Below are positions 1 to 64,000 of a stretch of 64,000 bases of DNA, one piece after another. Each line of letters opens with the position of its first letter. Positions within the stretch are counted from its first letter, which is position 1. This DNA comes from a phage. The notes under the pieces are model-generated. The model was not told the DNA's origin, ran no database searches, and saw only the letters and a list, made by a program, of their open reading frames with translations. A program made the position numbers and the translations under genes. Where the stretch lies: the NCBI GenBank assembly GCA_011911785.1, contig GCA_011911785.1_4084.1; one strand, 5' to 3'.

Positions 1-1
1 T

Positions 2-464
<463 letters not shown>

Positions 465-474
465 TTAAAAAAAG

Positions 475-1621
<1,147 letters not shown>

Positions 1622-1622
1622 A

Positions 1623-1680
<58 letters not shown>

Positions 1681-1685
1681 CAATC

Positions 1686-1841
<156 letters not shown>

Positions 1842-1870
1842 CAAAAACGAAATTACAATAGGAAATTAAA

Positions 1871-2056
1871 ATGCAACTTTTAATTCTTTCAATATTGTAT
1901 ATTATTATAATGGTTCCGATATCAATACGTTTAATTACAGTTGAACGATTTTTATCGAAACATGGAAATAGGTCTATGATCTTTGTACCAATCGGTCTGA
2001 TATTGTTTGGTATATTTGCATTTATAATGGGAATTAACGCTACATTCATTTCATAG
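1871..2056 (+). CDS. small hydrophobic membrane protein
   Basis: ATG with AGGAAA upstream; two hydrophobic segments. Confidence 0.5.
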   Translation: MQLLILSILYIIIMVPISIRLITVERFLSKHGNRSMIFVPIGLILFGIFAFIMGINATFIS

Positions 2057-2065
2057 GAAACAAAT

Positions 2066-2547
<482 letters not shown>

Positions 2548-2554
2548 AAGAACG

Positions 2555-2587
<33 letters not shown>

Positions 2588-2588
2588 C

Positions 2589-2644
<56 letters not shown>

Positions 2645-2645
2645 T

Positions 2646-2879
<234 letters not shown>

Positions 2880-2882
2880 TGT

Positions 2883-3227
<345 letters not shown>

Positions 3228-3228
3228 T

Positions 3229-3657
<429 letters not shown>

Positions 3658-3665
<8 letters not shown>

Positions 3666-4020
3666 TCTAATAGTACGTATAATGCAAGATGTTCGAAAGA
3701 ACCTTTATACAGGCAATTTTGACGATTCGAACATTAAACTATTATGTTATGATGGTTTTACCTTGGTACATCCATCTGAATCAAATAATATATACATATC
3801 ATATACTTCCAAAAATCAATTATATCAATTTGATATATATAGCACAATGGCTAAAATAACTTTGGACGTATCCAAGCAGCCTATTCTTATCGCTGTACCA
3901 GAATGCAATTACACTGAAGAATCACTGTTTCAGTACTCAATGATAAATGACATTGGCGACTTGACATTAGAAGAGATTAACGCTATACTAGATGTATCAC
4001 GTTTGATTAATGCCTACTAA
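3658..4020 (+). CDS. hypothetical protein, EE-YFQ-S module family (variant EESLFQYS)
   Basis: Overlaps upstream stop; conserved C-terminal module ...DLTLEEINAILDV. Confidence 0.6.
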
Positions 4021-4033
4021 TTTGGAGATTAAT

Positions 4034-4225
4034 ATGTTCTGGAATTTGTTATGTCTTTTTGGTCGTACCTTTGTTCTTGCAATTATTCATACACCAGGTA
4101 TTCGTAATTTTGTTTCTTATGAATTTAAGAAAAATTATCACAACAATACTGAAGTTCGTGCCACTAAAATGTGCAAAGACTTCAATGTAACAGTACCACC
4201 ATTTAAGAAGTACGAGGATGAATAA
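4034..4225 (+). CDS. small hydrophobic protein
   Basis: Internal ATG of track ORF with GGAG upstream. Confidence 0.4.
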   Translation: MFWNLLCLFGRTFVLAIIHTPGIRNFVSYEFKKNYHNNTEVRATKMCKDFNVTVPPFKKYEDE

Positions 4226-4503
4226 TGGAATTCATTGTAGCTCCTGAAGAACTCAAGACCTTTAAGTTCAAAGATAATTATACGTATTCAAATCATTCCT
4301 TGAATTCAATTCATGTAATTGCAATGGTTGCATCTGAATATAAAGATAACCCGTGTATTGATTTTAAAACCACTGATGGTGAATATACATGGGTGATCCC
4401 ACGAGATAAATATAGTTATCAAGGGGCAGTAGAAATTCGTGACTCGATTCTAAAACAAATCGAAGATGGACATACTCATCCTAAACTAAACATTCAGTAC
4501 TGA
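4225..4503 (+). CDS. hypothetical protein
   Basis: ATG with AGGATGA upstream, abuts previous stop. Confidence 0.55.
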   Translation: MEFIVAPEELKTFKFKDNYTYSNHSLNSIHVIAMVASEYKDNPCIDFKTTDGEYTWVIPRDKYSYQGAVEIRDSILKQIEDGHTHPKLNIQY

Positions 4504-4753
4504 AAATGTTATACCGATAGCTTCTGGAGCAGTACTGAATCCTCCTTTTTCTTTCAGAAGCTATCACATATTTTGTCGTAAAATGGTACTGTGAGTGGTT
4601 TGTCTTTCCATTCTCTCCAGGTCCAGTACCTATCATTGTAGTTCTGGAGAGATATAACATGTATAATGTTTTTTACCTCCTGTTTATCATTATATATGTC
4701 ACTAAACGAGTAATAACTACCCTCCCTCTAGGTTATTACTTTTGATTTTGGTA

Positions 4754-4782
4754 TTGACTTTCAATGCCGCAAATGTTATACT
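4754..4782 (+). promoter_or_regulatory. sigma70-type promoter (TTGACT-17-TATACT) followed by hairpin and T-run in the leader
   Basis: Hexamers read directly; GGCTGATTC...GAATCGGCC plus T-run lies between promoter and SD of 4833 gene. Confidence 0.5.
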
Positions 4783-4832
4783 TAAGGCTGATTCAAATTG
4801 AATCGGCCTTTTTTCTTTTTAAGGAGAACACC

Positions 4833-5228
4833 ATGAATTTGGTTGTAGAAGACGATATCTTTTCCGATGCTATTGAGTATATGTACAATCTTGTTAGACT
4901 TAATGAATTTGTACAACGTCATACATTGACACATAAGGATGGGATTATTACTGTTGGTGCATACATTAATGGATACTTAACCGAGTTTTACAATTGTGAT
5001 AACATTTTTATAACCATTGATAACATCACTACGACTAATGACATATCCATTGATTTATTCAAAGATCATATTGAAATTGATATAGACAAGATGATTGCCA
5101 TCGATATCGATCCTGTAATGTATGAGTTACAAGAAGAAATGTATGAGCAATTATGCTTTGTGTATGATTTGAGTAAAATTTCATTCTTTGACTTACGCAG
5201 AATCTGTTACGTAGTAGGTAAGTTATGA
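4833..5228 (+). CDS. hypothetical acidic protein
   Basis: ATG 7 nt after AAGGAG; track start 4764 lies inside the promoter. Confidence 0.55.
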   Translation: MNLVVEDDIFSDAIEYMYNLVRLNEFVQRHTLTHKDGIITVGAYINGYLTEFYNCDNIFITIDNITTTNDISIDLFKDHIEIDIDKMIAIDIDPVMYELQEEMYEQLCFVYDLSKISFFDLRRICYVVGKL

Positions 5229-5698
5229 CAAATATACGTGATGTATTAATGCAGTACGGTATCAGTGCTGAAATGCTTTCAGATGAAATTATTAAAAACT
5301 CTAAGATAGAATTTATGTTTAATAGACACCGTTATCCAGGTGTTTATATTAATCGATCCTGTTCATTAATTTACTTTGAATACATGGATGAATATGTTAT
5401 CATTGAAGAAATCAAACTCAATGGATGGCACTGTACAATTGAGTTAACGAAACCAAGAACCAAGAACAAAATAGTGATTAGTATTAATATCTATTACGAT
5501 ATTAGTACTGAAGATGGAGCCTCACACTTTGTTCGAGTTTTGTCATCTGATGATAATTTAAAGTTAGATTATAAATCAGAAGAAGAATACTTTCAGGAAA
5601 GTTTAATCAATGATTTAGTTTTTGATTATAACTTTTATAAAGAACTATCAAAAAACTTCGTTGAATGTATCAAACTATATGAGGAAGAGGACGAATGA
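5225..5698 (+). CDS. hypothetical protein, EE-YFQ-S module family
   Basis: ATGA overlap; C-terminal SEEEYFQESLINDL. Confidence 0.65.
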   Translation: MTNIRDVLMQYGISAEMLSDEIIKNSKIEFMFNRHRYPGVYINRSCSLIYFEYMDEYVIIEEIKLNGWHCTIELTKPRTKNKIVISINIYYDISTEDGASHFVRVLSSDDNLKLDYKSEEEYFQESLINDLVFDYNFYKELSKNFVECIKLYEEEDE

Positions 5699-6114
5699 AA
5701 AATTATAAGTTAAGTACAGAATACAATGAAATGATCATCAATGCACTTGATAATCATGGTGAGTTTCGTTATCCAGGTGAAGGATTGAACGTTTACTTCG
5801 GAGATGAAAACTGGTGCTATCTGAATAATGGTGTTCTGACTATCCATATTCAGGATATTAAAAGTGATGTATCATTTGGAATTCACCTAGTTCCCGGTAC
5901 ATTGGTTAATGACGCACGTATCAATGTTATTGTCAATGAGAACGAATTCTTTCATGATGATTTTGAAGATGTTAAAATGGCAGCTAGTAAGATGTATACT
6001 ACTGAAGAAGAGTACTTTCAGGATAGTACTGTGAAAGATATGCGAATCCCTTATGAGTTGATGGTTTCAGTACAGAAATTTATTGAGGATTTCAGATGCG
6101 ATTTGATCAAGTAG
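5695..6114 (+). CDS. hypothetical protein, EE-YFQ-S module family
   Basis: ATGA overlap; C-terminal TEEEYFQDS. Confidence 0.65.
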   Translation: MKNYKLSTEYNEMIINALDNHGEFRYPGEGLNVYFGDENWCYLNNGVLTIHIQDIKSDVSFGIHLVPGTLVNDARINVIVNENEFFHDDFEDVKMAASKMYTTEEEYFQDSTVKDMRIPYELMVSVQKFIEDFRCDLIK

Positions 6115-6563
6115 TTAATCGTGAGTACTTGGGTCGTATGGTGGGTGCTGCAATTGACATGATGGTAAAAAAGATGTGCCGTTATCATCCATCACAATGG
6201 AATGCTTCATATAGCATTGAGATATATGCATATAAACTTCATGGGGCTGCAACTTCATTTGAGAAAATTCACTCATTGAGGCTTCACATGTACAGGGGAA
6301 CCGAACGTACATACACTGTAATTGTGAATTCCGGTGGTGTTACATTACATTTAACACCATTTAATGCTGTTAATTTGGATTTAAGTTCAGTTATTGAGAG
6401 CACAGAAATCTGTCACATTGAAGTTGGTGCTAATTATCATCCATTAACCGAAGAACAGTACTTCCAGATTCAAACTCTACATGATATCCATGACTTGACA
6501 TATGAAGAAATTCGTGATTTAATAAGATTAAGTGCAATGATTCCAAATAAGGGTACAGTGTGA
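6096..6563 (+). CDS. hypothetical protein, EE-YFQ-S module family
   Basis: C-terminal TEEQYFQIQTLHDIHDLTYEEIRDLIRL. Confidence 0.65.
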   Translation: MRFDQVVNREYLGRMVGAAIDMMVKKMCRYHPSQWNASYSIEIYAYKLHGAATSFEKIHSLRLHMYRGTERTYTVIVNSGGVTLHLTPFNAVNLDLSSVIESTEICHIEVGANYHPLTEEQYFQIQTLHDIHDLTYEEIRDLIRLSAMIPNKGTV

Positions 6564-6666
6564 ACGACCACATAACTGTCTGATTTGAATGGGTTGACAT
6601 TTAACCAATGTAAAAGAATTGTTTCTATATGTAATCGAATTACATATGAGTACACGGAGATATAAA

Positions 6667-7113
6667 ATGGCATTTGGTAACATTGAAGAAGTACAACTAG
6701 TATTTGAAAACTGTGAAGTTCAAAACTTCAAGTTCACTGACATTCTGTACATGTATGTTGGTGATGAATCGCAACGTGCATATCGTTATGCTAATGGTTT
6801 GTCAATTGAATCAGTACTGAAGAAGTTTGCTATTGTCTTTAAGAAAGACACGGAGGCTGATTTTTACAACGGAACTTCATTGGTAGATCGCCTGTCAGAG
6901 CGTGATGTTACTCATGTTGTGTTCTTCGGTGCAAATGACAAAATGGCATCATATGTCATTGACTGGGGTGAATATGATTCATGTAATATGCAGTACTCAA
7001 TCAATCAGAGGTTGCAATTTACACCTGATGGACATATCATCTTCACAAGCAGTACAGAAGATATGATTAAGATTGATGCAGAAGAGATTGATTCTTTTGC
7101 GAGGTACATGTAA
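6667..7113 (+). CDS. hypothetical protein
   Basis: ATG after GGAGATATAAA. Confidence 0.55.
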   Translation: MAFGNIEEVQLVFENCEVQNFKFTDILYMYVGDESQRAYRYANGLSIESVLKKFAIVFKKDTEADFYNGTSLVDRLSERDVTHVVFFGANDKMASYVIDWGEYDSCNMQYSINQRLQFTPDGHIIFTSSTEDMIKIDAEEIDSFARYM

Positions 7114-7577
7114 TGCGTCCAGTACTGAAAGATATTAAATCCAGGAAATATTTTCCTGGGTTTATGGAGTACATCATTGGGTTAGCTGAATCCAAGACTG
7201 GAAATAAAATTGATATCCAACTAGGTAATGTACTTATTTGTGCAAGATCTTATCGTAATAATTTCATGGACATTTTTGAAAGATCCAATTCGATTCTTGC
7301 ATCTCTTGATTTAGAGGGCTATTTAAATGCTAAATTCGTATTGGATATATACAGTCATGGGTTTTCAATAAGACCTTATAATTCACATTACAATGATGAT
7401 CCCAAAAACTTCTTTGTGCATGTAGAAAATGTTGACCAATTCACTGACCTTAGTGATGAAAGTTACTTTCAGATGCAGGTGGCATATGACCTACAGGACT
7501 TGACACGTCAAGAAATCAATGCTATCCTCTATGTATGTTCTAAATTGAAAGAAAATGAGGTAAGCGGTCGTGTCTAA
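7113..7577 (+). CDS. hypothetical protein, EE-YFQ-S module family (variant SDESYFQMQ)
   Basis: TAATG overlap; conserved C-terminal module. Confidence 0.65.
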   Translation: MRPVLKDIKSRKYFPGFMEYIIGLAESKTGNKIDIQLGNVLICARSYRNNFMDIFERSNSILASLDLEGYLNAKFVLDIYSHGFSIRPYNSHYNDDPKNFFVHVENVDQFTDLSDESYFQMQVAYDLQDLTRQEINAILYVCSKLKENEVSGRV

Positions 7578-7998
7578 TACAGCAAAGATTAAAGTTCATT
7601 TTCGTGACACATGGAAAGACGTAGATACTGGTAACGTACTAAATGTAGAATACAGTACAGAAACAGTTCATGCCGATGATATGGGAACGGCTAAAGCTCA
7701 AGCACAGAAACTGAAAGAAACCGAAGGTGTTGCCATTTTTGAAGGGGTTGAGCATACTCGTGAATGTATCAATGTAGATGTGATTACTGAAAATGTCACA
7801 GTACTATCAAAGGAACAGATGTTTGATTTCATTTTAAATCACACTGTATCTATTACACCAGACAACACACTTTGGACCAAAACTGATGGCACAAAGGTAC
7901 GTAATAAGTACAAAGTTATAATTGATGGTATTAACTATCAGGGTTATGACCTGGTAGATGCAATAAATGAACATACTAGTAAGAGTAGAGGTTATTGA
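7570..7998 (+). CDS. hypothetical protein
   Basis: ORF with short overlap to neighbours. Confidence 0.55.
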   Translation: MSNTAKIKVHFRDTWKDVDTGNVLNVEYSTETVHADDMGTAKAQAQKLKETEGVAIFEGVEHTRECINVDVITENVTVLSKEQMFDFILNHTVSITPDNTLWTKTDGTKVRNKYKVIIDGINYQGYDLVDAINEHTSKSRGY

Positions 7999-8324
7999 AA
8001 ATGTATGCTATAATTATCACTGTAATATGTTGTGCTACTATAATCATCTGCCGTTGTATTGAAAAGAATGCACACATTCGTGGTATGGAAATTGAAAAAG
8101 AACTATATACTGAAAACATAGCAGAAAAGAAACCACAATCTCCATATAAACTTCAGAGAGATATGCATAATGAGTCAAAAACATGGGGTTATTGCATTAC
8201 TCAAAATGGCAGTCGTCTAACATCAAGTTCTGGACATTATCAAATCATCCATAACATTGATGAAGCAAAAGAACTTGTTTGGGAACTAGAGGATCTTGGT
8301 GGCTATGAAAGAACGAAATTTTGA
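7995..8324 (+). CDS. hypothetical protein with N-terminal transmembrane segment
   Basis: ATGA overlap; Cys-rich hydrophobic N-terminus. Confidence 0.5.
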   Translation: MKMYAIIITVICCATIIICRCIEKNAHIRGMEIEKELYTENIAEKKPQSPYKLQRDMHNESKTWGYCITQNGSRLTSSSGHYQIIHNIDEAKELVWELEDLGGYERTKF

Positions 8325-8508
8325 AATTTACAAAACAATTCAGGAATTAAACGTAAAGCATGATATAATGCTAGATGTAGACAATAAGATTGCTTACATG
8401 AAAAAAGAAACTGTTTCAATGCTTCAGAGATTTTCACAAAAAGCATTTTTAATGAAGTTCTGTGCAGATGAGCATCTCACGGGACGAAAACTCTATAACG
8501 AGGCATAA
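8296..8508 (+). CDS. hypothetical protein
   Basis: ORF in tight array. Confidence 0.45.
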   Translation: MVAMKERNFEIYKTIQELNVKHDIMLDVDNKIAYMKKETVSMLQRFSQKAFLMKFCADEHLTGRKLYNEA

Positions 8509-8509
8509 T

Positions 8510-8851
8510 ATGGATTTAAGCTCAACAATTAATTTTTTGAGTGATAATTACGAAAAGGTCATATCAAGGGGTGGTATTATTATCCACCCTGTAACAAATG
8601 AAATGTTCATGGTTCGCTTTGATGCAAATTCATATGACCAAGTACTTGTAATATCACAATTTATCGATTATAATGAAGTTGTTCAATTTTGCTGTACTGA
8701 ATTCGGAATCTATCTTAAAGATGCGGAAACTAATGAGATTGGTCATTACTTATATCAAACTCTGATGGTTACTCTAGATTTTGGACTTACTTTCGAAAAT
8801 CTGGTACAATGTCACTATATGTTTAAAAACTTTCCCGCGTCTGGGAATTAA
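8510..8851 (+). CDS. hypothetical protein (weak similarity to EE-YFQ-S C-terminal module: LTFENLVQ)
   Basis: Internal ATG with GAGG upstream. Confidence 0.5.
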   Translation: MDLSSTINFLSDNYEKVISRGGIIIHPVTNEMFMVRFDANSYDQVLVISQFIDYNEVVQFCCTEFGIYLKDAETNEIGHYLYQTLMVTLDFGLTFENLVQCHYMFKNFPASGN

Positions 8852-8861
8852 TGGAGTTCAA

Positions 8862-9704
8862 ATGTCAAACATTATCGTATTCAAAACTGTATCATTCAAT
8901 AAAGATCTTTATTCTCATTCTTATGTGTCTTCCAATAATCTCATCATTGAGTTGACAAATGGGGCAACGTTGGCGGTAGAATTCGATTCTAGTCTTGAAT
9001 CCAACGCTGCACTAAAAGAACTAGCAATGGTATTAAATGGTGAACCAGTAAACAAATCCAAACCAACTGATGGGTTGGATATGTTGGTCAATAAGATCCT
9101 AAATGGCAAATCTTCTGAAATTGTTGAACTTCTTAAAAATTGTACTGATAAAATCACTGAAACTGTTAGTACTGCAAAATCTAAGGCTGAAGATAAGCTT
9201 TATGAAGAAGCATTTAAAGTCGTTGGTGCAGCAGCAGAATCTAAGTTAAATGGTATGATTAATAATCTTGACCAAGTGCTGTCTCATATGTTCACAAAAG
9301 AATATGAAACTGAAGAACCTGAATCCCAAGAACAACCTTCCAAAAAAGAAGATGTAAAATCTAAAGTGAAATCCGCATTTACTGGTGCTAAAAAGAAATT
9401 TGGTCTATCTGAAGATATCTTTGGATATTCTGATACCACAGCACAAACCGACGATGATTCACAGTCAGATGATATTCTGATTGGTGATATGCTTGATCGT
9501 CAGTTGCGTGCTGAAATTTCAGCATTCGTTGACAGTGTTGTTAGTTCTGAACGTGCACAAGATATGTTCGAAAGTATCAGTAAGAATTTTGGTGAAGAAG
9601 AATCGAAAGCTGCTATTGATGGATTTAAAAATCTAATTTATTCCGTTGCAGTGCAGCACCAAGATAAAACATTAGAATATGTGATTCGCAATTACTTTAT
9701 GTAA
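8862..9704 (+). CDS. hypothetical acidic protein
   Basis: ATG with GGAG upstream; followed by terminator. Confidence 0.55.
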   Translation: MSNIIVFKTVSFNKDLYSHSYVSSNNLIIELTNGATLAVEFDSSLESNAALKELAMVLNGEPVNKSKPTDGLDMLVNKILNGKSSEIVELLKNCTDKITETVSTAKSKAEDKLYEEAFKVVGAAAESKLNGMINNLDQVLSHMFTKEYETEEPESQEQPSKKEDVKSKVKSAFTGAKKKFGLSEDIFGYSDTTAQTDDDSQSDDILIGDMLDRQLRAEISAFVDSVVSSERAQDMFESISKNFGEEESKAAIDGFKNLIYSVAVQHQDKTLEYVIRNYFM

Positions 9705-9712
9705 TGAGAACG

Positions 9713-9738
9713 AAAAAGCCTCCATATGGAGGCTTTTT
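9713..9738. terminator. bidirectional intrinsic terminator between convergent genes
   Basis: GCCTCCATATGGAGGC hairpin flanked by A-run and T-run. Confidence 0.7.
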
Positions 9739-10896
9739 TTATTGTTTGTCATAACCAATCACTACAATCTTAGCATCAAATGCTTCGGCAGAAGTAATTG
9801 TAACATTCTCATCATCATCAAGCTGAATTTCACATTGAACTGCATCATTGTTATTATCATATACTTGAACAAAAACAAATTCTTTTAAGTGTCCAGTACT
9901 GGATATATTAATTTCATACATTTCACCATTGCGTGTCCATTCAGAAGAAGAGACATTTTGTACATATGGAGATGTTTGTAATGTACTACCCAATATACTT
10001 AGTTTTATAGGTGTATTATCATATATTGTTACTGTAATATCACCAGTGGAGCTAACATTAATGCCAGCAGATACCAAATTATTATGATTATCATATACCT
10101 GAATAGCTAAGTTATTACCACGCCCATGTACATCACCAGGGATTCTTGCACTATACACATCACCAGGCCCAGTACTGAATGTAGTTACTGATACAGTAGT
10201 GGTAAAGCCGTCATCATCACCAACATCTAATATATTAAAATTAACGCTTTTTGTATTATAAAAATCAGACGTAAGAGTTATAGTTGCAGTTCCGGTTGAC
10301 ATAATTTCCGGTACTGTTATAATGAATTCATCATTGACTATTGTACTCGTTGAATACTCGGACCCATCTGAAAATTTTACAGTAATTGTCATTCCTGTTG
10401 TGTTGATGGTTTGTCCAGCATTGAACAGTTTACCCGATATTTCAGTATCCCCAACATGAACTGGATTAACTAAAATATTATCTATATCACGATCAATAAT
10501 TGAACAAGTTGGTGTGTACATATCAAAAGTAACATCGGAGTTTCCAAATATCGTTTTGTGTAATTGGAATTTAGTTACAAACCCTGTTGGATCTGTAGGT
10601 TTCAATTGATTAGTGTATCCACGAACAAAGAAAGTATTCTTTGCAATAACATCCAATAATTCATCATCGGATTTTTTATAGTTAAGTAAATTTCCTACCT
10701 TATCATAAGAAGTAATTTGTACGCGTCTATATATTTTGTTTGTTACAGGATCTATAATATCAAATAGTTTATAACTACGCTGTCTGTAAATTCTTATATT
10801 TTTTAATTTGGTTCCATCGATTAGTAAAGCACCATCCACGATATAACCACATTCACCGAACTTGTATTCTCCGGCATCAGCTATGGTTCTAGACAT
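9739..10896 (-). CDS. hypothetical protein with repeated beta-rich segments (possible structural/adhesin-like)
   Basis: 385-aa ORF, GAGGGG SD; only minus-strand gene in block A; recurring V(Y/I)DN motifs. Confidence 0.6.
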   Translation of the reverse strand: MSRTIADAGEYKFGECGYIVDGALLIDGTKLKNIRIYRQRSYKLFDIIDPVTNKIYRRVQITSYDKVGNLLNYKKSDDELLDVIAKNTFFVRGYTNQLKPTDPTGFVTKFQLHKTIFGNSDVTFDMYTPTCSIIDRDIDNILVNPVHVGDTEISGKLFNAGQTINTTGMTITVKFSDGSEYSTSTIVNDEFIITVPEIMSTGTATITLTSDFYNTKSVNFNILDVGDDDGFTTTVSVTTFSTGPGDVYSARIPGDVHGRGNNLAIQVYDNHNNLVSAGINVSSTGDITVTIYDNTPIKLSILGSTLQTSPYVQNVSSSEWTRNGEMYEINISSTGHLKEFVFVQVYDNNNDAVQCEIQLDDDENVTITSAEAFDAKIVVIGYDKQ

Positions 10897-10961
10897 AAAA
10901 CAAACCCCTCATTGTTGAAATGCTTATAAAATATTTATGATAAGGAGGGTGAAAATCGGCC

Positions 10962-10989
10962 TTGACAGACCTGTATTTTTGAGTATAAT
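10962..10989 (+). promoter_or_regulatory. sigma70-type promoter (TTGACA-16-TATAAT)
   Basis: Consensus hexamers. Confidence 0.6.
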
Positions 10990-11017
10990 GTACATTAATA
11001 GTGAAAAGGAGTATTTT

Positions 11018-11602
11018 ATGAATGTATTAGAAAATCGTTTAATTGTTAAAAATGGCAAGATGACTGTGAAACTATACTCTGATGAAGCAGATTCTTTCAT
11101 GGCGAAGGCAATCGAAAAGTCTGAGCGATATCAAGTTCTTGCACCTGAAAACAAATCACCTTATGGGTTTAATCACGCTCATAGTCATTTTGTTGGAATG
11201 GTTTGTGAACACGCATCGTTTGTATTGTTCTCTGAAATTGAAGCCAGTACTGGTATTAAGTTAAACATTGATCCAGCATTCCAATGTGATGGACGTGATG
11301 GTGAATGTGACATTAAAGTAAATGGATTGCGTATAGAAGTAAAAGGTATTAAGTATAAATCATGGAAAGACTTTGGTCCATGTGTCAGTACTCGACAATT
11401 GAAAAACATTCAGAAAAAAGCTGATGTTATTCTGTGGGTCTTGTATAATGAGAAAAAACAAGAATTTACGTTTGAGGGATTCAATTATGTAAAAGACATT
11501 AGTTCGATTCCAGTAGTATTAACAGGTGTACCAGGTCGTCCATTAATTGAGAATCACCCAGTTATTAGTATTCTTAAGCCACTACAGGAGCTACCACTAT
11601 GA
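11018..11602 (+). CDS. hypothetical protein
   Basis: ATG after AAAGGAG; track start 10937 precedes the promoter. Confidence 0.55.
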   Translation: MNVLENRLIVKNGKMTVKLYSDEADSFMAKAIEKSERYQVLAPENKSPYGFNHAHSHFVGMVCEHASFVLFSEIEASTGIKLNIDPAFQCDGRDGECDIKVNGLRIEVKGIKYKSWKDFGPCVSTRQLKNIQKKADVILWVLYNEKKQEFTFEGFNYVKDISSIPVVLTGVPGRPLIENHPVISILKPLQELPL

Positions 11603-11838
11603 TTAAATGTAATATTGAAGTAAATGAATACACTACTAATCAATATAACGGTGAGAAAGAGTTTTCATTTAGTACAGTACAACATGTATTGAATTTCCCA
11701 GTACTTCCATCTATTGGTTCAGTACTGACAATCACAAATACGTATGATACCCAGTACGAGATCCTTGATATTGAGTACAGAGCAAATCTTAGTTCCAGTG
11801 CAGATGTTGAAATCTATATCATCGTAGAAGAGGTATAA
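11599..11838 (+). CDS. hypothetical protein
   Basis: ATGA overlap. Confidence 0.5.
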   Translation: MIKCNIEVNEYTTNQYNGEKEFSFSTVQHVLNFPVLPSIGSVLTITNTYDTQYEILDIEYRANLSSSADVEIYIIVEEV

Positions 11839-12164
11839 TGATGTTCAAGAACTTCATTGCTATAGTAGCAGTACTATTCTTAACTACGTGCTTCATCAAT
11901 CCAGTTTATGCTGATAAAGTGCGATGGAAGGATGTTAAATCACCATCCTATTGTGCTGGTTATGCTAAGGTAAAGGATGAACAACACAATAAGCAGTACT
12001 ATAAGGATATGTTTTCATTTTACAATTCAATGATTTCAGAAACTGACTTGATGGCAAAGAGAGTTGATCGTGAAGATTTCCTTCAAGGCTATGACATGAA
12101 TGATGATGAAAAAACATTAGAATGCGTAGAAGTTTTTAATTACATACGAGGGTTTGATGAATGA
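11838..12164 (+). CDS. secreted small protein (signal peptide)
   Basis: Hydrophobic N-terminus ending VYA. Confidence 0.55.
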   Translation: MMFKNFIAIVAVLFLTTCFINPVYADKVRWKDVKSPSYCAGYAKVKDEQHNKQYYKDMFSFYNSMISETDLMAKRVDREDFLQGYDMNDDEKTLECVEVFNYIRGFDE

Positions 12165-12625
12165 CAGCACTGATATGTATTAGTCTATTTGTTATTGTAT
12201 ATCAATTGATTTTTTCTATCATTGATGATGTTGAACATATTGCATATAGTAAATCTATATCTAAGTTTGAGGGCAATCTTGCTTTTTTTAAATCATTATT
12301 TTGGACATATTTGTTACCCAAAGAATTTTTAGTTGTGTCTTCATATTATTCATCATATAATCTAAACTATAGTATTAGTGATTTAGCAAACATTGAACTG
12401 GTTTGTCGAAATGCTATTAACAATGTTAATGGATACAAAGTTGTGATGAAAAATCCAGGGGTGATCCATTTTATAGAACCAGGTAACAGCAGTTCTGAAC
12501 TAAAACTTAGTGATATGTATCTTTCATATAACTCAATGGAAAGATTCGTTTTACCACCGTACTATATTCGTTTGATCCTAAAAGCACTACAAAATAAAAC
12601 TACAGATGTTCTTGACAGGCTATAG
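12161..12625 (+). CDS. hypothetical protein with N-terminal TM segment
   Basis: ATGA overlap. Confidence 0.5.
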   Translation: MTALICISLFVIVYQLIFSIIDDVEHIAYSKSISKFEGNLAFFKSLFWTYLLPKEFLVVSSYYSSYNLNYSISDLANIELVCRNAINNVNGYKVVMKNPGVIHFIEPGNSSSELKLSDMYLSYNSMERFVLPPYYIRLILKALQNKTTDVLDRL

Positions 12626-12689
12626 GTGAAGTGATAAGATAGTACCAATGAAACACAACACTAATTTATAATCTAATGAGGAACCAATC

Positions 12690-13148
12690 ATGACAGTATT
12701 AGCTACCCAATTTAAACGAAATACAGAGCAACGTGAAGGTTACTTGAGTATCAGTGAAGTGGTTGAAGGAAACTTCAAACAATACATTTTCAATGCTTCT
12801 ATTAAATTAAAAGCGACAAAATCTGATAAAGATCGTGGCTTTACTAAGTGGGTGGCTTACTGGGAAGATTCACCTGTTGCAATTGAAATGACAGTAATGA
12901 CAACAGTACTGGAAACTGGATACATTAAAGCGACCATTGTAGATAAACAAGTACGAACCATTGATGAGATTGGTCCTTACCCAGCACGAAATTCTAAAGT
13001 ATTTGGTAACTTGATTGATGGTAAGTTTATGTTGGATAAAGATGCACAAGTTTATGTGATGGATAAGGTAGAAAAAGCGGCAGCTAAAAAAGAAGTTGTA
13101 AATCAAAGTCAAATTGACTTAATCAAACAAGCATGGGGTTTAAAATGA
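12690..13148 (+). CDS. hypothetical protein
   Basis: ATG after GAGGAA. Confidence 0.55.
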   Translation: MTVLATQFKRNTEQREGYLSISEVVEGNFKQYIFNASIKLKATKSDKDRGFTKWVAYWEDSPVAIEMTVMTTVLETGYIKATIVDKQVRTIDEIGPYPARNSKVFGNLIDGKFMLDKDAQVYVMDKVEKAAAKKEVVNQSQIDLIKQAWGLK

Positions 13149-13588
13149 TTTCTATCAAATCCGTAAAATACATTTATCTTCTTGGTATTTTGTCTTGGTT
13201 TGCATTACCAGTACTGGACTTCTTTCAAGTCACAGATGGTAACAAGTACCAAACAGTAGTTTCAGTGTTTTCACTTTTATTTTTTCTTGGTGTCTTTTTT
13301 TCTAGTGCTTTTATGATCTTTAGTGATGAAGACGATGCAAGACGTTTCTATGCAGTAGTTTTTGAATTTAAACACTATGGGTGGTATCTAACACTCCCGT
13401 TCATTCCATGTATCATTTATGCTTTCAACTATGAATACTATTCATATATGGGCATGGCAATGATTTTGTTTATTATCCTTGAACGTATGCGAACGGTTCA
13501 AAACAAGTTTGCACAGGAGTACGAAGACATGCAAACTGCGGAAGAGATACGTAGGAAGTCAATTCCAACAACAAAGGTAGATTTATAA
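13145..13588 (+). CDS. multi-pass membrane protein
   Basis: Several hydrophobic helices. Confidence 0.5.
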   Translation: MISIKSVKYIYLLGILSWFALPVLDFFQVTDGNKYQTVVSVFSLLFFLGVFFSSAFMIFSDEDDARRFYAVVFEFKHYGWYLTLPFIPCIIYAFNYEYYSYMGMAMILFIILERMRTVQNKFAQEYEDMQTAEEIRRKSIPTTKVDL

Positions 13589-14013
13589 TGAGAACATACT
13601 ATAAACTATTACTCGCTCCCTTTTCATTTGGTATTTTATGTCTAATCGACGTATTATGCACAAAGTATTCGATTAGTACAGTACTTAATCCAGCGTGGTT
13701 TACTATTGCTATTGTTGGATACTGTCTGTGTGCGGGTATGGCTGCTCTTATTACGTTACTAACAATTGCAATGGATAATGACGAGAAAGATAAAAACAGC
13801 TTTGCGAATGACTTTGGGTGGAAAACGATCAGTTCAGTAACTATTGTACCATTTGCATTACTGACAGTTTATTTCATTCAAATGGGTGAGATCATTCCTG
13901 GTGTTGCATCATCAATACTTTTGTTAATGACAATAGTTGTTCGTTCACGACAAAATTCAATAATCCAAGAGTTTCTTGAACGAGAGGCAAGGGAAGGAAC
14001 AAAAACATCTTGA
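13588..14013 (+). CDS. multi-pass membrane protein
   Basis: Hydrophobic helices; TAATG overlap. Confidence 0.55.
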   Translation: MRTYYKLLLAPFSFGILCLIDVLCTKYSISTVLNPAWFTIAIVGYCLCAGMAALITLLTIAMDNDEKDKNSFANDFGWKTISSVTIVPFALLTVYFIQMGEIIPGVASSILLLMTIVVRSRQNSIIQEFLEREAREGTKTS

Positions 14014-14038
14014 CATAAAATGTGTTAAGGGATATAAT
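14010..14038 (+). promoter_or_regulatory. sigma70-type promoter (TTGACA-17-TATAAT)
   Basis: Consensus hexamers. Confidence 0.55.
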
Positions 14039-14067
14039 TATTTTATCAAAACAAAGGAGGGACACAT

Positions 14068-14319
14068 ATGAATCTCGATGTGGTGAAATCATTAACTGAA
14101 GCTTTACAGAAAAATGAAGTCCAATGTCAAGAACTACGTGACACTATTAAGGTTGAATACGCTCGACTTCAAGGTATGTTACAAGAATCAGAATGGGTAG
14201 TTACTAAAAGCATCGAAGGTATCTACAAAGATATCGAATCAATGTTCAATAAGAAAAGTAAGATTGAATCAGATTCTTTTAATAAACGTAAAGAACTAAA
14301 TGCAGTTTTAGGTATCTAA
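14068..14319 (+). CDS. hypothetical protein
   Basis: ATG after AAGGAGGG. Confidence 0.5.
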   Translation: MNLDVVKSLTEALQKNEVQCQELRDTIKVEYARLQGMLQESEWVVTKSIEGIYKDIESMFNKKSKIESDSFNKRKELNAVLGI

Positions 14320-14323
14320 GTAC

Positions 14324-14353
14324 TTGACAGTACTGAAAATATAGGAGTACAAT
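14324..14353 (+). promoter_or_regulatory. sigma70-type promoter (TTGACA, TACAAT)
   Basis: Hexamers; -10 embedded in a short palindrome. Confidence 0.45.
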
Positions 14354-14393
14354 GTACTCCTACTTTAATTGAAAACCAAAAAGGAAAAACACA

Positions 14394-14669
14394 ATGAACT
14401 CTATTCTAGTAGCAGTAAACCTGGTTGCTTCTCCGTCTTTTGATTTTAAAAAAGTTATTTCTAATAATCTTAAAAACATTTGCCCTGATACTGAACTTAC
14501 TTTTTGTGTATTCGATTCTGAAAAAGTTACTAAAGTAGATCTTAATTATCTCATGAACGATGTTAAGAGTGTTCAAGGTAAAACTAATTTAGATGTAGTA
14601 CGTTCTGTTGCTGACGACTACGATGATGCTCTGATCATTTCTGAATCTTTTGAAGAGGGTGTACTGTGA
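14394..14669 (+). CDS. hypothetical protein
   Basis: ATG after AAAGGAAA. Confidence 0.5.
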   Translation: MNSILVAVNLVASPSFDFKKVISNNLKNICPDTELTFCVFDSEKVTKVDLNYLMNDVKSVQGKTNLDVVRSVADDYDDALIISESFEEGVL

Positions 14670-15133
14670 ATAAATTAGTTCAATGGGTAGAAAAAACTAA
14701 GGTCTATCCACCGTCTGAATTGTTTTTCCAAGCTGACTCTAAGCAAGCAAAGGCAGAAAAACGCGTTGTAGCCATTTGTGAAGACCTTTATAAACTTGAA
14801 GTACATACTCTTAGTGATATGCATACTGCGTTCACAGTGCTTGCAAACGCTGCTAAACGCGATATTCATAACATGAAGATGAAGTACATTGAAGAACTAT
14901 GCGGTGTGCTTGCATTCCATGTTGAATATTCGGTTAATGCATTAGATGCTATGCATAAGAAAGATCCCATCCTCCAAGCTTATTACAAAGGATGGTCAGT
15001 AAAAGCTAAAGAGCTAAAGGATGAAATCAAAGCATTACTTATTGAATCATTCCCTGATATTGATAAGGCAATGTTACTTTCGGAGATGCAGTACTATTAT
15101 GATTCTGAAAAAGATAAGGTACTTTCTAAGTAA
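14666..15133 (+). CDS. hypothetical protein
   Basis: GTGA overlap. Confidence 0.55.
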   Translation: MNKLVQWVEKTKVYPPSELFFQADSKQAKAEKRVVAICEDLYKLEVHTLSDMHTAFTVLANAAKRDIHNMKMKYIEELCGVLAFHVEYSVNALDAMHKKDPILQAYYKGWSVKAKELKDEIKALLIESFPDIDKAMLLSEMQYYYDSEKDKVLSK

Positions 15134-15530
15134 ACTAATTCTAAGTAAGCCCAAAGTACAAATACAAGCTCAAGAGGCTTTTGATATATACGAGGCATTG
15201 AATAATTGTAATTATGATTTACTCAATAAGCATTGTAGATCCAAAGTAGCTCTTGATTTGATTTGTGAACAAATGACAGTTAGTAACTTTTCAAAAAATT
15301 ACAACATTCACTATTTTGGATTTGATGGTTCACCTACAAAATTTGATTATAATTCTGCTTATGCAGAATTGGTTAATAGTAAGAAAAACATCAAAATAAC
15401 TGAATTCATTGCCTTGTATTTTTTCACAAAACTTGGTATAGTAACTGGATGTAAAGATCCCTTCCCATTTGATAAGGTATTGAAAGGAAGAGAACTTGAT
15501 ATATATTCCGCATTCTTAGATAAGGTGTAG
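15099..15530 (+). CDS. hypothetical protein (start uncertain)
   Basis: Frame overlaps end of previous gene; first ATG chosen. Confidence 0.35.
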   Translation: MILKKIRYFLSKLILSKPKVQIQAQEAFDIYEALNNCNYDLLNKHCRSKVALDLICEQMTVSNFSKNYNIHYFGFDGSPTKFDYNSAYAELVNSKKNIKITEFIALYFFTKLGIVTGCKDPFPFDKVLKGRELDIYSAFLDKV

Positions 15531-15531
15531 A

Positions 15532-16029
15532 ATGACTACAGTATATGTTGACAAGCGTGTTGGATTATTGCTCACTGATTCACGAGTAACAACCACTACT
15601 GAGAGGTACTTTCTCGGATTATTCCCGTTAAAACCAAAAAAACAATATGGTGTAGTTACTCAAAAATCATTATACATTCATGATCGTCTGTTTAGTGCCG
15701 CAGGTTCAGTGAATGAAATCAATAAAGTATTGATGTATCTGATATATGGTGATATAGTACTACCCAGTAGAAAAGAGAACTGCCATTGTGTCTTGTTGTC
15801 CAAAGATTATTGTATTCACTTAGGAACAAAGAACGGGAAGTTTTTTAAGTACCTTGAGTTCATGCATGAGGAATATGTGTTCTTCATGGGAAGTGGTGGA
15901 GAGTACATGGTTGATGCTGCTGTGCATGAGAACCAAGACACACTACTTCAAAAAATATTCAGTACTTTCAAAGAGGTAAAAAACCACGATGAATATACTG
16001 ACGACAATATTAATGTATACCAATTTTGA
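15532..16029 (+). CDS. hypothetical protein
   Basis: Starts 2 nt after previous stop. Confidence 0.55.
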   Translation: MTTVYVDKRVGLLLTDSRVTTTTERYFLGLFPLKPKKQYGVVTQKSLYIHDRLFSAAGSVNEINKVLMYLIYGDIVLPSRKENCHCVLLSKDYCIHLGTKNGKFFKYLEFMHEEYVFFMGSGGEYMVDAAVHENQDTLLQKIFSTFKEVKNHDEYTDDNINVYQF

Positions 16030-16050
16030 TTTTTTCATTAGGAGAAGTAA

Positions 16051-17013
16051 GTGAAGAAACTAGACTTAAACGCAATTTCCGAAGAAGTACTGGATGAATG
16101 TTTTGCGAATGAAGAAGTCAATCCATTGGAAGCAATTGAACCATCAGAAGTTATTGAAGATGATATTCCACATAAAGTTCGTAGTAAAAGTAACATTAGT
16201 CTCAAGCGTCCAGTAGGTGTGACTAATGAATCCATCATCGAAGAGATTCGTGCTGGAATTAATGTAAAAAAGAACACTGACCTATTACTTCGTTATAACT
16301 ATGGTATGATCGTTGATGTTGCTTCAAAGTGTACATGTTATATTCCGTTTGAAGATAAAATTGCATATGGTGTAGAAGGTTTTATGCGAGCACTTAAAAC
16401 CTTTGATCTTAGTAAGAATGTCAAATTCATTACATATGCAACAACGTCCGTTTATATGACTATGTATAATGAAAGTTCAGATGCAAATTACATGGTGTAC
16501 TTACCACGTTATATGAGCGTTCATAACATCCAAGTACGTCGATTTAATGAATCATATCAACGTGAACACGGTAAGCGACCTACACCAGAATTAATCTCTG
16601 AGAGTACTGGTATCGAGCTTCAGCACGTTAAGAACTGTTTGTTATACCAGAATGCATATACGACTCTTGATGCACAACTGGGTTCAGATTCAGACGGAAC
16701 CCTTGGGGATATTCTGAGTTCATCTGCTCGTGATTATAACCTTAATGTTGATAGCATTTGTAATCCATTACGTTATGCAATCACAGAAATCATTGACGAA
16801 TTGAGTACTAAAGAACGAGAAATTATCATGCGTGTTCATGGTCTGGGGGATTACAAAGCAGAAACCCTTCGTGAAATTTCTGATAATGGATATGTTGATG
16901 ATAAAGGAAACATTGTTAAGTCCCGTTCATCTGTGCACCGAAAATATAGTGAAGCTATTCAAAAGCTTAAAAAAATAGTACTTGAAAAAGGGTACGAATA
17001 CGAAGATTTCTAA
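16051..17013 (+). CDS. sigma-70 family RNA polymerase sigma factor-like protein (divergent)
   Basis: GTG start after GGAG; region-2-like ...KFITYATTSVYM... and region-4-like C-terminal segment. Confidence 0.6.
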   Translation: MKKLDLNAISEEVLDECFANEEVNPLEAIEPSEVIEDDIPHKVRSKSNISLKRPVGVTNESIIEEIRAGINVKKNTDLLLRYNYGMIVDVASKCTCYIPFEDKIAYGVEGFMRALKTFDLSKNVKFITYATTSVYMTMYNESSDANYMVYLPRYMSVHNIQVRRFNESYQREHGKRPTPELISESTGIELQHVKNCLLYQNAYTTLDAQLGSDSDGTLGDILSSSARDYNLNVDSICNPLRYAITEIIDELSTKEREIIMRVHGLGDYKAETLREISDNGYVDDKGNIVKSRSSVHRKYSEAIQKLKKIVLEKGYEYEDF

Positions 17014-17020
17014 AGAAAAA

Positions 17021-17048
17021 GGGTTGACTTAGGTCAGCCCTTTTTTTA
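17021..17048 (+). terminator. intrinsic terminator (GGGTTGAC-TTAG-GTCAGCCC plus T7)
   Basis: Hairpin plus T-run directly after sigma-like gene. Confidence 0.7.
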
Positions 17049-17560
17049 TGGGACAAAATGGATGTTCATGATACAATGATATTGTACAATTCTGTTGGCA
17101 TGGATGACATGAACCTGATCCACTCGAAAATGTAGAGGGCAGTTGAGCAGTCCAGCAGTGCGAAGTGCAGAAGAAACCCGTCAGATGTGGGCATATTATG
17201 AACCCCTCACGGCAATGCGGCACTATAAAGAACCACGTTAGGATGGCTGGTGGTTCCTCGATAGACATATAAGGATAACACCTTACGAATTATCTAAGGG
17301 AGAGTTATCAAATTTTGTACAGGAAAGTTGCGTCCAAAATTTGAGTACTCACATTAAGTATTTGATTGCATAGATACTTAATGAAGATACACTATGTTTA
17401 AAAGTGTAGACCGTCATATGAAACTGAAGTAGAGAGAAACAGGATGACCCGCTTTCGTACTCATTAAGAGTAATCTTCAATGCAATAGCTCTGATACCAT
17501 CAGCGTCAAATTCCCCTCCCAGCGGGGGGAAGAAAAATCCCTTCCTCAAATCCCGTCAAT
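17049..17560 (+). ncRNA. candidate structured non-coding region (function unknown)
   Basis: ~500 bp with no plausible ORF, locally higher GC, several G/C-rich inverted repeats. Confidence 0.2.
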
Positions 17561-17571
17561 ATTAAAAGTCC

Positions 17572-17600
17572 TTGACAGTTATTAATCATTCGCGTAGAAT
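17572..17600 (+). promoter_or_regulatory. sigma70-type promoter (TTGACA-17-TAGAAT)
   Basis: Hexamers read directly. Confidence 0.55.
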
Positions 17601-17664
17601 ACGTAGTATTAGAAGCGAACAGACATCTCGAAGAGATGGATGACTAACTATTAAGGAACATTCA

Positions 17665-17874
17665 ATGAATACTACAATCTTTTTAATTGTTGCTCTTTCA
17701 ATGCAATCCGGTGTACAAATTACCCCTATGAATTCATTAAACCAATGTTTTTCTGTACGTGATAGTACATACGAACAAGTAAACAAAAATTCTTGGATGA
17801 CAGTTAGTGAAGAACAAATGTGGTGTTACAAAAGTGATATTAAAGCGAAATTTATTGTAGGACAAACTCAATGA
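17665..17874 (+). CDS. small secreted protein
   Basis: Signal-peptide-like N-terminus. Confidence 0.5.
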   Translation: MNTTIFLIVALSMQSGVQITPMNSLNQCFSVRDSTYEQVNKNSWMTVSEEQMWCYKSDIKAKFIVGQTQ

Positions 17875-18065
17875 TTTATCGAGTGAGGTTTGAAGTTTGT
17901 AAAATTGTTTTCAATAGCAAAGGTGAAGCCTCACTCGATGAAACTCTGCACATATATAATCTCCAATTTAGGGCAAAAACAGAAGCTGATGCATTAGTAA
18001 ACATGTTTAATTTCAACCATAGGTGCGGGTATCATTTAGTAAGAGTTATAGAGGTTAAAAAGTAA
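17871..18065 (+). CDS. hypothetical protein
   Basis: ATGA overlap. Confidence 0.5.
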   Translation: MIYRVRFEVCKIVFNSKGEASLDETLHIYNLQFRAKTEADALVNMFNFNHRCGYHLVRVIEVKK

Positions 18066-18095
18066 TTACCGAATGCAGTGAAGAGGAAATCTAAA

Positions 18096-18890
18096 ATGAG
18101 TACTATCGATGAATTGATTCGACGGAATTCAAAATATTACCAACCATCAGAAATTGTGGATAATATTACTAAATCTGAGTTTGGACCTAATACTCGCAAA
18201 CTCATTCATGTAATGTCTCGTGACGGCTTTAAATGTGATTGTTGTGGTGAATCCAATGTAGTATTCACTTTACATAAGCACAGTACTAAAGAACGTTATA
18301 AATTCAGACCTTATGTACTTAAAGGGAAACGTCTTGTACGCATGACGTTAGACCATAATGTACTGGACTGTCTCCAGGGTGGTAATGATAAAGAAAACAT
18401 GACTGCACTGTGTGAGGATTGTAATGCCTTACGCCAGCATAAGTTCGCAGAGTACAGCGAGTTTAAGTACTGGTATCATAATGCAGACCGTTCAATTGAG
18501 CCTAATGTAAACTACTGCTTCATTGAGTACATCAAGAATGCAAAAGATACATACATTCTTAAATCCATGTCTCCGATTACAGTGTTTCCTGAGAATCTAT
18601 TCAGTACTATGGAGCGTGATTTTAAGCGTGGTATCATCAATGCATTCAAGCACTTAGACAAAGGTATCAAACACTTTGATGTTGAATGTTTAAATTCAGG
18701 TATGAATCGTTTAGTACAAATTTACATGAAATCGTTTATAGGTATTGACAGTGCACGACTACCAGTATATAATTACTTTATTGAAAGCGTAGAAGGTGAA
18801 TCACTTCGTGATTATGGTGAAAGATTTAATAAGAAAGTCTTCACTGCAATAGCAAATGAGATTCATTACTATAAACCATATGTAATTTAA
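18096..18890 (+). CDS. HNH-type endonuclease-like protein (possible homing endonuclease)
   Basis: CDCCG...TLDHN...GGNDKENMTALCEDCN motif arrangement typical of HNH nucleases. Confidence 0.55.
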   Translation: MSTIDELIRRNSKYYQPSEIVDNITKSEFGPNTRKLIHVMSRDGFKCDCCGESNVVFTLHKHSTKERYKFRPYVLKGKRLVRMTLDHNVLDCLQGGNDKENMTALCEDCNALRQHKFAEYSEFKYWYHNADRSIEPNVNYCFIEYIKNAKDTYILKSMSPITVFPENLFSTMERDFKRGIINAFKHLDKGIKHFDVECLNSGMNRLVQIYMKSFIGIDSARLPVYNYFIESVEGESLRDYGERFNKKVFTAIANEIHYYKPYVI

Positions 18891-18904
18891 TTAGAGGAAC
18901 TATC

Positions 18905-19072
18905 ATGCAAATCATTATCTTAATCGTTGGTATCGGTTTGGGCATCTATGGACATTCATGGGTAACTGAGAAGTTTCCTGACACCCGTCCAGATTACTGT
19001 ACAACTAAAACTGAAAGTACTGAAAGTATTGGAACTAAGATCGATAAAGTAATCGAGGTGATTAAACAATGA
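18905..19072 (+). CDS. small membrane peptide (55 aa)
   Basis: ATG after AGAGGAA; not in ORF track (<60 aa). Confidence 0.35.
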   Translation: MQIIILIVGIGLGIYGHSWVTEKFPDTRPDYCTTKTESTESIGTKIDKVIEVIKQ

Positions 19073-19160
19073 TGAAACTTAATATATTTCTGGTTGTATT
19101 CACTGTCGTTGTTATCGGTATTGGTGCACTGGCATATATCCAACCTTAAAGGAAAAATAA

Positions 19161-19361
19161 ATGTTTAAATCGAATACAAATGTTGGTAAGCAGGTTCAAT
19201 TACTTGAAGACGTATCCACTATGAGTGGAACCTTCACTAAAGGTCACATCATGACTATTATTGCCGAAACATCCCGTGGCTGGGACTTGGAAGATGCTGA
19301 TGGTAATCGCATCCTTGAGGCTGGCTTCTATGGTCATCGTGAATATAAAATCATTGATTAA
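19161..19361 (+). CDS. hypothetical protein
   Basis: ATG after AAGGAAAAA. Confidence 0.5.
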   Translation: MFKSNTNVGKQVQLLEDVSTMSGTFTKGHIMTIIAETSRGWDLEDADGNRILEAGFYGHREYKIID

Positions 19362-19459
19362 GGATGCAAACGTGACTTTAGAGATTATCGTTGGTATTGT
19401 TAGTTTTATTCATCTGTGTTGGTTGGTTTGGGTATATGATGATTTTTAGTGATTAACAC

Positions 19460-19487
19460 TTGACAGAAGATATCAGTACTGTATAAT
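19460..19487 (+). promoter_or_regulatory. sigma70-type promoter (TTGACA-16-TATAATgtttatatc)
   Basis: Consensus hexamers with cagtactgTATAAT context. Confidence 0.6.
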
Positions 19488-19532
19488 GTTTATATCAAAC
19501 GAAATCCACTTTAACAAATGATAGGAAATATT

Positions 19533-19811
19533 ATGTCTTTTACCAAAGAAGAACGTGACCTTATTAAAAAAGCAATCTGGTTTTATGCTAATGAAGGGGA
19601 GTGCGATGAAGAAAAAGCACGTGAACTGTGTAATATCCTTGAGCAGAAACAAGAACTGAAAGTGTATCGTATCCGTGTTTTGGATGATGGGGATCGTATT
19701 GTCCTAGCTGAAACAAAAGAAGAAGCAGAACAAATCTTCACTGATAAAAACGAAAATCCACATTGGATGGAAGAAGTCTGTGAAGTAAAAAAAGGTACTT
19801 ATATCGATTGA
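19533..19811 (+). CDS. hypothetical acidic protein
   Basis: Internal ATG with AGGAAA upstream. Confidence 0.5.
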   Translation: MSFTKEERDLIKKAIWFYANEGECDEEKARELCNILEQKQELKVYRIRVLDDGDRIVLAETKEEAEQIFTDKNENPHWMEEVCEVKKGTYID

Positions 19812-19836
19812 CTGTACTGAATAATAGCAGTATAAT
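19808..19836 (+). promoter_or_regulatory. sigma70-type promoter (TTGACT-17-TATAAT)
   Basis: Hexamers; followed by a long imperfect hairpin in the leader. Confidence 0.55.
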
Positions 19837-19929
19837 GTTTATATCAAAGGGAATGCAGTGAAAGGAAAGACAGCATAATCGTACTCGTCACTGCGTTCCC
19901 GCCCTTTTAAATTAAATGAGGAATTAACT

Positions 19930-20238
19930 ATGTTTCAAACTAACACTCAAGGTTTTGTAATCATCGATTTGAATCAAAACAGCGGTTATTGGATGAAACC
20001 TACTGACGCATGTATGCAGTTTGATTTTTTAGGTTACAGGATTAGTGTAAGTACTGGTGCTTCTGTACTGCGTGGTGGTTGTATCGTTGAACATCTGGTA
20101 ACTGATCCAGAAGGTCGTGAGTATGAAATCGCAGGTTCAGTACAAGATGCCATTATGTTTGTATGTCAGCGTGAAATGAATGGTTCGAATTCAAATGCAC
20201 TGACTCATGCTCTTTCTCAAGAAGTGGAGGTTCGTTAA
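19930..20238 (+). CDS. hypothetical protein
   Basis: ATG after GAGGAA. Confidence 0.55.
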   Translation: MFQTNTQGFVIIDLNQNSGYWMKPTDACMQFDFLGYRISVSTGASVLRGGCIVEHLVTDPEGREYEIAGSVQDAIMFVCQREMNGSNSNALTHALSQEVEVR

Positions 20239-20483
20239 TGAAATATATTGTAGCAGTACTCGTCGCATTTTTACTCACTGCATGTGATGCTTCAACCAAA
20301 GAACGAACTAGTGAGTTTGTTTTACCAACTGAACTCAAAGAAGCAGGGTGTAAGATTTATCGTATGCAACAAGACGGTGCTGGTGCATCTTTGTACACTG
20401 TGTACTGTCGTAATGCAAACACTACTACGTCTTATATGAGTGGTAAAGTTCGCGTGGATACATCTGTGGTTCATGGAGAATAA
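20238..20483 (+). CDS. small lipoprotein (lipobox LTAC)
   Basis: Signal peptide plus LTAC lipobox; TAATG overlap. Confidence 0.55.
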   Translation: MKYIVAVLVAFLLTACDASTKERTSEFVLPTELKEAGCKIYRMQQDGAGASLYTVYCRNANTTTSYMSGKVRVDTSVVHGE

Positions 20484-20485
20484 CA

Positions 20486-20854
20486 ATGAGTCTTGATACT
20501 ACTCGTTCGGCAAATATCTTAAAACGTTTGAATGACGAAGAATATCTAGCTAATACACGATATCAGCTTGAAAAACTCAGTCGAAATGTAAAATATATTG
20601 ATATCACTACACAGCTTCCACTGGATGAATATCACAAGTTAAACGAAGATATTGTATATCACCCAAATGAAATTTGGATTGAGTGGGAATCATGGACCCA
20701 CTCGGTTCTCCGTATCGAGGGCTATTGTGTGAAATATGAAAGTTCACTAGGTGATTTTACAAAAAAACTGTCGATATTGTGCACTGACACACATGAAATA
20801 GTTGAGGTGAATTTGAATCATATGAAGGGTTGCCGTTGGGGAGATCTTAAATGA
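20486..20854 (+). CDS. hypothetical protein
   Basis: ORF in tight array. Confidence 0.55.
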   Translation: MSLDTTRSANILKRLNDEEYLANTRYQLEKLSRNVKYIDITTQLPLDEYHKLNEDIVYHPNEIWIEWESWTHSVLRIEGYCVKYESSLGDFTKKLSILCTDTHEIVEVNLNHMKGCRWGDLK

Positions 20855-21126
20855 TTAAAAAACTATTGACTGTGTTTGTTGTATTCTGTACAATGTTTCT
20901 TACAGCATGTAATGATGACGGCAGGTTAAGTGCAAAAGACTTAGCTCGATATGATTGTACATTCACAGGTAAGTCTTTTATTAACGAGTATGAGGTATGC
21001 ACACAATCAGGTCGTATCTGTGGTGGTTGGGAGAAACGTCAGGAGCGATTGTATGTATATGAATGTCCTGGGCAACTCAACAAAGTAATAAGTACTCACA
21101 AACTTGTTTATGATAAGGTTGAATAA
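20851..21126 (+). CDS. small lipoprotein (lipobox LTAC)
   Basis: Signal peptide plus lipobox; ATGA overlap. Confidence 0.55.
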   Translation: MIKKLLTVFVVFCTMFLTACNDDGRLSAKDLARYDCTFTGKSFINEYEVCTQSGRICGGWEKRQERLYVYECPGQLNKVISTHKLVYDKVE

Positions 21127-21335
21127 TGACTACCAATGAAATGATGCAGGTTATCTGGAATAAAGGTTGTGATCTTAAAATCACTAGTACTGATGTTCGT
21201 GTATTCAAAACTGAATACATGGAATACTTGGACCTTGATACTTATAATAATATTGTATCAATTGAACACAAAGGTGCAGTACTGGAAACAATTGACGTTG
21301 TTCTCAAGAAAGCAACGGATTTATTGGGAGCATAA
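21126..21335 (+). CDS. hypothetical protein
   Basis: TAATG overlap. Confidence 0.5.
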   Translation: MTTNEMMQVIWNKGCDLKITSTDVRVFKTEYMEYLDLDTYNNIVSIEHKGAVLETIDVVLKKATDLLGA

Positions 21336-21336
21336 G

Positions 21337-21483
21337 GTGAACAATAAAGAATGGGAAGAGTACCGCAAGAAGTGCCGAGAGTTTGATAAAGAACTCACTG
21401 GTACTGTGAACGCAGTAATGTGGGTATCTGCAATAATTGCAGTACTGGGACTGTTTGCAGTTATCATTAATAAGTTTTTTTGA
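21337..21483 (+). CDS. small C-terminally membrane-anchored protein (GTG start)
   Basis: GTG with GGGAG upstream; track ORF 21169 overlaps previous gene. Confidence 0.35.
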   Translation: MNNKEWEEYRKKCREFDKELTGTVNAVMWVSAIIAVLGLFAVIINKFF

Positions 21484-21492
21484 GGAATACAC

Positions 21493-21693
21493 ATGTTTAC
21501 TTTATATCTAGCCGTAGTACTAACAAATGGTGAAATCACACGTACATTAGGTGACGGTGTATATAAAACACCTGAGCAGTGTTATTCTGCGACACACTGG
21601 CCTCGTGATGCTGGTGAAGAAACTCGTACCGAATACAAATGTATGAAGGTCAAAGGTGACTTTGTTAACCTTAAGGTCATTGAGGTGAAGTAG
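21493..21693 (+). CDS. hypothetical protein
   Basis: ATG after GAGGAA. Confidence 0.5.
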   Translation: MFTLYLAVVLTNGEITRTLGDGVYKTPEQCYSATHWPRDAGEETRTEYKCMKVKGDFVNLKVIEVK

Positions 21694-22199
21694 TGAATCT
21701 TAGTACTGATAAGTTTGTAAAGTTCATAGAGTTTATCAACTTCAATGAGAGCTACAATGGTACGTACAATACTATGAATATTGTATCTGATAAAGTATTT
21801 GATAGTACAATGTTCTATTTGTATGATACAAACGGTGATAAGCTGTGTGATGTTACATTCGGTATTGGTGATCTTTTTGAATCTGCGGTTTATCTATCTA
21901 AACCAACGGTGCGTGATACATATGAAATTCACTTTCATAATAGACCGAATCACAAAAACATTGTAGAATATGATATACCATCATCACACGAACTGTTCAT
22001 TGTAGATTACAGTACTGAAGAGGGTGTATTTCAAAGTTCATTGCTATACAACTTTGAACTACACGATCCTGATATTCCTAAAGTACTGGCAATTTCCAAT
22101 AAGGTATGTGAATTGCCATATAACATATACATGTCAGTTCCTGGTAAAAGAGTAGGTAATTTCTGTAAAGCCTTTGACATACAAGCGGATGATAAATGA
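21693..22199 (+). CDS. hypothetical protein (weak EE-YFQ-S-like motif STEEGVFQSS)
   Basis: Overlapping start; degenerate family motif. Confidence 0.55.
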   Translation: MNLSTDKFVKFIEFINFNESYNGTYNTMNIVSDKVFDSTMFYLYDTNGDKLCDVTFGIGDLFESAVYLSKPTVRDTYEIHFHNRPNHKNIVEYDIPSSHELFIVDYSTEEGVFQSSLLYNFELHDPDIPKVLAISNKVCELPYNIYMSVPGKRVGNFCKAFDIQADDK

Positions 22200-22420
22200 A
22201 CAGATACGTGATTGAATACGTGGGTATATCTGAATTTGATAACATTCGTGGCTATGAAAAGGTCATGAGTGAACGCACGATATATGTTAGGGGTCGCGAT
22301 GAAGCCCATGTTCTCTCTTTACTGTTAAATGACCTGACAAAGTTCAATACAACAAAGACACAACGTTATATTGAAACAATTAAATCTATTAAACTTTTAG
22401 ACGAGGATGATGAAGAATGA
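22196..22420 (+). CDS. hypothetical protein
   Basis: ATGA overlap. Confidence 0.5.
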   Translation: MNRYVIEYVGISEFDNIRGYEKVMSERTIYVRGRDEAHVLSLLLNDLTKFNTTKTQRYIETIKSIKLLDEDDEE

Positions 22421-22629
22421 ATTTATATCTAGTAGAAGGTACAGTGCAGGTTTTCCGTTTTGATGGTGATCGTGGTATGCGTTTCTCACATGTTGAAGAA
22501 TTTAAATTTGTCGTACATGCAGAAGGTGAGTACGAAGCAGAGATTAAAGTATCTGAATCCTTTGATAAGAAAGAAACAGTAGATGTACAGTATCAGCAAC
22601 TACAATTTAAAGTGTGGCCTACGCTTTAA
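22417..22629 (+). CDS. hypothetical protein
   Basis: ATGA overlap. Confidence 0.5.
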   Translation: MNLYLVEGTVQVFRFDGDRGMRFSHVEEFKFVVHAEGEYEAEIKVSESFDKKETVDVQYQQLQFKVWPTL

Positions 22630-22633
22630 AAAC

Positions 22634-22662
22634 TTGACACGCATGTAAAAAGCGAGTATTAT
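22634..22662 (+). promoter_or_regulatory. sigma70-type promoter (TTGACA-17-TATTAT)
   Basis: Hexamers read directly. Confidence 0.5.
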
Positions 22663-22693
22663 ATCTGTATTATGAATTAACTGAGGAATACGT

Positions 22694-23359
22694 ATGCTCG
22701 CCAATTTAAGTTACATTATTAGTGATGATATGGTACAAAGTCGTGGTATGTATCTTGAGAAAGTTCCATACGATAGCGATGGTATCAAAGGAACTTTATA
22801 CGAAAGTCGTTTTGACAGAAAGCATCCATTCTGGGAAAAGGCTAATCTAACGGAAGAAGATAGTAATCGTTTATTTTGTGCTGTGCAGACGCCTACACCT
22901 GGTATATTAGCGGGTTATGGTATAGATAAAGTCATTAACTTTATGACAGACTATGAAGTTATTAAAAGTCTGCAATATATTAATACGAACAATGGTGAGT
23001 TCTATAATTCTGATGATTTTCTTGCTATGTGTAGTGCTTCATATGAGAGTGAATTATTGCCAAGTGGTAGACCATTCCCATTGTCAACACATTGTAATTC
23101 CCCTTACGGTGTAGCTGACAACTTACAGCAGATCCTTAAGAAACATAAGAATGTTCTTACATCTGAAATGGAAGTTGTTATTGGATTTCATCCAGTGTAC
23201 AAGGAAGATCAACCTGAACATGGTGGGTGGCGTTGGCATAAGCACGGCACATACATTGGTACTCATAAGAAAAAGCATGAGTACTTGTATGATGAAGAAG
23301 GTATTGATGTTGTTTATTGTTACGAACTAATCCCAGTAAAGAAAAAGGAAACACTATAA
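22694..23359 (+). CDS. hypothetical protein
   Basis: ATG after GAGGAA. Confidence 0.55.
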   Translation: MLANLSYIISDDMVQSRGMYLEKVPYDSDGIKGTLYESRFDRKHPFWEKANLTEEDSNRLFCAVQTPTPGILAGYGIDKVINFMTDYEVIKSLQYINTNNGEFYNSDDFLAMCSASYESELLPSGRPFPLSTHCNSPYGVADNLQQILKKHKNVLTSEMEVVIGFHPVYKEDQPEHGGWRWHKHGTYIGTHKKKHEYLYDEEGIDVVYCYELIPVKKKETL

Positions 23360-23601
23360 TGTTAATTTTATACGTTGTACTGATTTTATTAGTTAACTTT
23401 TCTCCAACTATTTTAACTTTAGTATGGGGTAAATTTTATGATGCTGTAAAAGTATTTCTCTTGAATACTGCATGGGTATTGGTAAGTCTGACTCTTTATT
23501 GGTCTACTGATTGGATGATGATTGTGAGTCATATACTACTATATATTTCATTCCTAATGTTGTTCCAAGAAAAAGAAGTACTTGACAAACTTGAAGGTTA
23601 G
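23359..23601 (+). CDS. small membrane protein
   Basis: Internal ATG with AAGGAA upstream; hydrophobic. Confidence 0.45.
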   Translation: MLILYVVLILLVNFSPTILTLVWGKFYDAVKVFLLNTAWVLVSLTLYWSTDWMMIVSHILLYISFLMLFQEKEVLDKLEG

Positions 23602-23610
23602 ACCTATAAT
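23582..23610 (+). promoter_or_regulatory. sigma70-type promoter (TTGACA-17-TATAAT)
   Basis: Consensus hexamers. Confidence 0.55.
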
Positions 23611-23633
23611 ATCCTTCTACTAAGGGGGATATT

Positions 23634-23894
23634 ATGGCAGTAGGGTTTGGTTCACCAGATAACCACCAAGAAACGATACAAGCAACTATTGATAATGCTA
23701 TTGACTTTGCTCGCTCAAATCTGTATAGTGGTGAGTCTGAAGAGTACTGCATCGACTGTGACTGTGAGATACCAGAGAAGCGGAGGTTAGTACTGAAGGG
23801 TGTAAAACGATGTGTTCAGTGTCAATCAAAGGTTGACAAGGTATATCAAGAGCGTTATAATAGACGTGGAAGTAAAGACAGCCAACTCCGTTAA
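23634..23894 (+). CDS. C4 zinc-finger protein (TraR/DksA-like)
   Basis: CIDCDC...CVQC motif near C-terminus. Confidence 0.45.
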   Translation: MAVGFGSPDNHQETIQATIDNAIDFARSNLYSGESEEYCIDCDCEIPEKRRLVLKGVKRCVQCQSKVDKVYQERYNRRGSKDSQLR

Positions 23895-23914
23895 ATTAAT
23901 ATGAGGAACTACTA

Positions 23915-24247
23915 ATGTTATCATTTATTCTTTCTATCCCTTGTTTTGTTCTTCTTTTTGTATTACTTTTTGAAGCATTCCAGAAAGATGAAGAAGTTAA
24001 AAATGACCTACGTAAACTATTCAATCTGGATAGTCCAGTAGTTGGGATCTTTTATGTTTTAGTATGTGTGTATGCTGTTGTGTGGCTATTGGGCTTTTTA
24101 TTACCACTATCTACTGTACTTGCATGGATTTCCGTTGTTGAAAATTTAGTAGCTATTGTATGGTTTATTCAATGTTTGTTTAGTGGTTTGGTTTCTGATT
24201 GGATTTTCTTACTTAAAGTGAAGTTTAAATCAAAATCTGATAAGTAA
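23915..24247 (+). CDS. multi-pass membrane protein
   Basis: Hydrophobic helices; followed by hairpin plus T-run. Confidence 0.5.
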   Translation: MLSFILSIPCFVLLFVLLFEAFQKDEEVKNDLRKLFNLDSPVVGIFYVLVCVYAVVWLLGFLLPLSTVLAWISVVENLVAIVWFIQCLFSGLVSDWIFLLKVKFKSKSDK

Positions 24248-24338
24248 TAACCAAGTACTCATATAAAATACAGAATAGTATTAAATACTTGTGTACTAGT
24301 TAAGTACGCAAGTATTTTTTTATTATTTTGAGGTTAAT

Positions 24339-24704
24339 ATGGGAAAGCTTACAATTATAATAGCCATGATAATGGCACTTAATGTTATGCCAGTTGAAGC
24401 TAACGAGGACGTTGCGTGGTTCGATTGCATAGGAAATGATGGACAGTGGCATACGTTTTCCAGTGATCCATATAATGGTACTGATATACTAATAGATGGT
24501 GAAAATTATCGTTTTGTTAGTGAAAGTAAAATTGGCAACAAAAAGGTATCGACATTTAGAACTGATTCTGGTATAATTGCTAATGTCATACTGATAGTTG
24601 ATCCTGAAAATAATACAGGGGATATATATGTAGTGGTTTACCGTGATCATTCCAATAAAAGAAGTCTGGATCTTGATAAACTTCATTTACATTGTCAAAT
24701 ATAA
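24339..24704 (+). CDS. secreted small protein; paralog of 25090..25443
   Basis: Signal peptide; shared D-I-x-I-D-G-x-Y segment. Confidence 0.5.
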   Translation: MGKLTIIIAMIMALNVMPVEANEDVAWFDCIGNDGQWHTFSSDPYNGTDILIDGENYRFVSESKIGNKKVSTFRTDSGIIANVILIVDPENNTGDIYVVVYRDHSNKRSLDLDKLHLHCQI

Positions 24705-24718
24705 TTTAAGGTAAATCT

Positions 24719-25093
24719 ATGTTCAATAGTATCATTGGGTTCTCATTAGTACTTCCACAAATCATTTTTGGTATTTGTTTTGTAACTTTTATGATGGGGT
24801 CAATCTATGGTATATGGTATTACATTTTAAAACAATCAGATGGAATCATTTTAAAAATAACAATGCATTTTGATGTGGATTCACCAGCATGGAATTCATC
24901 TATTATTACCAATACATTGTATTTTATGATGATCATTTTGGAACAATTGGGATTTGTATCTAATAGTAATGTTTCTATGACCGCAGGTATGGCAAGTATT
25001 TGTTGTTTGTGGTATATTGTTTATAAGATTGATGTGTTGTATAATATGTATCGTGAAATGGTATTGAACAGAGATATGCAGAGGAAAAAATGA
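24719..25093 (+). CDS. multi-pass membrane protein
   Basis: Hydrophobic helices. Confidence 0.5.
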   Translation: MFNSIIGFSLVLPQIIFGICFVTFMMGSIYGIWYYILKQSDGIILKITMHFDVDSPAWNSSIITNTLYFMMIILEQLGFVSNSNVSMTAGMASICCLWYIVYKIDVLYNMYREMVLNRDMQRKK

Positions 25094-25443
25094 TGAAAGT
25101 TATATTATTTTTTATGTGTATTATTATGTGTGGTGTCTCTTATGCTGCACCCTTAGCCGGATTGCTTTGTAAAGAGAATTCTGAACAACACATATTCCAA
25201 GGGGATTCAGATGACCTTGATATCATTTACATCGATGGTACTGAATATACATACGTTAAAGACCATACTGTTGGTGATATCAGTTTCACTGAATATGCAA
25301 AAACAGGTGACACTGATTATAGAGCCTACCTTCAAGTGAATATGATAGAGGGTGAAGACGGAACACAAGAAGTCAAACTCGTACTTAAACGTATTGGAGA
25401 TAAGGAGGCTGATTTTGGAGGTGAGTGTACATATGATGATTGA
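25090..25443 (+). CDS. secreted small protein; paralog of 24339..24704
   Basis: Signal peptide; ATGA overlap. Confidence 0.5.
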   Translation: MMKVILFFMCIIMCGVSYAAPLAGLLCKENSEQHIFQGDSDDLDIIYIDGTEYTYVKDHTVGDISFTEYAKTGDTDYRAYLQVNMIEGEDGTQEVKLVLKRIGDKEADFGGECTYDD

Positions 25444-25450
25444 TTAAAAA

Positions 25451-25483
25451 AGGTTGACTAACGTCAGCCTTTTTTGTTATACT
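25451..25483 (+). terminator. terminator hairpin fused to extended -10 promoter (TGtTATACT)
   Basis: AGGTTGACTAACGTCAGCCT hairpin, T-run, then -10. Confidence 0.6.
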
Positions 25484-25513
25484 TATTCCATATTAATTGA
25501 ATAGGTGCACATC

Positions 25514-25954
25514 ATGATTGTATATCGTTTTGAACTGAAATTCAGCTATATTGAACCAAATCTGGAACCAGCCAAAACGGTAGGTCCATTCGCACGATAT
25601 TCATCACGATACAGTACTGCCAATGGTTTCGACCGTCTGCGTATGACCACACCTACACAATTTCAACCAGAACCCACCGACGATGGAATTTATTCTATAA
25701 AGCGTGGCTGGGCATTTGGATGCCAAAGTTTAAACGACCTGTTCAGATTCTTTACAATGGACTTAGGTAAACTTCATCGTTCAGGATTTTCTGTTTTTGT
25801 GTATGAAGTTCCTGATAACCATGTAGACATTGGACATAACCAAGTGCAGTACTATTGTGGTAGTGCAAAACTACTTCGTATTATGTCAGTAAAGGAAGCT
25901 AAAGAAGAATTTCGTGCCACAAGATTTAATAAGGAAGAGATGGTATATGGATAA
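25514..25954 (+). CDS. hypothetical protein
   Basis: First ATG after composite promoter. Confidence 0.55.
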   Translation: MIVYRFELKFSYIEPNLEPAKTVGPFARYSSRYSTANGFDRLRMTTPTQFQPEPTDDGIYSIKRGWAFGCQSLNDLFRFFTMDLGKLHRSGFSVFVYEVPDNHVDIGHNQVQYYCGSAKLLRIMSVKEAKEEFRATRFNKEEMVYG

Positions 25955-26303
25955 AACATCAACACGATTTGCAAAGTTCTTGAGTTATGAGATACCACAA
26001 GATCCGTATTTCGACCAACGTGACGATGAAGATTACATAAAGTTAACTCGTGAACTACGAAACAAGTTCCAACAGATTTTAAGTTCATACACTAATACAC
26101 ATCCACATTTAAAGTACTTCATTAAGGCAGATATAGATTCAGATGATTCTGAACTATCATTCCTTGAATACACAGTGGAGTGTGTTGGGTATGTACCCGA
26201 TAATAGTGTAATTAATCACAACAAAATAAAGTTCGACTTGTACGCTATTTGTGTTATAATGAATATAATTGCACAAATGAACAACTATTCAATAGGGGAT
26301 TAA
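25947..26303 (+). CDS. hypothetical protein
   Basis: Internal ATG with GGAAGAG upstream. Confidence 0.5.
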   Translation: MDKTSTRFAKFLSYEIPQDPYFDQRDDEDYIKLTRELRNKFQQILSSYTNTHPHLKYFIKADIDSDDSELSFLEYTVECVGYVPDNSVINHNKIKFDLYAICVIMNIIAQMNNYSIGD

Positions 26304-26567
26304 ATGAAACTGAAATTGAACTATCATGGTTTTCGTCTGCGTGATGATGTGGAGTTCCTTCGTCGCACACCAGGTGCTGAGATGTTTTTAACTGAAATGG
26401 GTGTCCCATTTAAAGTCGAGCACATTGGTGACAATGACTGCCTGGTATATGATAATCAACCGGATATCAACGTTCCGTGGTATTCTGAACATATGTACAT
26501 TGATATGGCGGCTCGCTACAACTGTACGTTCGAAATTACATCTAAAGGTATTGCTATTCAATTCTAA
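26304..26567 (+). CDS. hypothetical protein
   Basis: Abuts previous stop. Confidence 0.5.
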   Translation: MKLKLNYHGFRLRDDVEFLRRTPGAEMFLTEMGVPFKVEHIGDNDCLVYDNQPDINVPWYSEHMYIDMAARYNCTFEITSKGIAIQF

Positions 26568-26588
26568 TAGTCTGATGGACACGAGTAA

Positions 26589-26813
26589 ATGAAATACATG
26601 CTGGTGGCATTAATGTTTGTGAGCACGATAGTACAAGCCAGAATCAAGTACTTTGTGAAGTGTACAAACGTTAGCGGTGGCTACACAGAGACATATCAGG
26701 GTAAGTCGGTTAAGATGGCAATACACAATGATAGAGGAACAGTGATTTTCCTTGTGAATGATATAATCATTTTGTACAAACCAGATGTACCATGTGAAGT
26801 AAAAAGATATTAA
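26589..26813 (+). CDS. secreted small protein
   Basis: Signal peptide. Confidence 0.5.
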   Translation: MKYMLVALMFVSTIVQARIKYFVKCTNVSGGYTETYQGKSVKMAIHNDRGTVIFLVNDIIILYKPDVPCEVKRY

Positions 26814-26819
26814 ACTACG

Positions 26820-26850
26820 GGGTTGGCATAAGTCAGCCCTTTTGTATAAT
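26820..26850 (+). terminator. terminator hairpin fused to -10 (TGTATAAT)
   Basis: GGGTTGGC-ATAA-GTCAGCCC hairpin with wobble pairs, T-run, TATAAT. Confidence 0.55.
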
Positions 26851-26858
26851 GGTGACTT

Positions 26859-27437
26859 ATGAACCGTAAAGGTAAGTTTAAAGTATCAAAGAAGAATAAA
26901 AGTGGAAGGTTCAATGATATATGCTTAGGTTTTATCAAAGCACACAATAAACTTTCTGCCCTGAGTAGAAAGATAGTATCTAACAAGATTGATATTAGAT
27001 ATATAAGTACTAACAATAGTACAGGGAAAGATGCACATCCAACTGAAAATATTATTTCAGTATCCTTCGTATACGATGGTCTGGACATTACGATAGATGA
27101 TTACAGACGATACGGTACTGGGTTTATACGTATCTATTGCAGAGATGCATCTGATAAGCCGGAACGTATTCGTATTATCGGTACATTGAGTGCTGGTATA
27201 TTTGAGTGGGAGATTGTTCAACTTAAAACTATCGATGAGTACACCACAAGTTCTAATATTATTGAGTTGAATTGTAATGTGAAAGACCTCCCAAACTTGA
27301 GCGAAGAAGAATATTTTCAAGAAAGCTTGCTAACGCCAAATTTGGATGATATAATTAAACAATATAAGACAATGGTGTACTTCTTCAAATGTATCAAACC
27401 TAAGACTTGTTTGATGAATATTGTCCGTGATCTATAA
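26859..27437 (+). CDS. hypothetical protein, EE-YFQ-S module family (SEEEYFQES)
   Basis: ATG 8 nt after the -10 (possible leaderless start); conserved C-terminal module. Confidence 0.5.
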   Translation: MNRKGKFKVSKKNKSGRFNDICLGFIKAHNKLSALSRKIVSNKIDIRYISTNNSTGKDAHPTENIISVSFVYDGLDITIDDYRRYGTGFIRIYCRDASDKPERIRIIGTLSAGIFEWEIVQLKTIDEYTTSSNIIELNCNVKDLPNLSEEEYFQESLLTPNLDDIIKQYKTMVYFFKCIKPKTCLMNIVRDL

Positions 27438-27448
27438 CAGGAAAAACT

Positions 27449-27880
27449 ATGTGGGTTAACGTTAATAGTACTGAACTTAATGAAATTGATATCTTTGCAT
27501 TTGTTAATCTGGAAACTGATACCTTTGTTCGTGGACGTTTGTTCATGAGTTCTGCCTGTGTTCGCAGTATTGCAGTTATGGATGAACTCGGTCAGGTAAT
27601 TGAGTGCCTACCATTACCTGCATGGGCATATAGCAGTACTGAAGAAGATGTAATGCATAAGATCTTTGAAGGGATCAATAAGCTACCAGGTGCAGATGTG
27701 AAGAATAAGATATTCAACATTGAGAATAAGAACTACAGTGCAGATGTACTGCGTCCTTTAGTTGATTCAGTACTGCAAGCTGCATTAGCTAAACCTAAGT
27801 GCATTATTTTAAAGTACATTCCAGAACTTTCCCTAACTAAAGAGGATATGAAAGGATTTATATTCTCATCGGAGTTGTGA
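27449..27880 (+). CDS. hypothetical protein
   Basis: ATG after GGAAAAAC. Confidence 0.55.
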   Translation: MWVNVNSTELNEIDIFAFVNLETDTFVRGRLFMSSACVRSIAVMDELGQVIECLPLPAWAYSSTEEDVMHKIFEGINKLPGADVKNKIFNIENKNYSADVLRPLVDSVLQAALAKPKCIILKYIPELSLTKEDMKGFIFSSEL

Positions 27881-28104
27881 TGAAAAGGTATAAAATTGAA
27901 TACCTACTTAAAGTAAGAGAGAAAAGTATTAGTAGTGAGAAATACACCAGTGAGATATTCGTCAGAGATGAGTATTACATTGGTGAAAATGAAGTTGAAG
28001 TACTGTTACAATGCATAGAAAATGAATTTCGAGATATGACACGTTATATGTCATTTGAGATATCGTGTGCAAAAGTTACATTCTTGAACAATACTTCATA
28101 TTAA
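27877..28104 (+). CDS. hypothetical protein
   Basis: GTGA overlap. Confidence 0.5.
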   Translation: MMKRYKIEYLLKVREKSISSEKYTSEIFVRDEYYIGENEVEVLLQCIENEFRDMTRYMSFEISCAKVTFLNNTSY

Positions 28105-28108
28105 AAAA

Positions 28109-28133
28109 GGGTTGACTTTTGTTGACCCTTTTT
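28109..28133 (+). terminator. intrinsic terminator (GGGTTGAC-TTTT-GTTGACCC plus T-run)
   Basis: Hairpin with wobble pairs plus T5. Confidence 0.6.
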
Positions 28134-28175
28134 GCTATTCTATAAATATGACATAGAGGTAACATTTAATAATCT

Positions 28176-29726
28176 ATGGAGAAAAAAATGCCAGATAATT
28201 TTAAATCAAAAAGTGGGGCAACACTTTCTGGACATTCGGAGAAATGGGCTGAAAAAAATCGTCGCCAATCAAGTCATGACGCAGGTCAAGGTTCCCGTGG
28301 CTCTCGCAACCAAGGAACGGGAGAAGCGGGGAAAGCAAACACAGTTGCATCACAGGGTCTTGATACTTCAAACATGTCCCAGCATGAAAAATTGAAGTAC
28401 TTCAATAGTCTTGGTCTTTTAAATCCGCAGCAGAAGCAACAACTTGCTGCTCTGGATAAAGCACAAGAACAACCTAAAGCAGCACCTGAAGCACCTGCAC
28501 AGCCTAAAGCGGCTAATCCGGTAAAAGAACTAAGTGATAAACTTGGGAAGATCTTTGCTAACAAACCACAACTAATTCAAGGTATCGTAAAAGCACTTCA
28601 AGCGGTTCCTAAAGAACAACTCAAGGATAAAGCACAAGCTGTTCTTGATAGTATGAAAGGGAATACCAGTACTGAACCAACTGAAGTATTCAGTACTATC
28701 ATGCGTGCACTTGAAGGTAAGCCACAGGCTGATGATGATATTGAGTTTGATGAACCTGCACAAGAAGTAGCAAATCTTGACTCAATCGTTTCTACATTTG
28801 GAAAAATTGGTGCAGAAGATAAGACTAATGCACAACAAGTTAAGAATGTACAAGCTAAGTTACAAAATCGTCTTGAAGGTAAAGATGAAAAGATTAAACT
28901 TGCAGCAGATGCGTTGAAGAAAGCATTAGAATCATATAAACCTGGTGAGAAATCTCGCTTCATTACTGCAATGAATGCAGTATTCGGTGCAATGAAGAAG
29001 TATGAAGCTGAACACGGTGAGAAAGTAACTCCTGATGGATATCTCCTTCGCAAAGATGAAGAAGGTGCTGTTGACCAGAAGAACGCTGAACCAGACTATA
29101 GTGATTTACCGGATACAGTTGATATGGATGGATACATTCATCGTCCTGATATGCAAGAATTTGGTTCAGACAAAGAAGGTTTTGAACATGCTATGGCTGT
29201 GTACAAAGCATTAGTCGATAATCCACAATATGCAAATAGTTTTGTAGATGAGTTTGATAGTGCATGGAACAACTACCAAGACAAAGGATATGATTTCCCA
29301 GCAGAAGCAGCATTCTTTGAACTAGGTAAACTTCTTGCTAAAAATGGTATTAATGTTGGTTCTAATGGTGAAGCAAACACTTCGGAAATGGACGCTGAAT
29401 TGGCTAAAGATCGTAAAATGACTGATAAGTCAATTCATGAACTACAAAAGCTAATGATGTGGATTGCTGAAATTGGCAAGAAAGCTGGTGCAGATCCTAA
29501 GAGCATTAACAGCAATATTAGTTGGATTAAACATAAGGTTGATAACAATGCCCGTAAATTACAAAAGGCATGGACCGACCTAGTGAATGGTGCAGACGAT
29601 GTTGATATCGATTCACCAGAAGCATACGAGTACGCATTGAACACACTTGATAACTCTTTCCAGGATTACGAAAATGGTAACGTAACTGATTGGGAAAAGG
29701 ATATCATGCATAAGTACGGTAAATGA
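28176..29726 (+). CDS. hypothetical 516-aa charged, Ala/Lys/Glu-rich protein
   Basis: ATG after GGAGAAAAAA; bracketed by terminators; likely helical from composition. Confidence 0.65.
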   Translation: MEKKMPDNFKSKSGATLSGHSEKWAEKNRRQSSHDAGQGSRGSRNQGTGEAGKANTVASQGLDTSNMSQHEKLKYFNSLGLLNPQQKQQLAALDKAQEQPKAAPEAPAQPKAANPVKELSDKLGKIFANKPQLIQGIVKALQAVPKEQLKDKAQAVLDSMKGNTSTEPTEVFSTIMRALEGKPQADDDIEFDEPAQEVANLDSIVSTFGKIGAEDKTNAQQVKNVQAKLQNRLEGKDEKIKLAADALKKALESYKPGEKSRFITAMNAVFGAMKKYEAEHGEKVTPDGYLLRKDEEGAVDQKNAEPDYSDLPDTVDMDGYIHRPDMQEFGSDKEGFEHAMAVYKALVDNPQYANSFVDEFDSAWNNYQDKGYDFPAEAAFFELGKLLAKNGINVGSNGEANTSEMDAELAKDRKMTDKSIHELQKLMMWIAEIGKKAGADPKSINSNISWIKHKVDNNARKLQKAWTDLVNGADDVDIDSPEAYEYALNTLDNSFQDYENGNVTDWEKDIMHKYGK

Positions 29727-29735
29727 TAAAAAAAG

Positions 29736-29768
29736 AGGTTGACTTCGGTCAGCCTTTTTTGCTATAAT
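29736..29768 (+). terminator. terminator hairpin (UUCG loop) fused to extended -10 promoter (TGcTATAAT)
   Basis: AGGTTGACTTCGGTCAGCCT, T6, TGCTATAAT. Confidence 0.7.
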
Positions 29769-29795
29769 ACTCACATAACCTAAAGGAGAAACTCT

Positions 29796-30071
29796 ATGAA
29801 CACCTACGAACGTTTAGTTGGCTCAATGCGTTATGAAGAAATTTTAAGTGATATTGAAGAACTGAAAGACTCTAAAAGTTACATCCACTTAGATGAACTT
29901 ATCGTGAAGTATGGGGAGGTTGGTGCAAAAGAATTAATTTGCTTTATGGTTCATGTTCGAAATTTAAATTACTTTGATCTTTCATCGAAGAACGGTGAAC
30001 CGAATCTTTATTATCTATATTATTTGAAACATAAAGATGCATGTAATAAATTATTCTTAGAACTTTTATAA
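29796..30071 (+). CDS. hypothetical protein
   Basis: ATG after AAAGGAGAA. Confidence 0.55.
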   Translation: MNTYERLVGSMRYEEILSDIEELKDSKSYIHLDELIVKYGEVGAKELICFMVHVRNLNYFDLSSKNGEPNLYYLYYLKHKDACNKLFLELL

Positions 30072-30084
30072 CTGGAGATATCTA

Positions 30085-30345
30085 ATGCAAAACCCTGAAT
30101 TGAAAATGTTTACACAAATCCGTCTTGCTCGTGTTGAACATGACACTAACTATGTACTGAACGATGGTCCTCCACAACGCGTTGAAGTTGGTTATATTGA
30201 CGTTGATAATTCACAATCTCTTCTGATTACCATTGGATCTAACTCTTACAGTGTTGCTACACTGGAGAGTGTATTGTCCCTGGCACAATCCGCAAGGATT
30301 GCCCGTAACGCTCTTATGAACTGTGATGAACCTGATAATGAATGA
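30085..30345 (+). CDS. hypothetical protein
   Basis: ATG after GGAGATATCTA. Confidence 0.55.
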   Translation: MQNPELKMFTQIRLARVEHDTNYVLNDGPPQRVEVGYIDVDNSQSLLITIGSNSYSVATLESVLSLAQSARIARNALMNCDEPDNE

Positions 30346-30676
30346 TTATATGTATGAATTAAACCTGGTATCGTTTATCGTATCAGGACTAGGATGGATG
30401 TACTATATGCTTGGGTATATTTTATTATTCTTCCGATACAATACATTCTACAAACGCTATTGGGATGATGCACCAATTCACTTCTTCGCATTTGTATTCT
30501 TAACTATGGCAGTGGGTGAAGTACTGCTAACTGGTATCCAAAGTACTGGTGGAATGATGTGCACACTAACAACATTCTTTGTTGTTTTTGGGACTGTAGT
30601 TTGGTTTTTCGCGTGGGGACTCTTCTCTTTGATTATGAAACTTGAGAAACTCCGAGACAAATTACCAGAGCGTTGA
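30323..30676 (+). CDS. multi-pass membrane protein (start uncertain)
   Basis: Hydrophobic; overlaps end of previous gene. Confidence 0.45.
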   Translation: MMNLIMNDYMYELNLVSFIVSGLGWMYYMLGYILLFFRYNTFYKRYWDDAPIHFFAFVFLTMAVGEVLLTGIQSTGGMMCTLTTFFVVFGTVVWFFAWGLFSLIMKLEKLRDKLPER

Positions 30677-30686
30677 TGAAAAGTAT

Positions 30687-30714
30687 TTGACAAACTCAAC
30701 TAGTACTGTATAAT
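30687..30714 (+). promoter_or_regulatory. sigma70-type promoter (TTGACA-16-TATAAT) with leader hairpin
   Basis: Hexamers; GGGATGA/TCATCCC hairpin at 30725-30743 before SD. Confidence 0.6.
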
Positions 30715-30761
30715 GTTTATCAAGGGGATGAACTTCTCATCCCTTCAATCGAGGAACTACC

Positions 30762-31316
30762 ATGATTACTTTTAAGAAAACTGCCAACCACATCCATGAA
30801 ATCTACATTAACGGTCACAAAGCTGGCCTTCTTCGTTTACTCGCCCATCATCCTGATGCTACCGTATCTGATAATGAACCTAAAGATTGGCGTGTCTTTT
30901 TCTTTGGGAAGTACAGTGATTTTCAAGTATCAAACCTGAAGAACATTCGTTCAGTGTGTACGTTAACTGAAATTAAAGAAAAATTAGCAGAAGCATTGAA
31001 AACTAATCTAGATGGAGTTCTTCCACCTGATAACTTTGTAGAGAAAGGTTATGCCTTAGCTCATTTCAAAGATGGAACTATTCAATCTATCTATACTGCA
31101 TATGAATATCAATGGACTGAGTACTTCACTTATGGCTCCCGTGATACTTTGATGGCTTCACGTAGTAAATTGGAAGAAGTATTAACTATTATAAATGAAC
31201 GTGAACGTCATTTATATGATAAACCTGAAATGTGGAGTTCAACTTACATTGACCGTATTGACTATGTTATGATGACTCCAATCTTTGACACTGCTTACTA
31301 TGATTCTATGAAATAA
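30762..31316 (+). CDS. hypothetical protein
   Basis: ATG after GAGGAACTACC. Confidence 0.6.
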   Translation: MITFKKTANHIHEIYINGHKAGLLRLLAHHPDATVSDNEPKDWRVFFFGKYSDFQVSNLKNIRSVCTLTEIKEKLAEALKTNLDGVLPPDNFVEKGYALAHFKDGTIQSIYTAYEYQWTEYFTYGSRDTLMASRSKLEEVLTIINERERHLYDKPEMWSSTYIDRIDYVMMTPIFDTAYYDSMK

Positions 31317-31327
31317 GGATAACTTAT

Positions 31328-31504
31328 ATGAAACTACGTACTCGCAATCGTTTGATGGATGAACTGTACCACGAACGCTATACATTGAATGAAGTAAAGC
31401 GTCAGTTAATGCATACCTATCAGTTACCAGCCCGTGCAGCGAAACAACGTGCTAACGAATTGCTGAAAGAAGCAATCGAGTACTGGGAATCTGATTCGTA
31501 CTAA
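31328..31504 (+). CDS. small basic protein (58 aa)
   Basis: ATG after AAGGATAA; below ORF-track size cutoff. Confidence 0.4.
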   Translation: MKLRTRNRLMDELYHERYTLNEVKRQLMHTYQLPARAAKQRANELLKEAIEYWESDSY

Positions 31505-31543
31505 TATTACGTGATATGTCACGTTAATTAAGTGAGGCGATAA

Positions 31544-31795
31544 ATGAAAATTTTATTAGTTCTAATACTACTAATTGTTTTACCATTTACTTTAGTATCC
31601 CCTGAACTTGCATGGAATGTGTTTGTGTACTTAGTATGTACTATTGTAGTAAATGGTATCTTGTTCTTAGTTCTATTCATAAATGGAATAGGACACGGTG
31701 GAGGATGGACCAGTACTGCTGATATTGTACATAAAACCACTATGTCTTTATTTGTAGTGTGGAATTTATTCTGGACTTGGTTTGTGTTCTTCTAA
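31544..31795 (+). CDS. small multi-pass membrane protein
   Basis: ATG after GAGGCGATAA; hydrophobic. Confidence 0.5.
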   Translation: MKILLVLILLIVLPFTLVSPELAWNVFVYLVCTIVVNGILFLVLFINGIGHGGGWTSTADIVHKTTMSLFVVWNLFWTWFVFF

Positions 31796-31803
31796 TTAAA
31801 AAT

Positions 31804-32175
31804 ATGAATATAGATTTGAAAGGTGCAACCAGAACTGTTATCCTTATTGGGGATTATGCTATCAAGATTCCAACCTTCAAAAGCTGGAAGTTATTCCTAA
31901 CTGGAATGATAGCTAACCTCAATGAACGCTCATGGATGCAGTACTCCAAGCGTAGTGACAGTGGGATATGTCCTACTCTGTGGTCATCGCGAACTGGCTT
32001 AATAACAGTACAGAAACGTTGTAAGCCAGTACAACATAGGGGTTTGTTTTGGGTGGAGTTGAGTGCATTAGCATTGAATTCAGAGTTGAGTACTGACTTC
32101 TTCTATTCAGATGCGAAGCCAGAAAACTTTGGATATTTGAATGGTAAGTTAGTTAAGCTTGATTATGGAGATTAA
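31804..32175 (+). CDS. small protein with kinase-like motifs (DAKPEN, DYGD)
   Basis: Motifs resemble kinase catalytic loop and DFG; only ~124 aa, assignment tentative. Confidence 0.4.
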   Translation: MNIDLKGATRTVILIGDYAIKIPTFKSWKLFLTGMIANLNERSWMQYSKRSDSGICPTLWSSRTGLITVQKRCKPVQHRGLFWVELSALALNSELSTDFFYSDAKPENFGYLNGKLVKLDYGD

Positions 32176-32202
32176 TATGTACGCATTGTATAATAAAGAA
32201 AA

Positions 32203-32235
32203 GGGTTGACTTCAGTCAGCCCTTTTTGCTATAAT
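32203..32235 (+). terminator. terminator hairpin fused to extended -10 promoter (TGcTATAAT)
   Basis: GGGTTGACTTCAGTCAGCCC, T5, TGCTATAAT. Confidence 0.7.
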
Positions 32236-32263
32236 TATTTCATCGAAACGAGAGGATGAATAC

Positions 32264-32701
32264 ATGACACGCATTAACTTAGTACACGTTAAAGAACTTG
32301 CTGACCAACATCTGATGGCTGAATATCGTGAACTTCCACGTGTGTTTGGTGCTGTACAAAAACATGTTCAAGCACGTAAGCGTGTACGTGATTTCAAAAT
32401 TAACAGTACTTATCTGTTAGGTTCAGGTCATGTAACATTCTTCTACGACAAGTTACTGTACTTACAGAAGCGTCATATTGATATTGTTAACGAATGTTTG
32501 CGTCGTGGTATGAAGATTCAAAACACTGAAGTAAACGACATTAGCGGCTTCCCTGCTGAGTTTTGTAATGACTACGTACCATCGGAGTCCGAGATTAAAA
32601 CATCACGCGAGCGTTTGATTGAGAAGCTTCAGATGAAGCCTAAGTGGTATAAGTTTACTGATGTTGAGCTACCTGTATATTATGTTGATATGATACAATG
32701 A
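32264..32701 (+). CDS. denV: endonuclease V (pyrimidine dimer DNA glycosylase/AP lyase), T4 DenV-like
   Basis: [35 protein letters not shown]...[10 protein letters not shown] matches T4 endonuclease V as recalled from memory along most of its length. Confidence 0.9.
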
Positions 32702-32925
32702 ATGATGAAGAATTCAAAAAATATGCGATTGAGAAGCTTGATTCATACAAGCCACGCGAAACGTATAAATTTAATCCTGATAAAACAAAAGCATCTATAA
32801 GATGGTTGATTAATTCACCCAAATATACATTTGATGAAAAATATTCATGGATAGTGCAATGTAGTGATTATGAGGATTTGGTATATAATATTAAACTGTG
32901 TTGGTATGAATACAACAATAAATGA
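32698..32925 (+). CDS. hypothetical protein
   Basis: ATGA overlap with denV. Confidence 0.5.
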
Positions 32926-32931
32926 TATAAG

Positions 32932-32964
32932 GGGTTGACTTCGGTCAGCCCTTTTTGCTATAAT
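32932..32964 (+). terminator. terminator hairpin (UUCG loop) fused to extended -10 promoter
   Basis: GGGTTGACTTCGGTCAGCCC, T5, TGCTATAAT. Confidence 0.7.
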
Positions 32965-32990
32965 CATTTCATCAACTCAAGAGGTAACAC

Positions 32991-33227
32991 ATGAAACTAT
33001 CTTTTATACGTTTAGCAGAATTCTTCGGTACTGATGTAATTACTCTACAACAAATCGCAGATAATACATCATTAACTACGCAAGAAGTACTTGACTTAGA
33101 TGTAATTAAGAGCGATAATACTTCCATTGATTTCAAAGAAGGTCTTGTCGAAAAAGATAAGATTCAAGCTAAGATTCATGGTGCTGGGCGGGTTCAGTAC
33201 TGGAAAGGAGTTTTAAGTAATGTTTGA
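32991..33227 (+). CDS. hypothetical protein
   Basis: ATG after AGAGGTAACAC. Confidence 0.5.
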   Translation: MKLSFIRLAEFFGTDVITLQQIADNTSLTTQEVLDLDVIKSDNTSIDFKEGLVEKDKIQAKIHGAGRVQYWKGVLSNV

Positions 33228-34347
33228 ACAGTACTATTTTAATGAAGATGGTGAAAAAGTTTATTTTTATGAAGAGCATGGAATGCTTTTTGAGTGGATG
33301 AAAGCCGAAGATATAAATTTTGTAAAAAAATCCAACATTGCTCAAGATCCTATTAGTATTATGGGTGAAATAAATGATCCAAGAGTTCTTGGATTCTATA
33401 TCAATAGATCACAAGATTATATATCTAAATCAAAAACCAAACTTGTAGTGAATAACGATGGTATGTTAGTTATTGGAGCCACCTGCACGAATTTTATTAG
33501 GCAGGGATTTAATGGGAAGATTTTTTACAATATTATTAATATTCCATATTACAGCCTTAATCATATTAGTGTCATCAACAAAAAATATGGTTATGATAAA
33601 TTTACTTATAGTGGAATAACTTCGTTTAACTCTACACTTCCTAGTAGAACTAAAATTGAAGTAGTATGTAATGATTGTGGTGATATAAAAAAACCCACAA
33701 TTACTGACTTAGCTACTGGTAAAATTGGTTGTCAAGAATGCACGAAACAAACTTTAGGTGAATTTATAAAAAAATCACATCTTATACACGGAAATAAGTA
33801 TGATTATTCTTTATATGACTACATTAACAACCAAGTAACCTCTATTATAATATGCAAAGAACATGGTGAATTTCAACAAACACCAAATTCACATCTGTCT
33901 GGTTCTGGTTGTCCCACGTGTGCAGTAAAAGGATTTAAAACTTCCAAGCCTGGAAGATTTTATATTCACAATGATTATGCAAAAAAATCGGATAAAGCTG
34001 GTATTACAAACAAAACTATTAAAGCAAGATTAAGTCCACAAAACTTATCTTATAAAAAAATATATAAAGTAGATAATTTTTGGAGTAATGAAATTTCCAT
34101 TTTATTTCATAAGAATGTGGGTGGGAAACTTGCTAGAGAATTGGAAATAATAATACATACAATTGCGTTATGTGGTAAACTATATAATAAAGGTTATTAT
34201 GAAAAGGGAGATGGTTGCACAGAAACATTCAATAATATCCATCGTCCTAAAGTTAATGAAGCCATTAAAAAATTCTTAGCTGAACATGAAGGAGAATACA
34301 TCATTGAACGTGATATCAATGGTATTTTTGGTGAAGTGATTGTATAA
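33220..34347 (+). CDS. hypothetical protein with Cys/His zinc-ribbon-like motifs (possible nuclease)
   Basis: CNDC, CQEC, CKEHG, HLSGSGCPTC motifs; function not established. Confidence 0.5.
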   Translation: MFEQYYFNEDGEKVYFYEEHGMLFEWMKAEDINFVKKSNIAQDPISIMGEINDPRVLGFYINRSQDYISKSKTKLVVNNDGMLVIGATCTNFIRQGFNGKIFYNIINIPYYSLNHISVINKKYGYDKFTYSGITSFNSTLPSRTKIEVVCNDCGDIKKPTITDLATGKIGCQECTKQTLGEFIKKSHLIHGNKYDYSLYDYINNQVTSIIICKEHGEFQQTPNSHLSGSGCPTCAVKGFKTSKPGRFYIHNDYAKKSDKAGITNKTIKARLSPQNLSYKKIYKVDNFWSNEISILFHKNVGGKLARELEIIIHTIALCGKLYNKGYYEKGDGCTETFNNIHRPKVNEAIKKFLAEHEGEYIIERDINGIFGEVIV

Positions 34348-34355
34348 AACAAAAA

Positions 34356-34387
34356 GGTTGACTTCGGTCAGCCCTTTTTGCTATAAT
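34356..34387 (+). terminator. terminator hairpin (UUCG loop) fused to extended -10 promoter
   Basis: GGTTGACTTCGGTCAGCC, T5, TGCTATAAT. Confidence 0.7.
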
Positions 34388-34415
34388 CATATCATCAACT
34401 ACAGAGGGTAACGAA

Positions 34416-35189
34416 ATGAACCGTACAGAGAAAGCAATCCAAATCGAAAAGAACTTCAACTCCATGATGGCAGCACTGGAATGTCTTCTTGATACACAAA
34501 CTAACTCTATCAACTCTCTGATCGTTTCTGGCAAGGGTGGTGTTGGTAAAACTTTCAACGTTGACCAACGGTTGCAGAAAGCTGATGACAACTTTGAAAT
34601 CGACTACAAGAAAATCAGTGGCAAAGTAACTACTGTTGGTCTGTACGAAGCACTGTATCGTTCACGTCACGCTGCTTCAGTACTGTTACTTGATGATGTT
34701 GATATCTTCTCTGATGAGACGAATATTGATTTGCTTAAAGCTGTATTGGATACTTCTGAGAAGCGTGTAGTATCTTACGCTACTTCTGCTAAGTACCTGG
34801 AACAGCAGGGTATCCCTAAGCAGTTTGAATTCCGTGGTAAAGTAATCTTCCTGACTAACAAAAACCTGTCACAGATTGCTAAAGGTAAAAGCAGTTTAGC
34901 ACCACACATTGATGCACTGATCACTCGTAGTATCTTTGTTGACCTGCAACTGTTCACCAACGAAGAAGTGATGATTCACATTGAGAACATCATGAACAAA
35001 ACTAACATCCTTGAAAACAATGGTGTTAACAAAAATGGTTGTAAAGCAATCCTGAACTGGATGCTGAGCAATGAAGACCGTCTGCGTAGTCCTTCACTGC
35101 GTATGCCAGTACTGATCGCTGGTCTTTACAATAAATTCCCATACGACTGGGAATCAATGGCTGAAAATATGTTCCTGGAGAAAAATTAA
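34416..35189 (+). CDS. P-loop NTPase (Walker A GKGGVGKT, Walker B LLLDDVD)
   Basis: Walker A/B motifs read directly. Confidence 0.6.
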   Translation: MNRTEKAIQIEKNFNSMMAALECLLDTQTNSINSLIVSGKGGVGKTFNVDQRLQKADDNFEIDYKKISGKVTTVGLYEALYRSRHAASVLLLDDVDIFSDETNIDLLKAVLDTSEKRVVSYATSAKYLEQQGIPKQFEFRGKVIFLTNKNLSQIAKGKSSLAPHIDALITRSIFVDLQLFTNEEVMIHIENIMNKTNILENNGVNKNGCKAILNWMLSNEDRLRSPSLRMPVLIAGLYNKFPYDWESMAENMFLEKN

Positions 35190-35408
35190 TTGATAACATA
35201 TAACATCGATAAGGTCATGTTATTATATGCATGTATTAACATGATTGTCGTTTTAGTTAAAGTTTATAGATGGTTTCATACACTTGATATTGATACTGAA
35301 AAGGAGTATAATCCTCAAGAAGCATCTCTTGGATTAAAAATTATTGTTTTAATTAGCGTAGTATCCGTATACATGGTATTACTATCAACTATGATTAAGT
35401 TCACTTAA
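35190..35408 (+). CDS. small membrane protein
   Basis: Hydrophobic; first of eight consecutive small membrane-protein genes. Confidence 0.45.
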   Translation: MITYNIDKVMLLYACINMIVVLVKVYRWFHTLDIDTEKEYNPQEASLGLKIIVLISVVSVYMVLLSTMIKFT

Positions 35409-35418
35409 CGAGGAACAT

Positions 35419-35751
35419 ATGATTAATTTATTTTCAACTGAGGTTATGATTAAAATTACATTAGTATACATGTGTCTATTCGTATACTACCACGCTCTCA
35501 TCGGAATCTTGTGGTTCTTTAAGAAAGGTCGTCTTCTTGAGAAATTGTACCCAGACTATATGATATTGTATACAATCGTCCAGGGTGTAGGAATAGTACT
35601 GGGAATTCTAGTGCACTTGATATATTTGTTTGAACCACACCTTCCGTGTATTACACAATACATTGTATTCGGAACTACTATTATGTGGCTTGTAATGATG
35701 GGTGTGTATGGTCTGTATTTGTACAGGAAACGTATAGTGGGAGATTTCTAA
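35419..35751 (+). CDS. small multi-pass membrane protein (WFFKKGR motif)
   Basis: Hydrophobic helices; paralog motif. Confidence 0.5.
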   Translation: MINLFSTEVMIKITLVYMCLFVYYHALIGILWFFKKGRLLEKLYPDYMILYTIVQGVGIVLGILVHLIYLFEPHLPCITQYIVFGTTIMWLVMMGVYGLYLYRKRIVGDF

Positions 35752-36104
35752 TGCAAGAGGTTATTAAATGGTTGACAACCAGTGATATTGCTAGTACACT
35801 GAACTATGTACTCATTATCTTATATCCGTTTTTGATGGTTCTAAACTTCATTGGATGGTATTTCAAACGTCCAATTTACTACAAGATTAATAATTCAGAG
35901 TACTATGAAAGTGTTGTAATTGCAACCTCAATCACGTATACTATGGGTGCAGTTCTTACAGTCATAGGATTAGGTCAAGGTGATAATCTTAACTTTATGC
36001 TATGTACCTTTGTTATGATATGTATTCCAACACTAATTGTAATTCTATCGAATATTGTGTGGAAAAAAATGTTATTTGCACGCAACAAAATACCGGAGGC
36101 ATAA
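35751..36104 (+). CDS. small multi-pass membrane protein (WYFKRPIYY motif)
   Basis: Internal ATG after GGGAG; TAATG overlap. Confidence 0.5.
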   Translation: MQEVIKWLTTSDIASTLNYVLIILYPFLMVLNFIGWYFKRPIYYKINNSEYYESVVIATSITYTMGAVLTVIGLGQGDNLNFMLCTFVMICIPTLIVILSNIVWKKMLFARNKIPEA

Positions 36105-36439
36105 TGGAGTACTTTATCAGTTTACTACCGTGGTACTTGAAAGTAAGTACAATTTACTACATCATTTCCGCTGGGTTTTATTTCTTGATGTGGTTCTTTA
36201 AACGTCCAATCAGTGAATTCATCGATAATCATCTGATGAGTTTTAAACTTCACTGCTGGTTTTGGTCATCGTCAGTGATGCCATTCATCCATTACGGAAT
36301 TATCAGTACTGGTAAACGTTCTAATGGTGAAATAATTTCCTTGGGTTTTTACTGGATATCGACTATTGTTTACATTGGTGTGCTTTTGTATCCATTTGTA
36401 GTTAAACTACGAAACTCTATCCCAGATCACAGGAAATAA
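36104..36439 (+). CDS. small multi-pass membrane protein (WFFKRPISE motif)
   Basis: Internal ATG after GGAGGC. Confidence 0.5.
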   Translation: MEYFISLLPWYLKVSTIYYIISAGFYFLMWFFKRPISEFIDNHLMSFKLHCWFWSSSVMPFIHYGIISTGKRSNGEIISLGFYWISTIVYIGVLLYPFVVKLRNSIPDHRK

Positions 36440-36440
36440 T

Positions 36441-36761
36441 ATGAAGATTGAATTGATTCTTTTCACAGTAAGTGCATTCTACTTTTGGGTTTGCTGGATT
36501 GGTTTTCTCTTTGCACTAAAACCATTTGACTTCTATGCAAAGCAGTGTAAAAATGCTGCTGTTGGTAATGTAGCTTTTACATTGCTTAGTACATTATGGG
36601 TAATACTGCTTATATTCAATCCACCTGATAATGATTTGGAAATGTCATTGTGTACATTATTTGCAGTCCTGTGTGTATTCGCAGCATTCTGTAGTTATAT
36701 TGGAAAGTTATGTTCTTTGGTATCAAATTTCCATCGTAAACAAAAAGATAAGAGGGTATAA
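36441..36761 (+). CDS. small multi-pass membrane protein
   Basis: Hydrophobic; tight array. Confidence 0.5.
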   Translation: MKIELILFTVSAFYFWVCWIGFLFALKPFDFYAKQCKNAAVGNVAFTLLSTLWVILLIFNPPDNDLEMSLCTLFAVLCVFAAFCSYIGKLCSLVSNFHRKQKDKRV

Positions 36762-37144
36762 TGTACACAACAATATATGTTATTCTTAATATCCTAAGTG
36801 CATGTCTAACAATAGGTGCATTAATATACATTGGAAAGTTCTTTTGTGTAAAGTTCGTCGAAGATGTGTATGAGGATATTGAATACGACTACGAATCTAA
36901 GTGCTTCTTCCATGTTGGATATATCATTTGCTTAGTAACTACTATCTTCACATGGATTGTATACGTATTCGGGATTGGAATCACTTCAATTGGTGAACCA
37001 GTACTGTGCATTATTGGATTAGTGTTTTCTTCAATATTCGGGTTATTGTTCATGATTATTCTTATGTATAATTTAATCTGTACTGCTATTGTTCCTTTCT
37101 TTTATGAAATTCACAATAACATTAAACGTAAGAAACGAGGTTAA
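36761..37144 (+). CDS. small multi-pass membrane protein
   Basis: TAATG overlap. Confidence 0.5.
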   Translation: MYTTIYVILNILSACLTIGALIYIGKFFCVKFVEDVYEDIEYDYESKCFFHVGYIICLVTTIFTWIVYVFGIGITSIGEPVLCIIGLVFSSIFGLLFMIILMYNLICTAIVPFFYEIHNNIKRKKRG

Positions 37145-37146
37145 TT

Positions 37147-37500
37147 ATGTTTTCTCCTGCTGGTCAAGTTATATTCATGTTATGTACACTGGTATTCTTT
37201 ATGTTATCTGTACTACTTGTGATGAAATTCTTTCACATGAAACCATTCAGTACTTGGTATGATAATATTGTGTACTATATTGGTAATGCTATAACACTCT
37301 TTTCAGTTGCATACTATTTCGGTTATTTTGCAATGCTATTTGGGTTATTACTTGAAGCTCGTGCATTGCTTGTAGCTGGTATGGTGGCAGATTTAATGTG
37401 TCTAACACTAGCCTGTATTGGATTTACTGTATGTATGTCGTTAACCATTTTTGACAAATTATGTAAACTACACAAACGTTTAGGTGAGAGGATGAAATAA
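37147..37500 (+). CDS. small multi-pass membrane protein
   Basis: Hydrophobic. Confidence 0.5.
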   Translation: MFSPAGQVIFMLCTLVFFMLSVLLVMKFFHMKPFSTWYDNIVYYIGNAITLFSVAYYFGYFAMLFGLLLEARALLVAGMVADLMCLTLACIGFTVCMSLTIFDKLCKLHKRLGERMK

Positions 37501-37883
37501 TGACTTACCGTGATTACTTTTGTATTTTTGAAATTGCAGTATTCGCTTTAGGTTCAGTCTGGTTACTTCTATACTACTTCTGTATTAATCCAGTATTCAA
37601 TTGGGTTCGTCGTGCTGAACAAAGTAGTGCTGGACAAATAGCAGTTGTTATGGGTATGACATATTATATGTTCGCCGTAGCTTCTGTTGTTATTGAAGTA
37701 ATATTTGGTGGCATGAATGGTGATGATGGGGCAACGTTCTATGGATTCGTAACATTCTTTAGTGTGCTGATTCCGTGTGGTGCTCTTATTATTACTGCGT
37801 TCTATTGGCTATATCGTGGTGTTAAGAAGCTGGAATCAATTCACGTAGATATGCGTTCAAAACGAATGGGGATTGACAAATAA
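37500..37883 (+). CDS. small multi-pass membrane protein
   Basis: TAATG overlap. Confidence 0.5.
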   Translation: MTYRDYFCIFEIAVFALGSVWLLLYYFCINPVFNWVRRAEQSSAGQIAVVMGMTYYMFAVASVVIEVIFGGMNGDDGATFYGFVTFFSVLIPCGALIITAFYWLYRGVKKLESIHVDMRSKRMGIDK

Positions 37884-38434
37884 TGAAACGAAGTTCTAAT
37901 GTCATTCGTGAACGATTTCGTAAAGTAAAAACTATTAAGTACGGGACTATTGCTCTTGTACTTAGTAGTACTTTTATTATGACAGGATGTGAACGCTCTG
38001 AAGATATTTCTGTATATCAGAATGTGGACCAATGTAAAAGAAGTGGTAGCAATCCGGTACAATGTGAAGATGATTATAAAAAAGCCCTAACTGAATCGGA
38101 AAAGGTAGCACCAAAATATAGTTCACAGAGTGATTGCTCAAGCGATTTTGGTAATCAATGTCAACAACATAGTTCGGGATTCTTTTGGATTCCAATCATG
38201 AGCGGGTTCCATAGTAGTGGTAATGGGTTTGCTAGTCAACCACTATACAACTCTAAAGGGAACTACTATGATGCTGGTGGTAACTCCTACGGTAGCAGTA
38301 CTGCAAAAGGTACAACACGTACTGTATCAAGTTCCGCATTAGCTCCAAAACCTCCTACAACGACCACAATCACCCGCAATGGGTTTGGGTCTTCAATAGC
38401 CAGAAGTGCCGCTCACACGAGTTCTGGTGGATAA
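37883..38434 (+). CDS. lipoprotein (lipobox IMTGC), Gly/Ser-rich C-terminal region
   Basis: Signal anchor plus lipobox; convergent with the first beta-propeller gene. Confidence 0.55.
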   Translation: MKRSSNVIRERFRKVKTIKYGTIALVLSSTFIMTGCERSEDISVYQNVDQCKRSGSNPVQCEDDYKKALTESEKVAPKYSSQSDCSSDFGNQCQQHSSGFFWIPIMSGFHSSGNGFASQPLYNSKGNYYDAGGNSYGSSTAKGTTRTVSSSALAPKPPTTTTITRNGFGSSIARSAAHTSSGG

Positions 38435-38435
38435 T

Positions 38436-38464
38436 AAAAAAGCCCACTTAATGTGGGCTTTTTG
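38436..38464. terminator. bidirectional intrinsic terminator (AGCCCAC...GTGGGCT)
   Basis: Hairpin with A-run upstream and T-run downstream. Confidence 0.7.
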
Positions 38465-41398
38465 TTATTTGTGTTTTATGTGTAAAGTATCTAATATTGT
38501 ATTGAACAATGATTTAGCAGAAATCATGATTACTTGATCAAAATCTTTAGTATAAGAAATATTAGCAGTACTGGAAGAATCTTTCACCTCATCCGGTAAT
38601 GCATCAAACTCTTCTTTTTCCATAATCTTTTCAAGTTCTTCACGAGAAATGGCTTTTACGTTTTCAATAGTCCTTAGTTGTATATTATAATCTTTATAAT
38701 ACGAAACTAAGTTCGTTGCGTATGAACCATCTTTAGATGCTGTTCCAGTAAAATCATAACATCCTGTATCAGTACTAACCCAATCGATTTTCCCTGAGCT
38801 ACCACTATATACACCTTTGTTAAATTTAATATTAACAACATCGCCAATAGTTTTCAATATACCACCTTTACATTCATTAAATGCGTTTAATTGATAACTT
38901 GTAGTCATATAGAATTTCGGTTCTAATGTAACAGTATCACCTACAGTTGCTTTCATGTCAGAAACACTTAAGAACAATTCATTAAATCCTTTTGAATAAG
39001 TCTTGGTAATTGTTGTTCCATCCCTGTTAGTTACTGTGTATTCTAAGTCCAATTCACAAATACTATTCAATGATAAGTAAGGGATATCAAATTTATCAGT
39101 ACTAGCATCATAAGGACATCTTGATGATGGTAGTATACCAGTAGGGTTTGGTACGTATTGAACTTTTGTTAACTCATACCCGCTTGCATTCGCTGGTGTA
39201 ACTGTAATAGACGGTGTAGATATTCCTTTCATTCCACAGAAGTATATGTTATCTGGAAAATCATTTATTACGAAGTCAGTGACAGGAATATCATAAGTAT
39301 CTTTATCAGTCCAATTGAGAACAACATTAGAACTGGTTGGATCAACAATATGTTCACTAGAACCACAGAAATATACTGATTTGGTATTAGTAATCATTAG
39401 TAATGTTTTGGATGATGAGTTCAATTCAAGAACATCTTTCACTTCAAGACCAGATGGTAATGTCAATGGTAACTTCGTGAATGATGTTAAATCTTGTTCA
39501 TCTTTAACACCACTAGTCCCCGCCGGAAACTTACCTGAACCATAGAAAACACCTTTATTCGTCATGAAATACATGAACGGGGTTGATGTTCCTTTGTCAA
39601 ATAGTTTAATGTCATCACATGTTAAACCATCAGGTAAACTTACTTTAGATGGAGTTCTATAAACACCAGGCTTAATACCACCTTCACCATTACTTACATC
39701 ACCTAGTACATATAAATCTTTACCTAGTTTCAAGAACATTGATTTATTTTTAGCACACAAGAATGTATCATATGATTTATCATCAATTGGTAGCTTGGTA
39801 TATTCGGTGTATGTAGGTATTGAATCATCAATCCACGAACTATCACCACTAATGTAAATGTGATTGTTTCTGTCAATATAATATGAATACACATCAGTAC
39901 TGTTCATATATAAAGCATTTAGTGCATTTGTTTTCACTAAGTGATTGAACTTAAGAACTTGTTTTCCATCGTACTTATGGGAGTTGACACCAATATCACC
40001 ATTCAGGCTACTACCAAATGAATATATGTGACCACGTGGTAATAGAACTTGAACACCACTTTTGGTTAAATTATATTTGGAGTGCAAGAGATCGTTATAT
40101 ACAACTCTAACTTTCTTAAAGATATCAGTACATTCAATCCACGATTTAGATGGTGTACCATCCATTCCTATTATTGCTGGATCACCATAATAATAAGCTT
40201 TATTTTCATATGATATTTTAAAAGATGATTTACCATCTTTTGTATTAGCACTGAAATACACATCTTTACTATCTTTAATTGGATAAGTACTATTCTCTAC
40301 AAAAGTATTATATGAGATATCGTTGTTAGAACTATTAAGAACAAAAGAAGTAGATGTACTATTGGACTTATAGACTGCTACGGAAGATGTATCACTGAAA
40401 TCAATTTTAGTGAACGTATCTTTGTATGTTTCGTTTAATAATCCTACATAAAAAACATCAGTGCCATCAGTAACGAATATAGCATTTCTATTATTACATA
40501 AAGAAGTAATATTTTTTACTACTTTATTTGAATTATAGTTCGGTAACTTCTTTAATCCACGAACAAAATTATCACAAATAATACCAGTACCATAGAAGTT
40601 ATAATCTTTATCACAGTATATAAATGCTGTATCATATGGTGAAGTACTTAAATTCTTATAGAATGGGAATGGAGTGAATGTGAATTGTAGAACATTACGC
40701 AATTCCCCTACTGTCTCTGTTGGGAATTGTCTGTTTTTATTATTTCCAAGAAAAACAACTCTATCTGTTAGGTATGTGTACATAATTCCATATGGTTTTA
40801 CGTACAAGTCATTATATCCTAATGATAATTTAGTTGGTGATGTTAGTGGACCGGAATTTATTTTATTTTGGTTAAAAGAAAATTCATTTGAATTATAACC
40901 AGCCCCATATGTATTACCATCAGTACTTAAATAATATACAGTAGCTTCCCCTGCTCCAAGAAAAGTCTTTACATCAGTTGCTAACGTTTTTTTGAAAGTT
41001 GGATAAAATTTATTATATGTTCCCGTTCCCATCATCAGTTCACCATTGCGGTTATGACCACGAGCATATAGAATACCTTTGTCTGTATCTAAGAAGAACA
41101 TACCATTATATGTTTTGTAAATCTTACCTTTTGTAATATCGAAATTGGAAAAATCATCACTAATATCAATGAATATCGTCTCAAGGTTATTTTCAAGGGA
41201 GTTTAGAGATTTACCACAATACCATACTGAGTTATCTTTTTTAACAGCAACACAACCACACGGACTGGCATCAAAATATGTTACATCGGAAAGAACCAGA
41301 GATAAGTTCTTTGTACTGCAATAATTATCCATTGCATATAAATCGGAATCTTTAAGTATATATACGGAATTCCCTACCGCTTTAATCGAATTTATCAT
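38465..41398 (-). CDS. large beta-propeller-like protein with RCC1-like repeats (~977 aa); possible adhesin/fibre
   Basis: Start at ATG 41398 (GAGGA SD) preferred over 41488; recurring YxxGxNxxGxLG-type repeats; lacks the MLPFVR N-terminus. Confidence 0.55.
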   Translation of the reverse strand: MINSIKAVGNSVYILKDSDLYAMDNYCSTKNLSLVLSDVTYFDASPCGCVAVKKDNSVWYCGKSLNSLENNLETIFIDISDDFSNFDITKGKIYKTYNGMFFLDTDKGILYARGHNRNGELMMGTGTYNKFYPTFKKTLATDVKTFLGAGEATVYYLSTDGNTYGAGYNSNEFSFNQNKINSGPLTSPTKLSLGYNDLYVKPYGIMYTYLTDRVVFLGNNKNRQFPTETVGELRNVLQFTFTPFPFYKNLSTSPYDTAFIYCDKDYNFYGTGIICDNFVRGLKKLPNYNSNKVVKNITSLCNNRNAIFVTDGTDVFYVGLLNETYKDTFTKIDFSDTSSVAVYKSNSTSTSFVLNSSNNDISYNTFVENSTYPIKDSKDVYFSANTKDGKSSFKISYENKAYYYGDPAIIGMDGTPSKSWIECTDIFKKVRVVYNDLLHSKYNLTKSGVQVLLPRGHIYSFGSSLNGDIGVNSHKYDGKQVLKFNHLVKTNALNALYMNSTDVYSYYIDRNNHIYISGDSSWIDDSIPTYTEYTKLPIDDKSYDTFLCAKNKSMFLKLGKDLYVLGDVSNGEGGIKPGVYRTPSKVSLPDGLTCDDIKLFDKGTSTPFMYFMTNKGVFYGSGKFPAGTSGVKDEQDLTSFTKLPLTLPSGLEVKDVLELNSSSKTLLMITNTKSVYFCGSSEHIVDPTSSNVVLNWTDKDTYDIPVTDFVINDFPDNIYFCGMKGISTPSITVTPANASGYELTKVQYVPNPTGILPSSRCPYDASTDKFDIPYLSLNSICELDLEYTVTNRDGTTITKTYSKGFNELFLSVSDMKATVGDTVTLEPKFYMTTSYQLNAFNECKGGILKTIGDVVNIKFNKGVYSGSSGKIDWVSTDTGCYDFTGTASKDGSYATNLVSYYKDYNIQLRTIENVKAISREELEKIMEKEEFDALPDEVKDSSSTANISYTKDFDQVIMISAKSLFNTILDTLHIKHK

Positions 41399-41618
41399 GT
41401 TTATATCCTCATAAATTGATACCAATTCTAATGTATTTACCCACTTAAAGTACAAAAAATGATCAATTAAATGGGGAATCTTTAACAAATGAATTCATGA
41501 TGTACTTGATGAATTGCCCATACCAACGGATTCCCCAGTCCCAGCATACCACATGGTATTATCGAACTTTTTTATCATTGTAGTATCATAACCACACCAA
41601 ACATCATCAACATTAGTA

Positions 41619-42971
41619 TTACAACAATTGTATTTCTGTGAGTGTTTGATATGTTGTACCGTTGTACACACCTCTCCAATATACCCTACCTTCAGTACTA
41701 ACCACTAATAGTCCATATGTTGTAAACCCAAGAGTACCACCAACATACATAGCATCTTTAATTCGAATACCAATGTCTTCATATGTAAATGAAGCGACTG
41801 CTCCCGCTTGCCACGAAGGACTAGCGTAGTAATCACTATAAACACCATGTGCTTTATATATTGATGTTGTTCCTGGTTCAAAAATTACAGTTCCACAGTA
41901 GTTCATTCGTATTTTAGTACTGGATGAAGTCGGTACATTTATACCTATGCCATCTTTTATCCCTGTAGTTAGGACGTTAAAACCACCCGCCACACGGTTG
42001 ACGTCATTCTCACCGATTAAAAACATACCAACGTTGTAGCCCATATAATATACACTGCTACTGCCATTCCAGAAAGAAAAACCACCACCATTACCACAGC
42101 GATATAGTTGTGAATTTGAGCAGTACATCATACCTTCGTTTGTCGCATCAAATTCATCTGCTGTTCCTATTGTAGCTACAGTAGTCCACGTTTTAATCAC
42201 TTGGTTTGTACTAGCTGGTGTTTGTATACCATATCGTATATTATATCCCTTACCAACGATTGTACCATCTTCTAATTTAGCATAAAGTACAGGTCTATTA
42301 CCAACAAAATACATATTATTGTGTGACATGTCTATTGTGCATCTTAATGAAACTACTTTTTGTGTCAATTGATTATCTTTAGTAAAAGAAGTAAAGTAGT
42401 AATCCGATGTTGAGTTGTTTATTAAACCTTGTATTGACAATCCCATATACCAGATTTCACCATTGCTGTTTAATGCTGCCAAAATACAACTATATTTTGA
42501 AGTGTATGCTGGTGATGTTGTTGAAGTTGCTGGTCCTTTATCATATCCACCACAGAATACCATCTCCACAACTTCACCTACGTTCGCAAAATAAGAAGAT
42601 ACATTGATAAAACCATTTGTTATAAAAGGTGCTGTATTCATACTTGAATGTGTGAATATCCCATTTGCATATACACCACAAAAATGATATGAACCATCAT
42701 TATCTTGGACTATTATTCCATTTGATAGTAACCAAAAATTGTTTACATTTTTTCTTACTAATTCAACTCCTGCACCATTGGTTGGTGTTATACCAAAAGA
42801 AACATATTTTGTTTGACCAATACCATATAAATTTCCATTAGTTGCTAGTATTGCACCAAACCAGTTCCCACCACCATTCCTATCATGACCCATACCAATG
42901 GAGTCGAATTTCTTTACAGTAGGAACTTCAACTTTATTCCCATACTCTAGCATTCTAACAAAAGGTAACAT
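41619..42971 (-). CDS. beta-propeller family protein, MLPFVRMLEYGN N-terminal module
   Basis: Start at internal ATG behind AAGGAGGA; shared N-terminus; RCC1-like repeats. Confidence 0.65.
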   Translation of the reverse strand: MLPFVRMLEYGNKVEVPTVKKFDSIGMGHDRNGGGNWFGAILATNGNLYGIGQTKYVSFGITPTNGAGVELVRKNVNNFWLLSNGIIVQDNDGSYHFCGVYANGIFTHSSMNTAPFITNGFINVSSYFANVGEVVEMVFCGGYDKGPATSTTSPAYTSKYSCILAALNSNGEIWYMGLSIQGLINNSTSDYYFTSFTKDNQLTQKVVSLRCTIDMSHNNMYFVGNRPVLYAKLEDGTIVGKGYNIRYGIQTPASTNQVIKTWTTVATIGTADEFDATNEGMMYCSNSQLYRCGNGGGFSFWNGSSSVYYMGYNVGMFLIGENDVNRVAGGFNVLTTGIKDGIGINVPTSSSTKIRMNYCGTVIFEPGTTSIYKAHGVYSDYYASPSWQAGAVASFTYEDIGIRIKDAMYVGGTLGFTTYGLLVVSTEGRVYWRGVYNGTTYQTLTEIQLL

Positions 42972-43016
42972 ATATCCTCCTTTATTCATTATATTATATT
43001 TAATCAAAAAAGAAAA

Positions 43017-43035
43017 GCCAGTACAGAGTACTGGC
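43017..43035 (-). terminator. intrinsic terminator (GCCAGTAC-NNN-GTACTGGC), array cassette
   Basis: Perfect 8-bp stem followed on the minus strand by a T-rich run. Confidence 0.6.
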
Positions 43036-43046
43036 ATTTAAAATAA

Positions 43047-44222
43047 TCAAAATGTAGGAAGTTTGAATTCTCTCATAACAGATGAACTGCTTGCAGATAC
43101 ATTATCTGGTGATTTCCCTGCGTAGTATAATTTATTATCAATGAACATATACAATGTTGCATCATTTCCTGCTACAAGCGATTCACTTTTCTTAAATTTA
43201 ACACCACTAGGTAAAATTGCTTCAACAAATGAACCTGATTCTCGTGTAGTATTATTTGCCAATTGACCATTGTTATTATAACCAGTACTATAAATTTTAC
43301 CTGAACTATAATATACGAGTCCACGAGTACTAGTGTTTTCTATTCGAATGAATTCACTATCATCTGGAACTGTCGTTGATAGTACTGGGTTTAACTTATA
43401 AGCAGATGATACATTATTATTACCCAATTGACCATAACCTTGAAAGCCTAGTGTATACATAGGACATGATTCTGGTGTACCTTTTGTTATAATACCAATA
43501 TAATTCGTACTACAAAAAATGTCTATTACTTCTGTAATAGGTGTACCCTTATATTGAACCCAAGGGAATACATACGATTGTTGCTTACCATTTCCCAAAG
43601 TACCGGAAGTTGTTGTCCCAGTACGCCACATTGTATCATCAAGTTTAATAATCCAGTTAGCTGTCGTTATCGATGAACAGAATTTTTTAACATTATCCAC
43701 TAAAAATGTAAATTGATTATAATATGATGCAGTGTTTATACCAAACTTAGCACCAGTATTATCACCTAACAAATATAAACTATTATCTGTACCTAAAATC
43801 AAAGCATAATCATAACCCACGTATATATCTTTAATTCTTGAAATTCCAAATTGTGTAAAATAGCTTGTACATTCTGTGAATGTTGTTATATTATTGGTTG
43901 TATTATTACCCAGCCATTTATCTAAACCACTATAAAAGAATCTATCATCATTTGTGCGTATTAGACAAAAAGCGTTCATTGTACTGCACCAAAAATCTTT
44001 AACATTGCTATATATTTTTGTCCATTCAGTTAGTGGATTAGTATGACCTAAACCAAAAATTCCACCATTCTGAAGACCAATAGCCCATATTGAACCATTT
44101 TTATCAAGCATCATTGTACATGTATGTGAATAACCACCCGATGGTGTAACTAATTTAACAAAATTGGGAATATATGGTAAAACTTTATTTCCATAATCCA
44201 ACATTCTAACAAAAGGTAACAT
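43047..44222 (-). CDS. beta-propeller family protein, MLPFVRMLDYGN N-terminal module
   Basis: Conserved start context and N-terminus. Confidence 0.65.
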   Translation of the reverse strand: MLPFVRMLDYGNKVLPYIPNFVKLVTPSGGYSHTCTMMLDKNGSIWAIGLQNGGIFGLGHTNPLTEWTKIYSNVKDFWCSTMNAFCLIRTNDDRFFYSGLDKWLGNNTTNNITTFTECTSYFTQFGISRIKDIYVGYDYALILGTDNSLYLLGDNTGAKFGINTASYYNQFTFLVDNVKKFCSSITTANWIIKLDDTMWRTGTTTSGTLGNGKQQSYVFPWVQYKGTPITEVIDIFCSTNYIGIITKGTPESCPMYTLGFQGYGQLGNNNVSSAYKLNPVLSTTVPDDSEFIRIENTSTRGLVYYSSGKIYSTGYNNNGQLANNTTRESGSFVEAILPSGVKFKKSESLVAGNDATLYMFIDNKLYYAGKSPDNVSASSSSVMREFKLPTF

Positions 44223-44266
44223 ATTCCCTCCTTTATTCATTATACTATATTTAATCAAAAAGAAAT

Positions 44267-44285
44267 GCCAGCATCAAGTACTGGC
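44267..44285 (-). terminator. intrinsic terminator, array cassette (imperfect)
   Basis: GCCAGCATCAAGTACTGGC hairpin. Confidence 0.45.
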
Positions 44286-44292
44286 GAAATTA

Positions 44293-45483
44293 TTACAATT
44301 GTCTAGGTGTATCCAGAACATATCTATTTGTACTAGGACCACCATCATCATACGTTCCGGTTGAATATATATTTTTCATATCAGCAGTTAAAAATGTACG
44401 ATACGAACCTCTATATATTTTTATTTTATCATACATAGAATATGTTATTTGTGCTGGCAGTGGACATGCAGTAAATCTACCAATAGTAACATTAGAACCA
44501 ACACCCAATGTACCAGCATAACTACTCTCATTTAAACCAGTTGCATATACACCAGTACTCGTAACTAGTATACTAGATTGTGTTGGATATCCAGTATGGA
44601 TTGAATACAACGTGCCAGTTGGTAGAGTAGTACTATTATTTCCTAATACTGCTAGTGCTGTACTAGTCGTAGTGTTATTACCCCATGCACCATTCCTAGC
44701 TAAACCACCCACAAGGAACTGGCGTGCTCCTGTACTTGGATTTTCAACTAAAGCACTGACCGCACCACTTGAACAACCAGTGTATTGTAACGTTTTTGTA
44801 TATGTTGTACTTGGCTGATATAAAGTATATTCATTATAGGGAGTCCATGTGGTACTGGTACTTATACCTGACGTACCACCACCAATATATAAATTATTTT
44901 GTGTATCAAAAAACATTACACAGTTATTTGTTGACTGTATTTGTGCAATATCAACATTAGGCGTGACAGCTTTTACAAATGATCCATCTGTTATTTGTTG
45001 AGTACTACCAGTACCATCAGCGAATTGTCTAGCCCCACTCCAACCAGTACTCCATATTGTATTATTATCCATTAATACCGTAAACCACGTAGTACCTCCA
45101 TACATCTGTTTAATTGAAGTACTTGAACTTTGCGTGTACAAATTTTCAATATATTGGTTATAACTTAAAAACGTAGTAGTACTAGTTGGTAAACCAATAT
45201 GATCACCATATCCACAATAAAAATAATTTGAGTCATTATCTTTTACTAATAAAGTTCCTTGTGTAACCCAGCAATCATTAACGTTTTCTCTAATTAATGT
45301 CCATGATTTTAATGCAGTGTTGTTTCCCCTCCCAAATTTCCCAAAACTATTATCCCCACGTGCATATAGTTGACCATCCGTATACAGAACAACAACATCT
45401 AAATCAGTTGGGATTATTTTCTTAATTTGAAGTGGTACTGGGGTAATATTCCCATAATCAAATAATCTAACAAAAGGTAACAT
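44293..45483 (-). CDS. beta-propeller family protein, MLPFVRLFDYGN N-terminal module
   Basis: Conserved start context and N-terminus. Confidence 0.65.
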   Translation of the reverse strand: MLPFVRLFDYGNITPVPLQIKKIIPTDLDVVVLYTDGQLYARGDNSFGKFGRGNNTALKSWTLIRENVNDCWVTQGTLLVKDNDSNYFYCGYGDHIGLPTSTTTFLSYNQYIENLYTQSSSTSIKQMYGGTTWFTVLMDNNTIWSTGWSGARQFADGTGSTQQITDGSFVKAVTPNVDIAQIQSTNNCVMFFDTQNNLYIGGGTSGISTSTTWTPYNEYTLYQPSTTYTKTLQYTGCSSGAVSALVENPSTGARQFLVGGLARNGAWGNNTTTSTALAVLGNNSTTLPTGTLYSIHTGYPTQSSILVTSTGVYATGLNESSYAGTLGVGSNVTIGRFTACPLPAQITYSMYDKIKIYRGSYRTFLTADMKNIYSTGTYDDGGPSTNRYVLDTPRQL

Positions 45484-45529
45484 ATATTCCTCCTTTATTC
45501 ATTATACTATATTTACCCCAAAAAGAAAT

Positions 45530-45548
45530 GCCAGTATCAAGTACTGGC
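45530..45548 (-). terminator. intrinsic terminator, array cassette
   Basis: GCCAGTATCAAGTACTGGC hairpin. Confidence 0.5.
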
Positions 45549-45554
45549 CTATAT

Positions 45555-46724
45555 TTAAACTGGTGAATCTAATACAAATTCTAAACTACTAATGCCACCA
45601 TATGTGACATTTGTCCCTGTGCTATATACAAAATTACCATCAGTTATATAAGTTCGGTTATACCCACCTGCCATCTGCGACTTACTATAATCAAACCCAT
45701 CAGGAACGATTGCTTTGGTATATACTAATGCATTATTAGATGTACCAATACCTAACATACCAGCTTCTGAAGATTTATTGTAGCCGCAACAATATATACC
45801 ATCTGTTGTAGCAATAACTTGGTTATAATATGAAGTAATGTTAGCAATGCTTACTACATCACCGGGTGGCATTAGTGAAGCAGTTTGAACCTCAAATGCT
45901 CTATAATCACTGAGAGAACCATTTATCCCATCTGCTTGTGCACCAAATATTCTCGAACCGCCATTTGCGATGATGGTTTTACCAGTGGGATCAGTACCAA
46001 TTGCCATTGCCATTGAAGTACTATTCTCCATATAGTACTTGATATTAATTGTATTTCTTAAGCTGGTAGGAGCACCATAATATATAGTATATAACTTACC
46101 TCCTGAACTTGTAACTGCATTTACTCTTCCTGTATAAAATAGCCATCCTTGGTTTGTAACATAACCGTGCATTAAATTACTTGCAAACAATTTAACAGGT
46201 AATTGATCTGCTGCGGTCGGAACAGTACTTTTGACGAATTTTCTAGCAACATTGTTAGTTGTTGTCCCATCACCCAACTGACCATCACCCCCTGCTCCAG
46301 TACTCCATATTGTTTGGTCTGTTAGTAATACACTTGTAGTCTGATAACTAACTGCTATATCTAATATTGGTAATGTTAACGTATCGAATGTTGGCATAGC
46401 AGAAGTCCATATTGATACTGCTGCCCCTGGCATACCAACAGTTGTTGAACTTCCACTGTACCATATTTCATCATTGCTTTTCTTAATAACTATCGACGTG
46501 GCTCCCATCCAAAAATCTTGAACATCAGAAGTGCTAAAAGTCCATGTAGTAACAATATTTTTGTGACCTAAACCCAAAAGACCATTTGCATTCTCACCAC
46601 GCACATATAAATCACCACTGTTTGTTAAAACAGCAACATTATAGTTGTTAGCTAGTATTTTTTTAATATTTGGTTTAGCAGGTGCAATATTCCCATACTC
46701 TAACATTCTTACAAAAGGTAACAT
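45555..46724 (-). CDS. beta-propeller family protein, MLPFVRMLEYGN N-terminal module
   Basis: Conserved start context and N-terminus; GxGGDGQLGDG-like repeats. Confidence 0.65.
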   Translation of the reverse strand: MLPFVRMLEYGNIAPAKPNIKKILANNYNVAVLTNSGDLYVRGENANGLLGLGHKNIVTTWTFSTSDVQDFWMGATSIVIKKSNDEIWYSGSSTTVGMPGAAVSIWTSAMPTFDTLTLPILDIAVSYQTTSVLLTDQTIWSTGAGGDGQLGDGTTTNNVARKFVKSTVPTAADQLPVKLFASNLMHGYVTNQGWLFYTGRVNAVTSSGGKLYTIYYGAPTSLRNTINIKYYMENSTSMAMAIGTDPTGKTIIANGGSRIFGAQADGINGSLSDYRAFEVQTASLMPPGDVVSIANITSYYNQVIATTDGIYCCGYNKSSEAGMLGIGTSNNALVYTKAIVPDGFDYSKSQMAGGYNRTYITDGNFVYSTGTNVTYGGISSLEFVLDSPV

Positions 46725-46769
46725 AATTCCTCCTTTATTCATTATATTATATTTAATCCAAATAAGAAA

Positions 46770-46788
46770 GCCAGTATCAAGTACTGGC
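46770..46788 (-). terminator. intrinsic terminator, array cassette
   Basis: GCCAGTATCAAGTACTGGC hairpin. Confidence 0.5.
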
Positions 46789-46794
46789 TTTAAT

Positions 46795-47943
46795 TCATTG
46801 TATAAATGACATATCAACTTCGGTATATCTTGTAGTGTACTGCCCAGAACTTCCACCCATTACTAGATTGGAAAAACCAGTATAAAATAACTTACCTTCA
46901 TCTGTGAGAATCAAACTACCGATGTTATTCAGTACTAAACTGTAAGAACTATTAAAATTAGCATAGGACTGGGTATAATAGAACTGATTTGTAAGATTAC
47001 CAACACCCAATTGTCCACCAGTGTTAACCCCAGTTGCAAATATCGTAGTACCAAATCTGCGAATATGCGAGGCCATATTGCCGACGCAACAATGTACATT
47101 CTGAACATCCGAATTCAATAAAGTTGGTGTTGTGTATTGCTTAAGTGTTGTGCCTGTACCGAATTCATTACCATATGATACCCCATACTGTGTACCACAA
47201 GCGTACAATTTATTATCATCTTTAATAAAAAATGTACTCTGATAACTTACATCGACATCTATAACATTAGTCTGTATTCTAACAACTCCAGTACTAGCAG
47301 TTTGATTGCCTGTCCCTAACTGATAGTAAGTGTTAATACCACAACCCCATAATGTATTATCTTCTTTTAGGTATATGTTACCAACAGCTTTTTTTACCGA
47401 TGATATGGCTTCAATCTTAACAAAGGCGTTAAATGAATTTGTATTTGTGCCATTACCAAAAGATGATCTGGTTGATGTGCTGTTTGTTCCGCAGCAATAT
47501 AAAGTACCATCAGTTGTTATCAAATTCACTTTAAGATCACTGTAACTACTCATGTATTTTATATCAGAAACATTAATACCACTGGATGTTATCCATGAAG
47601 TACAATCTGTCCACGTGTTATAATATGCACCTGAACCAGAAAACGCACTCGGACTTCCTGTTATAAACACTTTTCCAGTACCGTCTTCTTCATATAATTG
47701 ACAACCACTACTGTTATTTTCCAAAAGAACTCTTTTAACATTAGTTGCACTAAGAATAAATTTACTTGACGATACACCAGTCCCCGTACCCTGACTGACT
47801 GCTGCTGAAGCATACAAATTTTTAGTGTATGTATCATGAAAATACATAGCACTACCACCGGAATATATTTTAAAACGTGTACTAGGATCTGGTGGAATTG
47901 GTGCAATATTCCCATAATCTAACATTCTTACAAAAGGTAACAT
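46795..47943 (-). CDS. beta-propeller family protein, MLPFVRMLDYGN N-terminal module
   Basis: Conserved start context; YYQLGTGN, GGQLGVGN repeats. Confidence 0.65.
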   Translation of the reverse strand: MLPFVRMLDYGNIAPIPPDPSTRFKIYSGGSAMYFHDTYTKNLYASAAVSQGTGTGVSSSKFILSATNVKRVLLENNSSGCQLYEEDGTGKVFITGSPSAFSGSGAYYNTWTDCTSWITSSGINVSDIKYMSSYSDLKVNLITTDGTLYCCGTNSTSTRSSFGNGTNTNSFNAFVKIEAISSVKKAVGNIYLKEDNTLWGCGINTYYQLGTGNQTASTGVVRIQTNVIDVDVSYQSTFFIKDDNKLYACGTQYGVSYGNEFGTGTTLKQYTTPTLLNSDVQNVHCCVGNMASHIRRFGTTIFATGVNTGGQLGVGNLTNQFYYTQSYANFNSSYSLVLNNIGSLILTDEGKLFYTGFSNLVMGGSSGQYTTRYTEVDMSFIQ

Positions 47944-47988
47944 AATTCCTCCTTTATTCATTATATTATATTTAATCCAAATAAGAAA

Positions 47989-48007
47989 GCCAGTATCAAG
48001 TACTGGC
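47989..48007 (-). terminator. intrinsic terminator, array cassette
   Basis: GCCAGTATCAAGTACTGGC hairpin. Confidence 0.5.
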
Positions 48008-48013
48008 ATTATG

Positions 48014-49123
48014 TTATTTTGGTAAATCAATTTTAGTAAAGACTGCAACATCCTCGCTTGCACCGGGAATGGCGTAATACGTTCCAGTACTATATACATC
48101 TCCATTTTTGGTTAATATTGAAGTCAAACCATCACTAAAAAGAACATCCCTAATCTCACTAACTTCAACGGGTAATTGTAAATTTGTAGCACTATATATA
48201 GCACCAGTTTGAGAATTGTTTAATCCCAAACCACGGTTCGCCCCAACACCCTTCTGATATGTACTGGTAATTACCATTTGTGTAGCAGTATTTAATGCAG
48301 GTGAATTCGTCATAAACAACGGAGAACTATTAGGAAAAGTACTTGCAGGAACTGCACGGAATGTAGTCGTGCCTGAACTAAGAAAGTTTGGAGTTTGACC
48401 ACATACGAAATATGATGTACCATTATAGTAATTAAATGCATTACCACCAATGGCTGCATCGATTACACCAGAACTACGTAATCCCCAAGTGTTAATTTGT
48501 GTTTGGTCCCCTGTACCATGCTGCCCACTGCTATTCCATCCAGAACTATATAGCTTATTATCTAATGTAATATACATACTATCATTTGCATTAGTCATTA
48601 CTTTACGCACGTTAGTAGCACATTGAGTTAATGTGTAAATCGATGATGAGCCAATACCTAAAGAACCACGATATCCATTATCTCCTGCACCATAGAGTAC
48701 TGAACTAGTGCTAAGTACAAATATTAAACCATTTGTACATACAATATTAGCAATTTCACTCACTGGTATAGCATTGGTAAACCAATTAGTCCTTTCAACT
48801 AATATAGTACTGTAAGAAGTAGTTGTAGAAGATGAGAACCAGTACGTTTCACCCGATGTCCATATCGTATTATCATTTTTAATAATAACAAGTGTACGAC
48901 CACCCACGAAAAAATTAGAAACATCTGAACTTACTAATATCCATGAAGATACCGTGTTGTTATTACCATTTCCAGATTCACCACCTTGATTTCTACCTAT
49001 GTAATATAAATCATGTGAATCAGTCAATAAGAATTGACCTTGTGTAGAAGCACCAACTTTAATTATATTTTTAGGACCAGGTACAATATTCCCATACTCT
49101 AACATTCTAACAAAAGGTAACAT
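48014..49123 (-). CDS. beta-propeller family protein, MLPFVRMLEYGN N-terminal module
   Basis: Conserved start context and N-terminus. Confidence 0.65.
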   Translation of the reverse strand: MLPFVRMLEYGNIVPGPKNIIKVGASTQGQFLLTDSHDLYYIGRNQGGESGNGNNNTVSSWILVSSDVSNFFVGGRTLVIIKNDNTIWTSGETYWFSSSTTTSYSTILVERTNWFTNAIPVSEIANIVCTNGLIFVLSTSSVLYGAGDNGYRGSLGIGSSSIYTLTQCATNVRKVMTNANDSMYITLDNKLYSSGWNSSGQHGTGDQTQINTWGLRSSGVIDAAIGGNAFNYYNGTSYFVCGQTPNFLSSGTTTFRAVPASTFPNSSPLFMTNSPALNTATQMVITSTYQKGVGANRGLGLNNSQTGAIYSATNLQLPVEVSEIRDVLFSDGLTSILTKNGDVYSTGTYYAIPGASEDVAVFTKIDLPK

Positions 49124-49169
49124 AATTCCTCCTTTATTCATTATACTATATTTAATACAAATAAGAAAA

Positions 49170-49188
49170 GCCAGTACAGAGTACTGGC
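49170..49188 (-). terminator. intrinsic terminator, array cassette
   Basis: GCCAGTACAGAGTACTGGC hairpin. Confidence 0.6.
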
Positions 49189-49195
49189 TATTATA

Positions 49196-50338
49196 TTATT
49201 TCCACGGTAGAAGTGAATCAGGAACTCTGGTTGGTACTCTAACGGCTGGAACATTTCCAAGTTCAGGTAAACCACTCATATACAAATTGTTATTTTCATC
49301 AATTATCATTGAATAGAAATTATCAATTACGAAGCCTGAAATTCGTCTTCCTTCTAATGCATCAAGAACCATTTCGGTGAAAGTTAGTATATTTTCGGAT
49401 GTTTGATTAACACCACATGCACCATAGGTATTTCGACCACAAGTATATAACTTATTATTATTTTTAACAACACATCCATTCCCTTCGTTGTTGGATAAAC
49501 CACCCACCAACTCTATTTCACCTTGGAATGATAAATTGGGAATTAATGTACTCATTGGTACTGCTGATACTCTACCTACACCAGCTTGACCATATGCATT
49601 TGGTGAAGCAACCTTCACTGAACCATCATTAAGAAATATATATGAAGTACGGTATGTATTTACAGCTTGTATAGCATTGGTGATCGTATTGTCTTTTGTA
49701 AAACTTAATATATTTGATGTTGTTGTACTACCAGGAGCAACAGTATTTCCTGCATACCAATAGGAGCCATCATCAAGTACTAACCCAGTACTGAGCAAAG
49801 AACAGCCATAACTTTTAACATTTTCTATAGTGCTGTATCTGAACGATGTGACATTAGCTGTTGACGCGTTACCAAATACACCACCTTCGCCAGCACCACA
49901 GTAGAACCATTTTCCATTTTTTAAAAATACACGCAAATTCTGCCCAACAGCAATACCATCAATATCATCAGCACTGACACCAAAATCAGTGAAGTACTGG
50001 GTTACATCAATCCAAACCCCATTTGTATTTGTTCCGATTTGTGGCATTACTATACTAGCACCTGTGAACCAAATAGTTCCATCATTCTTAATGGCAATGG
50101 AACCAAGAACACCACCCCAGTAACGTTCAATATTATTATTCACACGGGTCCATACGGTGGATGATTGTAATGAACCATTACCACCTTGTCCAAATGAAGA
50201 TGAACCATACCAGTACAAGTCACCATTAACATGCAAATAAAAACGAGTATTATAATTTGCTTGTAATCTATTTTTAAATAGAGGTTTTGGTTCTGGTGCT
50301 TCATTTCCATACTCTAACATTCTAGCAAAAGGTAACAT
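49196..50338 (-). CDS. beta-propeller family protein, MLPFARMLEYGN; near-duplicate of 50412..51554
   Basis: Same length (380 aa) and long identical stretches with neighbour. Confidence 0.7.
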   Translation of the reverse strand: MLPFARMLEYGNEAPEPKPLFKNRLQANYNTRFYLHVNGDLYWYGSSSFGQGGNGSLQSSTVWTRVNNNIERYWGGVLGSIAIKNDGTIWFTGASIVMPQIGTNTNGVWIDVTQYFTDFGVSADDIDGIAVGQNLRVFLKNGKWFYCGAGEGGVFGNASTANVTSFRYSTIENVKSYGCSLLSTGLVLDDGSYWYAGNTVAPGSTTTSNILSFTKDNTITNAIQAVNTYRTSYIFLNDGSVKVASPNAYGQAGVGRVSAVPMSTLIPNLSFQGEIELVGGLSNNEGNGCVVKNNNKLYTCGRNTYGACGVNQTSENILTFTEMVLDALEGRRISGFVIDNFYSMIIDENNNLYMSGLPELGNVPAVRVPTRVPDSLLPWK

Positions 50339-50385
50339 AATTTCCTCCTTTATTCATTATACTATATTTAATACAAATAAGAAAA

Positions 50386-50404
50386 GCCAGTACAGAGTAC
50401 TGGC
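50386..50404 (-). terminator. intrinsic terminator, array cassette
   Basis: GCCAGTACAGAGTACTGGC hairpin. Confidence 0.6.
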
Positions 50405-50411
50405 TATTATA

Positions 50412-51554
50412 TTATTTCCACGGTAGAAGTGAATCAGGAACCCTTGTCGGTACATTTGTAGTAGACACCCCATCAAGATTTGGTACACCGCATGTATATA
50501 AATTATCAGCATCGTCAACTAACATCGTATAGTTATATCCCCTACAAAAACTACTAACATTACGACCTTCTAATGCAGTAAGAATCATTTCAGTGAATGT
50601 TGTTATATTTGTCGAGGTTGAACCAACACCACATTGTCCATTTGAATTAAGACCACATAAAAATAACTTATTATCATTTTTAATTATACAGGATGGTCCA
50701 GTAAGGTTTGTACCAAGCTCACCCACTAACTCTATTTCACCTTGGAATGCTAAATTTGGAATTAATGTACTCATAGGGGCTGGTGTTGTATTCCCAGTAC
50801 CTGCTTGACCACGTTCGTTGGAAGATGCAACTTTAACTGTTCCATCACTAAGAAATATATAGGAAGTTTCAATTGTATTGACTGCTTTAATTGCAGTGCT
50901 GATAGAAGTTTCTTGTGTAAATCTTAGCACGTTTTGTGCTGACGTTCCCGATATAAACGTATTACCTGCATACCAATATGTACCATCATTGAGTACTAAT
51001 GCAGTACTTCGAATTGCACAACCAGCACTTCGAACATTTTCTATAGTACTGTACGTGAATTGTGAAACGCTTGCCGATGAACCATTTCCGAATACACCAC
51101 CACTCCCAGCACCACAGAAGAACCACTTTCCATTTTTCAAAAATACACGCATACACGCAGATATAACAATACTATCAATATCATCAGCACTGACACCGAA
51201 ATCAGCAAAGTGCGATGTCACATCAACCCAAACACCGTTAGTGTTTGATGCAATTACTGGAATAACAGAACTTGTACCAGTGTACCAAATAGTACCATCT
51301 TTCTTTATCGCTATTGTTCCTTGAACACCACCCCAATATCGTACAACATTTGTATTGACGAGAGTCCATGCGGTTGAAGAGTTCAATGAACCATTACCAC
51401 CTTGACCATATGATGAAGAACCAAACCAATATAGATTACCATTGGTGTGTAAATAAAATTTGGCATCTGCCGAGCATTGTAACCTATTTTTTAATCGTGG
51501 TGCGGGTTCCGGTGCAATATTCCCGTACTCTAACATTCTTGCAAAAGGTAACAT
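50412..51554 (-). CDS. beta-propeller family protein, MLPFARMLEYGN
   Basis: Starts 12 nt after upstream gene stop (co-transcribed). Confidence 0.7.
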   Translation of the reverse strand: MLPFARMLEYGNIAPEPAPRLKNRLQCSADAKFYLHTNGNLYWFGSSSYGQGGNGSLNSSTAWTLVNTNVVRYWGGVQGTIAIKKDGTIWYTGTSSVIPVIASNTNGVWVDVTSHFADFGVSADDIDSIVISACMRVFLKNGKWFFCGAGSGGVFGNGSSASVSQFTYSTIENVRSAGCAIRSTALVLNDGTYWYAGNTFISGTSAQNVLRFTQETSISTAIKAVNTIETSYIFLSDGTVKVASSNERGQAGTGNTTPAPMSTLIPNLAFQGEIELVGELGTNLTGPSCIIKNDNKLFLCGLNSNGQCGVGSTSTNITTFTEMILTALEGRNVSSFCRGYNYTMLVDDADNLYTCGVPNLDGVSTTNVPTRVPDSLLPWK

Positions 51555-51566
51555 AATTCCTCCATA

Positions 51567-52463
51567 TTATTTAAAAACATACTGCGTATTAACACGAGTG
51601 CCATTGTCAAAACCAAGTACATAAAATATCTCAGCACTATTCTTAGAACCAAATAACGCACCAGTACTACTACTCAAAGTAGTATTAACCGCTAAGGGAA
51701 TCCATATGTCTTCTTCTGCATCGTATCTCAATAAATTTAATGCACCATACGACACTGCATATATATTTTTATCATATGTACTGTAACATATTTTACTAGG
51801 GTTATTACCACCAACTGGTGCTATGTTAGACCACACCGCACTTTGTATATGATATTTTTGTGCAGTACTAGTACCTTGACCAGTAATATATATGTAAGTA
51901 CCATCCGTACACATATCACCACCTCCATTGTTATTTGTTCCATCACTTGTACCTAATGATGACCATGTATTAGTACTTGGAGTATAACTGTATAACGAAT
52001 TATTAGTAGGCGAACCCCACAAATATATCTTATCCCCAGCAGTAATCATCTTACTATACGCCAGTTGACTAGGCTTCCCAATACTGTTAGTGTTCAGAAT
52101 CCATGTATTTGTACTTATATTATATACATAAAAATTATTACTACTATTACCTGAACCACCAAACAAATATATTTTTCCCTGATAAGCACATAACGCACTA
52201 CCAAATGTAGATACAGGTGCATTGGCTAATTGTGACCACGTTCTTGTAGTTAAATTAAAACTCCATAACTGATTATCCGTCTGCACCGCATTCTGTATAC
52301 CACCAAATATATAAGCAATATTACTTTCCGCATCATACGTATAACCAAAGTTATTTCGTGCTGAAGGTACTGGTGTTGTAGTAAATTGTGTTCGTACTCC
52401 ACCATTTGGGCCAGGTAATGGACCTACATTCCCGAACTCAAACATTCTAACAAAAGGTAACAT
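51567..52463 (-). CDS. beta-propeller family protein, MLPFVRMFEFGN; Kelch-like repeats
   Basis: Conserved cassette start; IYLFGG/IYIFGG-type motifs. Confidence 0.65.
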   Translation of the reverse strand: MLPFVRMFEFGNVGPLPGPNGGVRTQFTTTPVPSARNNFGYTYDAESNIAYIFGGIQNAVQTDNQLWSFNLTTRTWSQLANAPVSTFGSALCAYQGKIYLFGGSGNSSNNFYVYNISTNTWILNTNSIGKPSQLAYSKMITAGDKIYLWGSPTNNSLYSYTPSTNTWSSLGTSDGTNNNGGGDMCTDGTYIYITGQGTSTAQKYHIQSAVWSNIAPVGGNNPSKICYSTYDKNIYAVSYGALNLLRYDAEEDIWIPLAVNTTLSSSTGALFGSKNSAEIFYVLGFDNGTRVNTQYVFK

Positions 52464-52511
52464 AATTCCTCCTTTATTCATTATACTATATTTAATCAAA
52501 AAAGAAAACCC

Positions 52512-52540
52512 TTGACACCCTTTCAGTACTGATGTACTAT
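52512..52540 (+). promoter_or_regulatory. sigma70-type promoter (TTGACA-17-TACTAT) for the small-gene array, divergent from beta-propeller array
   Basis: Hexamers in the 100-bp divergent intergenic region. Confidence 0.5.
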
Positions 52541-52565
52541 ATGAGAAATCTAAGGAGAATCGTAC

Positions 52566-52793
52566 ATGCCATATGCTCTAAAGTACTACATCAATGAACT
52601 AAATGAACTAGAGTACGCAAAGGTTCTCTCTGACCAATCGTGGCTAATTGAACTAAAAAATCATAAGAGCACAGGGTGTAACCTTATGCTTGGTAGTGCA
52701 CTGAATACCCTTACTGTGAGCATTGTACACAATACACTATTAGGGGATACCCGTAAACAATTTTTAAACATCTTAGTACTAGTGGCTATATGA
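52566..52793 (+). CDS. small protein, first gene of tandem small-paralog array
   Basis: ATG after AAGGAGAA. Confidence 0.55.
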   Translation: MPYALKYYINELNELEYAKVLSDQSWLIELKNHKSTGCNLMLGSALNTLTVSIVHNTLLGDTRKQFLNILVLVAI

Positions 52794-52990
52794 ACATTAA
52801 CCCGTACTACATCAATGCATTGCACCCTGGGCTACAAGATGCAATGAAGAACCAAAAAACAGTACTGAAAAATGCTAAACGCATACCAGGACTCCTGAAC
52901 TCAAACAGGAATAACCTCATATGGAATGCAATAGAAGGTAACGAAAGTATGCAGTACTATTTCATCTTAACACTACTATTGGAGTACTAA
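52790..52990 (+). CDS. small paralog-array protein
   Basis: ATGA overlap. Confidence 0.5.
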   Translation: MNINPYYINALHPGLQDAMKNQKTVLKNAKRIPGLLNSNRNNLIWNAIEGNESMQYYFILTLLLEY

Positions 52991-52991
52991 T

Positions 52992-53201
52992 ATGAATACT
53001 GAACATAAAGAATTCTACACCAAATACCTCAGCAACGAAGAACAAATGTTTCTAAGGAGTGTACCACCTGTAAGTATAGACACACCCAACACAAGGAATT
53101 GCTTTAATAATTGTATACGTAGTACTCTAGAAGCTATTGAATGCAATAACAAAAATATGCAGTACTCAAGTTTAATCGGACTAATATACTTCTATGAATA
53201 A
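52992..53201 (+). CDS. small paralog-array protein (HKEFYTKYL N-terminal motif)
   Basis: Starts 2 nt after stop; family motifs. Confidence 0.55.
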   Translation: MNTEHKEFYTKYLSNEEQMFLRSVPPVSIDTPNTRNCFNNCIRSTLEAIECNNKNMQYSSLIGLIYFYE

Positions 53202-53385
53202 TCATAAAGATTTCTACTGTAGTAAACTACACGAACAATACAGGGACTCATTCCCTCAAGAACCTATGAGAAAGAATAGTCCCTTTTATAATTACGATTT
53301 CAGGTTGGAGACACGTTATGCAATAGAACAACCATTTACTTCAACTAAGTACCGCTCTATCCTGAACCTCATCTTTAAGTTCTAA
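53194..53385 (+). CDS. small paralog-array protein (HKDFYCSKL)
   Basis: Family motifs. Confidence 0.5.
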   Translation: MNNHKDFYCSKLHEQYRDSFPQEPMRKNSPFYNYDFRLETRYAIEQPFTSTKYRSILNLIFKF

Positions 53386-53605
53386 AAAGGTACTATATGA
53401 AAACTACAAACATTCATCAGTACTACATAGATATTCTCCCTAAAGATATACAGTTCATACTTAAACAAGAATTCAGTACTTTTTAAAAACTTAAAAGAAC
53501 CGCACCGAATGTACTCATCCAGCACCAAAAAAATGTCGTGCGTAATATTCTACAAGGTGCAACAGGGACCGAGTACTTTAATATAGTAAGGCTAATTACA
53601 TTACA

Positions 53606-53791
53606 ATGAATCATATAAGCTACTATTACCAAAAACTATCCGACAGAGACAAGTACAGCCACAACTCCCATGTGTGGTACTACAAACGCGGCAGTATAAG
53701 AGACAAACAACATTACTTCTGTACTGCTATAAAAGAAACACTAACAACTAAGTACACGTACAGAGCAGTACTTAAACTTATTGAAATGTAG
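53606..53791 (+). CDS. small paralog-array protein
   Basis: Family-like termini. Confidence 0.5.
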   Translation: MNHISYYYQKLSDRDKYSHNSHVWYYKRGSIRDKQHYFCTAIKETLTTKYTYRAVLKLIEM

Positions 53792-53799
53792 AGAATACA

Positions 53800-53979
53800 A
53801 TGCTAGAATACTACCTAAGCGTAATTTACCCAGAAGATAGATACGGCTTCAATTACTTCTCAATGAGCTATCATTGTAGTTCGCAAAGAAAACAAAGAAA
53901 ATTACTCCTGAATTGTACTAAATTGGCACAGGACGAAATGTTCACATATAATGAAGTACTGAAACTAATCTCTATATAA
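53800..53979 (+). CDS. small paralog-array protein (MLEYY...), 59 aa
   Basis: Below ORF-track cutoff; ATG 9 nt after previous stop. Confidence 0.4.
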   Translation: MLEYYLSVIYPEDRYGFNYFSMSYHCSSQRKQRKLLLNCTKLAQDEMFTYNEVLKLISI

Positions 53980-53989
53980 GGAATAAACT

Positions 53990-54169
53990 ATGCTAGAGTA
54001 CTACACCGATAATCTCAGTACTAAGGATCGTTTCATGTACGACACCTTCGTGAAGTACTACAACATAGGAACAAAAAGTACTAAAACTATTAATCTCAAT
54101 AGCTGCATTCATCACGTCCTGACAAAAAATAACCCATACAGAGAAATAATCTCGCTTGTAACAGTATAA
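53990..54169 (+). CDS. small paralog-array protein (MLEYY...), 59 aa
   Basis: Below ORF-track cutoff; paralog of previous. Confidence 0.4.
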   Translation: MLEYYTDNLSTKDRFMYDTFVKYYNIGTKSTKTINLNSCIHHVLTKNNPYREIISLVTV

Positions 54170-54197
54170 GCAGTATAAGCAATTTAAGGAGACTAAA

Positions 54198-54869
54198 ATG
54201 AAACTCAATCCACAAAGCAAACGATACCTACAGCACTTTAAGTACCTACAATCAATCCAGGCTGAATCTACCACTAATGCATATACTTATCATCCTAATG
54301 TACTAAAGAACCTAAAGAAAAGTAAAAAAACCAGTACAAATGGAGTTAACGTATCAAAGAACCTTGAATTGTACATGAAGAAAAATAATATAGCTGTTCA
54401 TTATATGAATATCTATAATACTGATTTAAAAGTATTGAGTACTAATACGAGCATGAAGGTACTAAAGAACGCATCCTTCATCATCCATATGCAGTTGGAT
54501 AATACCCCGTGCACTTTAATGCTATACTTCGGGAATACATACTTCTTCGGGAATTGTAACACCTCCCACGATGTCAATACAGCACAATTCCAAATGGGTG
54601 GCATATACAGTATGGGTTCAGAAGAAATACACGATAACATGCATTTCTTCCAACAGCAACGTACAGAAGAAACTAAATCAATTGTAGAATTCCTCAAAGA
54701 ACTACAAGGCAAAGAATTATCAGAAGAAGAACTATTCATGTACAGTACTGTAATCGATAATCCTGTACTGTACAAAAACGCGTACAATCTTACAAAACAT
54801 GTACAGGAACTTATCAGTACTAATAAGAAAATTCATCACCTCATTACATATATTACAAACTATGCATAA
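54198..54869 (+). CDS. hypothetical 223-aa protein embedded in the small-gene array
   Basis: ATG after AAGGAGACTAAA. Confidence 0.55.
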   Translation: MKLNPQSKRYLQHFKYLQSIQAESTTNAYTYHPNVLKNLKKSKKTSTNGVNVSKNLELYMKKNNIAVHYMNIYNTDLKVLSTNTSMKVLKNASFIIHMQLDNTPCTLMLYFGNTYFFGNCNTSHDVNTAQFQMGGIYSMGSEEIHDNMHFFQQQRTEETKSIVEFLKELQGKELSEEELFMYSTVIDNPVLYKNAYNLTKHVQELISTNKKIHHLITYITNYA

Positions 54870-55044
54870 AGAATACTACGTAAGTAAACTTACAATAGAT
54901 CTCCAAAAACTTATTCCCCAAAAACCTGTAGATTTCAAAGATAAAAGCCAAACTATATTCTACCGATATCAAACAGAATCTGCAATAAATGAAGATGATA
55001 TCTATAACCTGTACAATGTACTAACACTTATATACAGGTACTAA
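54862..55044 (+). CDS. small paralog-array protein (MHKEYY...LIYRY)
   Basis: Internal ATG; conserved N- and C-terminal motifs. Confidence 0.6.
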   Translation: MHKEYYVSKLTIDLQKLIPQKPVDFKDKSQTIFYRYQTESAINEDDIYNLYNVLTLIYRY

Positions 55045-55045
55045 T

Positions 55046-55234
55046 ATGCACAAAGAATACTACACAAAATATTTCCCAATGTACCTCAGAACTAATCTAT
55101 TAGATAAACCTCGCGGTATCAATGCACAAAACGATAAAAAGTACTTTACTATGTGCACTAAAGCATGTATACAAGATTATGATAGCTATCATCGAGTACT
55201 GTACCACACCCTGTACCTCGCATTCGTGTACTAA
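55046..55234 (+). CDS. small paralog-array protein (MHKEYY...LAFVY)
   Basis: Starts 2 nt after stop. Confidence 0.6.
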   Translation: MHKEYYTKYFPMYLRTNLLDKPRGINAQNDKKYFTMCTKACIQDYDSYHRVLYHTLYLAFVY

Positions 55235-55243
55235 GGAAATCAT

Positions 55244-55444
55244 ATGCATAAAGAACACTACATAAAAGAACTACCAAAGTTTCTACAAGGCAATCTATTA
55301 GATGATGAACCTCGCGACATTAACTGTATATACGAAGCTGATTACTTCCGTACATGTACTGAACAAGTACTTAATGAAGAAGTTAATGAAAACAATTCTC
55401 AAGTGCAACTGTACCACACTCTGTATCTCGCGTTCCAGTACTAA
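55244..55444 (+). CDS. small paralog-array protein (MHKEHY...LAFQY)
   Basis: Conserved termini. Confidence 0.6.
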   Translation: MHKEHYIKELPKFLQGNLLDDEPRDINCIYEADYFRTCTEQVLNEEVNENNSQVQLYHTLYLAFQY

Positions 55445-55452
55445 GGACTAAT

Positions 55453-55635
55453 ATGTATAAAGAATTTTATAAAGATCATCTCCCAATGCATCTCCAACAC
55501 CATGTGCCAACAAAACCATTGGGCATAAAAGATCATGCAAAAATAATGTTCCAACAATGTACTAAGTACACCCTAATATACGATGACAATCCATATATGC
55601 TGTACTACATAACAATGCTAATATTCAGGTACTAA
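55453..55635 (+). CDS. small paralog-array protein (MYKEFY...LIFRY)
   Basis: Conserved termini. Confidence 0.6.
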   Translation: MYKEFYKDHLPMHLQHHVPTKPLGIKDHAKIMFQQCTKYTLIYDDNPYMLYYITMLIFRY

Positions 55636-55637
55636 TC

Positions 55638-55838
55638 ATGTATAAAGAATACTATATGAGTAAACTATCAAGCACCGAAAGAATCTGGTGCGGAGCCGCC
55701 GCCCCCGTTAATCCAAAAAGTGCATACGCAAAAATGTGCTTTAGGAAAGCTACAACGAACTCAATTGAAGCTCTAGAACAAGATGACACTAAAGCACTAT
55801 ACTCTAACCTAATGTTGCTAGTATATATCTATGGATAA
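55638..55838 (+). CDS. small paralog-array protein (MYKEYY...)
   Basis: Conserved termini. Confidence 0.6.
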   Translation: MYKEYYMSKLSSTERIWCGAAAPVNPKSAYAKMCFRKATTNSIEALEQDDTKALYSNLMLLVYIYG

Positions 55839-56022
55839 TTATAAAGAATACTATAAACAATTTGTTAAAGAGAACTACAAAGATGCCGTCCCCGTAATCC
55901 CTTTAAATTCCCATGACCCAAGTTCTATATTCTTGTTTAAGGACGCAATACGTACAGTACTCAATACTAAAGATGAACAGGTGCAGTACGTATTCTTACT
56001 ATTACTTATATACAGACACTAA
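55831..56022 (+). CDS. small paralog-array protein (YKEYY...LIYRH)
   Basis: Conserved termini. Confidence 0.6.
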   Translation: MDNYKEYYKQFVKENYKDAVPVIPLNSHDPSSIFLFKDAIRTVLNTKDEQVQYVFLLLLIYRH

Positions 56023-56023
56023 T

Positions 56024-56221
56024 ATGAATGACCATAAAGAATTCTATATAAGTAAACTCAAAGAGAATGAACAAGTATGGATTAACGCTCTAATCCCTCT
56101 ACCAATGACTCGATATGAATTTAATAAATGTACTAATATAGCAATAGACCCTTCTCCTGTTCTAGAGAATGTACAGTACAATCAGTACTACTATATCTTA
56201 ATGCTTATATATAGGAAGTAA
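56024..56221 (+). CDS. small paralog-array protein (HKEFY...LIYRK)
   Basis: Internal ATG 2 nt after previous stop. Confidence 0.6.
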   Translation: MNDHKEFYISKLKENEQVWINALIPLPMTRYEFNKCTNIAIDPSPVLENVQYNQYYYILMLIYRK

Positions 56222-56851
56222 TTAAACACATATAGCTAGGGGAAGCTCCGTAGTGCAAGCATTATACAGGCTTTAACATATGTTGCATATGTTAAAATTC
56301 AGCCTGGACAAATGCGATCACTAGGATTCTCCCCAGGCTAAACCCCGTAATCATAGGTAGTCATAAGTAATCATATATAAACATTTAAGTAATCATTTAT
56401 AATCATTGCAGTGAAGAGTATTGAGTACTGTTTCCCCTATATGATTCAGTACTGATATCCCACTAAGTAGGCAAATGAAGTCGCCCAAAATTTACATAAT
56501 TTTACAGTACTGAACAATTGCAAAACAAATCATTTCCAATCAAAAGTAATCACGGAATGACCAGTACTGAAAACTCCCAATCACCTATTCAAAAAAGTTC
56601 AATTTACCCTTTGTCAAAAATCCCGAATACCCATTGGGGAAAATTCCGAATACCCCTTGAGGCTCCAGCAAAAAGTTGGTTAGTACTCCATTGTAAATCT
56701 GGATCGTAAAAATTTTGGAGTACCTATGAAATAAAAGTTGGATCTTCGAAAGTTGAAATTTACATTGGGACATATAGGATTAGTGGGATATAATGAGTTT
56801 TGAAGAGATACAGAAGATATGTTTTCAGTACTGAATAATGAAAGAAATCTA

Positions 56852-56879
56852 TTGACATTATGATTCAGTACTGTATAAT
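56852..56879 (+). promoter_or_regulatory. orphan sigma70-type promoter (TTGACA-16-TATAAT) in non-coding hub
   Basis: Consensus hexamers with no ORF downstream. Confidence 0.45.
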
Positions 56880-57280
56880 GTTCTACATAGAGTGATGGAT
56901 TGCCGCAAACAATTCAGAGCCTTAACCCTCCTGTCGTGAGACAGTACAGAAGAGATTGAATCCTCCTATGCAGTGGTTCATCTTTGACAACCTCTTTTTT
57001 CGTAATATAAACAGTACTGTTATTAACAGAATGGTAGCAGTACTGATATTAATCTAATATAATGTTACCATGCAATGTGGTGAATTTCCCTTAACAGTAT
57101 TCAGTACTACATGATAGTCTTCATCCTCCTAGGGTAACATAGTGAGGGCTATTGTGGCAGTACTGAATACTCCTTTCACAAGATAGATCTATGGTATAGT
57201 ACTGACGGATTTTGGGCGTAGTAACCCTGGGTGGATTTTGGACGTAGAGATGCCTAGCCCTCCAGAAGTCTGGAAGTAAA

Positions 57281-57408
57281 GATGGCTATCCCTCTAGACG
57301 GCTGGATGGCTAGATTTCTAGATGGCTGTACTGCTAGACGTTTGGACGGCTAAACGGCTAAACGGCTAAACGGCTAGATGGTTAAACGTCTGGATGTATA
57401 GACGGCTA
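57281..57408. repeat. tandem array of ~16 copies of an 8-bp unit (consensus GAYGGCTA)
   Basis: Direct reading: gatggcta, gacggctg, gatggcta, gacggcta, aacggcta x3, gatggtta, gacggcta etc. in strict 8-bp register. Confidence 0.85.
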
Positions 57409-57573
57409 AATCAAAATTTTTATTTTGTTTTTTCCAATAGTTCCCCTACCGCGTGGGGATGGTTTCCCCGCAGTATCTGGAGTTAGATTTTTCTGAATCT
57501 GGAATCATTATCTAATAAACTGGGGGCAATGTCAACCGCCTGGATGAATATTTTTAAAAATAATCTAGTACTG

Positions 57574-57650
57574 AATTTTGGGCGTAACTATGCACCCGGT
57601 GGGCTAGAGTCTTTCTCGACTTGATGAAATAATTATAGCAGTACTGAATG
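57574..57650 (+). repeat. repeat element B copy (ttttgggcgta...gcacccggtgggctagag...taattata)
   Basis: Shares ~50-bp core with copies at 57786, 59660, 61176. Confidence 0.5.
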
Positions 57651-57785
57651 ATAAAAGCAATAGCCTAAGTGTAAAAAGTTTTAATTAATTTGCTTGCCAT
57701 CCTGGGGCGTACTATGGTACTATGATTCAGTACTGAGAAAGTGCTTTTACCTGCTAGGGTGCGGGAGTGTATCCTTTTTAAATTT

Positions 57786-57860
57786 ACTGAATTTTGGGCG
57801 TAGTTCCGCACCCCCTGGGGTATCCGCTTTCTCGCGTCTATGTAGTAATTATACGCTTTT
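57786..57860 (+). repeat. repeat element B copy
   Basis: ttttgggcgtagttccgcaccccctggggtatccgctttctcgcgtctatgtagtaattatac. Confidence 0.5.
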
Positions 57861-58078
57861 TTAGTACTGAGTCAATAGCTAAAAACAAAATAATTGAAAA
57901 TAATTTAACGCGTTTAAATGGCCCGTAAAGCCCTGGATTGTTGGGAGTGGTGCAAATGTATAGCTTAGGTGTATTAATGCGTTAGAATGCGTATGAGGCC
58001 GTTTTAAGGGTATAGTACTGAATAATAGTACTCCTATATAGAAAGAAAACTATTTTAAAAAGTATTTGTAGAAAGTAC

Positions 58079-58106
58079 TTGCAAAGTATTGGGAAAGGTG
58101 TAGAAT
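58079..58106 (+). promoter_or_regulatory. early-type promoter (aaaagtacTTGCAA-16-TAGAAT-gttttacatc)
   Basis: First of >=12 near-identical promoter units in block C. Confidence 0.6.
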
Positions 58107-58120
58107 GTTTTACATCGAGA

Positions 58121-58137
58121 GCGGGAACACTTCCCGC
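58121..58137 (+). promoter_or_regulatory. 5' leader hairpin (GCGGGAA-CAC-TTCCCGC)
   Basis: Inverted repeat between -10 and SD. Confidence 0.55.
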
Positions 58138-58161
58138 TACACTTTAAGAGAGATTAAAACG

Positions 58162-58524
58162 ATGGCTACTCAAATCAATAAAATTATTGCTAACCTGGTT
58201 AACTTCCGCGAAGAGATGAAAGGTCTTCCGGCTGAAACTGTAAAGATTCACATTTCAGCTTATCGGGAATTGATTGCGATGTTACCGCTTAAGCGTGAAC
58301 AATACGCCGCTACCGTGATGCTTGATGCGATGATCCACAAGATGATTGCCAGTGATTTAACGATGGCTTATCAGTACATGGGCGAAATGTTTGCGGTGTA
58401 TAGTAAACCAGTACCAGGGATGGAAAGTACCGAAGTATTGCACGGTTTAAACTTAAAACAAGATGCATGGGATAATATGCCTCGTTTCCTGGTATGGGCT
58501 GACAGTGGCAAGATTTACGAATAA
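58162..58524 (+). CDS. hypothetical protein
   Basis: ATG downstream of leader hairpin; track start 58105 lies in the -10. Confidence 0.6.
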   Translation: MATQINKIIANLVNFREEMKGLPAETVKIHISAYRELIAMLPLKREQYAATVMLDAMIHKMIASDLTMAYQYMGEMFAVYSKPVPGMESTEVLHGLNLKQDAWDNMPRFLVWADSGKIYE

Positions 58525-58538
58525 GTTTTAAAAAGTAC

Positions 58539-58566
58539 TTGCAAACTAAGTTTAAAAGCGTATAAT
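58539..58566 (+). promoter_or_regulatory. early-type promoter (TTGCAA-16-TATAAT)
   Basis: Repeated promoter unit. Confidence 0.6.
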
Positions 58567-58578
58567 ACTTTCTATCAG

Positions 58579-58597
58579 GTGGGGAATAGTTCCCCAC
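58579..58597 (+). promoter_or_regulatory. 5' leader hairpin (GTGGGGAA-TAG-TTCCCCAC)
   Basis: Perfect 8-bp inverted repeat. Confidence 0.6.
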
Positions 58598-58618
58598 TAC
58601 AAATAAGAGAATTTAAAA

Positions 58619-58858
58619 ATGGCTACTACTAAAACTTTCAACGGTCACAAAAACAAAACTCAATGGAATGTAAGCCTTTGGATTAATAACGATGAGTCAT
58701 TGTATCGTCTGGCGAAAGAATTTATCGACGCTAATACTAATCGTAATGATGCGGCCCGTCATATGATGCTATTTTTAGAACAAATTGGACAAGATAAAAC
58801 ACCGGACGGATTCAAGTATAGCACTACTGCGATCCGTGCTGCAATGGTTGGCATGTAA
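58619..58858 (+). CDS. hypothetical protein
   Basis: ATG after AAGAGAATTTAAAA. Confidence 0.6.
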   Translation: MATTKTFNGHKNKTQWNVSLWINNDESLYRLAKEFIDANTNRNDAARHMMLFLEQIGQDKTPDGFKYSTTAIRAAMVGM

Positions 58859-58939
58859 GAGAATAGATTAAAAGTACTATTGCACGGTGATAGTACTTTA
58901 TAATAGATTTCTTTTATACATCAACGATGGGGTAACAGC

Positions 58940-59206
58940 ATGAATATTATATACTTTGCAACGCGTGAACTAGCTCGGATTGCAGCACGCCAGGACGGGG
59001 CGACGTTTAAAGATATGGGTGTACAATCGGAACGTGGTAAACGTTGGGCCGTAGTAAAGCAAAGTACAGCCCGATCAATTCAGTACTGGTTAGCGGCGTT
59101 AAAAAGTCCTGATAGTGTATCGCGTCGAGTAGTAGAAATAAAGCACGACCGCAAGGGCAACCGTGTTACTGTGTACAGTACTAAAAAGATTGCAGTACTT
59201 GAATAA
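58940..59206 (+). CDS. hypothetical basic protein
   Basis: ATG after GGGGTAACAGC. Confidence 0.55.
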   Translation: MNIIYFATRELARIAARQDGATFKDMGVQSERGKRWAVVKQSTARSIQYWLAALKSPDSVSRRVVEIKHDRKGNRVTVYSTKKIAVLE

Positions 59207-59212
59207 AAGTAC

Positions 59213-59240
59213 TTGCATACTAAGTTTAAAAGCGTATAAT
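59213..59240 (+). promoter_or_regulatory. early-type promoter (TTGCAT-16-TATAAT)
   Basis: Repeated promoter unit. Confidence 0.6.
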
Positions 59241-59252
59241 ACTTTATATCAG

Positions 59253-59271
59253 GTGGGGAATACTTCCCCAC
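59253..59271 (+). promoter_or_regulatory. 5' leader hairpin (GTGGGGAA-TAC-TTCCCCAC)
   Basis: Inverted repeat; loop differs from the 58579 copy. Confidence 0.6.
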
Positions 59272-59292
59272 TACAATGAAGAGGATTTTAAA

Positions 59293-59523
59293 ATGGCTAT
59301 CATGTATATGACCGAAGTTAAAACCGTAAAAGATACTACCACTAATAAAACTACTTACTTACAGCGGGTATGCGGTGTATGGCAACGTATTAGTAAAGCA
59401 AAGTACTTTAAATTAACATCATATGCTAATCGTTCGGATTCATTCAGTACTGAAATAAAAGGTAATAAATTACACCAATACGGCACTTATTATTATTATA
59501 GCCTGGACGCGATTGCAGTCTAA
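59293..59523 (+). CDS. hypothetical protein
   Basis: ATG after AAGAGGATTTTAAA. Confidence 0.6.
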   Translation: MAIMYMTEVKTVKDTTTNKTTYLQRVCGVWQRISKAKYFKLTSYANRSDSFSTEIKGNKLHQYGTYYYYSLDAIAV

Positions 59524-59659
59524 GCAGTTTACAAATCTTTACAATTGCCGGTATTGACTTATTTTGTCAGTACTGGCATAATGTATCTATTGAAACGAAC
59601 AATTTGGCCCACGGGGTGCGGGAGTGTATCTATAGAAAAAGTAGTTTAGTACAGTTACA

Positions 59660-59710
59660 ATTGTGCACCCGGTGGGTTAGCTGTTGTCATGGGGTATATT
59701 ATACCAGTAC
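59660..59710 (+). repeat. repeat element B copy (partial)
   Basis: gtgcacccggtgggttagctgttgtcatggggtatattatac. Confidence 0.4.
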
Positions 59711-59772
59711 TTGATAATGCTGTCAATACTTTTTTTTACTATTCAGTACTGAAAACTATTTTTAAAAAGTAC

Positions 59773-59800
59773 TTGCAAACTATGTTTAAAGGCGTATAAT
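59773..59800 (+). promoter_or_regulatory. early-type promoter with leader hairpin but no ORF (degenerate duplicate of the next unit)
   Basis: TTGCAA-16-TATAAT, hairpin 59814-59841, then ccaggagtaaggcatacg where the next unit has ccaggagtaagcatcATG. Confidence 0.5.
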
Positions 59801-59890
59801 GTTTTACATCAGGACGGGGAACGAAATAAGTAACTCCCCGTTAAGTAGCCCAGGAGTAAGGCATACGAAAAACTCCCCTGATAAAATAGT

Positions 59891-59918
59891 TTGACAATTG
59901 TTTTTAAAAGCGTATAAT
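59891..59918 (+). promoter_or_regulatory. early-type promoter (TTGACA-16-TATAAT)
   Basis: Repeated unit; leader hairpin 59931-59953. Confidence 0.6.
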
Positions 59919-59973
59919 ACTTTACATCGAGGCGGGGGAATGATTCTCCCGCCTATAACCAGGAGTAAGCATC

Positions 59974-60207
59974 ATGATCGAACAAATCAAAACTACTACA
60001 AGCCGGACTGGAACGAAAGTACATTGCATCGCTGATAACGAAAAAGGCGTACCCTATTGTGCTGTACACGTAAACACAGATGGCGACTATTGGTTAACTG
60101 TATATGGGAGTTATTCGTTTGCTCGACCTGCTCATAGTAAGATCCTGGACGTAGTGAAGCCTACCGGAAAGGATATCACGGTAGAAAAATATTTTACTAA
60201 GCACTAA
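59974..60207 (+). CDS. hypothetical protein
   Basis: ATG after CCAGGAGTAAGCATC. Confidence 0.6.
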   Translation: MIEQIKTTTSRTGTKVHCIADNEKGVPYCAVHVNTDGDYWLTVYGSYSFARPAHSKILDVVKPTGKDITVEKYFTKH

Positions 60208-60214
60208 AAAGTAC

Positions 60215-60242
60215 TTGCATACTAAGTTTAAACGAGTATAAT
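60215..60242 (+). promoter_or_regulatory. early-type promoter (TTGCAT-16-TATAAT)
   Basis: Repeated unit; leader hairpin ~60256-60276. Confidence 0.6.
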
Positions 60243-60295
60243 ACTTTATATCGAGGCGGGGGAATGGTTCCCCTGCATTTACAGAGGATTATCTA

Positions 60296-60583
60296 ATGAG
60301 CAAAGTAATTGACTATAAAGTGTTAACCAAATCATTTTCTATCAGCCAGTGCACCGATGGTTATTGGCTTTATGATGAAACACGCGGCATGAATTTAGCT
60401 ATGCGGGAGAAAACTGCTGAGGCGGCGTATGTGCAAGCCCTGGAATACTACCAGAAACGTTTAAAGGAAGTAGAAGAGGATTATAAAAGCCTCAAAGAGA
60501 AAGTAGATAATTTCGTCGGTCAATTCGTTGACGATGACGAGGAAGACGGGTACTACTGCAACCGCTGCGGATCTTACAATTAA
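60296..60583 (+). CDS. hypothetical protein with C-terminal CNRCG motif
   Basis: ATG after AGAGGATTATCTA. Confidence 0.6.
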   Translation: MSKVIDYKVLTKSFSISQCTDGYWLYDETRGMNLAMREKTAEAAYVQALEYYQKRLKEVEEDYKSLKEKVDNFVGQFVDDDEEDGYYCNRCGSYN

Positions 60584-60600
60584 GTACTGAGGATTATCTA

Positions 60601-60804
60601 ATGAGTGATTTAATCGACCGTATCAAAGAGCTTGAAGAAAAAGAATTGCAGTTAATCGGCTTACAAAATAAAATCTTTCATGATTTGGGGAGTTTTATCA
60701 ATGCCTGGGATAGTGGCGATCCTGCTGCGTTACCTGCTAACCGCGAGGCGATGATCAATGATGTGCGTGGTGTCTTTGAGTATGTTTTAAAGCAATTAAA
60801 TTAA
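60601..60804 (+). CDS. hypothetical protein
   Basis: ATG after GAGGATTATCTA (duplicate of upstream RBS); co-transcribed. Confidence 0.6.
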   Translation: MSDLIDRIKELEEKELQLIGLQNKIFHDLGSFINAWDSGDPAALPANREAMINDVRGVFEYVLKQLN

Positions 60805-60812
60805 AAAAGTAC

Positions 60813-60840
60813 TTGCAATTAGTTTTCAGTACTGTATAAT
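60813..60840 (+). promoter_or_regulatory. early-type promoter (TTGCAA-16-TATAAT)
   Basis: Repeated unit; leader hairpin 60853-60871 (GGGGAGA/TCTCCC). Confidence 0.6.
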
Positions 60841-60890
60841 AGTTTACATCAAGGGGAGAAATGGTTCTCCCTGGTAATGAGGAAAATAAA

Positions 60891-61112
60891 ATGGCTAATA
60901 TCACTACTCTTTCCCAACTTGAAGCACTGGTTAAATCTATGCGGGAACATGCCGACAATATCGGCGTAAAAGATCCAGCCGTTTGCTTCTGCGACGAATT
61001 GAATGATGATACATTGGTAATAGCAGAAGTCCAGGACGTTTCTAACTATTCATCGCGTTACACTGGCGGCGTAGCAAATAAAGGTGACTTCTGTTTATAC
61101 CTTACAAAATAA
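60891..61112 (+). CDS. hypothetical protein
   Basis: Internal ATG after GAGGAAAATAAA; track start is inside the leader hairpin. Confidence 0.6.
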   Translation: MANITTLSQLEALVKSMREHADNIGVKDPAVCFCDELNDDTLVIAEVQDVSNYSSRYTGGVANKGDFCLYLTK

Positions 61113-61117
61113 CAACG

Positions 61118-61147
61118 AGGGGATCAATTGATCCCCTTTCTTTTTTC
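61118..61147 (+). terminator. intrinsic terminator (GGGGATCAATTGATCCCC plus T-run)
   Basis: Perfect palindromic stem followed by T-run. Confidence 0.75.
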
Positions 61148-61175
61148 AGTACTGAATCATTTAATAGACGGATCT

Positions 61176-61235
61176 ATGCACCCGGTGGGTTAGAGACTGT
61201 TTCGTCTTTATGTAGTAATTATACAGTACTGGATG
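61176..61235 (+). repeat. repeat element B copy
   Basis: tatgcacccggtgggttagagactgtttcgtctttatgtagtaattatac. Confidence 0.5.
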
Positions 61236-61357
61236 CAGTTGTCAAGAACTATTTTTCAAATACTTTTATATTAATGTACTATACAATAGTTTTTAAACGC
61301 GTATAATGTTTTACATCTAGTCGGGAATACTCCCTAGTACTAACAAAGGATATACAA

Positions 61358-61657
61358 ATGAAAACTGCAATCATCGCCCTGGCTTTATCTGTTTCCTCTT
61401 TCGCTGTTAATGCGTCGTTAGATGTACCTGGTGATAAATTCATTCAGTGCACCGTAGCAATGACCGATGAAAGTACTGGCGAGATTGTTTTAAAGGATCT
61501 GGAATTACAGCCAGAAGCATTTAAAAACGGGCCGTTCCATGAAGAAGACGAAAACGGTAGCACAACAATTTATTATGATGCAAAGAAAAAACGCGGTTCG
61601 GTCACTGTTATGGATACTGAGAAAGTAACGCATACAGGCGTTATTAACTGCCTATAA
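61358..61657 (+). CDS. secreted small protein (signal peptide)
   Basis: MKTAIIALALSVSSFAVNA signal peptide; ATG after AAAGGATATACAA. Confidence 0.6.
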   Translation: MKTAIIALALSVSSFAVNASLDVPGDKFIQCTVAMTDESTGEIVLKDLELQPEAFKNGPFHEEDENGSTTIYYDAKKKRGSVTVMDTEKVTHTGVINCL

Positions 61658-61677
61658 TACATCAGTACTGAATCACT

Positions 61678-61705
61678 AGCCCACTATAAGCAGTGGGCTT
61701 TTTTG
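61678..61705 (+). terminator. intrinsic terminator (AGCCCACT...AGTGGGCT plus T-run)
   Basis: Hairpin plus T6; near-duplicate of terminator at 62408. Confidence 0.7.
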
Positions 61706-61752
61706 TAGTATCGTAGTACTGGAATACTTTGAAAATAGTTTTAAAAAAGTAG

Positions 61753-61780
61753 TTGACATTACCGCAAAAAGGCGTAGAAT
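61753..61780 (+). promoter_or_regulatory. early-type promoter (TTGACA-16-TAGAAT) with ~120-nt leader
   Basis: Hexamers; leader shares motifs with the orphan unit at 59773. Confidence 0.55.
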
Positions 61781-61903
61781 GTATTACATCAAGACGGGGA
61801 ACACTAAGTAGACCGCCAGTAAGTCGAACGAAAAACTGGACACGTCGAGAAAACTTTGATACACTAACTAACGTAAACTAAACTTTAATTGAGGAATTAC
61901 ATA

Positions 61904-62386
61904 ATGGCTAACGTAAAATCATTCATCAAAGCACTGGTAGCAAATGAAACTAACGTAGCGGCAGAGATCCTGGCCGAACTGGATAGCGATACCATGAAAG
62001 CAGTACGCAACAATTTTAACATTGCGTACAGCGAAGCGAAAGAACTGCAAGCTAATAAAGCGGCAGCACTTGAAGCTGAGAAGGCAGCACGCGAAGCTGA
62101 ATTGCAGAAAACGATTGAAGATATTAACGCCGCCGTCGCTGGGCTTGATCTGGAAGTAGTTACCGAAATGGCACGTAAAGCCCTGGCAGCGAAATACGGG
62201 GAAGACAAGCCAGAAGTAAAAGCTAAAAAATGGATTCAGGAACGCGTGACGGTAGTACTGGATAACGGCGAGGAATACACTGTACCAGTACGCGGTAACT
62301 GCATTGCGGTAGTACTGGATGCTATCAAAGAAAGCGGATTGACTCGCGAGGAATGGATCGAAGCTCATCGCAAAGTTGAAGCATAA
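61904..62386 (+). CDS. hypothetical Ala/Glu/Lys-rich protein
   Basis: ATG after GAGGAATTACATA; antisense track ORFs are low-complexity artefacts. Confidence 0.65.
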   Translation: MANVKSFIKALVANETNVAAEILAELDSDTMKAVRNNFNIAYSEAKELQANKAAALEAEKAAREAELQKTIEDINAAVAGLDLEVVTEMARKALAAKYGEDKPEVKAKKWIQERVTVVLDNGEEYTVPVRGNCIAVVLDAIKESGLTREEWIEAHRKVEA

Positions 62387-62407
62387 CAATTAAAGTACTG
62401 AATCACT

Positions 62408-62435
62408 AGCCCACCTTAAACAGTGGGCTTTTTTG
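62408..62435 (+). terminator. intrinsic terminator (AGCCCACC...CAGTGGGCT plus T-run)
   Basis: Hairpin plus T6. Confidence 0.7.
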
Positions 62436-62588
62436 TGTCTATCGTTTACCAGGCCAGCAGCACCGCCTAGAATCGATTCTAACGCATTAAACTGATTATC
62501 TGATGCATCGCCCTAGCTGGTGGCGTTAAGGTCGTTAGAATGCGATTGAGGACGTTTAAAGTATTTTGCAAAAAGTAATAAAAAGTAC

Positions 62589-62616
62589 TTGCACGATTAA
62601 GAGATTAGCGTATAAT
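62589..62616 (+). promoter_or_regulatory. early-type promoter (TTGCAC-16-TATAAT)
   Basis: Repeated unit. Confidence 0.55.
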
Positions 62617-62661
62617 TAATTTCATCAAGGCGAGACACCTTAACTAACTGAGGATATAAAG

Positions 62662-62814
62662 ATGAATACTTATGAACTGGATTGTTTCACTTTACAAGTA
62701 ATGTCAGTATGCAGCAAGAAAGATTGGTCATCAAAGGAATTTAAAGCAGTTATCGCGTGTGCAAAACACGGCAAGACTATCAATGAAACGGCATCAATCA
62801 TTGATAAACTTTAA
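62662..62814 (+). CDS. small protein (50 aa)
   Basis: ATG after GAGGATATAAAG; below ORF-track cutoff. Confidence 0.4.
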   Translation: MNTYELDCFTLQVMSVCSKKDWSSKEFKAVIACAKHGKTINETASIIDKL

Positions 62815-62822
62815 AAAATAGT

Positions 62823-62851
62823 TTGACAATAGTTTTAAGTACTGACATAAT
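62823..62851 (+). promoter_or_regulatory. early-type promoter (TTGACA-17-CATAAT)
   Basis: Repeated unit. Confidence 0.55.
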
Positions 62852-62885
62852 ACATACATCAACTACTGAATAGGAATTAAAAAAA

Positions 62886-63113
62886 ATGGCTATCGTAATC
62901 ACTCGCGTAACTGGTACTACTGGCAATTCTTCTACTGTTGCTGTAATTACTAACAAGAAAGGTGCGGAACTACATTTTGCAATGTATAACTGGTCAGTTG
63001 ATGAGTTTGGTCAGTACGCTAGTGTAGAATACATTGAAACCTATCAAGTGCCGTCGATTAGTTTAACTGATTTGGGCGTTGAGCGTATCCTTTGCCTGGA
63101 TGAATTAAATTAA
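62886..63113 (+). CDS. hypothetical protein
   Basis: ATG after AGGAATTAAAAAAA. Confidence 0.6.
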   Translation: MAIVITRVTGTTGNSSTVAVITNKKGAELHFAMYNWSVDEFGQYASVEYIETYQVPSISLTDLGVERILCLDELN

Positions 63114-63121
63114 AAAAGTAC

Positions 63122-63149
63122 TTGCAAAGTAAAACGAATAAAGTATAAT
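63122..63149 (+). promoter_or_regulatory. early-type promoter (TTGCAA-16-TATAAT) with leader hairpin 63162-63181
   Basis: Repeated unit; GGGGAGAAATGGTTCTCCCC hairpin. Confidence 0.6.
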
Positions 63150-63198
63150 ACATTACATCAAGGGGAGAAATGGTTCTCCCCACTAAGAGGAAACGAAA

Positions 63199-63342
63199 AT
63201 GAAAACTTGTCAATGTGGTAAAAAATCTATTACTGGTTTAAAGCGGGGCGTTGCTCTTTGTCAGTATCACTATAATGCTCAAGTATGGGGTAAAGAGTGG
63301 GCCGACCAGGTTGAAGCAGTAAAGAAAGCAAAAAGTAAGTAA
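63199..63342 (+). CDS. small Cys-containing protein (47 aa, CQCG...CQYH)
   Basis: ATG after AGAGGAAACGAAA; below ORF-track cutoff. Confidence 0.4.
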   Translation: MKTCQCGKKSITGLKRGVALCQYHYNAQVWGKEWADQVEAVKKAKSK

Positions 63343-63361
63343 AATTATTATCACAGTACTA

Positions 63362-63390
63362 TTGACATAGATTGATAGTACTGGCATAAT
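63362..63390 (+). promoter_or_regulatory. early-type promoter (TTGACA-17-CATAAT), copy 1 of duplicated promoter-leader
   Basis: Unit at ~63343-63433 repeated almost exactly at ~63647-63737. Confidence 0.6.
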
Positions 63391-63433
63391 AGATTTTATC
63401 AAGACAACACATATTAATTTAAGGAATACTAAA

Positions 63434-63646
63434 ATGGCTATCATTATTAAAAACAAAGTTAACAAGACTATCGTTAAACTGGCAGAAGTGAAAGAAGGTT
63501 ATAAAGTATCTTGGGAGGGTTTTTATAGGATGTTCACAGATATAGACGATGCAATCAAGTACTACACTGATACGGTTGCTGACTTTGTTCGTTCTGATGT
63601 AGTAATGGCAGTTGCACAACATAAAGCATCGAAAGAAAGTAAGTAA
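63434..63646 (+). CDS. hypothetical protein
   Basis: ATG after AAGGAATACTAAA. Confidence 0.6.
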   Translation: MAIIIKNKVNKTIVKLAEVKEGYKVSWEGFYRMFTDIDDAIKYYTDTVADFVRSDVVMAVAQHKASKESK

Positions 63647-63665
63647 AAATATTATCACAGTACTA

Positions 63666-63694
63666 TTGACATAGTTTGATAGTACTGGCATAAT
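63666..63694 (+). promoter_or_regulatory. early-type promoter, copy 2 of duplicated promoter-leader
   Basis: Near-identical to 63362..63390 unit. Confidence 0.6.
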
Positions 63695-63737
63695 AGATTT
63701 TATCAAGACAACACATATTAATTTAAGGAATACTAAA

Positions 63738-64000
63738 ATGGCTAAAACTATCATTAACACCGTATCCCTGGCTGCAATCCGTGCAATCAATGTTGACGGT
63801 AAACGTTGGACTGATTCATATGGCAATACTTATCATTCTTGTCATGTAAGCGTTGAACTGGATAACGGTGTGAATGATCTGGCGGTTGAATCATTTACTT
63901 ATGGCTATGAAGATGCATATCAACAAACGGCGTTATCTCTCTTAAAGGAATCAGTAGATGGGCTTGATACTGTTGAAACCTCCCTTAATCGTTTGTGCAA
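63738..64000 (+). CDS. hypothetical protein (3' end outside window)
   Basis: ATG after AAGGAATACTAAA; open to window end. Confidence 0.55.
   Translation, partial: MAKTIINTVSLAAIRAINVDGKRWTDSYGNTYHSCHVSVELDNGVNDLAVESFTYGYEDAYQQTALSLLKESVDGLDTVETSLNRLC

Follow-up and report, generated by a model that had tools for sequence, protein, structure and literature searches.

The closest described counterpart of the array analyzed here is that of phAPEC6, with "eleven RCC1-like proteins" attributed to tandem duplication, several of them detected in virions (PMC7247149). In Mimasvirus CBB, Kelch and LamG proteins of the cluster are structural proteins verified by mass spectrometry (MS) (PMC5259590), and unusual hair-like and decoration fibres occur on the head and tail of these phages (PMC7247149, PMC5259590). 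A short targeting peptide is known from Klebsiella podophages of the KP32, K11 and KP34 types, where RBP2, the secondary receptor-binding protein, has a conserved N-terminal docking peptide whose partner is the T4 gp10-like branching domain of RBP1. This peptide is both required and enough for RBP2 to be built into the virion, and it can be transferred to foreign bodies (PMC13352976). The phAPEC6 and CBB arrays are of the same gene family and occupy the same locus as the array in our 64,000-nt stretch of phage DNA (the window). Neither PMC7247149 nor PMC5259590 mentions the shared N-terminal peptide (hereafter the tag) or its conservation across folds and genera, nor the terminator/late-promoter cassette or cassette-mediated shuffling, and no description of tag or cassette was found in the literature searched. 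The preliminary description had regarded the array as an undescribed system, which holds for the tag and the cassette; the RCC1-like array, and the presence of its proteins in virions, are published (PMC7247149). New here are the cross-genus tag, its selection, its retention and its predicted position outside the fold, the putative late-type promoter, and the recombining cassettes.

The T4 internal proteins, small, basic and internal, reportedly carry a capsid targeting sequence and derive from a hyperplastic locus; the prohead protease removes this sequence by cutting after (L/I)xE. The array resembles them in its constant N-terminal tag of about 10 residues on otherwise unrelated proteins, in its variation among close relatives, and in the T4-related head-assembly machinery of the phage. 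It differs in having no conserved cleavage site, a tag kept in virions (CBB), and large low-charge binding folds. T4-type phages are also said to contain PeSLs (promoter-early stem-loops), mobile regulatory cassettes with sigma-70 early promoters. As with PeSLs, the repeated stem-loop and promoter units of the array separate genes in a plastic region and are recombination substrates that shuffle gene modules, but no -35 element was found in the cassettes, their conserved TAAATA matches a late-gene motif, and the repeat runs past the Shine-Dalgarno (SD) sequence into the first 12 codons. The likeness to RBP2 is a short conserved N-terminal peptide followed by an exchangeable body, here with a putative host-recognition role. 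However, the RBP2 peptide has 29 aa and belongs to a single trimeric tailspike in each phage, whereas in the present system a 12-aa peptide heads 9-16 proteins per phage, all of them monomeric propellers or lectins, and the two peptides share no sequence similarity.

The source phage is an Asteriusvirus (121Q/PBECO4/phAPEC6 group), a jumbo coliphage, and phage A4 is its closest relative. The ORF listing agrees with the ten minus-strand ORFs reported beforehand, except that the gene ending at 46795 starts at 47943, not 47946. Pfam likewise finds the RCC1/Kelch signatures, with RCC1/RCC1_2/WD40_RLD in eight of the ten ORFs and Kelch in 51567-52463; with 41619-42971, described below, the array comprises nine propellers of the RCC1-like type and one of the Kelch type (Table 1). 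Nine genes indeed share the N-terminus MLPF[VA]R[ML][LF][ED][YF]GN, after which comes a Pro-rich linker. Within the window array, identity reaches at least 75% in the tag against 17-30% between pairs of bodies, and the likeness of the tag is far beyond chance. The pair 49196-50338 / 50412-51554, previously called near-duplicate, shows only 65% protein and 74% DNA identity. The 977-aa member is untagged, as already noticed, and convergent with a DUF1190 lipoprotein gene with which it shares a hairpin; it starts at the point where the propeller of the other members begins, and its A4 counterpart consists of two CDS. Because this member is untagged, the tag is not obligatory for array membership.

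Table 1. Genes and intergenic elements of the array, from its first gene to its last (window positions).
Feature	Position	Strand	Details
Cassette without canonical hairpin	52464-52512	-	T-run, TAAATA 52489-52494, TATAAT, AAGGAGG
Tagged Kelch-type propeller, first array gene	51567-52463	-	298 aa, MLPFVRMFEFGN; Pfam Kelch_1/4/6 and KLHDC2-type matches above cut-offs
12-nt junction	51555-51566	-	GGAGG only; TAAATA at -19 overlaps stop codon
Tagged RCC1-like propeller	50412-51554	-	380 aa, MLPFARMLEYGN; ORF, Pfam
Full cassette	50339-50405	-	hairpin 50385-50405, T-run, TAAATA 50365-50370, SD
Tagged RCC1-like propeller	49196-50338	-	380 aa; ORF, Pfam
Full cassette	49124-49189	-	hairpin 49169-49189, TAAATA 49149-49154
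Tagged RCC1-like propeller	48014-49123	-	369 aa; ORF, Pfam
Full cassette	47944-48007	-	hairpin 47989-48007, TAAATA 47969-47974
Tagged RCC1-like propeller	46795-47943	-	382 aa; gene unit missing from phage A4
Full cassette	46725-46791	-	hairpin 46767-46791, TAAATA 46750-46755; A4 collinearity ends here
Tagged RCC1-like propeller	45555-46724	-	389 aa; Pfam, AF2 model
Full cassette	45484-45548	-	hairpin 45530-45548, TAAATA 45510-45515
Tagged RCC1-like propeller	44293-45483	-	396 aa, MLPFVRLFDYGN; ORF, Pfam
Full cassette, imperfect hairpin	44223-44285	-	hairpin 44267-44285 GCCAGTACTTGATGCTGGC, TAAATA 44248-44253
Tagged RCC1-like propeller	43047-44222	-	391 aa; ORF, Pfam
Full cassette	42972-43035	-	hairpin 43017-43035, TAAATA 42997-43002
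Tagged divergent RCC1-like protein	41619-42971	-	450 aa; no downstream terminator; PHROG 4219, AF2
TAAATA, late-type promoter candidate of untagged gene	41434-41439	-	41 nt upstream of that gene
Untagged protein, last array gene	38465-41398	-	977 aa; RCC1-like region residues ~385-700, long C-terminal extension
Bidirectional terminator hairpin	38437-38463		common to array end and convergent DUF1190 lipoprotein gene

The beta-propeller fold proposed from the sequence is borne out by Pfam and AF2 modelling. The AF2 model of 45555-46724 is a seven-bladed propeller (pLDDT 85.5, pTM 0.86) whose best fold match is the UVR8/RCC1-like propeller (TM 0.75-0.77). In this model, residues 1-12 have a pLDDT below 50 and residues 11-20 average about 64; the tag is predicted to lie outside the propeller fold, in agreement with the idea of a separate N-terminal module on variable bodies. 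The 41619-42971 protein has no Pfam match and matches PHROG 4219 (E 2.8e-16); its low-confidence AF2 model (pLDDT 60, pTM 0.66) best resembles the RCC1-like domains of UVR8 and HERC2. With pI values of 5.2-8.0 and an S/T/N/G/Q content of 35-46%, the array proteins are adhesin-like in composition, not basic. Database names, along with speculation in the phAPEC6 paper, where a DNA-ordering role was proposed, present the RCC1-like proteins as factors that condense DNA or regulate chromosome condensation, with the DNA of phage or host as their target (PMC7247149). We do not favour the DNA-ordering role and find the condensation reading very hard to credit: the name is carried over from eukaryotic RCC1 while the fold is a generic propeller best matched by UVR8, the array proteins are not basic, tag and locus are shared with Kelch and LamG lectin proteins, and the hypervariable gene content fits host-interaction genes rather than a core DNA function.

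Translating the 64 kb in six frames shows no LPF[VAI]R outside the nine tagged genes. Across genera the tag consensus is M[LI]PFx[RQKI]hhxY[GA]N, with 8 tagged genes in the syntenic array of A4, 9 in UE-S1, 13 in phAPEC6 (array only, with 95% of the genome scanned), 14 in Munch and 11 in XbC2, and with 9 at the array locus plus one elsewhere in CBB. In these syntenic arrays every gene begins with the tag. Typical totals for CBB, XbC2, Munch and the Asteriusviruses studied are 9-14 tagged proteins per genome, with lower numbers in partial loci (GAP32-length, metagenomic). The tagged bodies are RCC1, Kelch, RCC1+Kelch fusion, Laminin_G_3 (LamG lectin), and Pfam-less or unclassified. Searching 1.84e9 representatives with a 30-aa N-terminal profile (hmmsearch) gave 42 matches. 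In 39 of these the tag is N-terminal, beginning at residue 1 in 38 and at residue 6 in one whose start was probably mis-called; all matches tested are RCC1-like or Kelch. Within the window, the tag codons are nearly invariant (P3 CCT and R6 AGA, 9/9 each) and contiguous with the conserved cassette, which together with the 5' CDS is a conversion hot spot. This is consistent with a shared N-terminus that is the by-product of a DNA repeat (promoter, 5' UTR, translation-initiation region) reaching into the coding region and homogenised by gene conversion, and conversion alone, without a co-evolving partner, can explain the uniformity of the tag within Asteriusvirus genomes. The relatives already contradict the by-product explanation, however, and we give it scarcely any weight: conservation of the upstream DNA is lacking in CBB, Munch and XbC2, where many genes are translationally coupled, yet the peptide is conserved through abundant synonymous changes, with P3, F4, R6, Y10, G11 and N12 encoded by 2-5 synonymous codons. 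Residues peculiar to one genome (I2 in Munch; P5 and Q6 in XbC2) are also kept despite synonymous variation. Because its conserved residues use many synonymous codons, the tag is under protein-level selection.

A near-identical cassette precedes eight genes, seven times with the terminator hairpin. Its 27-nt core, TAAATATA[G/A]TATAATGAATAAAGGAGG, has 8 copies in the window (5 exact, 3 with one mismatch) and none in the window outside the array, even allowing 4 mismatches. A minus-strand hairpin with a T-run occupies seven intergenic gaps, in the forms GCCAGTAC-TCT-GTACTGGC and GCCAGTA-CTTGA-TACTGGC besides one imperfect copy, and the region holds 17 terminator-like sites compared to 6.8 +/- 2.9 in shuffles. 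Contrary to the preliminary description, 41619-42971 has a full upstream cassette, not only the SD/start, and the downstream terminator thought to be missing from 43047-44222 is present; the gene lacking one is 41619-42971. The 12-nt gap with GGAGG only upstream of 50412-51554 had been correctly identified, and this gene is probably co-transcribed with the Kelch gene. TAAATA is found at -31/-32 in 8/8 cassettes and, in phAPEC6, precedes 21 of 31 checked genes for structural or virion-proteome products, against a chance expectation of 0.03 per 90 nt. The phage encodes a gp55-like sigma factor, and ATAAATA was proposed as a late promoter by the CBB authors (PMC5259590). The conserved TAAATA, common to structural genes, fits a T4-late-type promoter better than the plain TATAAT assumed earlier; the cassette promoter is thus more probably of the T4-late type than sigma-70, and the motif suggests late expression of the array.

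Published mass spectrometry places tagged orthologues in the virions of phAPEC6 and CBB. The phAPEC6 virion table includes gp003, 005, 006, 007, 009, 010, 549 and 551, with 1-5 peptides per protein, and all eight are tagged ORFs; in CBB, CBB_536, 537, 548, 549, 551 and 552 are MS-identified structural proteins. Tag retention from residue 7 onward is documented in two CBB proteins by virion peptides: LFEYANVIIPPNYK covers residues 7-20 of CBB_536, and YANVIVEYATK covers residues 10-20 of CBB_548. Cleavage after ML(E/D), suggested beforehand, is ruled out: position 9 is unconserved (E/D/K/N/Q/V/A overall, K/N/Q/V/A in relatives), and the CBB peptides keep residues 7-12 and span or abut the site intact. 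Virion MS does not distinguish an outside from an inside position, and the tag could act as a capsid-targeting sequence as in the T4 internal proteins, binding the scaffolding core so that the variable proteins are packaged inside the head, perhaps as part of an inner body, and injected together with the DNA to act, for instance, as anti-defence effectors. The T4 locus reportedly offers a parallel in its constant N-terminus of about 10 aa, variable bodies, hyperplasticity and repeated regulatory cassettes. The phage has head genes of the T4 type, one of them for a prohead core protease, and the phAPEC6 authors suggested an inner-body role for RCC1-like proteins (PMC7247149). We nevertheless consider capsid targeting unlikely, while placing it first among the alternatives: a conserved Glu or protease site is lacking, the virion peptide of CBB_536 crosses E9-Y10 uncleaved despite an L-F-E motif, the bodies are low-charge lectin or propeller binding folds (pI 5-8) as opposed to basic DNA-associated internal proteins, and jumbo-phage LamG domains go with fibres and surface components.

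We lean, with modest confidence, towards late-expressed, interchangeable surface adhesin modules docked on the virion via an uncleaved N-terminal address peptide. The anchoring or virion-targeting tag of the preliminary description stands as regards virion association and the separate module and fails as regards cleavage; docking, external location and a role in receptor binding, adhesion or host range are what we infer. The locus would be a hyper-variable store of genes for virion accessory proteins that are expressed late, each unit with its own expression cassette (hairpin, T4-late-type TAAATA promoter, strong Shine-Dalgarno, gene) and an upstream hairpin terminating the preceding unit. Each protein would comprise an invariant N-terminal address peptide (M-L-P-F-x-R-h-h-x-Y-G-N), a short flexible Pro-rich linker, and a variable ligand-binding body, which is an RCC1-like or Kelch propeller in the window and may also be a LamG/ConA-like lectin or unclassified domain in related genera. 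The retained peptide would dock the monomeric body to one common acceptor on the virion exterior, and alternative adhesin or host-surface-binding modules would compete for the same virion sites. The large phAPEC6 virion proteins revealed no repeated docking sites, no gp10-like branching domain such as the RBP2 acceptor, and no other acceptor. This would also suit a tag recognised by a phage assembly or processing factor (chaperone, ClpA-like AAA+ protein, modifying enzyme), with bodies that attach themselves. Conservation from residue 1 suggests recognition of a free N-terminus, and the phage encodes a Clp ATPase (structural module), ClpP, GroES and a tail-fibre assembly protein. Such a signal is improbable and ranks after capsid targeting in our view, as the unrelated folds (RCC1, Kelch, LamG, unclassified), with the tag as sole common element, would each need their own attachment surface, and the tag is kept in mature particles.

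For the adhesin modules, recombination between cassettes, with a repeat reaching the tag codons, would allow units to be added, deleted, reordered and exchanged between phages. When the window is compared with A4, the junction of a one-gene indel lies within a 111-bp cassette repeat, and 28 of the 39 differences fall in the cassette and 5' CDS, which make up 12.8% of the sequence. Both observations support the recombinational shuffling by cassettes put forward earlier: the cassettes are recombination hot spots and mediate indel and conversion. Array gene order and content differ among the four phages compared, and the Kelch unit occurs in only 5 Asteriusvirus records.

The ten minus-strand open reading frames of the array (38465-52565) were all found at the positions described, except that the sixth gene starts at 47943. 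A megablast search with window 38000-53000 matched 37 jumbo myovirus records, nearly all of them Escherichia Asteriusviruses (121Q, PBECO4, phAPEC6, G17 and others), and the nearest relative was phage A4, with 97.9% identity across 38000-46788. In these relatives the array genes are named "putative DNA condensation protein", "regulator of chromosome condensation" or "kelch-like protein". The proposal that they encode beta-propellers is supported for most of the array, since eight of the ten genes matched RCC1-family profiles and the gene at 51567-52463 matched Kelch profiles, but it lacks Pfam support for 41619-42971 (see table). Structure prediction, suggested earlier as a check of the fold, gave a confident RCC1-like, seven-bladed propeller for 45555-46724 (AlphaFold2, pLDDT 85.5, pTM 0.86), whose best Foldseek matches were UVR8, RCC1 and the HERC2 RLD (TM 0.65-0.77, E down to 9e-21). 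The model of 41619-42971 was poor (pLDDT 60); its best matches were the same propellers, which is only suggestive of a seven-bladed fold. A sequence search of the PDB returned eukaryotic RCC1, RPGR and UVR8 and no solved phage homologue. Outside the shared N-terminus the bodies have 17-30% mutual identity (65% for the closest pair). The RCC1-like protein of 977 residues encoded at 38465-41398 begins where the propeller of the other proteins begins, without N-terminal peptide or linker, and has a C-terminal extension of ~280 residues; A4 has two CDS in place of this gene (segment L001, 9466-12403), and phAPEC6 lacks it.

Features of the window; array genes with a single number are named by start coordinate
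Feature	Position	Strand	Description
Five tRNA genes	922-3217	+	Gly-TCC, Ser-GCT, Met-CAT, Asn-GTT, Thr-TGT
Five to six small paralogous multi-TM proteins	35646-38434	+	106-152 aa; the last is the DUF1190 lipoprotein; convergent with the array
DUF1190 lipoprotein	37883-38434	+	Pfam E 2.2e-31
Array gene, untagged	38465-41398	-	WD40_RLD alone, sub-threshold (Pfam)
Array gene	41619-42971	-	no Pfam match; phage RCC1 family PHROG 4219
Array gene	43047-44222	-	RCC1 and/or RCC1_2 above curated cut-off (Pfam)
Array gene	44293	-	RCC1-family score 20.5, just under the cut-off of 22 (Pfam)
Array gene	45555-46724	-	RCC1 and/or RCC1_2 above curated cut-off (Pfam)
Array gene	46795-47943	-	RCC1 and/or RCC1_2 above curated cut-off (Pfam)
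Array gene	48014-49123	-	RCC1 and/or RCC1_2 above curated cut-off (Pfam)
Array gene	49196	-	RCC1 and/or RCC1_2 above curated cut-off (Pfam)
Array gene	50412-51554	-	RCC1 and/or RCC1_2 above curated cut-off (Pfam)
Array gene	51567-52463	-	Kelch_1, _2, _3, _4, _6 and KLHDC2-type domain, each above cut-off (Pfam)
About 15 consecutive small ORFs	52566-56222	+	47-102 aa; many overlapping stop/start; divergent from the array

As the preliminary description stated, nine genes share the start MLPF[VA]R[ML][LF][ED][YF]GN (the tag), followed by a Pro-rich stretch; the motif is absent elsewhere in the 64 kb when these are translated in all six frames. Comparison of the locus across phages, another suggested check, revealed that the tagged array recurs in six phages of several genera and that every array gene at the syntenic locus begins with the motif. 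Tagged genes number eight in A4, nine in UE-S1 and 13 (unique ones) in phAPEC6, all three Asteriusviruses, nine in Pectobacterium phage CBB with one more elsewhere, 14 in Salmonella phage Munch (MIPFxRILxYGN) and 11 in Xanthomonas phage XbC2 (MLPFPQLVxYGN). Alignment with Kelch homologues of Erwinia Eneladusvirus begins at residue 1. The bodies behind the tag include RCC1-like, Kelch, RCC1+Kelch fusion, Laminin_G_3/ConA-like lectin and Pfam-less domains, with at least 39 body clusters (<50% identity) for one tag allele alone. An exhaustive hmmsearch of 1.84 billion cluster representatives with a 30-residue N-terminal profile gave 42 matches. In 39 of them the tag stands at the N-terminus (at residue 1 in 38 and at residue 6 in one, whose start was probably mis-called). 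Every one of these that was tested is RCC1-like or Kelch; the three remaining matches are to unrelated proteins with Pro-rich repeats. A 40-residue alignment searched against 5.8e9 proteins returned two fragments only, owing to the word index, and a degenerate DNA pattern scan of IMG/VR found five contigs and missed the Asteriusviruses, so that it is no measure of the tag's distribution. In the 95% of the phAPEC6 genome scanned (the genome minus its last 18 kb, 322001-339999), the tag is confined to the array.

In CBB, Munch and XbC2 the DNA upstream of the array genes is not conserved, many of these genes are translationally coupled, and the invariant tag residues are written with two to five different synonymous codons. 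The peptide is kept all the same, and an explanation at the DNA or RNA level alone is thereby excluded; judged from these sequences, the tag is an ancient protein-level feature. A second subtype, MLPF[SP]I[IVM][SN]x(YGN), with Ile rather than Arg at position 6, is found side by side with the main type within the same arrays in CBB, IMG/VR contigs and XbC2, where two copies lack the YGN; it may be a sign of a second docking site.

The phAPEC6 virion proteome contains gp003, 005, 006, 007, 009, 010, 549 and 551 (PMC7247149), and a sequence scan identified all eight as tagged array ORFs. In CBB, Kelch and LamG proteins of the cluster were reported as MS-verified structural proteins and candidate tail "whiskers" (PMC5259590); both data sets are from whole virions. 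The MS report in the CBB supplement includes the virion peptides LFEYANVIIPPNYK, corresponding to CBB_536 residues 7-20 with R6 just before, and YANVIVEYATK, corresponding to CBB_548 residues 10-20. At least residues 7-12 of the tag are present in purified CBB virions, the evidence for retention covering residue 7 onward in CBB, with residues 1-6 forming a hexapeptide after trypsin. In the 45555-46724 model, tag residues 1-12 are unstructured and lie outside the fold. The idea of the tag as a Velcro strand of the propeller was rejected on this ground and because LamG and other non-propeller proteins are also tagged.

The main rival explanation is a targeting sequence like that of T4, which would direct internal or ejected proteins into the capsid. 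In T4-type capsid targeting sequences the prohead protease cuts at a conserved (L/I)xE site. The two systems are strikingly alike in architecture (a short shared N-terminal peptide, diverse proteins and a plastic locus), and these phages have head machinery related to that of T4. The analogy is one of architecture, the window tag having no sequence similarity to the T4 sequence. However, the bodies do not resemble internal proteins, and the defining cleavage is absent. Only in the window/A4 lineage is position 9 E/D; it is K/N in phAPEC6 and UE-S1, Q/K/A/E in CBB and S/T/N/D/K in Munch. The CBB virion peptides span (CBB_536) or abut (CBB_548) the bond after ML(E/D) at which cleavage had been proposed. 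Published virion MS, the kind of check that had been suggested, speaks for presence in the virion and against processing at this bond.

The cassette described upstream of the genes was confirmed in its core and revised in its exceptions. A 27-nt core, TAAATATA[G/A]TATAATGAATAAAGGAGG, occurs in eight copies confined to the array; a GC-rich hairpin of the GCCAGTAC type and a T-run precede seven of them, giving seven hairpin-plus-promoter units and one promoter-only unit. The gene at 41619-42971, said to share only the SD and start, carries the full cassette, and it is this gene, rather than 43047-44222, that lacks a downstream hairpin; a terminator was found for the latter. A terminator scan gave 17 sites versus 6.8 +/- 2.9 in shuffles. 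A sigma-70 promoter was rejected, as a consensus scan showed no enrichment (79 found versus 83.7 expected) and the cassette has no acceptable -35. The TAAATA at -31/-32 suggests a late-type promoter instead. This hexamer is strongly depleted in phAPEC6 (228 copies on both strands of 334 kb, or ~0.03 expected per 90 nt) and is practically confined to sites 20-60 nt ahead of structural genes. Among the 31 structural or virion-proteome genes inspected, 21 have it at that distance, the major capsid, sheath, wedge and neck genes among them, and it also precedes the array genes. The CBB authors proposed ATAAATA as a late promoter read by a T4 gp55-like sigma factor (PMC5259590), and phAPEC6 encodes such a factor. 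The untagged 977-residue gene has its own TAAATA at -41. With no usable -35 and TAAATA upstream of structural genes, the motifs suggest that each unit consists of terminator, late promoter, SD and gene; 50412-51554 probably shares a transcript with the Kelch gene, from which only 12 nt separate it. TAAATA would also be a usable late-promoter predictor in this phage group. The array resembles PeSL elements in its repeated stem-loop and promoter between genes of a plastic region, and in cassettes that serve as recombination substrates for gene shuffling. PeSL promoters, however, are of the sigma-70 early type, whereas the array cassettes lack an acceptable -35 and have the TAAATA at -31 in common with structural genes.

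Comparison with A4 supports the shuffling between cassettes that had been proposed. Collinearity between the window and A4 extends over 38000-46791 and again over 47900-52463, with an overlap between the two A4 segments of 111 bp comprising cassette and 5' coding sequence, so that exactly one unit (46795-47943) was gained or lost via recombination between cassettes. Over 47900-52463, 28 of the 39 differing positions fall within the 584 nt (12.8%) of cassettes and first 60 coding nt, the bodies being almost identical. On orthologous bodies the tag alleles differ between phages: positions 5, 8 and 9 track the genome and not the body, the window and A4 having VRM[LF][ED] where phAPEC6 and UE-S1 have [GA]RM[VI]K. 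The exceptions are one foreign-looking UE-S1 unit and one A4 tag, MLPFGRMLVYGN (L001 17800-18909), a hybrid of both Asteriusvirus alleles. The body behind this hybrid is 99% identical to that of window 48014-49123, which indicates a conversion tract ending within the 36-nt tag. The tag codons of the window are almost invariant, and gene conversion clearly acts here in addition to an older protein-level constraint. Unit order and content vary across the four Asteriusviruses compared, the Kelch unit occurs in five Asteriusvirus records only, and a recent paper comparing two phages of one species counts "chromosome condensation regulators" among their most divergent proteins. An autonomous cassette of terminator, late promoter, SD and tag would be a clear natural example of a shuffle-ready phage gene bank.

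The database names would make the array products chromatin or DNA-condensation factors, by name transfer only from RCC1. The window proteins have a pI of 5.2-8.0, low charge and low K/R content, which does not support such a role or Ran-GEF activity, and are rich in S/T/N/G/Q. Taken together, the late-type promoter, the MS detection in virions of two genera, the retained unstructured N-terminal peptide with its flexible linker, the several unrelated ligand-binding folds of the bodies, the low-charge composition, and the exclusiveness of the tag to one hypervariable locus point to exchangeable binding modules that carry a tag for incorporation into the virion, and the condensation naming in GenBank is probably misleading. 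Of the first suggestions, a signal for anchoring or virion targeting is supported and so is the shuffling; the cleavable option is not. By analogy, the closest experimentally validated counterpart is the 29-residue "conserved peptide" of KP32-type RBP2, a peptide that attaches to RBP1 at its gp10-like branching domain and is able to bring foreign enzymatic domains into the virion (PMC13352976). The likeness lies in a 12-residue tag and Pro-rich linker outside the fold and in bodies of at least four fold types; a gp10-like branching domain, which Pfam may miss, was not detected in seven phAPEC6 baseplate, fibre and virion-proteome candidates. Neither self-similarity of the large phAPEC6 virion proteins nor Pfam on fibre, baseplate and other virion-proteome candidates revealed an acceptor. 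We infer external docking and a role in adhesion or host range, with the balance tipped only slightly in their favour.

A more specific scheme, "plug-and-display", is tentative, and we hold it to be rather less probable than not. In it, a single 12-residue address peptide, M[LI]PFx[RQ]hhxYGN, would load a large, fast-exchanging pan-repertoire of monomeric propellers and lectins onto one acceptor carried by the hair-like fibres of head and tail. It would span at least four jumbo-phage lineages (Asteriusvirus, Mimasvirus, Munch-like and probably Eneladusvirus/GAP32-like), and the acceptor would co-evolve with the tag alleles peculiar to each genome (E/D9 versus K9, I2, P5-Q6). If true, this would be a previously unrecognised phage route to a combinatorial, mixed-occupancy adhesin coat. 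Were the docking signal portable, any protein could be displayed on a very large particle by means of just 12 residues and a linker; taking the KP32 work as a parallel, this would be of use in phage engineering. The tag also offers a testable handle on the cargo of the hair-like decorations and the determinants of adsorption breadth in phages of the 121Q/phAPEC6/CBB type, and the system would add one more case of N-terminal address peptides on exchangeable virion modules.

The RCC1-like array itself is already known, contrary to the initial impression of an undescribed system. That impression fits the tag and the cassette: neither the shared N-terminus nor the cassette is mentioned in the phAPEC6 and CBB papers (PMC7247149, PMC5259590), and full-text literature searches found nothing on the tag motif or concept. 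What seems to be new is the tag, with its breadth and its persistence in virions, together with the late-promoter cassette and the shuffling that the cassettes drive.

The DUF1190 lipoprotein gene and its small membrane-protein paralogues adjoin the tagged array in CBB, XbC2, Munch and phAPEC6 as well, so this linkage is conserved across genera. On the other side of the array, the small-ORF region has an unusually high AT skew (0.16-0.21). The 13 tagged genes that we count in phAPEC6 compare with a published number of eleven RCC1-like genes (PMC7247149). In its record, MK817115, three tagged array ORFs are unannotated (segment L003, 2434-3543, 6063-7253 and 7325-8059), and ~2.4 kb comprising two array genes is repeated at both ends of the 'circular' sequence.

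What the first reader, a model, noticed from the sequence alone, without database searches (positions are those of the whole stretch)
52566..56221. Tandem array of 15 genes, mostly ~60-75-aa paralogs with conserved termini
Between the beta-propeller array and the non-coding hub lie 15 back-to-back genes separated by 0-10 nt, driven by one divergent promoter. Most encode 59-75 aa proteins starting M(H/Y)KE(Y/F)Y..(K/Y)L and ending in a hydrophobic (L/I)(I/A)(Y/F)(R/Q/V)(Y/H/K); one is a 223-aa insert. Extensive local amplification of tiny genes is a pattern associated with anti-defence or host-takeover factors, though that role is speculative here.
Basis: partly seen in the sequence, partly recalled or inferred. 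Interest (0 to 1): 0.7.

Follow-up and report, generated by a model that had tools for sequence, protein, structure and literature searches.

The report
Tandem family of tiny phage proteins
A giant E. coli virus carries a back-to-back row of 15 related genes for tiny, tyrosine-rich helical proteins found only in its own genus; the row changes quickly between relatives, and what the proteins do is still unknown.

Summary
Window 52566-56221 (+) holds 16 tightly packed ORFs, not 15. Fifteen belong to one family of 59-75 aa; one of these, g05, carries a nonsense codon. The sixteenth is an unrelated 223-aa gene that splits the array.

The window comes from an Asteriusvirus (121Q/PBECO4-like jumbo coliphage), 96% identical to phage A4. 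The family is PHROG 11711 (function unknown). It has no Pfam, PADLOC or PDB relatives and occurs only in this genus.

AlphaFold gives a confident four-helix mini-domain (pLDDT 87) with no informative fold match.

Eleven relatives carry 14-22 intact copies, which fall into 29 orthogroups; eight orthogroups are present in all eleven. Orthologues are under moderate purifying selection (pN/pS about 0.4).

In a divergent lineage (JNE01) the repertoire is almost wholly different, although the flanks stay 80-93% identical.

A conserved sigma70-type promoter drives the array. The genes are translationally coupled. The array ends 245 bp before the inferred start of the ~21-kb terminal repeat.

Best reading: an early operon of diversified small binder proteins acting on host or defence targets, evolving by birth and death. 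The anatomy and evolution are shown; the function is inferred. It is a new member of a known kind, of moderate interest.

The parts
52512..52540 (+). Sigma70-type promoter of the array: TTGACA, 17-nt spacer, TACTAT. The palindrome CAGTACTG (52524-52531) lies in the spacer.
   Evidence: Consensus scan, 10 of 12 matches. The promoter is conserved in all 12 Asteriusvirus genomes aligned. No transcription data.
52552..52557 (+). Shine-Dalgarno AAGGAG of the first gene
   Evidence: Read from the sequence; conserved in 12 genomes.
52566..52793 (+). g01, 75 aa. Most divergent family member (orthogroup A).
   Evidence: ORF. Full-family HMM E = 4.6e-16; leave-one-out E = 0.089. An orthologue is present in all 11 genomes compared.
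52790..52990 (+). g02, 66 aa. Family member (orthogroup W). Its start overlaps the g01 stop (ATGA).
   Evidence: leave-one-out E = 6.7e-8.
52992..53201 (+). g03, 69 aa. Family member (orthogroup B).
   Evidence: phrog_11711 E = 1.2e-13; leave-one-out E = 2e-15.
53194..53385 (+). g04, 63 aa. Family member (orthogroup C). Overlaps g03 by 8 nt.
   Evidence: leave-one-out E = 7e-10.
53397..53609 (+). g05. Family member (orthogroup R) interrupted by an in-frame TAA at 53484-53486. Either a probable pseudogene or a base-calling error at a T/A run.
   Evidence: Both halves hit the HMM (E = 3e-6 and 3e-9). The gene is intact (AAA) in A4, slurp01 and G17.
53606..53791 (+). g06, 61 aa. Family member (orthogroup D).
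   Evidence: leave-one-out E = 1.7e-5. Orthologue pN/pS 0.17.
53800..53979 (+). g07, 59 aa. Family member (orthogroup X).
   Evidence: Full-family HMM E = 1e-14; leave-one-out E = 0.017.
53990..54169 (+). g08, 59 aa. Family member (orthogroup E).
   Evidence: leave-one-out E = 3.9e-5.
54198..54869 (+). g09, 223 aa. Unrelated, genus-restricted protein that splits the array in every genome examined. It has its own AAGGAG Shine-Dalgarno.
   Evidence: phrog_29152 E = 3e-136, function unknown. Only Asteriusvirus orthologues found. hhalign against the family gives probability 0.5%. The AF2 model is unusable, pLDDT 41. pN/pS 0.46.
54862..55044 (+). g10, 60 aa. Family member (orthogroup Y). Overlaps g09 by 8 nt.
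   Evidence: phrog_11711 E = 9e-13.
55046..55234 (+). g11, 62 aa. Family member (orthogroup F).
   Evidence: Leave-one-out E = 2.6e-8. Orthologue pN/pS 0.19.
55244..55444 (+). g12, 66 aa. Family member (orthogroup S). This is the protein that was modelled.
   Evidence: phrog_11711 E = 4e-25. AF2 pLDDT 87, pTM 0.74, four helices.
55453..55635 (+). g13, 60 aa. Family member (orthogroup N).
   Evidence: Leave-one-out E = 4.4e-9.
55638..55838 (+). g14, 66 aa. Family member (orthogroup Z).
   Evidence: phrog_11711 E = 1e-11.
55831..56022 (+). g15, 63 aa. Family member (orthogroup G). Overlaps g14 by 8 nt.
   Evidence: phrog_11711 E = 1.6e-7.
56024..56221 (+). g16, 65 aa. Last family member (orthogroup H).
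   Evidence: phrog_11711 E = 2.4e-20.
56466..56466 (.). Inferred first base of the ~21-kb direct terminal repeat (AGTAGGCA...), 245 bp after the array. Context only.
   Evidence: The physical left end of fEgEco12 (PMC13070987) aligns here; the junction sequence ...atatcccacta|AGTAGGCA is shared.

Best explanation
The array is a multigene family specific to the genus Asteriusvirus (PHROG 11711). It is expressed as one operon from a host-sigma70-type promoter. The genes abut or overlap, so translation is coupled. In several junctions the last codons of one gene (AGG-TAC-TAA, GAG-TAC-TAA) or a TAAGGA just after the stop supply the ribosome-binding site of the next gene.

Each product is a soluble, tyrosine-rich protein of about 60 aa that folds into a four-helix mini-domain. 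The aromatic and hydrophobic core is conserved: Tyr6, Leu10, Phe35, Cys38, Thr/Ile39, Ile/Leu43, Tyr/Leu56, Leu60, Leu62 and Ile63 in g12 numbering. Almost every other position differs between paralogues.

I infer that the members act early in infection as stoichiometric binders of host or host-defence proteins, each paralogue with its own target or target allele. The repertoire is reshaped by birth and death: unequal recombination at the conserved 30-70-nt gene junctions, loss, and nonsense decay such as g05.

What is shown: the anatomy, the homology, the restricted distribution, a confident predicted fold, copy-number and repertoire turnover, purifying selection, and the conserved promoter sequence.

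What is inferred: early timing, binding as the mode of action, host or defence proteins as the targets, and the recombination mechanism.
For: - Family reality: the HMM hits only the array in the window, and leave-one-out tests support membership.
- Restricted distribution: 25 hits among 5.8 billion proteins and 34 of 1.84 billion representatives, all full-length and 41-75 aa. tblastn finds 31-36 phage records, all Escherichia or Salmonella Asteriusvirus.
- Fold: AF2 pLDDT 87, pTM 0.74, helices at 3-7, 12-19, 29-44 and 49-65.
- Core versus surface: the conserved columns are hydrophobic or aromatic, and most others carry more than 3 bits of entropy.
- The proteins are not uniformly basic: pI ranges from 4.6 to 9.9. 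GRAVY is mostly negative and there is no signal peptide or transmembrane-length segment.
- Composition: Tyr makes up 9.6% of codons against 5.5% in other genes, and C-ending Tyr and Phe codons make up 70% against 42% and 35%.
- Turnover: 14-22 intact copies in 11 genomes, 29 orthogroups, eight of them universal, always split by g09.
- Selection: pN/pS is 0.40-0.42, against 0.18 for the downstream 139-aa gene.
- Divergent lineage: JNE01 keeps the architecture, but its members are mostly about 30% identical to the best match and g09 is 39% identical. The flanking hub and terminal repeat remain 80-93% identical in DNA, and the 139-aa gene is 92% identical in protein.
- Promoter: conserved in 12 genomes.
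- Setting: the array belongs to a + strand block rich in TTGAC(A/T)-N16-18-TAnnnT sites (36 on the + strand, 5 on the - strand). It abuts the terminal repeat. In the related phage CBB the equivalent region of short ORFs with RpoD-like promoters was proposed to be early host-takeover genes (PMC5259590).
- No array protein appears in the phAPEC6 virion proteome (PMC7247149).
- Junction repeats of 30-70 nt at 61-88% identity recur every 184-210 bp.
- Variable regions of large phage genomes are enriched in defence and anti-defence genes (PMC12028318).
Against: - No expression, interaction or phenotype data were found for any member.
- There is no sequence or fold similarity to any characterised host-takeover or anti-defence protein.
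- Orthologues show purifying selection, not positive selection; no alignment column exceeds neutrality.
- Eight paralogues are conserved across the main clade, which fits stable housekeeping roles inside the phage as well as it fits an arms race.
- The promoter is only a consensus match. The scan found no more such sites in this region than in shuffled sequence (23 found, 24.5 expected).
- Small proteins are easily missed by virion mass spectrometry.
Confidence: 0.45

Rival explanations
1. The family has a phage-internal role. Its members could be adaptors, chaperones or regulators for phage components, for example for the ten neighbouring RCC1-like beta-propeller virion proteins. Or they could be factors acting on phage DNA or transcription, possibly through the over-represented CAGTACTG palindrome.
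For: - The array sits back to back with an equally expanded and variable RCC1-like array at 38465-52481.
- RCC1-like proteins are virion components in phAPEC6 (PMC7247149).
- Eight paralogues are conserved one-to-one in 11 genomes, and selection is purifying.
- CAGTACTG lies in the spacer of the array's own promoter.
Against: - The two arrays use different upstream cassettes. The small genes have a sigma70 -35/-10 promoter. Eight of the ten RCC1-like genes have a private AAATATARTATAATG cassette with no -35 element. This suggests different timing.
- pI ranges from 4.6 to 9.9, and the fold searches returned no helix-turn-helix or other DNA-binding domain among the matches.
- No array protein was found in virions.
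Confidence: 0.2
2. This is dosage amplification (a genomic accordion). The copies are functionally redundant and exist to raise the amount of one activity.
For: - Copy number varies from 14 to 22 among close relatives.
- The copies are arranged in tandem with repeated junctions.
- Tandem duplication was proposed as a route of genome growth for 121Q (PMC5646251).
Against: - Paralogues within the window are only 13-48% identical.
- Surface positions differ almost completely between paralogues.
- Eight distinct paralogues are each retained in all 11 genomes under purifying selection.
- No near-identical neighbouring copies were seen.
Confidence: 0.1
3. The members are membrane-active or toxic peptides, for example for superinfection exclusion, lysis timing or host killing, acting through the hydrophobic C-terminal helix.
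For: - The C-terminus is hydrophobic, of the form (L/I)x(L)(I/V)(Y/F)xx.
- The proteins are small.
- Expression is probably early.
Against: - The hydrophobic stretch is only about 10-13 residues and contains polar residues.
- AF2 places this stretch in the fourth helix of a confidently predicted compact domain, and the conserved hydrophobic positions lie in that helix.
- GRAVY is negative for 14 of 15 members, and there is no signal peptide.
Confidence: 0.08
4. These are non-functional ORFs: decaying duplicates or annotation artefacts.
For: - g05 carries a nonsense codon.
- Remnants of members exist in PBECO4, CRJP21 and SD-15_S21.
- pN/pS (0.4) is higher than that of the neighbouring gene.
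Against: - 195 intact copies in 11 genomes keep frame and length.
- pN/pS is well below 1.
- The structure prediction is confident.
- The promoter and Shine-Dalgarno are conserved.
- Random ORFs of 59 codons or more are rare at 35% GC.
Confidence: 0.03

Closest known systems
PHROG 11711 (and PHROG 29152 for the 223-aa gene)
   Same: Six of the nine small proteins tested match phrog_11711 over its full length, with E = 1e-7 to 4e-25. g09 matches phrog_29152 at E = 3e-136.
   Different: Both PHROGs are listed as 'unknown function'. g01, g06 and g08 fall below the PHROG threshold and are joined to the family only by the array-specific profile.
Blocks of small early accessory genes in large lytic phages: the SPO1 host-takeover module, the T5 pre-early genes in the terminal repeat, the hyperplastic regions of T4-type phages (own knowledge), and the early region proposed for phage CBB (PMC5259590)
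   Same: Many small ORFs of unknown function sit behind host-sigma70-type promoters, near or in a long terminal repeat, and vary between relatives.
   Different: Those blocks are mostly unrelated genes. Here 15 of 16 genes are paralogues of one fold. Early timing has not been measured for any Asteriusvirus.
Terminal multigene families of large eukaryotic DNA viruses (African swine fever virus MGF100/110/360/505; poxvirus host-range families and K3L 'accordions') (own knowledge)
   Same: Tandem paralogue arrays lie next to terminal repeats. Copy number varies between isolates, evolution is by birth and death, and pseudogenes occur.
   Different: There is no homology, and the host domain of life differs. 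The copies here are old and divergent (13-48% identity) rather than recent near-identical amplifications. No link to host range has been shown.
Anti-defence loci (anti-CRISPR clusters, anti-defence islands; PMC11724313, PMC12028318)
   Same: Small proteins, rapid turnover, clustering in variable regions.
   Different: No member matches a known anti-defence family. The best BFVD non-family hit, an Acb2/Tad1 hairpin domain, has E = 2.8 and TM 0.25, which is noise. No aca-like regulator was recognised. Anti-defence clusters usually hold unrelated genes.
The neighbouring RCC1-like beta-propeller array (window 38465-52481, - strand)
   Same: It is a second, adjacent tandem paralogue expansion in the same genome and is also highly variable between relatives.
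   Different: It has a different fold and size (310-1007 aa), lies on the opposite strand, and has a different upstream cassette. Its products are virion proteins in phAPEC6.

Membership tests
PHROG 11711 | Significant full-length match to the family HMM | tested here: met
   g03, g10, g12, g14, g15 and g16 match with E = 1.6e-7 to 4.3e-25 across profile positions 1-62. g01, g06 and g08 do not reach E = 0.01 but match the array-built HMM.
Birth-and-death multigene family | Copy-number variation, turnover of orthogroups and pseudogenes among relatives, with selection maintaining the survivors | tested here: met
   14-22 intact copies and 29 orthogroups in 11 genomes. There is a nonsense allele and there are remnants. 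pN/pS is 0.40.
Genomic accordion (recent dosage amplification) | Near-identical tandem copies that expand and contract on short time scales | tested here: not met
   Paralogues are 13-48% identical. No near-identical neighbours were found in any of the 11 genomes.
Early host-takeover gene block (SPO1 / T5 pre-early type) | Transcription by unmodified host RNA polymerase immediately after infection | tested here: inconclusive
   There is a near-consensus TTGACA-17-TACTAT promoter conserved in 12 genomes. No transcript data exist, and promoter-like sites are not enriched over shuffled sequence in this region.
Early host-takeover gene block (SPO1 / T5 pre-early type) | Products inhibit or redirect host macromolecular synthesis (toxic when expressed alone) | not testable with these tools
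   This requires expression in E. coli.
Known anti-defence proteins (Acr, Ocr/Ard, Tad, Acb, Gad and others) | Sequence or structural homology to a characterised anti-defence family | tested here: not met
Known anti-defence proteins | Restores phage plating on a host carrying a defined defence system | not testable with these tools
   This is an experiment.
Helix-turn-helix or other small DNA-binding regulators | A recognisable DNA-binding fold and a basic surface | tested here: not met
Membrane or tail-anchored small proteins | A hydrophobic segment of about 18 or more residues, or a signal peptide | tested here: not met
   The C-terminal hydrophobic run is about 10-13 residues and lies in the fourth helix of the confidently predicted domain. 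GRAVY is negative for 14 of 15 members.

The most novel reading that the evidence does not exclude
The array is a phage-encoded library of tyrosine-rich mini-binders built on a previously undescribed four-helix scaffold. Each paralogue would neutralise a different host defence or host-factor allele, so the repertoire (8 core and about 21 accessory orthogroups) would help set which E. coli and Salmonella strains an Asteriusvirus can infect.
Probability: 0.2. Interest if true: 0.75.

Novelty: new member of a known kind. Interest (0 to 1): 0.45.

Why it matters
Jumbo phages of this genus are being isolated repeatedly as therapy candidates, yet more than 80% of their genes have no function. This array is one of the fastest-changing parts of the genome, is conserved in architecture across the genus, and encodes a confidently foldable mini-domain with no known relatives.

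If the members bind host or defence proteins, they would give a compact set of new inhibitors and a genetic handle on host range. If instead they serve the phage internally, they would still be an unusual case of 15-22 sub-functionalised paralogues of a 60-residue protein.

Either way, the array can be tested directly: it is small, contiguous and bounded by conserved sequence, which makes a clean deletion straightforward.

Tried and rejected
- **Pfam, PADLOC and PDB sequence searches.** No meaningful hits.
- **g09 structure.** The model is unusable (pLDDT 41). g09 as a fused or expanded family member is rejected (hhalign probability 0.5%, HMM score below zero).
- **Distant homologues in other Rak2-like genera.** The exhaustive profile search and tblastn found none.
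- **Site-wise positive selection.** MST-based counts show no column above neutrality. The data are too few for a formal codon-model test.
- **Rfam on 52300-58300.** Only one sub-threshold chance hit.
- **Tandem Repeats Finder.** It does not detect the ~190-bp gene periodicity because the copies are too divergent.
- **Literature.** No paper found describes this array. Hua et al. [quoted passage not shown] A search for CAGTACTG returned only primer sequences.
- **Other paralogue arrays.** The ~150-aa ORFs at 4.7-16 kb are not detectably paralogous by BLAST at E = 1e-5.
- **First dN/dS script.** It timed out and was rewritten.

Full report
**What the window is.** The 4-kb region matches 36 phage records, all Escherichia or Salmonella jumbo phages of the genus Asteriusvirus (the 121Q / PBECO4 / phAPEC6 group). 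The best match is Escherichia phage A4, at 96% identity over 98% of the query. The 223-aa protein is 100% identical to a protein on a 358,987-bp contig deposited as E. coli, so the source is probably a phage genome inside a bacterial assembly.

**Checking the observation.** Between 52566 and 56221 the + strand carries 16 ORFs with spacings from -8 to +28 nt. About 98% of the region is coding.
- Fifteen ORFs are homologous small proteins.
It has an in-frame TAA where phage A4 has AAA, and it is intact in A4, slurp01 and G17.
- A profile built from the 15 members hits only these ORFs among 1313 six-frame ORFs of the window; the next best hit has E = 0.045.
- In leave-one-out tests 13 of 15 members score E = 4e-5 to 2e-15. 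g07 (0.017) and g01 (0.089) are marginal.
- Identity to g12 is 13-48%.
- The 223-aa gene g09 is not a family member (hhalign probability 0.5%).

**Regulatory anatomy.**
- A TTGACA-17-TACTAT promoter (52512-52540) followed by an AAGGAG Shine-Dalgarno is conserved in all 12 genomes aligned.
- On the other strand, the RCC1-like gene really starts at the ATG at 52463. It is preceded by a different cassette: a terminator-like hairpin GCCAGTACTnnnTACTGGC with a T-run, then AAATATARTATAATGAATAAAGGAGG. Eight of the ten RCC1-like genes share this cassette and it occurs nowhere else in the window. The 'one divergent promoter' is therefore two unlike elements placed back to back.
- Inside the array, five genes have no Shine-Dalgarno and start by overlap or abutment (ATGA, TAATATG).
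- In several other junctions the penultimate codons of the upstream gene (AGG-TAC-TAA, GAG-TAC-TAA) or a TAAGGA just after the stop provide the Shine-Dalgarno. Part of the 'conserved C-terminus' may therefore be under a double constraint. This is an inference.
- No terminator was found after g16.

**The proteins.**
- The family is phrog_11711 and g09 is phrog_29152; both are listed with unknown function.
- There are no Pfam, PADLOC or PDB-sequence relatives.
- AlphaFold2, using only the 14 window paralogues as the alignment, gives a confident model of g12: pLDDT 87, pTM 0.74, with helices at residues 3-7, 12-19, 29-44 and 49-65.
- Across 126 unique family sequences the conserved columns are Tyr6 (100%), Leu10, Phe35, Cys38, Thr/Ile39, Ile/Leu43, Tyr/Leu56, Leu60, Leu62 (95%) and Ile63. 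Most other columns carry more than 3 bits of entropy. The family thus has a fixed hydrophobic and aromatic core, while nearly every other position differs between paralogues.
- The proteins are Tyr-rich: 9.6% of codons against 5.5% elsewhere.
- pI ranges from 4.6 to 9.9, GRAVY is mostly negative, and there is no signal peptide or segment of transmembrane length.
- Tyr and Phe codons end in C 70% of the time, against 42% and 35% in other genes.

**Distribution.** The family is confined to the genus.
- 25 hits among 5.8 billion clustered proteins.
- 34 of 1.84 billion representatives in an exhaustive HMMER scan. Thirty-three are 59-75 aa and matched end to end; one is a 41-aa fragment.
- tblastn with three different members finds only 31-36 Asteriusvirus records.
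- g09 is equally restricted.

**Evolution.**
- I extracted the locus from ten relatives and called members with the HMM.
- Intact copy number is 14-22, and every genome has two sub-arrays separated by g09.
- Clustering at 62% identity or more gives 29 orthogroups. Eight of them (A-H) occur once in each of the 11 genomes; the rest are patchy.
- The window reads A W B C [R, nonsense] D X E | g09 | Y F S N Z G H. Its closest relative A4 additionally has an intact R, plus U and P.
- Remnants of R and O persist in PBECO4, CRJP21 and SD-15_S21.
- Pooled pN/pS among orthologues is 0.40, or 0.42 along minimum spanning trees. The range per orthogroup is 0-1.1, and no alignment column lies above neutrality.
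- For comparison, g09 has pN/pS 0.46 and the downstream 139-aa gene 0.18.
- The divergent lineage JNE01 keeps the architecture: RCC1-like genes, promoter, about 6 small genes, a 224-aa gene, about 10 small genes, and an ORF-poor hub.
- Only 4 of 15 JNE01 members reach 53-58% identity to any member elsewhere; the others are about 30% identical. g09 is 39% identical.
- By contrast the hub and terminal-repeat flank is 80-93% identical in DNA, and the 139-aa gene is 92% identical in protein. The array is thus a hypervariable island between conserved flanks.
- Gene junctions form 30-70-nt direct repeats (61-88% identity) every 184-210 bp. These are plausible substrates for unequal recombination. 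This is an inference.

**Genomic setting.**
- The physical ends of fEgEco12 were mapped by PhageTerm and restriction digests, giving a 20,993-bp direct terminal repeat (PMC13070987).
- Its array ends at 353,438 and its right repeat starts at 353,741.
- Its first bases (AGTAGGCA...) align to window position 56466, with the same junction sequence '...atatcccacta|AGTAGGCA'.
- The array is therefore the last coding block of the unique region, 245 bp from the inferred terminal-repeat boundary.
- The + strand of the window is rich in TTGAC(A/T)-N16-18-TAnnnT sites: 36 on the + strand against 5 on the - strand.
- In the related phage CBB, the comparable region of short ORFs with RpoD-like promoters next to and inside the terminal repeat was proposed to be early host-takeover genes (PMC5259590).
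- In phAPEC6 the RCC1-like neighbours are virion proteins, but no array product was detected in virions (PMC7247149).

**Interpretation.** The anatomy, family status, restricted distribution, fold prediction, turnover and selective constraint rest on direct results. The early timing and the mode of action are inferred.

My preferred reading (confidence about 0.45) is an early, translationally coupled operon of diversified small binder proteins that act on host or defence targets. The fixed core with paralogue-specific variable positions, the tyrosine enrichment and the island-like turnover all fit this reading. So does the general finding that variable regions of large phages concentrate defence and anti-defence genes (PMC12028318).

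Against it, orthologues are under purifying rather than positive selection, eight paralogues are stably conserved, and nothing links any member to a target.

The main rival is a phage-internal role, for example with the adjacent RCC1-like proteins (about 0.2). The different promoter cassettes weaken it but do not exclude it. Redundant dosage amplification, membrane or toxic peptides, and non-functional ORFs are each contradicted by specific results (see the rival explanations).

**Novelty.** The genes are annotated as hypothetical proteins in every record and are catalogued in PHROGs. Tandem duplication in 121Q has been mentioned in one sentence (PMC5646251). I found no description of this array, its fold, its repertoire structure or its position at the terminal-repeat boundary. 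It is a new member of a known kind: a lineage-specific multigene family in the plastic, early-type periphery of a large virus genome. Interest is moderate (0.45).

Noticed in passing
whole window (for example 490, 899, 1423, 19474, 52524, 56866, 59568, 60827): The palindrome CAGTACTG occurs 57 times in 64 kb, against about 0.7 expected from base composition. Its core AGTACT occurs 229 times against about 22 expected, and CAGTAC and GTACTG are the most over-represented hexamers. In coding regions AGTACT falls equally in all three frames (20/19/17), so the selection acts on the DNA. A subset of sites lies in the spacer of strong sigma70-type promoters (TTGAC(A/T)-N9-CAGTACTG-TATAAT). Another subset forms terminator-like stems (GCCAGTACTnnnTACTGGC followed by Ts). 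Its function is unknown; it could be an operator, a binding site for a nucleoid-type protein, or a modification site.
   Followed up: partly
window 56222-58100: A stretch of about 1.9 kb with no convincing ORF follows the array and is left unannotated in 121Q, A4 and other relatives. It contains the inferred terminal-repeat boundary (56466), ten CAGTACTG sites and a perfect 12/12 sigma70 promoter (56852-56879). It also holds short tandem repeats: ACGGCTAA-type units at 57294-57408, a 23-nt unit at 56605-56659 and GTAATCATAA units at 56347-56407. There is no Rfam match.
   Followed up: partly
window 54754-54861 (3' end of g09, in the frame of g10): The reading frame of g10 stays open upstream of its ATG, across the 3' end of g09. 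There it encodes ...YRNLSVLIRKF..., which resembles the C-terminal helix of a family member (HMM positions 33-61). The DNA at 54816-54838 is 78% identical to the g02/g03 gene junction. The C-terminus of g09 may overprint the relic of a lost family member.
   Followed up: partly
window 38465-52481, - strand: Ten RCC1-like beta-propeller paralogues lie in tandem. Eight have a private upstream cassette (hairpin with T-run, then AAATATARTATAATGAATAAAGGAGG). The repertoire differs strongly between relatives: best matches range from 99% down to 26% identity. Homologues are virion proteins in phAPEC6.
   Followed up: partly
window 52566-56221: Codon usage in the array differs from the rest of the window. 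TAC makes up 70% of Tyr codons (42% elsewhere) and TTC 70% of Phe codons (35% elsewhere), while other C/T-ending codon pairs are unchanged. TAC is most often preceded by G, which creates GTAC. AT skew reaches +0.2 here.
   Followed up: partly
window 922-3217: A cluster of five tRNA genes (Gly-TCC, Ser-GCT, Met-CAT, Asn-GTT, Thr-TGT) interspersed with strong sigma70/CAGTACTG promoters.
   Followed up: no
window 54198-54869 (g09): The protein is 100% identical to a RefSeq entry labelled Escherichia coli on a 358,987-bp contig. The window probably comes from a lytic jumbo-phage genome deposited within a bacterial assembly (compare PMC12768965, listed).
   Followed up: no

What the first reader, a model, noticed from the sequence alone, without database searches (positions are those of the whole stretch)
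56222..58078. 1.9-kb non-coding hub with an 8-bp tandem array and several repeat classes
No credible ORF spans this region. It holds (i) ~16 copies of an 8-bp unit (GAYGGCTA) at 57281-57408, (ii) repeated ttttgggcgta motifs and ~50-bp element-B copies, (iii) an orphan strong promoter at 56852, (iv) many TTCAGTACTGAA palindromes and (v) G/C-rich inverted repeats at 57430-57480. It is also the boundary between two regulatory architectures. Short tandem iterons in a gene-free region fit a replication origin or packaging-recognition site, or an array of binding sites for a phage DNA-binding protein.
Basis: partly seen in the sequence, partly recalled or inferred. Interest (0 to 1): 0.75.

Follow-up and report, generated by a model that had tools for sequence, protein, structure and literature searches.

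The report
Phage genome end with MetJ-box array
This gene-free stretch is where a giant E. coli phage's DNA physically ends and its 21-kb terminal repeat begins, and its 8-bp array reads as an oversized binding site for the host methionine repressor MetJ, an element also found near the ends of unrelated phages.

Summary
Window 56222-58078 has no credible gene and is rich in repeats.

The window is an Asteriusvirus (121Q/PBECO4/G17-like jumbo coliphage). Six independent relatives with mapped ends all start their ~21-kb direct terminal repeat (DTR) at the base matching window 56466. So the region straddles the DTR boundary, with 244 bp in unique DNA and 1.64 kb inside the repeat. That explains the "two regulatory architectures". 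It also parallels phage T5's untranslated Repeat Region 3 (the injection-stop region).

The 8-bp array (57248-57407, about 20 units) is not made of origin iterons. Under the published MetJ metbox matrix and criteria, it holds the only two qualifying sites in 64 kb: 9 boxes (73.7 bits) and 4 boxes (30.7 bits). Natural E. coli operators score 25-31 bits.

Similar arrays lie near DTR ends in other jumbo phages, T5-like phages and T7-like phages. All infect hosts from MetJ-bearing orders, except XbC2, a close relative of an Erwinia phage. A more distant Xanthomonas relative with the same hub lacks the array.

MetJ binding and its purpose are inferred, not shown. Candidate purposes are a repressor sink, a roadblock or terminus architecture.

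The parts
56233..56340 (+). Long imperfect hairpin just after the last gene of the unique region, 126-233 bp outside the terminal repeat.
   Evidence: RNA fold gives -47.3 kcal/mol, z = -6.7. The outer stem and right arm are conserved in relatives; the inner part is not.
56347..56407 (+). Cluster of four GTAATCA(T) repeats (10- and 22-bp periods), 60-120 bp outside the cut site. One further copy lies inside the repeat at 56546. This is a candidate terminase-recognition element (inference).
   Evidence: TRF rows at 56347-56407. Families D9 and D12. This is the densest TAATCA cluster in the 64-kb window, and all copies are on the plus strand.
56440..56486 (.). Conserved island holding the physical genome end. 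The cut falls between 56465 and 56466 (...GATATCCCACTA|AGTAGGCAAATGAAGTCGCCC). The DTR starts at 56466 and runs rightwards past the window end. TGAAGTC sits at 56476-56482, which is +11 to +17 from the end.
   Evidence: The ends of six records (G17, vB_Ec-M-J, BF17, fEgEco12, WPEC5, WPEC3) all begin AGTAGGCAGAGGAAGTC. The two G17 DTR copies are 100% identical over 20,668 bp. Ends were mapped by PhageTerm plus restriction digests, or by read coverage. TGAAGTC is at the same offset in the CBB, BF and XbC2 record starts.
56605..56659 (+). 23-bp direct repeat, 2.4 copies (AAAATYCCGAATACCCMTTGRGG). Function unknown.
   Evidence: TRF.
56852..56879 (+). Consensus sigma-70 promoter 386 bp inside the DTR, firing inward towards the array and the DTR genes. 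No gene or structured RNA follows it directly.
   Evidence: 12/12 match to the consensus. 96% conserved in relatives. Downstream 125 nt fold at z = -0.02. No Rfam match.
57207..57247 (+). Two GGATTTTGGRCGTAG motifs directly before the array. The same motif heads both element-B copies. CBB and BF have CTGAATTTTGGGTGTA before their arrays.
   Evidence: Family D10. CBB and BF sequences.
57248..57407 (.). Tandem array of about 20 8-bp units in one register (AGACGGCT, AGATGGCT, AAACGGCT, AAACGGCT, AAACGTCT, AGACGTTT and others). Sixteen units score as MetJ metboxes, including runs of 9 (57336-57407) and 4 (57296-57327).
   Evidence: Scored with the published metbox matrix and criteria (PMC3228920). 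The runs score 73.7 and 30.7 bits and are the only qualifying sites in 64 kb; simulated sequences reach at most 22 bits. The base profile correlates with natural metboxes at r = 0.967. Relatives differ by whole-unit gains and losses.
57408..57440 (.). AT-rich spacer between the array and the GC-rich box.
   Evidence: Read directly from the sequence. Conserved in relatives.
57441..57476 (.). G/C-rich overlapping inverted repeats (TTCCCCTACCGCGTGGGGATGGTTTCCCCGCAG). Nearly invariant in Asteriusvirus, and conserved as TTCCCCTTCCGCG in the jumbo phages CBB and BF.
   Evidence: Fold z = -3.1 on the minus strand.
57507..57535 (-). Promoter-like site (TTGACA-17-GATAAT, 11/12) pointing leftward at the array and the genome end.
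   Evidence: The region is 88-99% conserved. CBB has an analogous site at 927 to 900.
57569..57853 (+). Two copies of 'element B' (57569-57637 and 57785-57853). Each has TACTGAATTTTGGGCGTA, then a GC dyad, then TTTCTCG, then TAATTATA. Function unknown.
   Evidence: Family D3. Its core is 91% identical to Serratia phage BF 1068-1102. No significant RNA structure.
57973..58026 (+). Motif ATTAATGCGTTAGAATGCG...AGGCCGTTTTAAGG, similar to the start of T5 inverted repeat IRD' in Repeat Region 3.
   Evidence: Smith-Waterman score of 40 against T5 9341-9394. Shuffles gave 24.5 +/- 2.5, maximum 35.
58105..58524 (+). First gene of the terminal repeat (139 aa, no known family). It marks the right edge of the hub.

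Best explanation
The region is the control hub at the inner boundary of the long direct terminal repeat of an Asteriusvirus jumbo phage.

Shown by homology to mapped ends:
- Virion DNA ends at window 56465|56466, inside a small conserved island with TGAAGTC at +11 to +17.
- GTAATCA repeats lie 60-120 bp outside the cut. They are a candidate terminase recognition element (inference).
- Everything to the right of the cut is DTR. It is present twice per genome and full of small, individually promoted early-type genes transcribed away from the hub.

In position and make-up the hub corresponds to phage T5's untranslated Repeat Region 3 (the injection-stop region), which also straddles the inner DTR boundary.

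Inferred from sequence: the 8-bp array is a super-sized operator for the host methionine repressor. It has about 16 metbox-grade units, 13 of them in runs of 9 and 4. MetJ dimers loaded with S-adenosylmethionine (SAM) should coat it cooperatively, one dimer per 8 bp.

The purpose is not shown. My leading guess (about 0.25-0.3) is a high-capacity MetJ sink. It sits in DNA that is duplicated per genome and amplified by replication. That would pull MetJ off the host met regulon and raise methionine and SAM supply.

The main alternatives are a MetJ nucleoprotein block or scaffold used at the genome end (packaging start, or a T5-like transfer pause; about 0.25) and a roadblock to transcription from the flanking promoters (about 0.15).
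For: Terminus:
- The two G17 DTR copies are 100% identical over 20,668 bp, and the boundary falls inside the finding.
- Six records end at the same base, which matches window 56466.
- The ends were mapped by PhageTerm plus restriction digests (fEgEco12), PhageTerm (BF17) and read coverage (G17).
- TGAAGTC is at the same offset from the end in three genera.

T5 parallel:
- T5 Repeat Region 3 is 1.2 kb, untranslated and repeat-rich, and overruns the left terminal repeat (LTR) by 270 bp. Here the hub is 1.86 kb with a 244-bp overrun.
- A local T5 IRD'-like match scores about 6 sd above shuffles.
- Providencia phage PR1 (T5-like) carries a metbox array 769 bp inside its annotated DTR boundary. The distance here is 782 bp.

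MetJ:
- Under the published matrix and criteria, the array holds the only two qualifying sites in 64 kb, at 73.7 and 30.7 bits. Simulated sequences reach at most 22 bits.
- The same scan recovers the real metJ/metB and metF operators (31.2 and 24.9 bits) and nothing else in 12 kb of E. coli.
- Arrays were defined by periodicity alone in 7 phages (102 units). Their half-site profile correlates with natural metboxes at r = 0.967, with the same base ranking at all four positions.
- No phage in the database encodes a MetJ homologue.
- Arrays occur in jumbo, T5-like and T7-like DTR phages of Enterobacterales, Vibrio and Aeromonas. These host orders are among the five that have MetJ.
- The Xanthomonas relative XaC1 has the same hub architecture but no array.
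- Array orientation is not conserved, as expected for a dyad-symmetric binder.

Sink idea:
- The array has many more boxes than an operator needs, and its copy number varies by whole units.
- No promoter overlaps the array in four phages.
- A related jumbo phage methylates its DNA and encodes its own methyltransferases, implying SAM demand.
Against: - No binding data exist. MetJ occupancy is inferred from sequence only.
- Most units have G at position 6 (AGACGGCT), which is the second-best base there, so individual boxes are sub-consensus.
- The terminus was not mapped for this isolate. It is transferred from relatives that are 80-95% identical.
- XbC2 was isolated on Xanthomonas, which lacks MetJ, yet keeps the array. 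It is 84.6% similar to an Erwinia phage.
- T5 itself and the E. coli T5-like phages lack the array, so it is not required for DTR packaging or for two-step transfer.
- The similar distance from the DTR boundary in PR1 and the jumbo phages fits a position-dependent role better than a pure sink.
- T5's DnaA boxes and its A1/A2 proteins are absent here.
Confidence: 0.6

Rival explanations
1. Replication origin. The 8-bp units are iterons for an initiator, the adjacent AT-rich tract (57408-57440) is the unwinding element, and the GC-rich inverted repeats help assembly.
For: The array lies next to a 33-bp AT-rich tract. GC skew changes sign exactly at the hub (-0.19 to +0.06/+0.13) although genes are on the plus strand on both sides. 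The region is gene-free and more conserved than its flanks.
Against: The units are 8 bp and match the MetJ profile. There are no DnaA boxes. No initiator-like gene lies nearby. The same array occurs in T5-like and T7-like phages that have different replication systems. T5 origins map mid-genome, not in the terminal repeat. Only a 64-kb piece of the skew curve was seen.
Confidence: 0.08
2. Packaging (pac-like) site. The array is bound by a phage-encoded protein, such as a small terminase or a ribbon-helix-helix protein. That protein nucleates terminase, which then cuts about 780 bp away at 56466.
For: The array always lies 0.04-0.8 kb from a DTR end or boundary. The distance is similar in PR1 (769 bp) and here (782 bp). 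No small terminase has been identified in BF17. Short repeat arrays near ends are typical of pac and cos regions (established knowledge: P1 pac, lambda cosB, T7 end repeats).
Against: Three unrelated lineages with unrelated packaging proteins share the same unit and even a 19-mer. The base preferences equal those of host MetJ. No MetJ homologue is found in phages. Copy number varies freely and T5 lacks the array. The GTAATCA cluster and the conserved island next to the cut are better candidates for terminase recognition.
Confidence: 0.12
3. A T5-type injection-stop signal. The far end of the DTR enters first and about 21 kb of early genes are expressed. Transfer then pauses at the hub copy at the inner boundary until early proteins release it. 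The array, with or without MetJ, is part of the stop.
For: The architecture matches T5: a long DTR, small early-type genes transcribed away from a repeat-rich untranslated hub, and a hub that straddles the inner boundary. In PR1 the array (9621-9692) sits where T5's calculated first-step-transfer (FST) shear point lies (about 9618). In AhSzw-1 and Pontus the array is flanked by sequence resembling T5 Repeat Region 3 (read by eye, not scored).
Against: No homologues of T5 dmp, A1 or A2 occur in the G17 DTR or the window. There are no DnaA boxes. Two-step transfer has never been reported for this group in the papers searched. T5, the only phage where the stop is established, lacks the array. It is unclear how a cytoplasmic repressor would halt DNA entry.
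Confidence: 0.12
4. The array is a neutral minisatellite produced by slippage, and its likeness to metboxes is a coincidence.
For: Copy number changes by whole units among close relatives. Monotone 8-bp microsatellites that fit a loose metbox pattern exist in viral contigs.
Against: The array is heterogeneous, with many distinct units. It is retained in every Asteriusvirus examined and across genera and families. Its substitution pattern follows the MetJ matrix position by position. It is absent from the relative on a host without MetJ.
Confidence: 0.03

Closest known systems
Long direct terminal repeats of Asteriusvirus and Rak2-like jumbo phages (G17, fEgEco12, BF17, CBB, XbC2)
   Same: The window is collinear with these genomes, and its hub aligns across their mapped DTR boundary. 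The cut-site island and the TGAAGTC offset are shared.
   Different: The papers read report only the length of the DTR. None describes the hub, the cut-site motif or the array.
Phage T5 Repeat Region 3 / injection stop signal (iss)
   Same: Both are large untranslated regions, dense in repeats and palindromes, that straddle the inner boundary of a long DTR. Early genes read away from both. One short T5 IRD'-like motif is shared. T5-family members PR1, AhSzw-1 and Pontus carry the same array, in PR1 within that region.
   Different: There are no DnaA boxes, no DRD (GTGCAAATCCGACA) repeats and no A1/A2/dmp homologues. T5 itself has no metbox array. Virion and core genes are T4-like, not T5-like.
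E. coli MetJ operators (metJ/metB, metF, metA and others)
   Same: Both consist of head-to-tail 8-bp units with consensus AGACGTCT and a CTAG-type junction. They show the same base preferences at every position and pass the published site criteria.
   Different: Natural operators have 2-5 boxes (25-31 bits in the two scored here) and overlap a promoter. This array has 13 boxes in two runs plus 3 more (about 128 bits in total). It overlaps no promoter and lies in phage DNA near a genome end.
Left-end region of phage T7 (terminal repeat, short repeat arrays, strong early promoters A1-A3)
   Same: Both are non-coding leader regions next to a terminal repeat. Both have short repeated sequences and strong host-RNA-polymerase promoters pointing inward. 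T7-like PGT2 carries a 9-box array at 38-109 of its genome. The T7 layout is from established knowledge.
   Different: The T7 repeat is 160 bp and its short repeats are not metbox-like. That comparison is from memory and was not tested here.
Chromosomal titration loci such as E. coli datA for DnaA
   Same: The concept is the same: a clustered array of binding sites that lowers the free level of a regulator. This rests on established knowledge and is an analogy only.
   Different: The protein is different, the array is carried by a phage, and no titration has been shown.

Membership tests
Boundary of a long direct terminal repeat (fixed, non-permuted ends) | The same long sequence is present at both ends of virion DNA. 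| tested here: met
   Met in relatives. G17 1-20668 equals 350150-370817 at 100% identity, and vB_Ec-M-J has an annotated DTR at 1-21525. The window holds only one copy, so this could not be tested on the isolate itself.
Boundary of a long direct terminal repeat (fixed, non-permuted ends) | Ends lie at one defined base, determined experimentally. | tested here: met
   Six records end at the identical base. The methods were PhageTerm plus restriction digests, PhageTerm, and read coverage.
Boundary of a long direct terminal repeat (fixed, non-permuted ends) | The window sequence is homologous across the cut site. | tested here: met
   The window reads GATATCCCACTA|AGTAGGCAAATGAAGTC and G17 reads GATATGCCACTA|AGTAGGCAGAGGAAGTC.
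Boundary of a long direct terminal repeat (fixed, non-permuted ends) | Ends mapped for this isolate. | not testable with these tools
   Sequencing reads or virion DNA would be needed.
MetJ operator (metbox array) | Two or more adjacent 8-bp boxes, each scoring at least a quarter of the consensus, with a total at least equal to the consensus (12.58 bits). | tested here: met
   9 boxes at 73.7 bits and 4 boxes at 30.7 bits, the only two qualifying sites in the window. Criteria are from PMC3228920.
MetJ operator (metbox array) | Base preferences match those of natural metboxes. | tested here: met
   r = 0.967, with identical base ranking at all 4 half-site positions. Units were chosen by periodicity, not by score.
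MetJ operator (metbox array) | The host encodes MetJ. | tested here: met
   Hosts of array-bearing phages are Enterobacterales, Vibrio and Aeromonas. MetJ is confined to five gammaproteobacterial orders that include these. The exception is XbC2, and the relative XaC1 on Xanthomonas lacks the array.
MetJ operator (metbox array) | The boxes overlap the promoter they repress. | tested here: not met
   No sigma-70-like site overlaps the array here or in PGT2, PR1 or CBB.
MetJ operator (metbox array) | MetJ with SAM binds the DNA. | not testable with these tools
   EMSA, footprinting or ChIP would be needed.
T5 Repeat Region 3 / injection stop signal | A large untranslated, repeat-rich region straddling the inner DTR boundary. 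| tested here: met
   The hub is 1.86 kb, with 244 bp outside the DTR. The T5 region is 1.2 kb with 270 bp outside.
T5 Repeat Region 3 / injection stop signal | Paired DnaA boxes in IRD'-spacer-IRC'. | tested here: not met
   No TTWTNCACA or variant boxes occur in 56000-58200.
T5 Repeat Region 3 / injection stop signal | Sequence homology to T5 Repeat Region 3. | tested here: inconclusive
   One 54-bp local match scores 40 against a shuffle maximum of 35. blastn-short finds nothing. The array is shared only with non-T5 members of the family.
T5 Repeat Region 3 / injection stop signal | Pre-early proteins A1 and A2 (and dmp) are encoded in the repeat. | tested here: not met
   phmmer at E <= 10 finds no hit among 891 ORFs of G17 1-30000 and the window.
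T5 Repeat Region 3 / injection stop signal | Two-step DNA transfer. | not testable with these tools
   Infection-interruption experiments would be needed.
Iteron-type replication origin | Iterons of about 17-22 bp, an initiator gene, DnaA boxes and an AT-rich unwinding element. | tested here: not met
   The units are 8 bp. There are no DnaA boxes and no initiator family in the flanking ORFs. Only the AT-rich tract is present.
Known structured RNA (Rfam) | A match to a curated covariance model. | tested here: not met
   The only hits are two chance-level matches, E = 0.39 and 0.63, far below gathering scores.

The most novel reading that the evidence does not exclude
Phages with terminal repeats carry 'super-operators' for a host repressor in their end regions. 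These are arrays of 9-16 consecutive MetJ boxes, shared (including a common 19-mer) by jumbo myoviruses, T5-like siphoviruses and T7-like podoviruses of MetJ-bearing hosts. The arrays would act as a DNA sponge that strips MetJ from the host met regulon as phage DNA enters and replicates, re-programming methionine and SAM supply. This would be a way of hijacking host transcription with DNA alone, needing no phage protein.
Probability: 0.25. Interest if true: 0.85.

Novelty: new variant of a known kind. Interest (0 to 1): 0.72.

Why it matters
There are two gains.

The first is practical. The finding places the physical genome end of this phage group at a defined base and motif. It also explains why gene organisation changes there. 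Many Asteriusvirus records are deposited with arbitrary starts and collapsed repeats, so this matters for correct assembly, annotation and engineering.

The second is conceptual. The array links a host metabolic repressor (MetJ, which senses SAM) to the terminal regions of three unrelated phage lineages. If MetJ really binds, there are two readings. The phages may manipulate methionine and SAM metabolism through decoy DNA, or they may use a host repressor as a structural part of DNA entry or packaging. Either reading also bears on a long-standing question: what the repeat-rich region at the T5-type terminal-repeat boundary does. It supplies a defined sequence and a defined protein to test, using a purified protein that is already well characterised.

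Tried and rejected
- IMG/VR scan with the terminus sequence: no match.
- IMG/VR scan with a degenerate six-box pattern: only PR1, AhSzw-1 and unrelated single-unit microsatellites, so it says nothing about prevalence.
- Small RNA from the orphan promoter: the downstream 125 nt fold no better than shuffles (z = -0.02). No convincing terminator follows. G17's ARNOLD terminator maps to poorly conserved window 57065-57083.
- Element B as a structured RNA: z = -0.5 and +0.9.
- Rfam at a permissive threshold: nothing.
- T5 pre-early protein homologues: none.
- DnaA boxes: none.
- Pfam on ten flanking ORFs: only DUF7249 above its curated cutoff, plus two weak sub-threshold matches.
- Phage-encoded MetJ: none. 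The three tblastn hits are two bacterial contigs and one 1.4-kb unannotated fragment filed in the phage set.
- MetJ array as a classical promoter-overlapping operator: no overlapping promoter in four phages.
- AGTACT palindromes as a hub-specific signal or a promoter element: they are enriched genome-wide. Only 7 of the roughly 458 strand-wise occurrences are followed by GTATAAT.
- A conserved 'CCCCTnCnGCG' box shared with the T5 nick site: too short, and the array's orientation differs in PR1, so I do not rely on it.
- Literature searches for MetJ or metbox arrays in phage genomes found no description.
Full report
**What the window is.** The finding region matches 42 phage records at 80-96% identity. 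All are Asteriusvirus jumbo phages of E. coli and Salmonella (121Q, PBECO4, G17, A4 and others). No ORF longer than 63 aa lies between 56222 and 58104. Curated annotations of A4, G17 and 121Q leave the stretch empty. Only automated gene callers place tiny ORFs there.

**Checking the observation.** Every listed feature exists.
- TRF and the repeat finder confirm the 8-bp array.
- They also confirm four TTTTGGRCGTA motifs and a 69-nt 'element B' pair.
- The promoter at 56852 is a perfect TTGACA-16-TATAAT.
- The G/C-rich inverted repeats are present.
- One item is overstated. There is a single exact TTCAGTACTGAA in the region. The core AGTACT is 10.5-fold over-represented across the whole 64 kb (229 observed, 21.8 expected), so it is a genome-wide property that is only about 2.4-fold denser in the hub.

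**The region holds the physical end of the genome.** Records about 20-35 kb longer than 121Q carry the region twice.
- In G17, bases 1-20668 are 100% identical to 350150-370817, so this is a direct terminal repeat. Its inner boundary falls inside the finding.
- I oriented the ends of six independent records like the window: G17, vB_Ec-M-J, BF17, fEgEco12, WPEC5 and WPEC3. All begin with AGTAGGCAGAGGAAGTC.
- That start aligns to window 56466 (...GATATCCCACTA|AGTAGGCAAATGAAGTCGCCC).
- The ends were determined experimentally or from reads. The methods were PhageTerm plus restriction digests for fEgEco12 (DTR 20,993 bp), PhageTerm for BF17 and read coverage for G17. vB_Ec-M-J is annotated 'Direct Terminal Repeats 1-21525'.
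- In the more distant genera, the record starts of CBB, BF and XbC2 read TATCYKTYCCTGAAGTC. TGAAGTC therefore sits at +11 to +17 from the end in all of them, as in the window (56476-56482). This argues that the ends are base-precise and that the motif belongs to the cut site.
- Sixty to 120 bp outside the cut lies the densest cluster of GTAATCA(T) repeats in the window. It is a reasonable candidate for terminase recognition, but that is inference.

So 56222-56465 is the tail of the unique region, and 56466 onward is DTR. To the left are tightly packed small ORFs. To the right is the DTR's series of small genes, each with its own promoter and terminator and all reading away from the hub.

**Conservation.** Across eight relatives, the hub from about 56640 to 58100 is 80-100% identical to the window. 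That is better than the flanking ORFs, which are 50-68% identical. The 250 bp around the end are variable, except for the island at 56440-56486.

**Parallel with T5.**
- T5's left terminal repeat is 1-10219. An annotated 'injection stop signal' lies at 9140-10149.
- Davison describes Repeat Region 3 (9194-10409) as a 1.2-kb untranslated maze of direct repeats, inverted repeats and palindromes. [quoted passage not shown]
- The hub here is 1.86 kb and overruns by 244 bp.
- One local match to the start of T5 IRD' (window 57973-58026) scores about 6 sd above shuffles.
- The likeness stops there. The hub has no DnaA boxes. No homologue of T5 dmp, A1 or A2 appears among 891 ORFs of the G17 repeat and the window.
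- I therefore treat the hub as working like the T5 region in layout, not as a member of that family.

**The array is a MetJ-box array.** A sensitive BLAST with the hub unexpectedly matched only the array part in distant phages, and always near a record end or inside an annotated repeat.
- Jumbo phages: CBB, BF, GAP32, the pEa_SNUABM phages, Kaldavass and XbC2.
- T5-family phages: Vibrio Pontus, Aeromonas AhSzw-1 and Providencia PR1.
- T7-like phages: PGT2, phiKT and KPV811.

The units (AGACGGCT, AAACGTCT, AGACGTTT, GGATGTAT, with a CTAG junction) recalled the 8-bp metbox of the E. coli methionine repressor. I tested that with the published half-metbox weight matrix and site criteria (PMC3228920).
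- The whole window contains exactly two qualifying sites. Both lie in the array and in one register: 57336-57407 (9 boxes, 73.7 bits) and 57296-57327 (4 boxes, 30.7 bits). Three further good boxes lie upstream.
- One hundred simulated 64-kb sequences never exceeded 22 bits.
- The same scan on 12 kb of E. coli K-12 found only the known metJ/metB and metF operators (4 boxes each, 31.2 and 24.9 bits).
- Other phage arrays score higher still: AhSzw-1 16 boxes (138.9 bits), Pontus 15 (111.7), PR1 9 (88.5) and G17 12 (89.3). T5 has none.
- To avoid circularity, I took every in-register unit of seven arrays (102 units, including degenerate ones) as defined by periodicity alone. The resulting half-site frequencies correlate with the natural matrix at r = 0.967. 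The base ranking is identical at all four positions (AGTC, GATC, ACGT, CTAG).
- tblastn with MetJ finds no phage homologue.
- MetJ is confined to five gammaproteobacterial orders. The array-bearing phages infect Enterobacterales, Vibrio and Aeromonas.
- The one exception is XbC2, which was isolated on Xanthomonas. It is 84.6% similar to an Erwinia phage.
- XaC1 is a more distant Xanthomonas relative with the same 1.5-kb hub and DTR layout. It has no metbox site in its first 36 kb.
- The array is inverted in PR1 relative to the others, as a dyad-symmetric binder would tolerate. CBB, BF, PGT2 and PR1 share the 19-mer AGACGTTTAGACGGCTAAA.
- Within Asteriusvirus the array gains and loses whole 8-bp units, while the AT spacer and G/C box beside it stay fixed.

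**What it does.**
- Shown: the position of the genome end, the sequence match to MetJ sites, and the distribution of the array across phages.
- Inferred: MetJ-SAM dimers coat the array.
- The purpose is open. No promoter overlaps the array here or in PGT2, PR1 or CBB, so a classical operator is unlikely.
- A repressor sink fits several facts: the excess of boxes, indifference to orientation, variable copy number, and placement in DNA that is doubled per genome. A related jumbo phage also methylates its DNA with its own enzymes, which implies SAM demand.
- An end-linked role fits others. The array is always found in terminal regions. It lies a similar distance from the DTR boundary in PR1 (769 bp) and here (782 bp). 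In PR1 it sits close to T5's calculated first-step-transfer (FST) shear point.
- A roadblock to the inward consensus promoter (56852) or the leftward promoter-like site (57535 to 57507) is a third option.

**Origin hypothesis.** An AT-rich tract adjoins the array, and GC skew flips sign at the hub. Unit size, the lack of DnaA boxes and of an initiator gene, and sharing with phages that replicate differently all argue against an origin.

**Novelty.** The DTRs of this group are published. The papers I could read give only their length. Searches for MetJ or metboxes in phage genomes found nothing, and Davison's T5 comparison does not mention tandem 8-bp arrays. The search covers open-access papers only.

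Noticed in passing
window 1-64000 (for example 56424, 56448, 56506 and others): AGTACT occurs 229 times against 21.8 expected (10.5-fold), by far the most over-represented palindromic hexamer. The extended form is C-AGTACT-G and the median spacing is about 195 bp. It is present throughout coding DNA, and XaC1's hub also has many copies. The cause is unknown; it could be a binding or modification site.
   Followed up: partly
window 52500-56200: A block of small plus-strand ORFs has negative GC skew (-0.16 to -0.19) and strong positive AT skew (+0.16 to +0.21). This is opposite to the other plus-strand genes of the window. The skew flips exactly at the DTR boundary.
   Followed up: partly
window 56476-56482; L010, L011 and L022 positions 11-17: TGAAGTC lies at +11 to +17 from the physical genome end in Asteriusvirus, Mimasvirus (CBB, XbC2) and Eneladusvirus (BF). 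At the other DTR boundary of G17 the junction reads CGAAGTCGCTA|AGG, so both cuts share CTA|AG with GAAGTC nearby, in inverted orientation.
   Followed up: partly
L010 788-807, L011 775-797, L019 71-104, L020 1618-1636; window 57335-57354: The 19-mer AGACGTTTAGACGGCTAAA at the end of the array is shared by the jumbo phages CBB and BF, T7-like PGT2 and T5-like PR1 (inverted there). This hints at horizontal spread of the array rather than independent origin.
   Followed up: no
L013 1416-1723, L012 (reverse complement); T5 L014 9700-9790: In Aeromonas AhSzw-1, by eye and without scoring, the metbox array sits between sequences that look like T5's ATTATCATTCGCATTC and CCCTGCGC + GTGCAAATCCGACA. 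In Pontus only the downstream side was seen. That would be the position of T5's palindrome and major nick (9748/9749).
   Followed up: partly
window 57507-57535 (- strand); L010 900-927 (- strand): A leftward promoter-like site lies about 100 bp to the right of the array and points at it and at the genome end. It is present in both the window (11/12 match) and CBB (9/12 with TG).
   Followed up: no
window 56233-56340: A long hairpin (-47 kcal/mol, z = -6.7) lies just outside the DTR. Its inner half is replaced in the 121Q, SHEFM2K and SD-2 lineage, while the outer stem is kept.
   Followed up: partly
window 41619-52499 (- strand): A run of nine similar-sized minus-strand genes (310-472 aa). 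In G17 the collinear genes include one annotated as weakly similar to a 'putative DNA condensation protein', which suggests a paralogous family next to the small-ORF block.
   Followed up: no
window 922-3217: A cluster of five tRNA genes (Gly, Ser, Met, Asn, Thr).
   Followed up: no
L024, L027-L042 (IMG/VR contigs): Perfect single-unit 8-bp microsatellites (AAATGTCT, AAATGTTT, GGATGGCT, GAATGGTT and others, 6-15 copies) occur in diverse viral contigs, including giant-virus bins, often at contig ends. They fit a loose metbox pattern but are unrelated to the heterogeneous phage arrays.
   Followed up: partly
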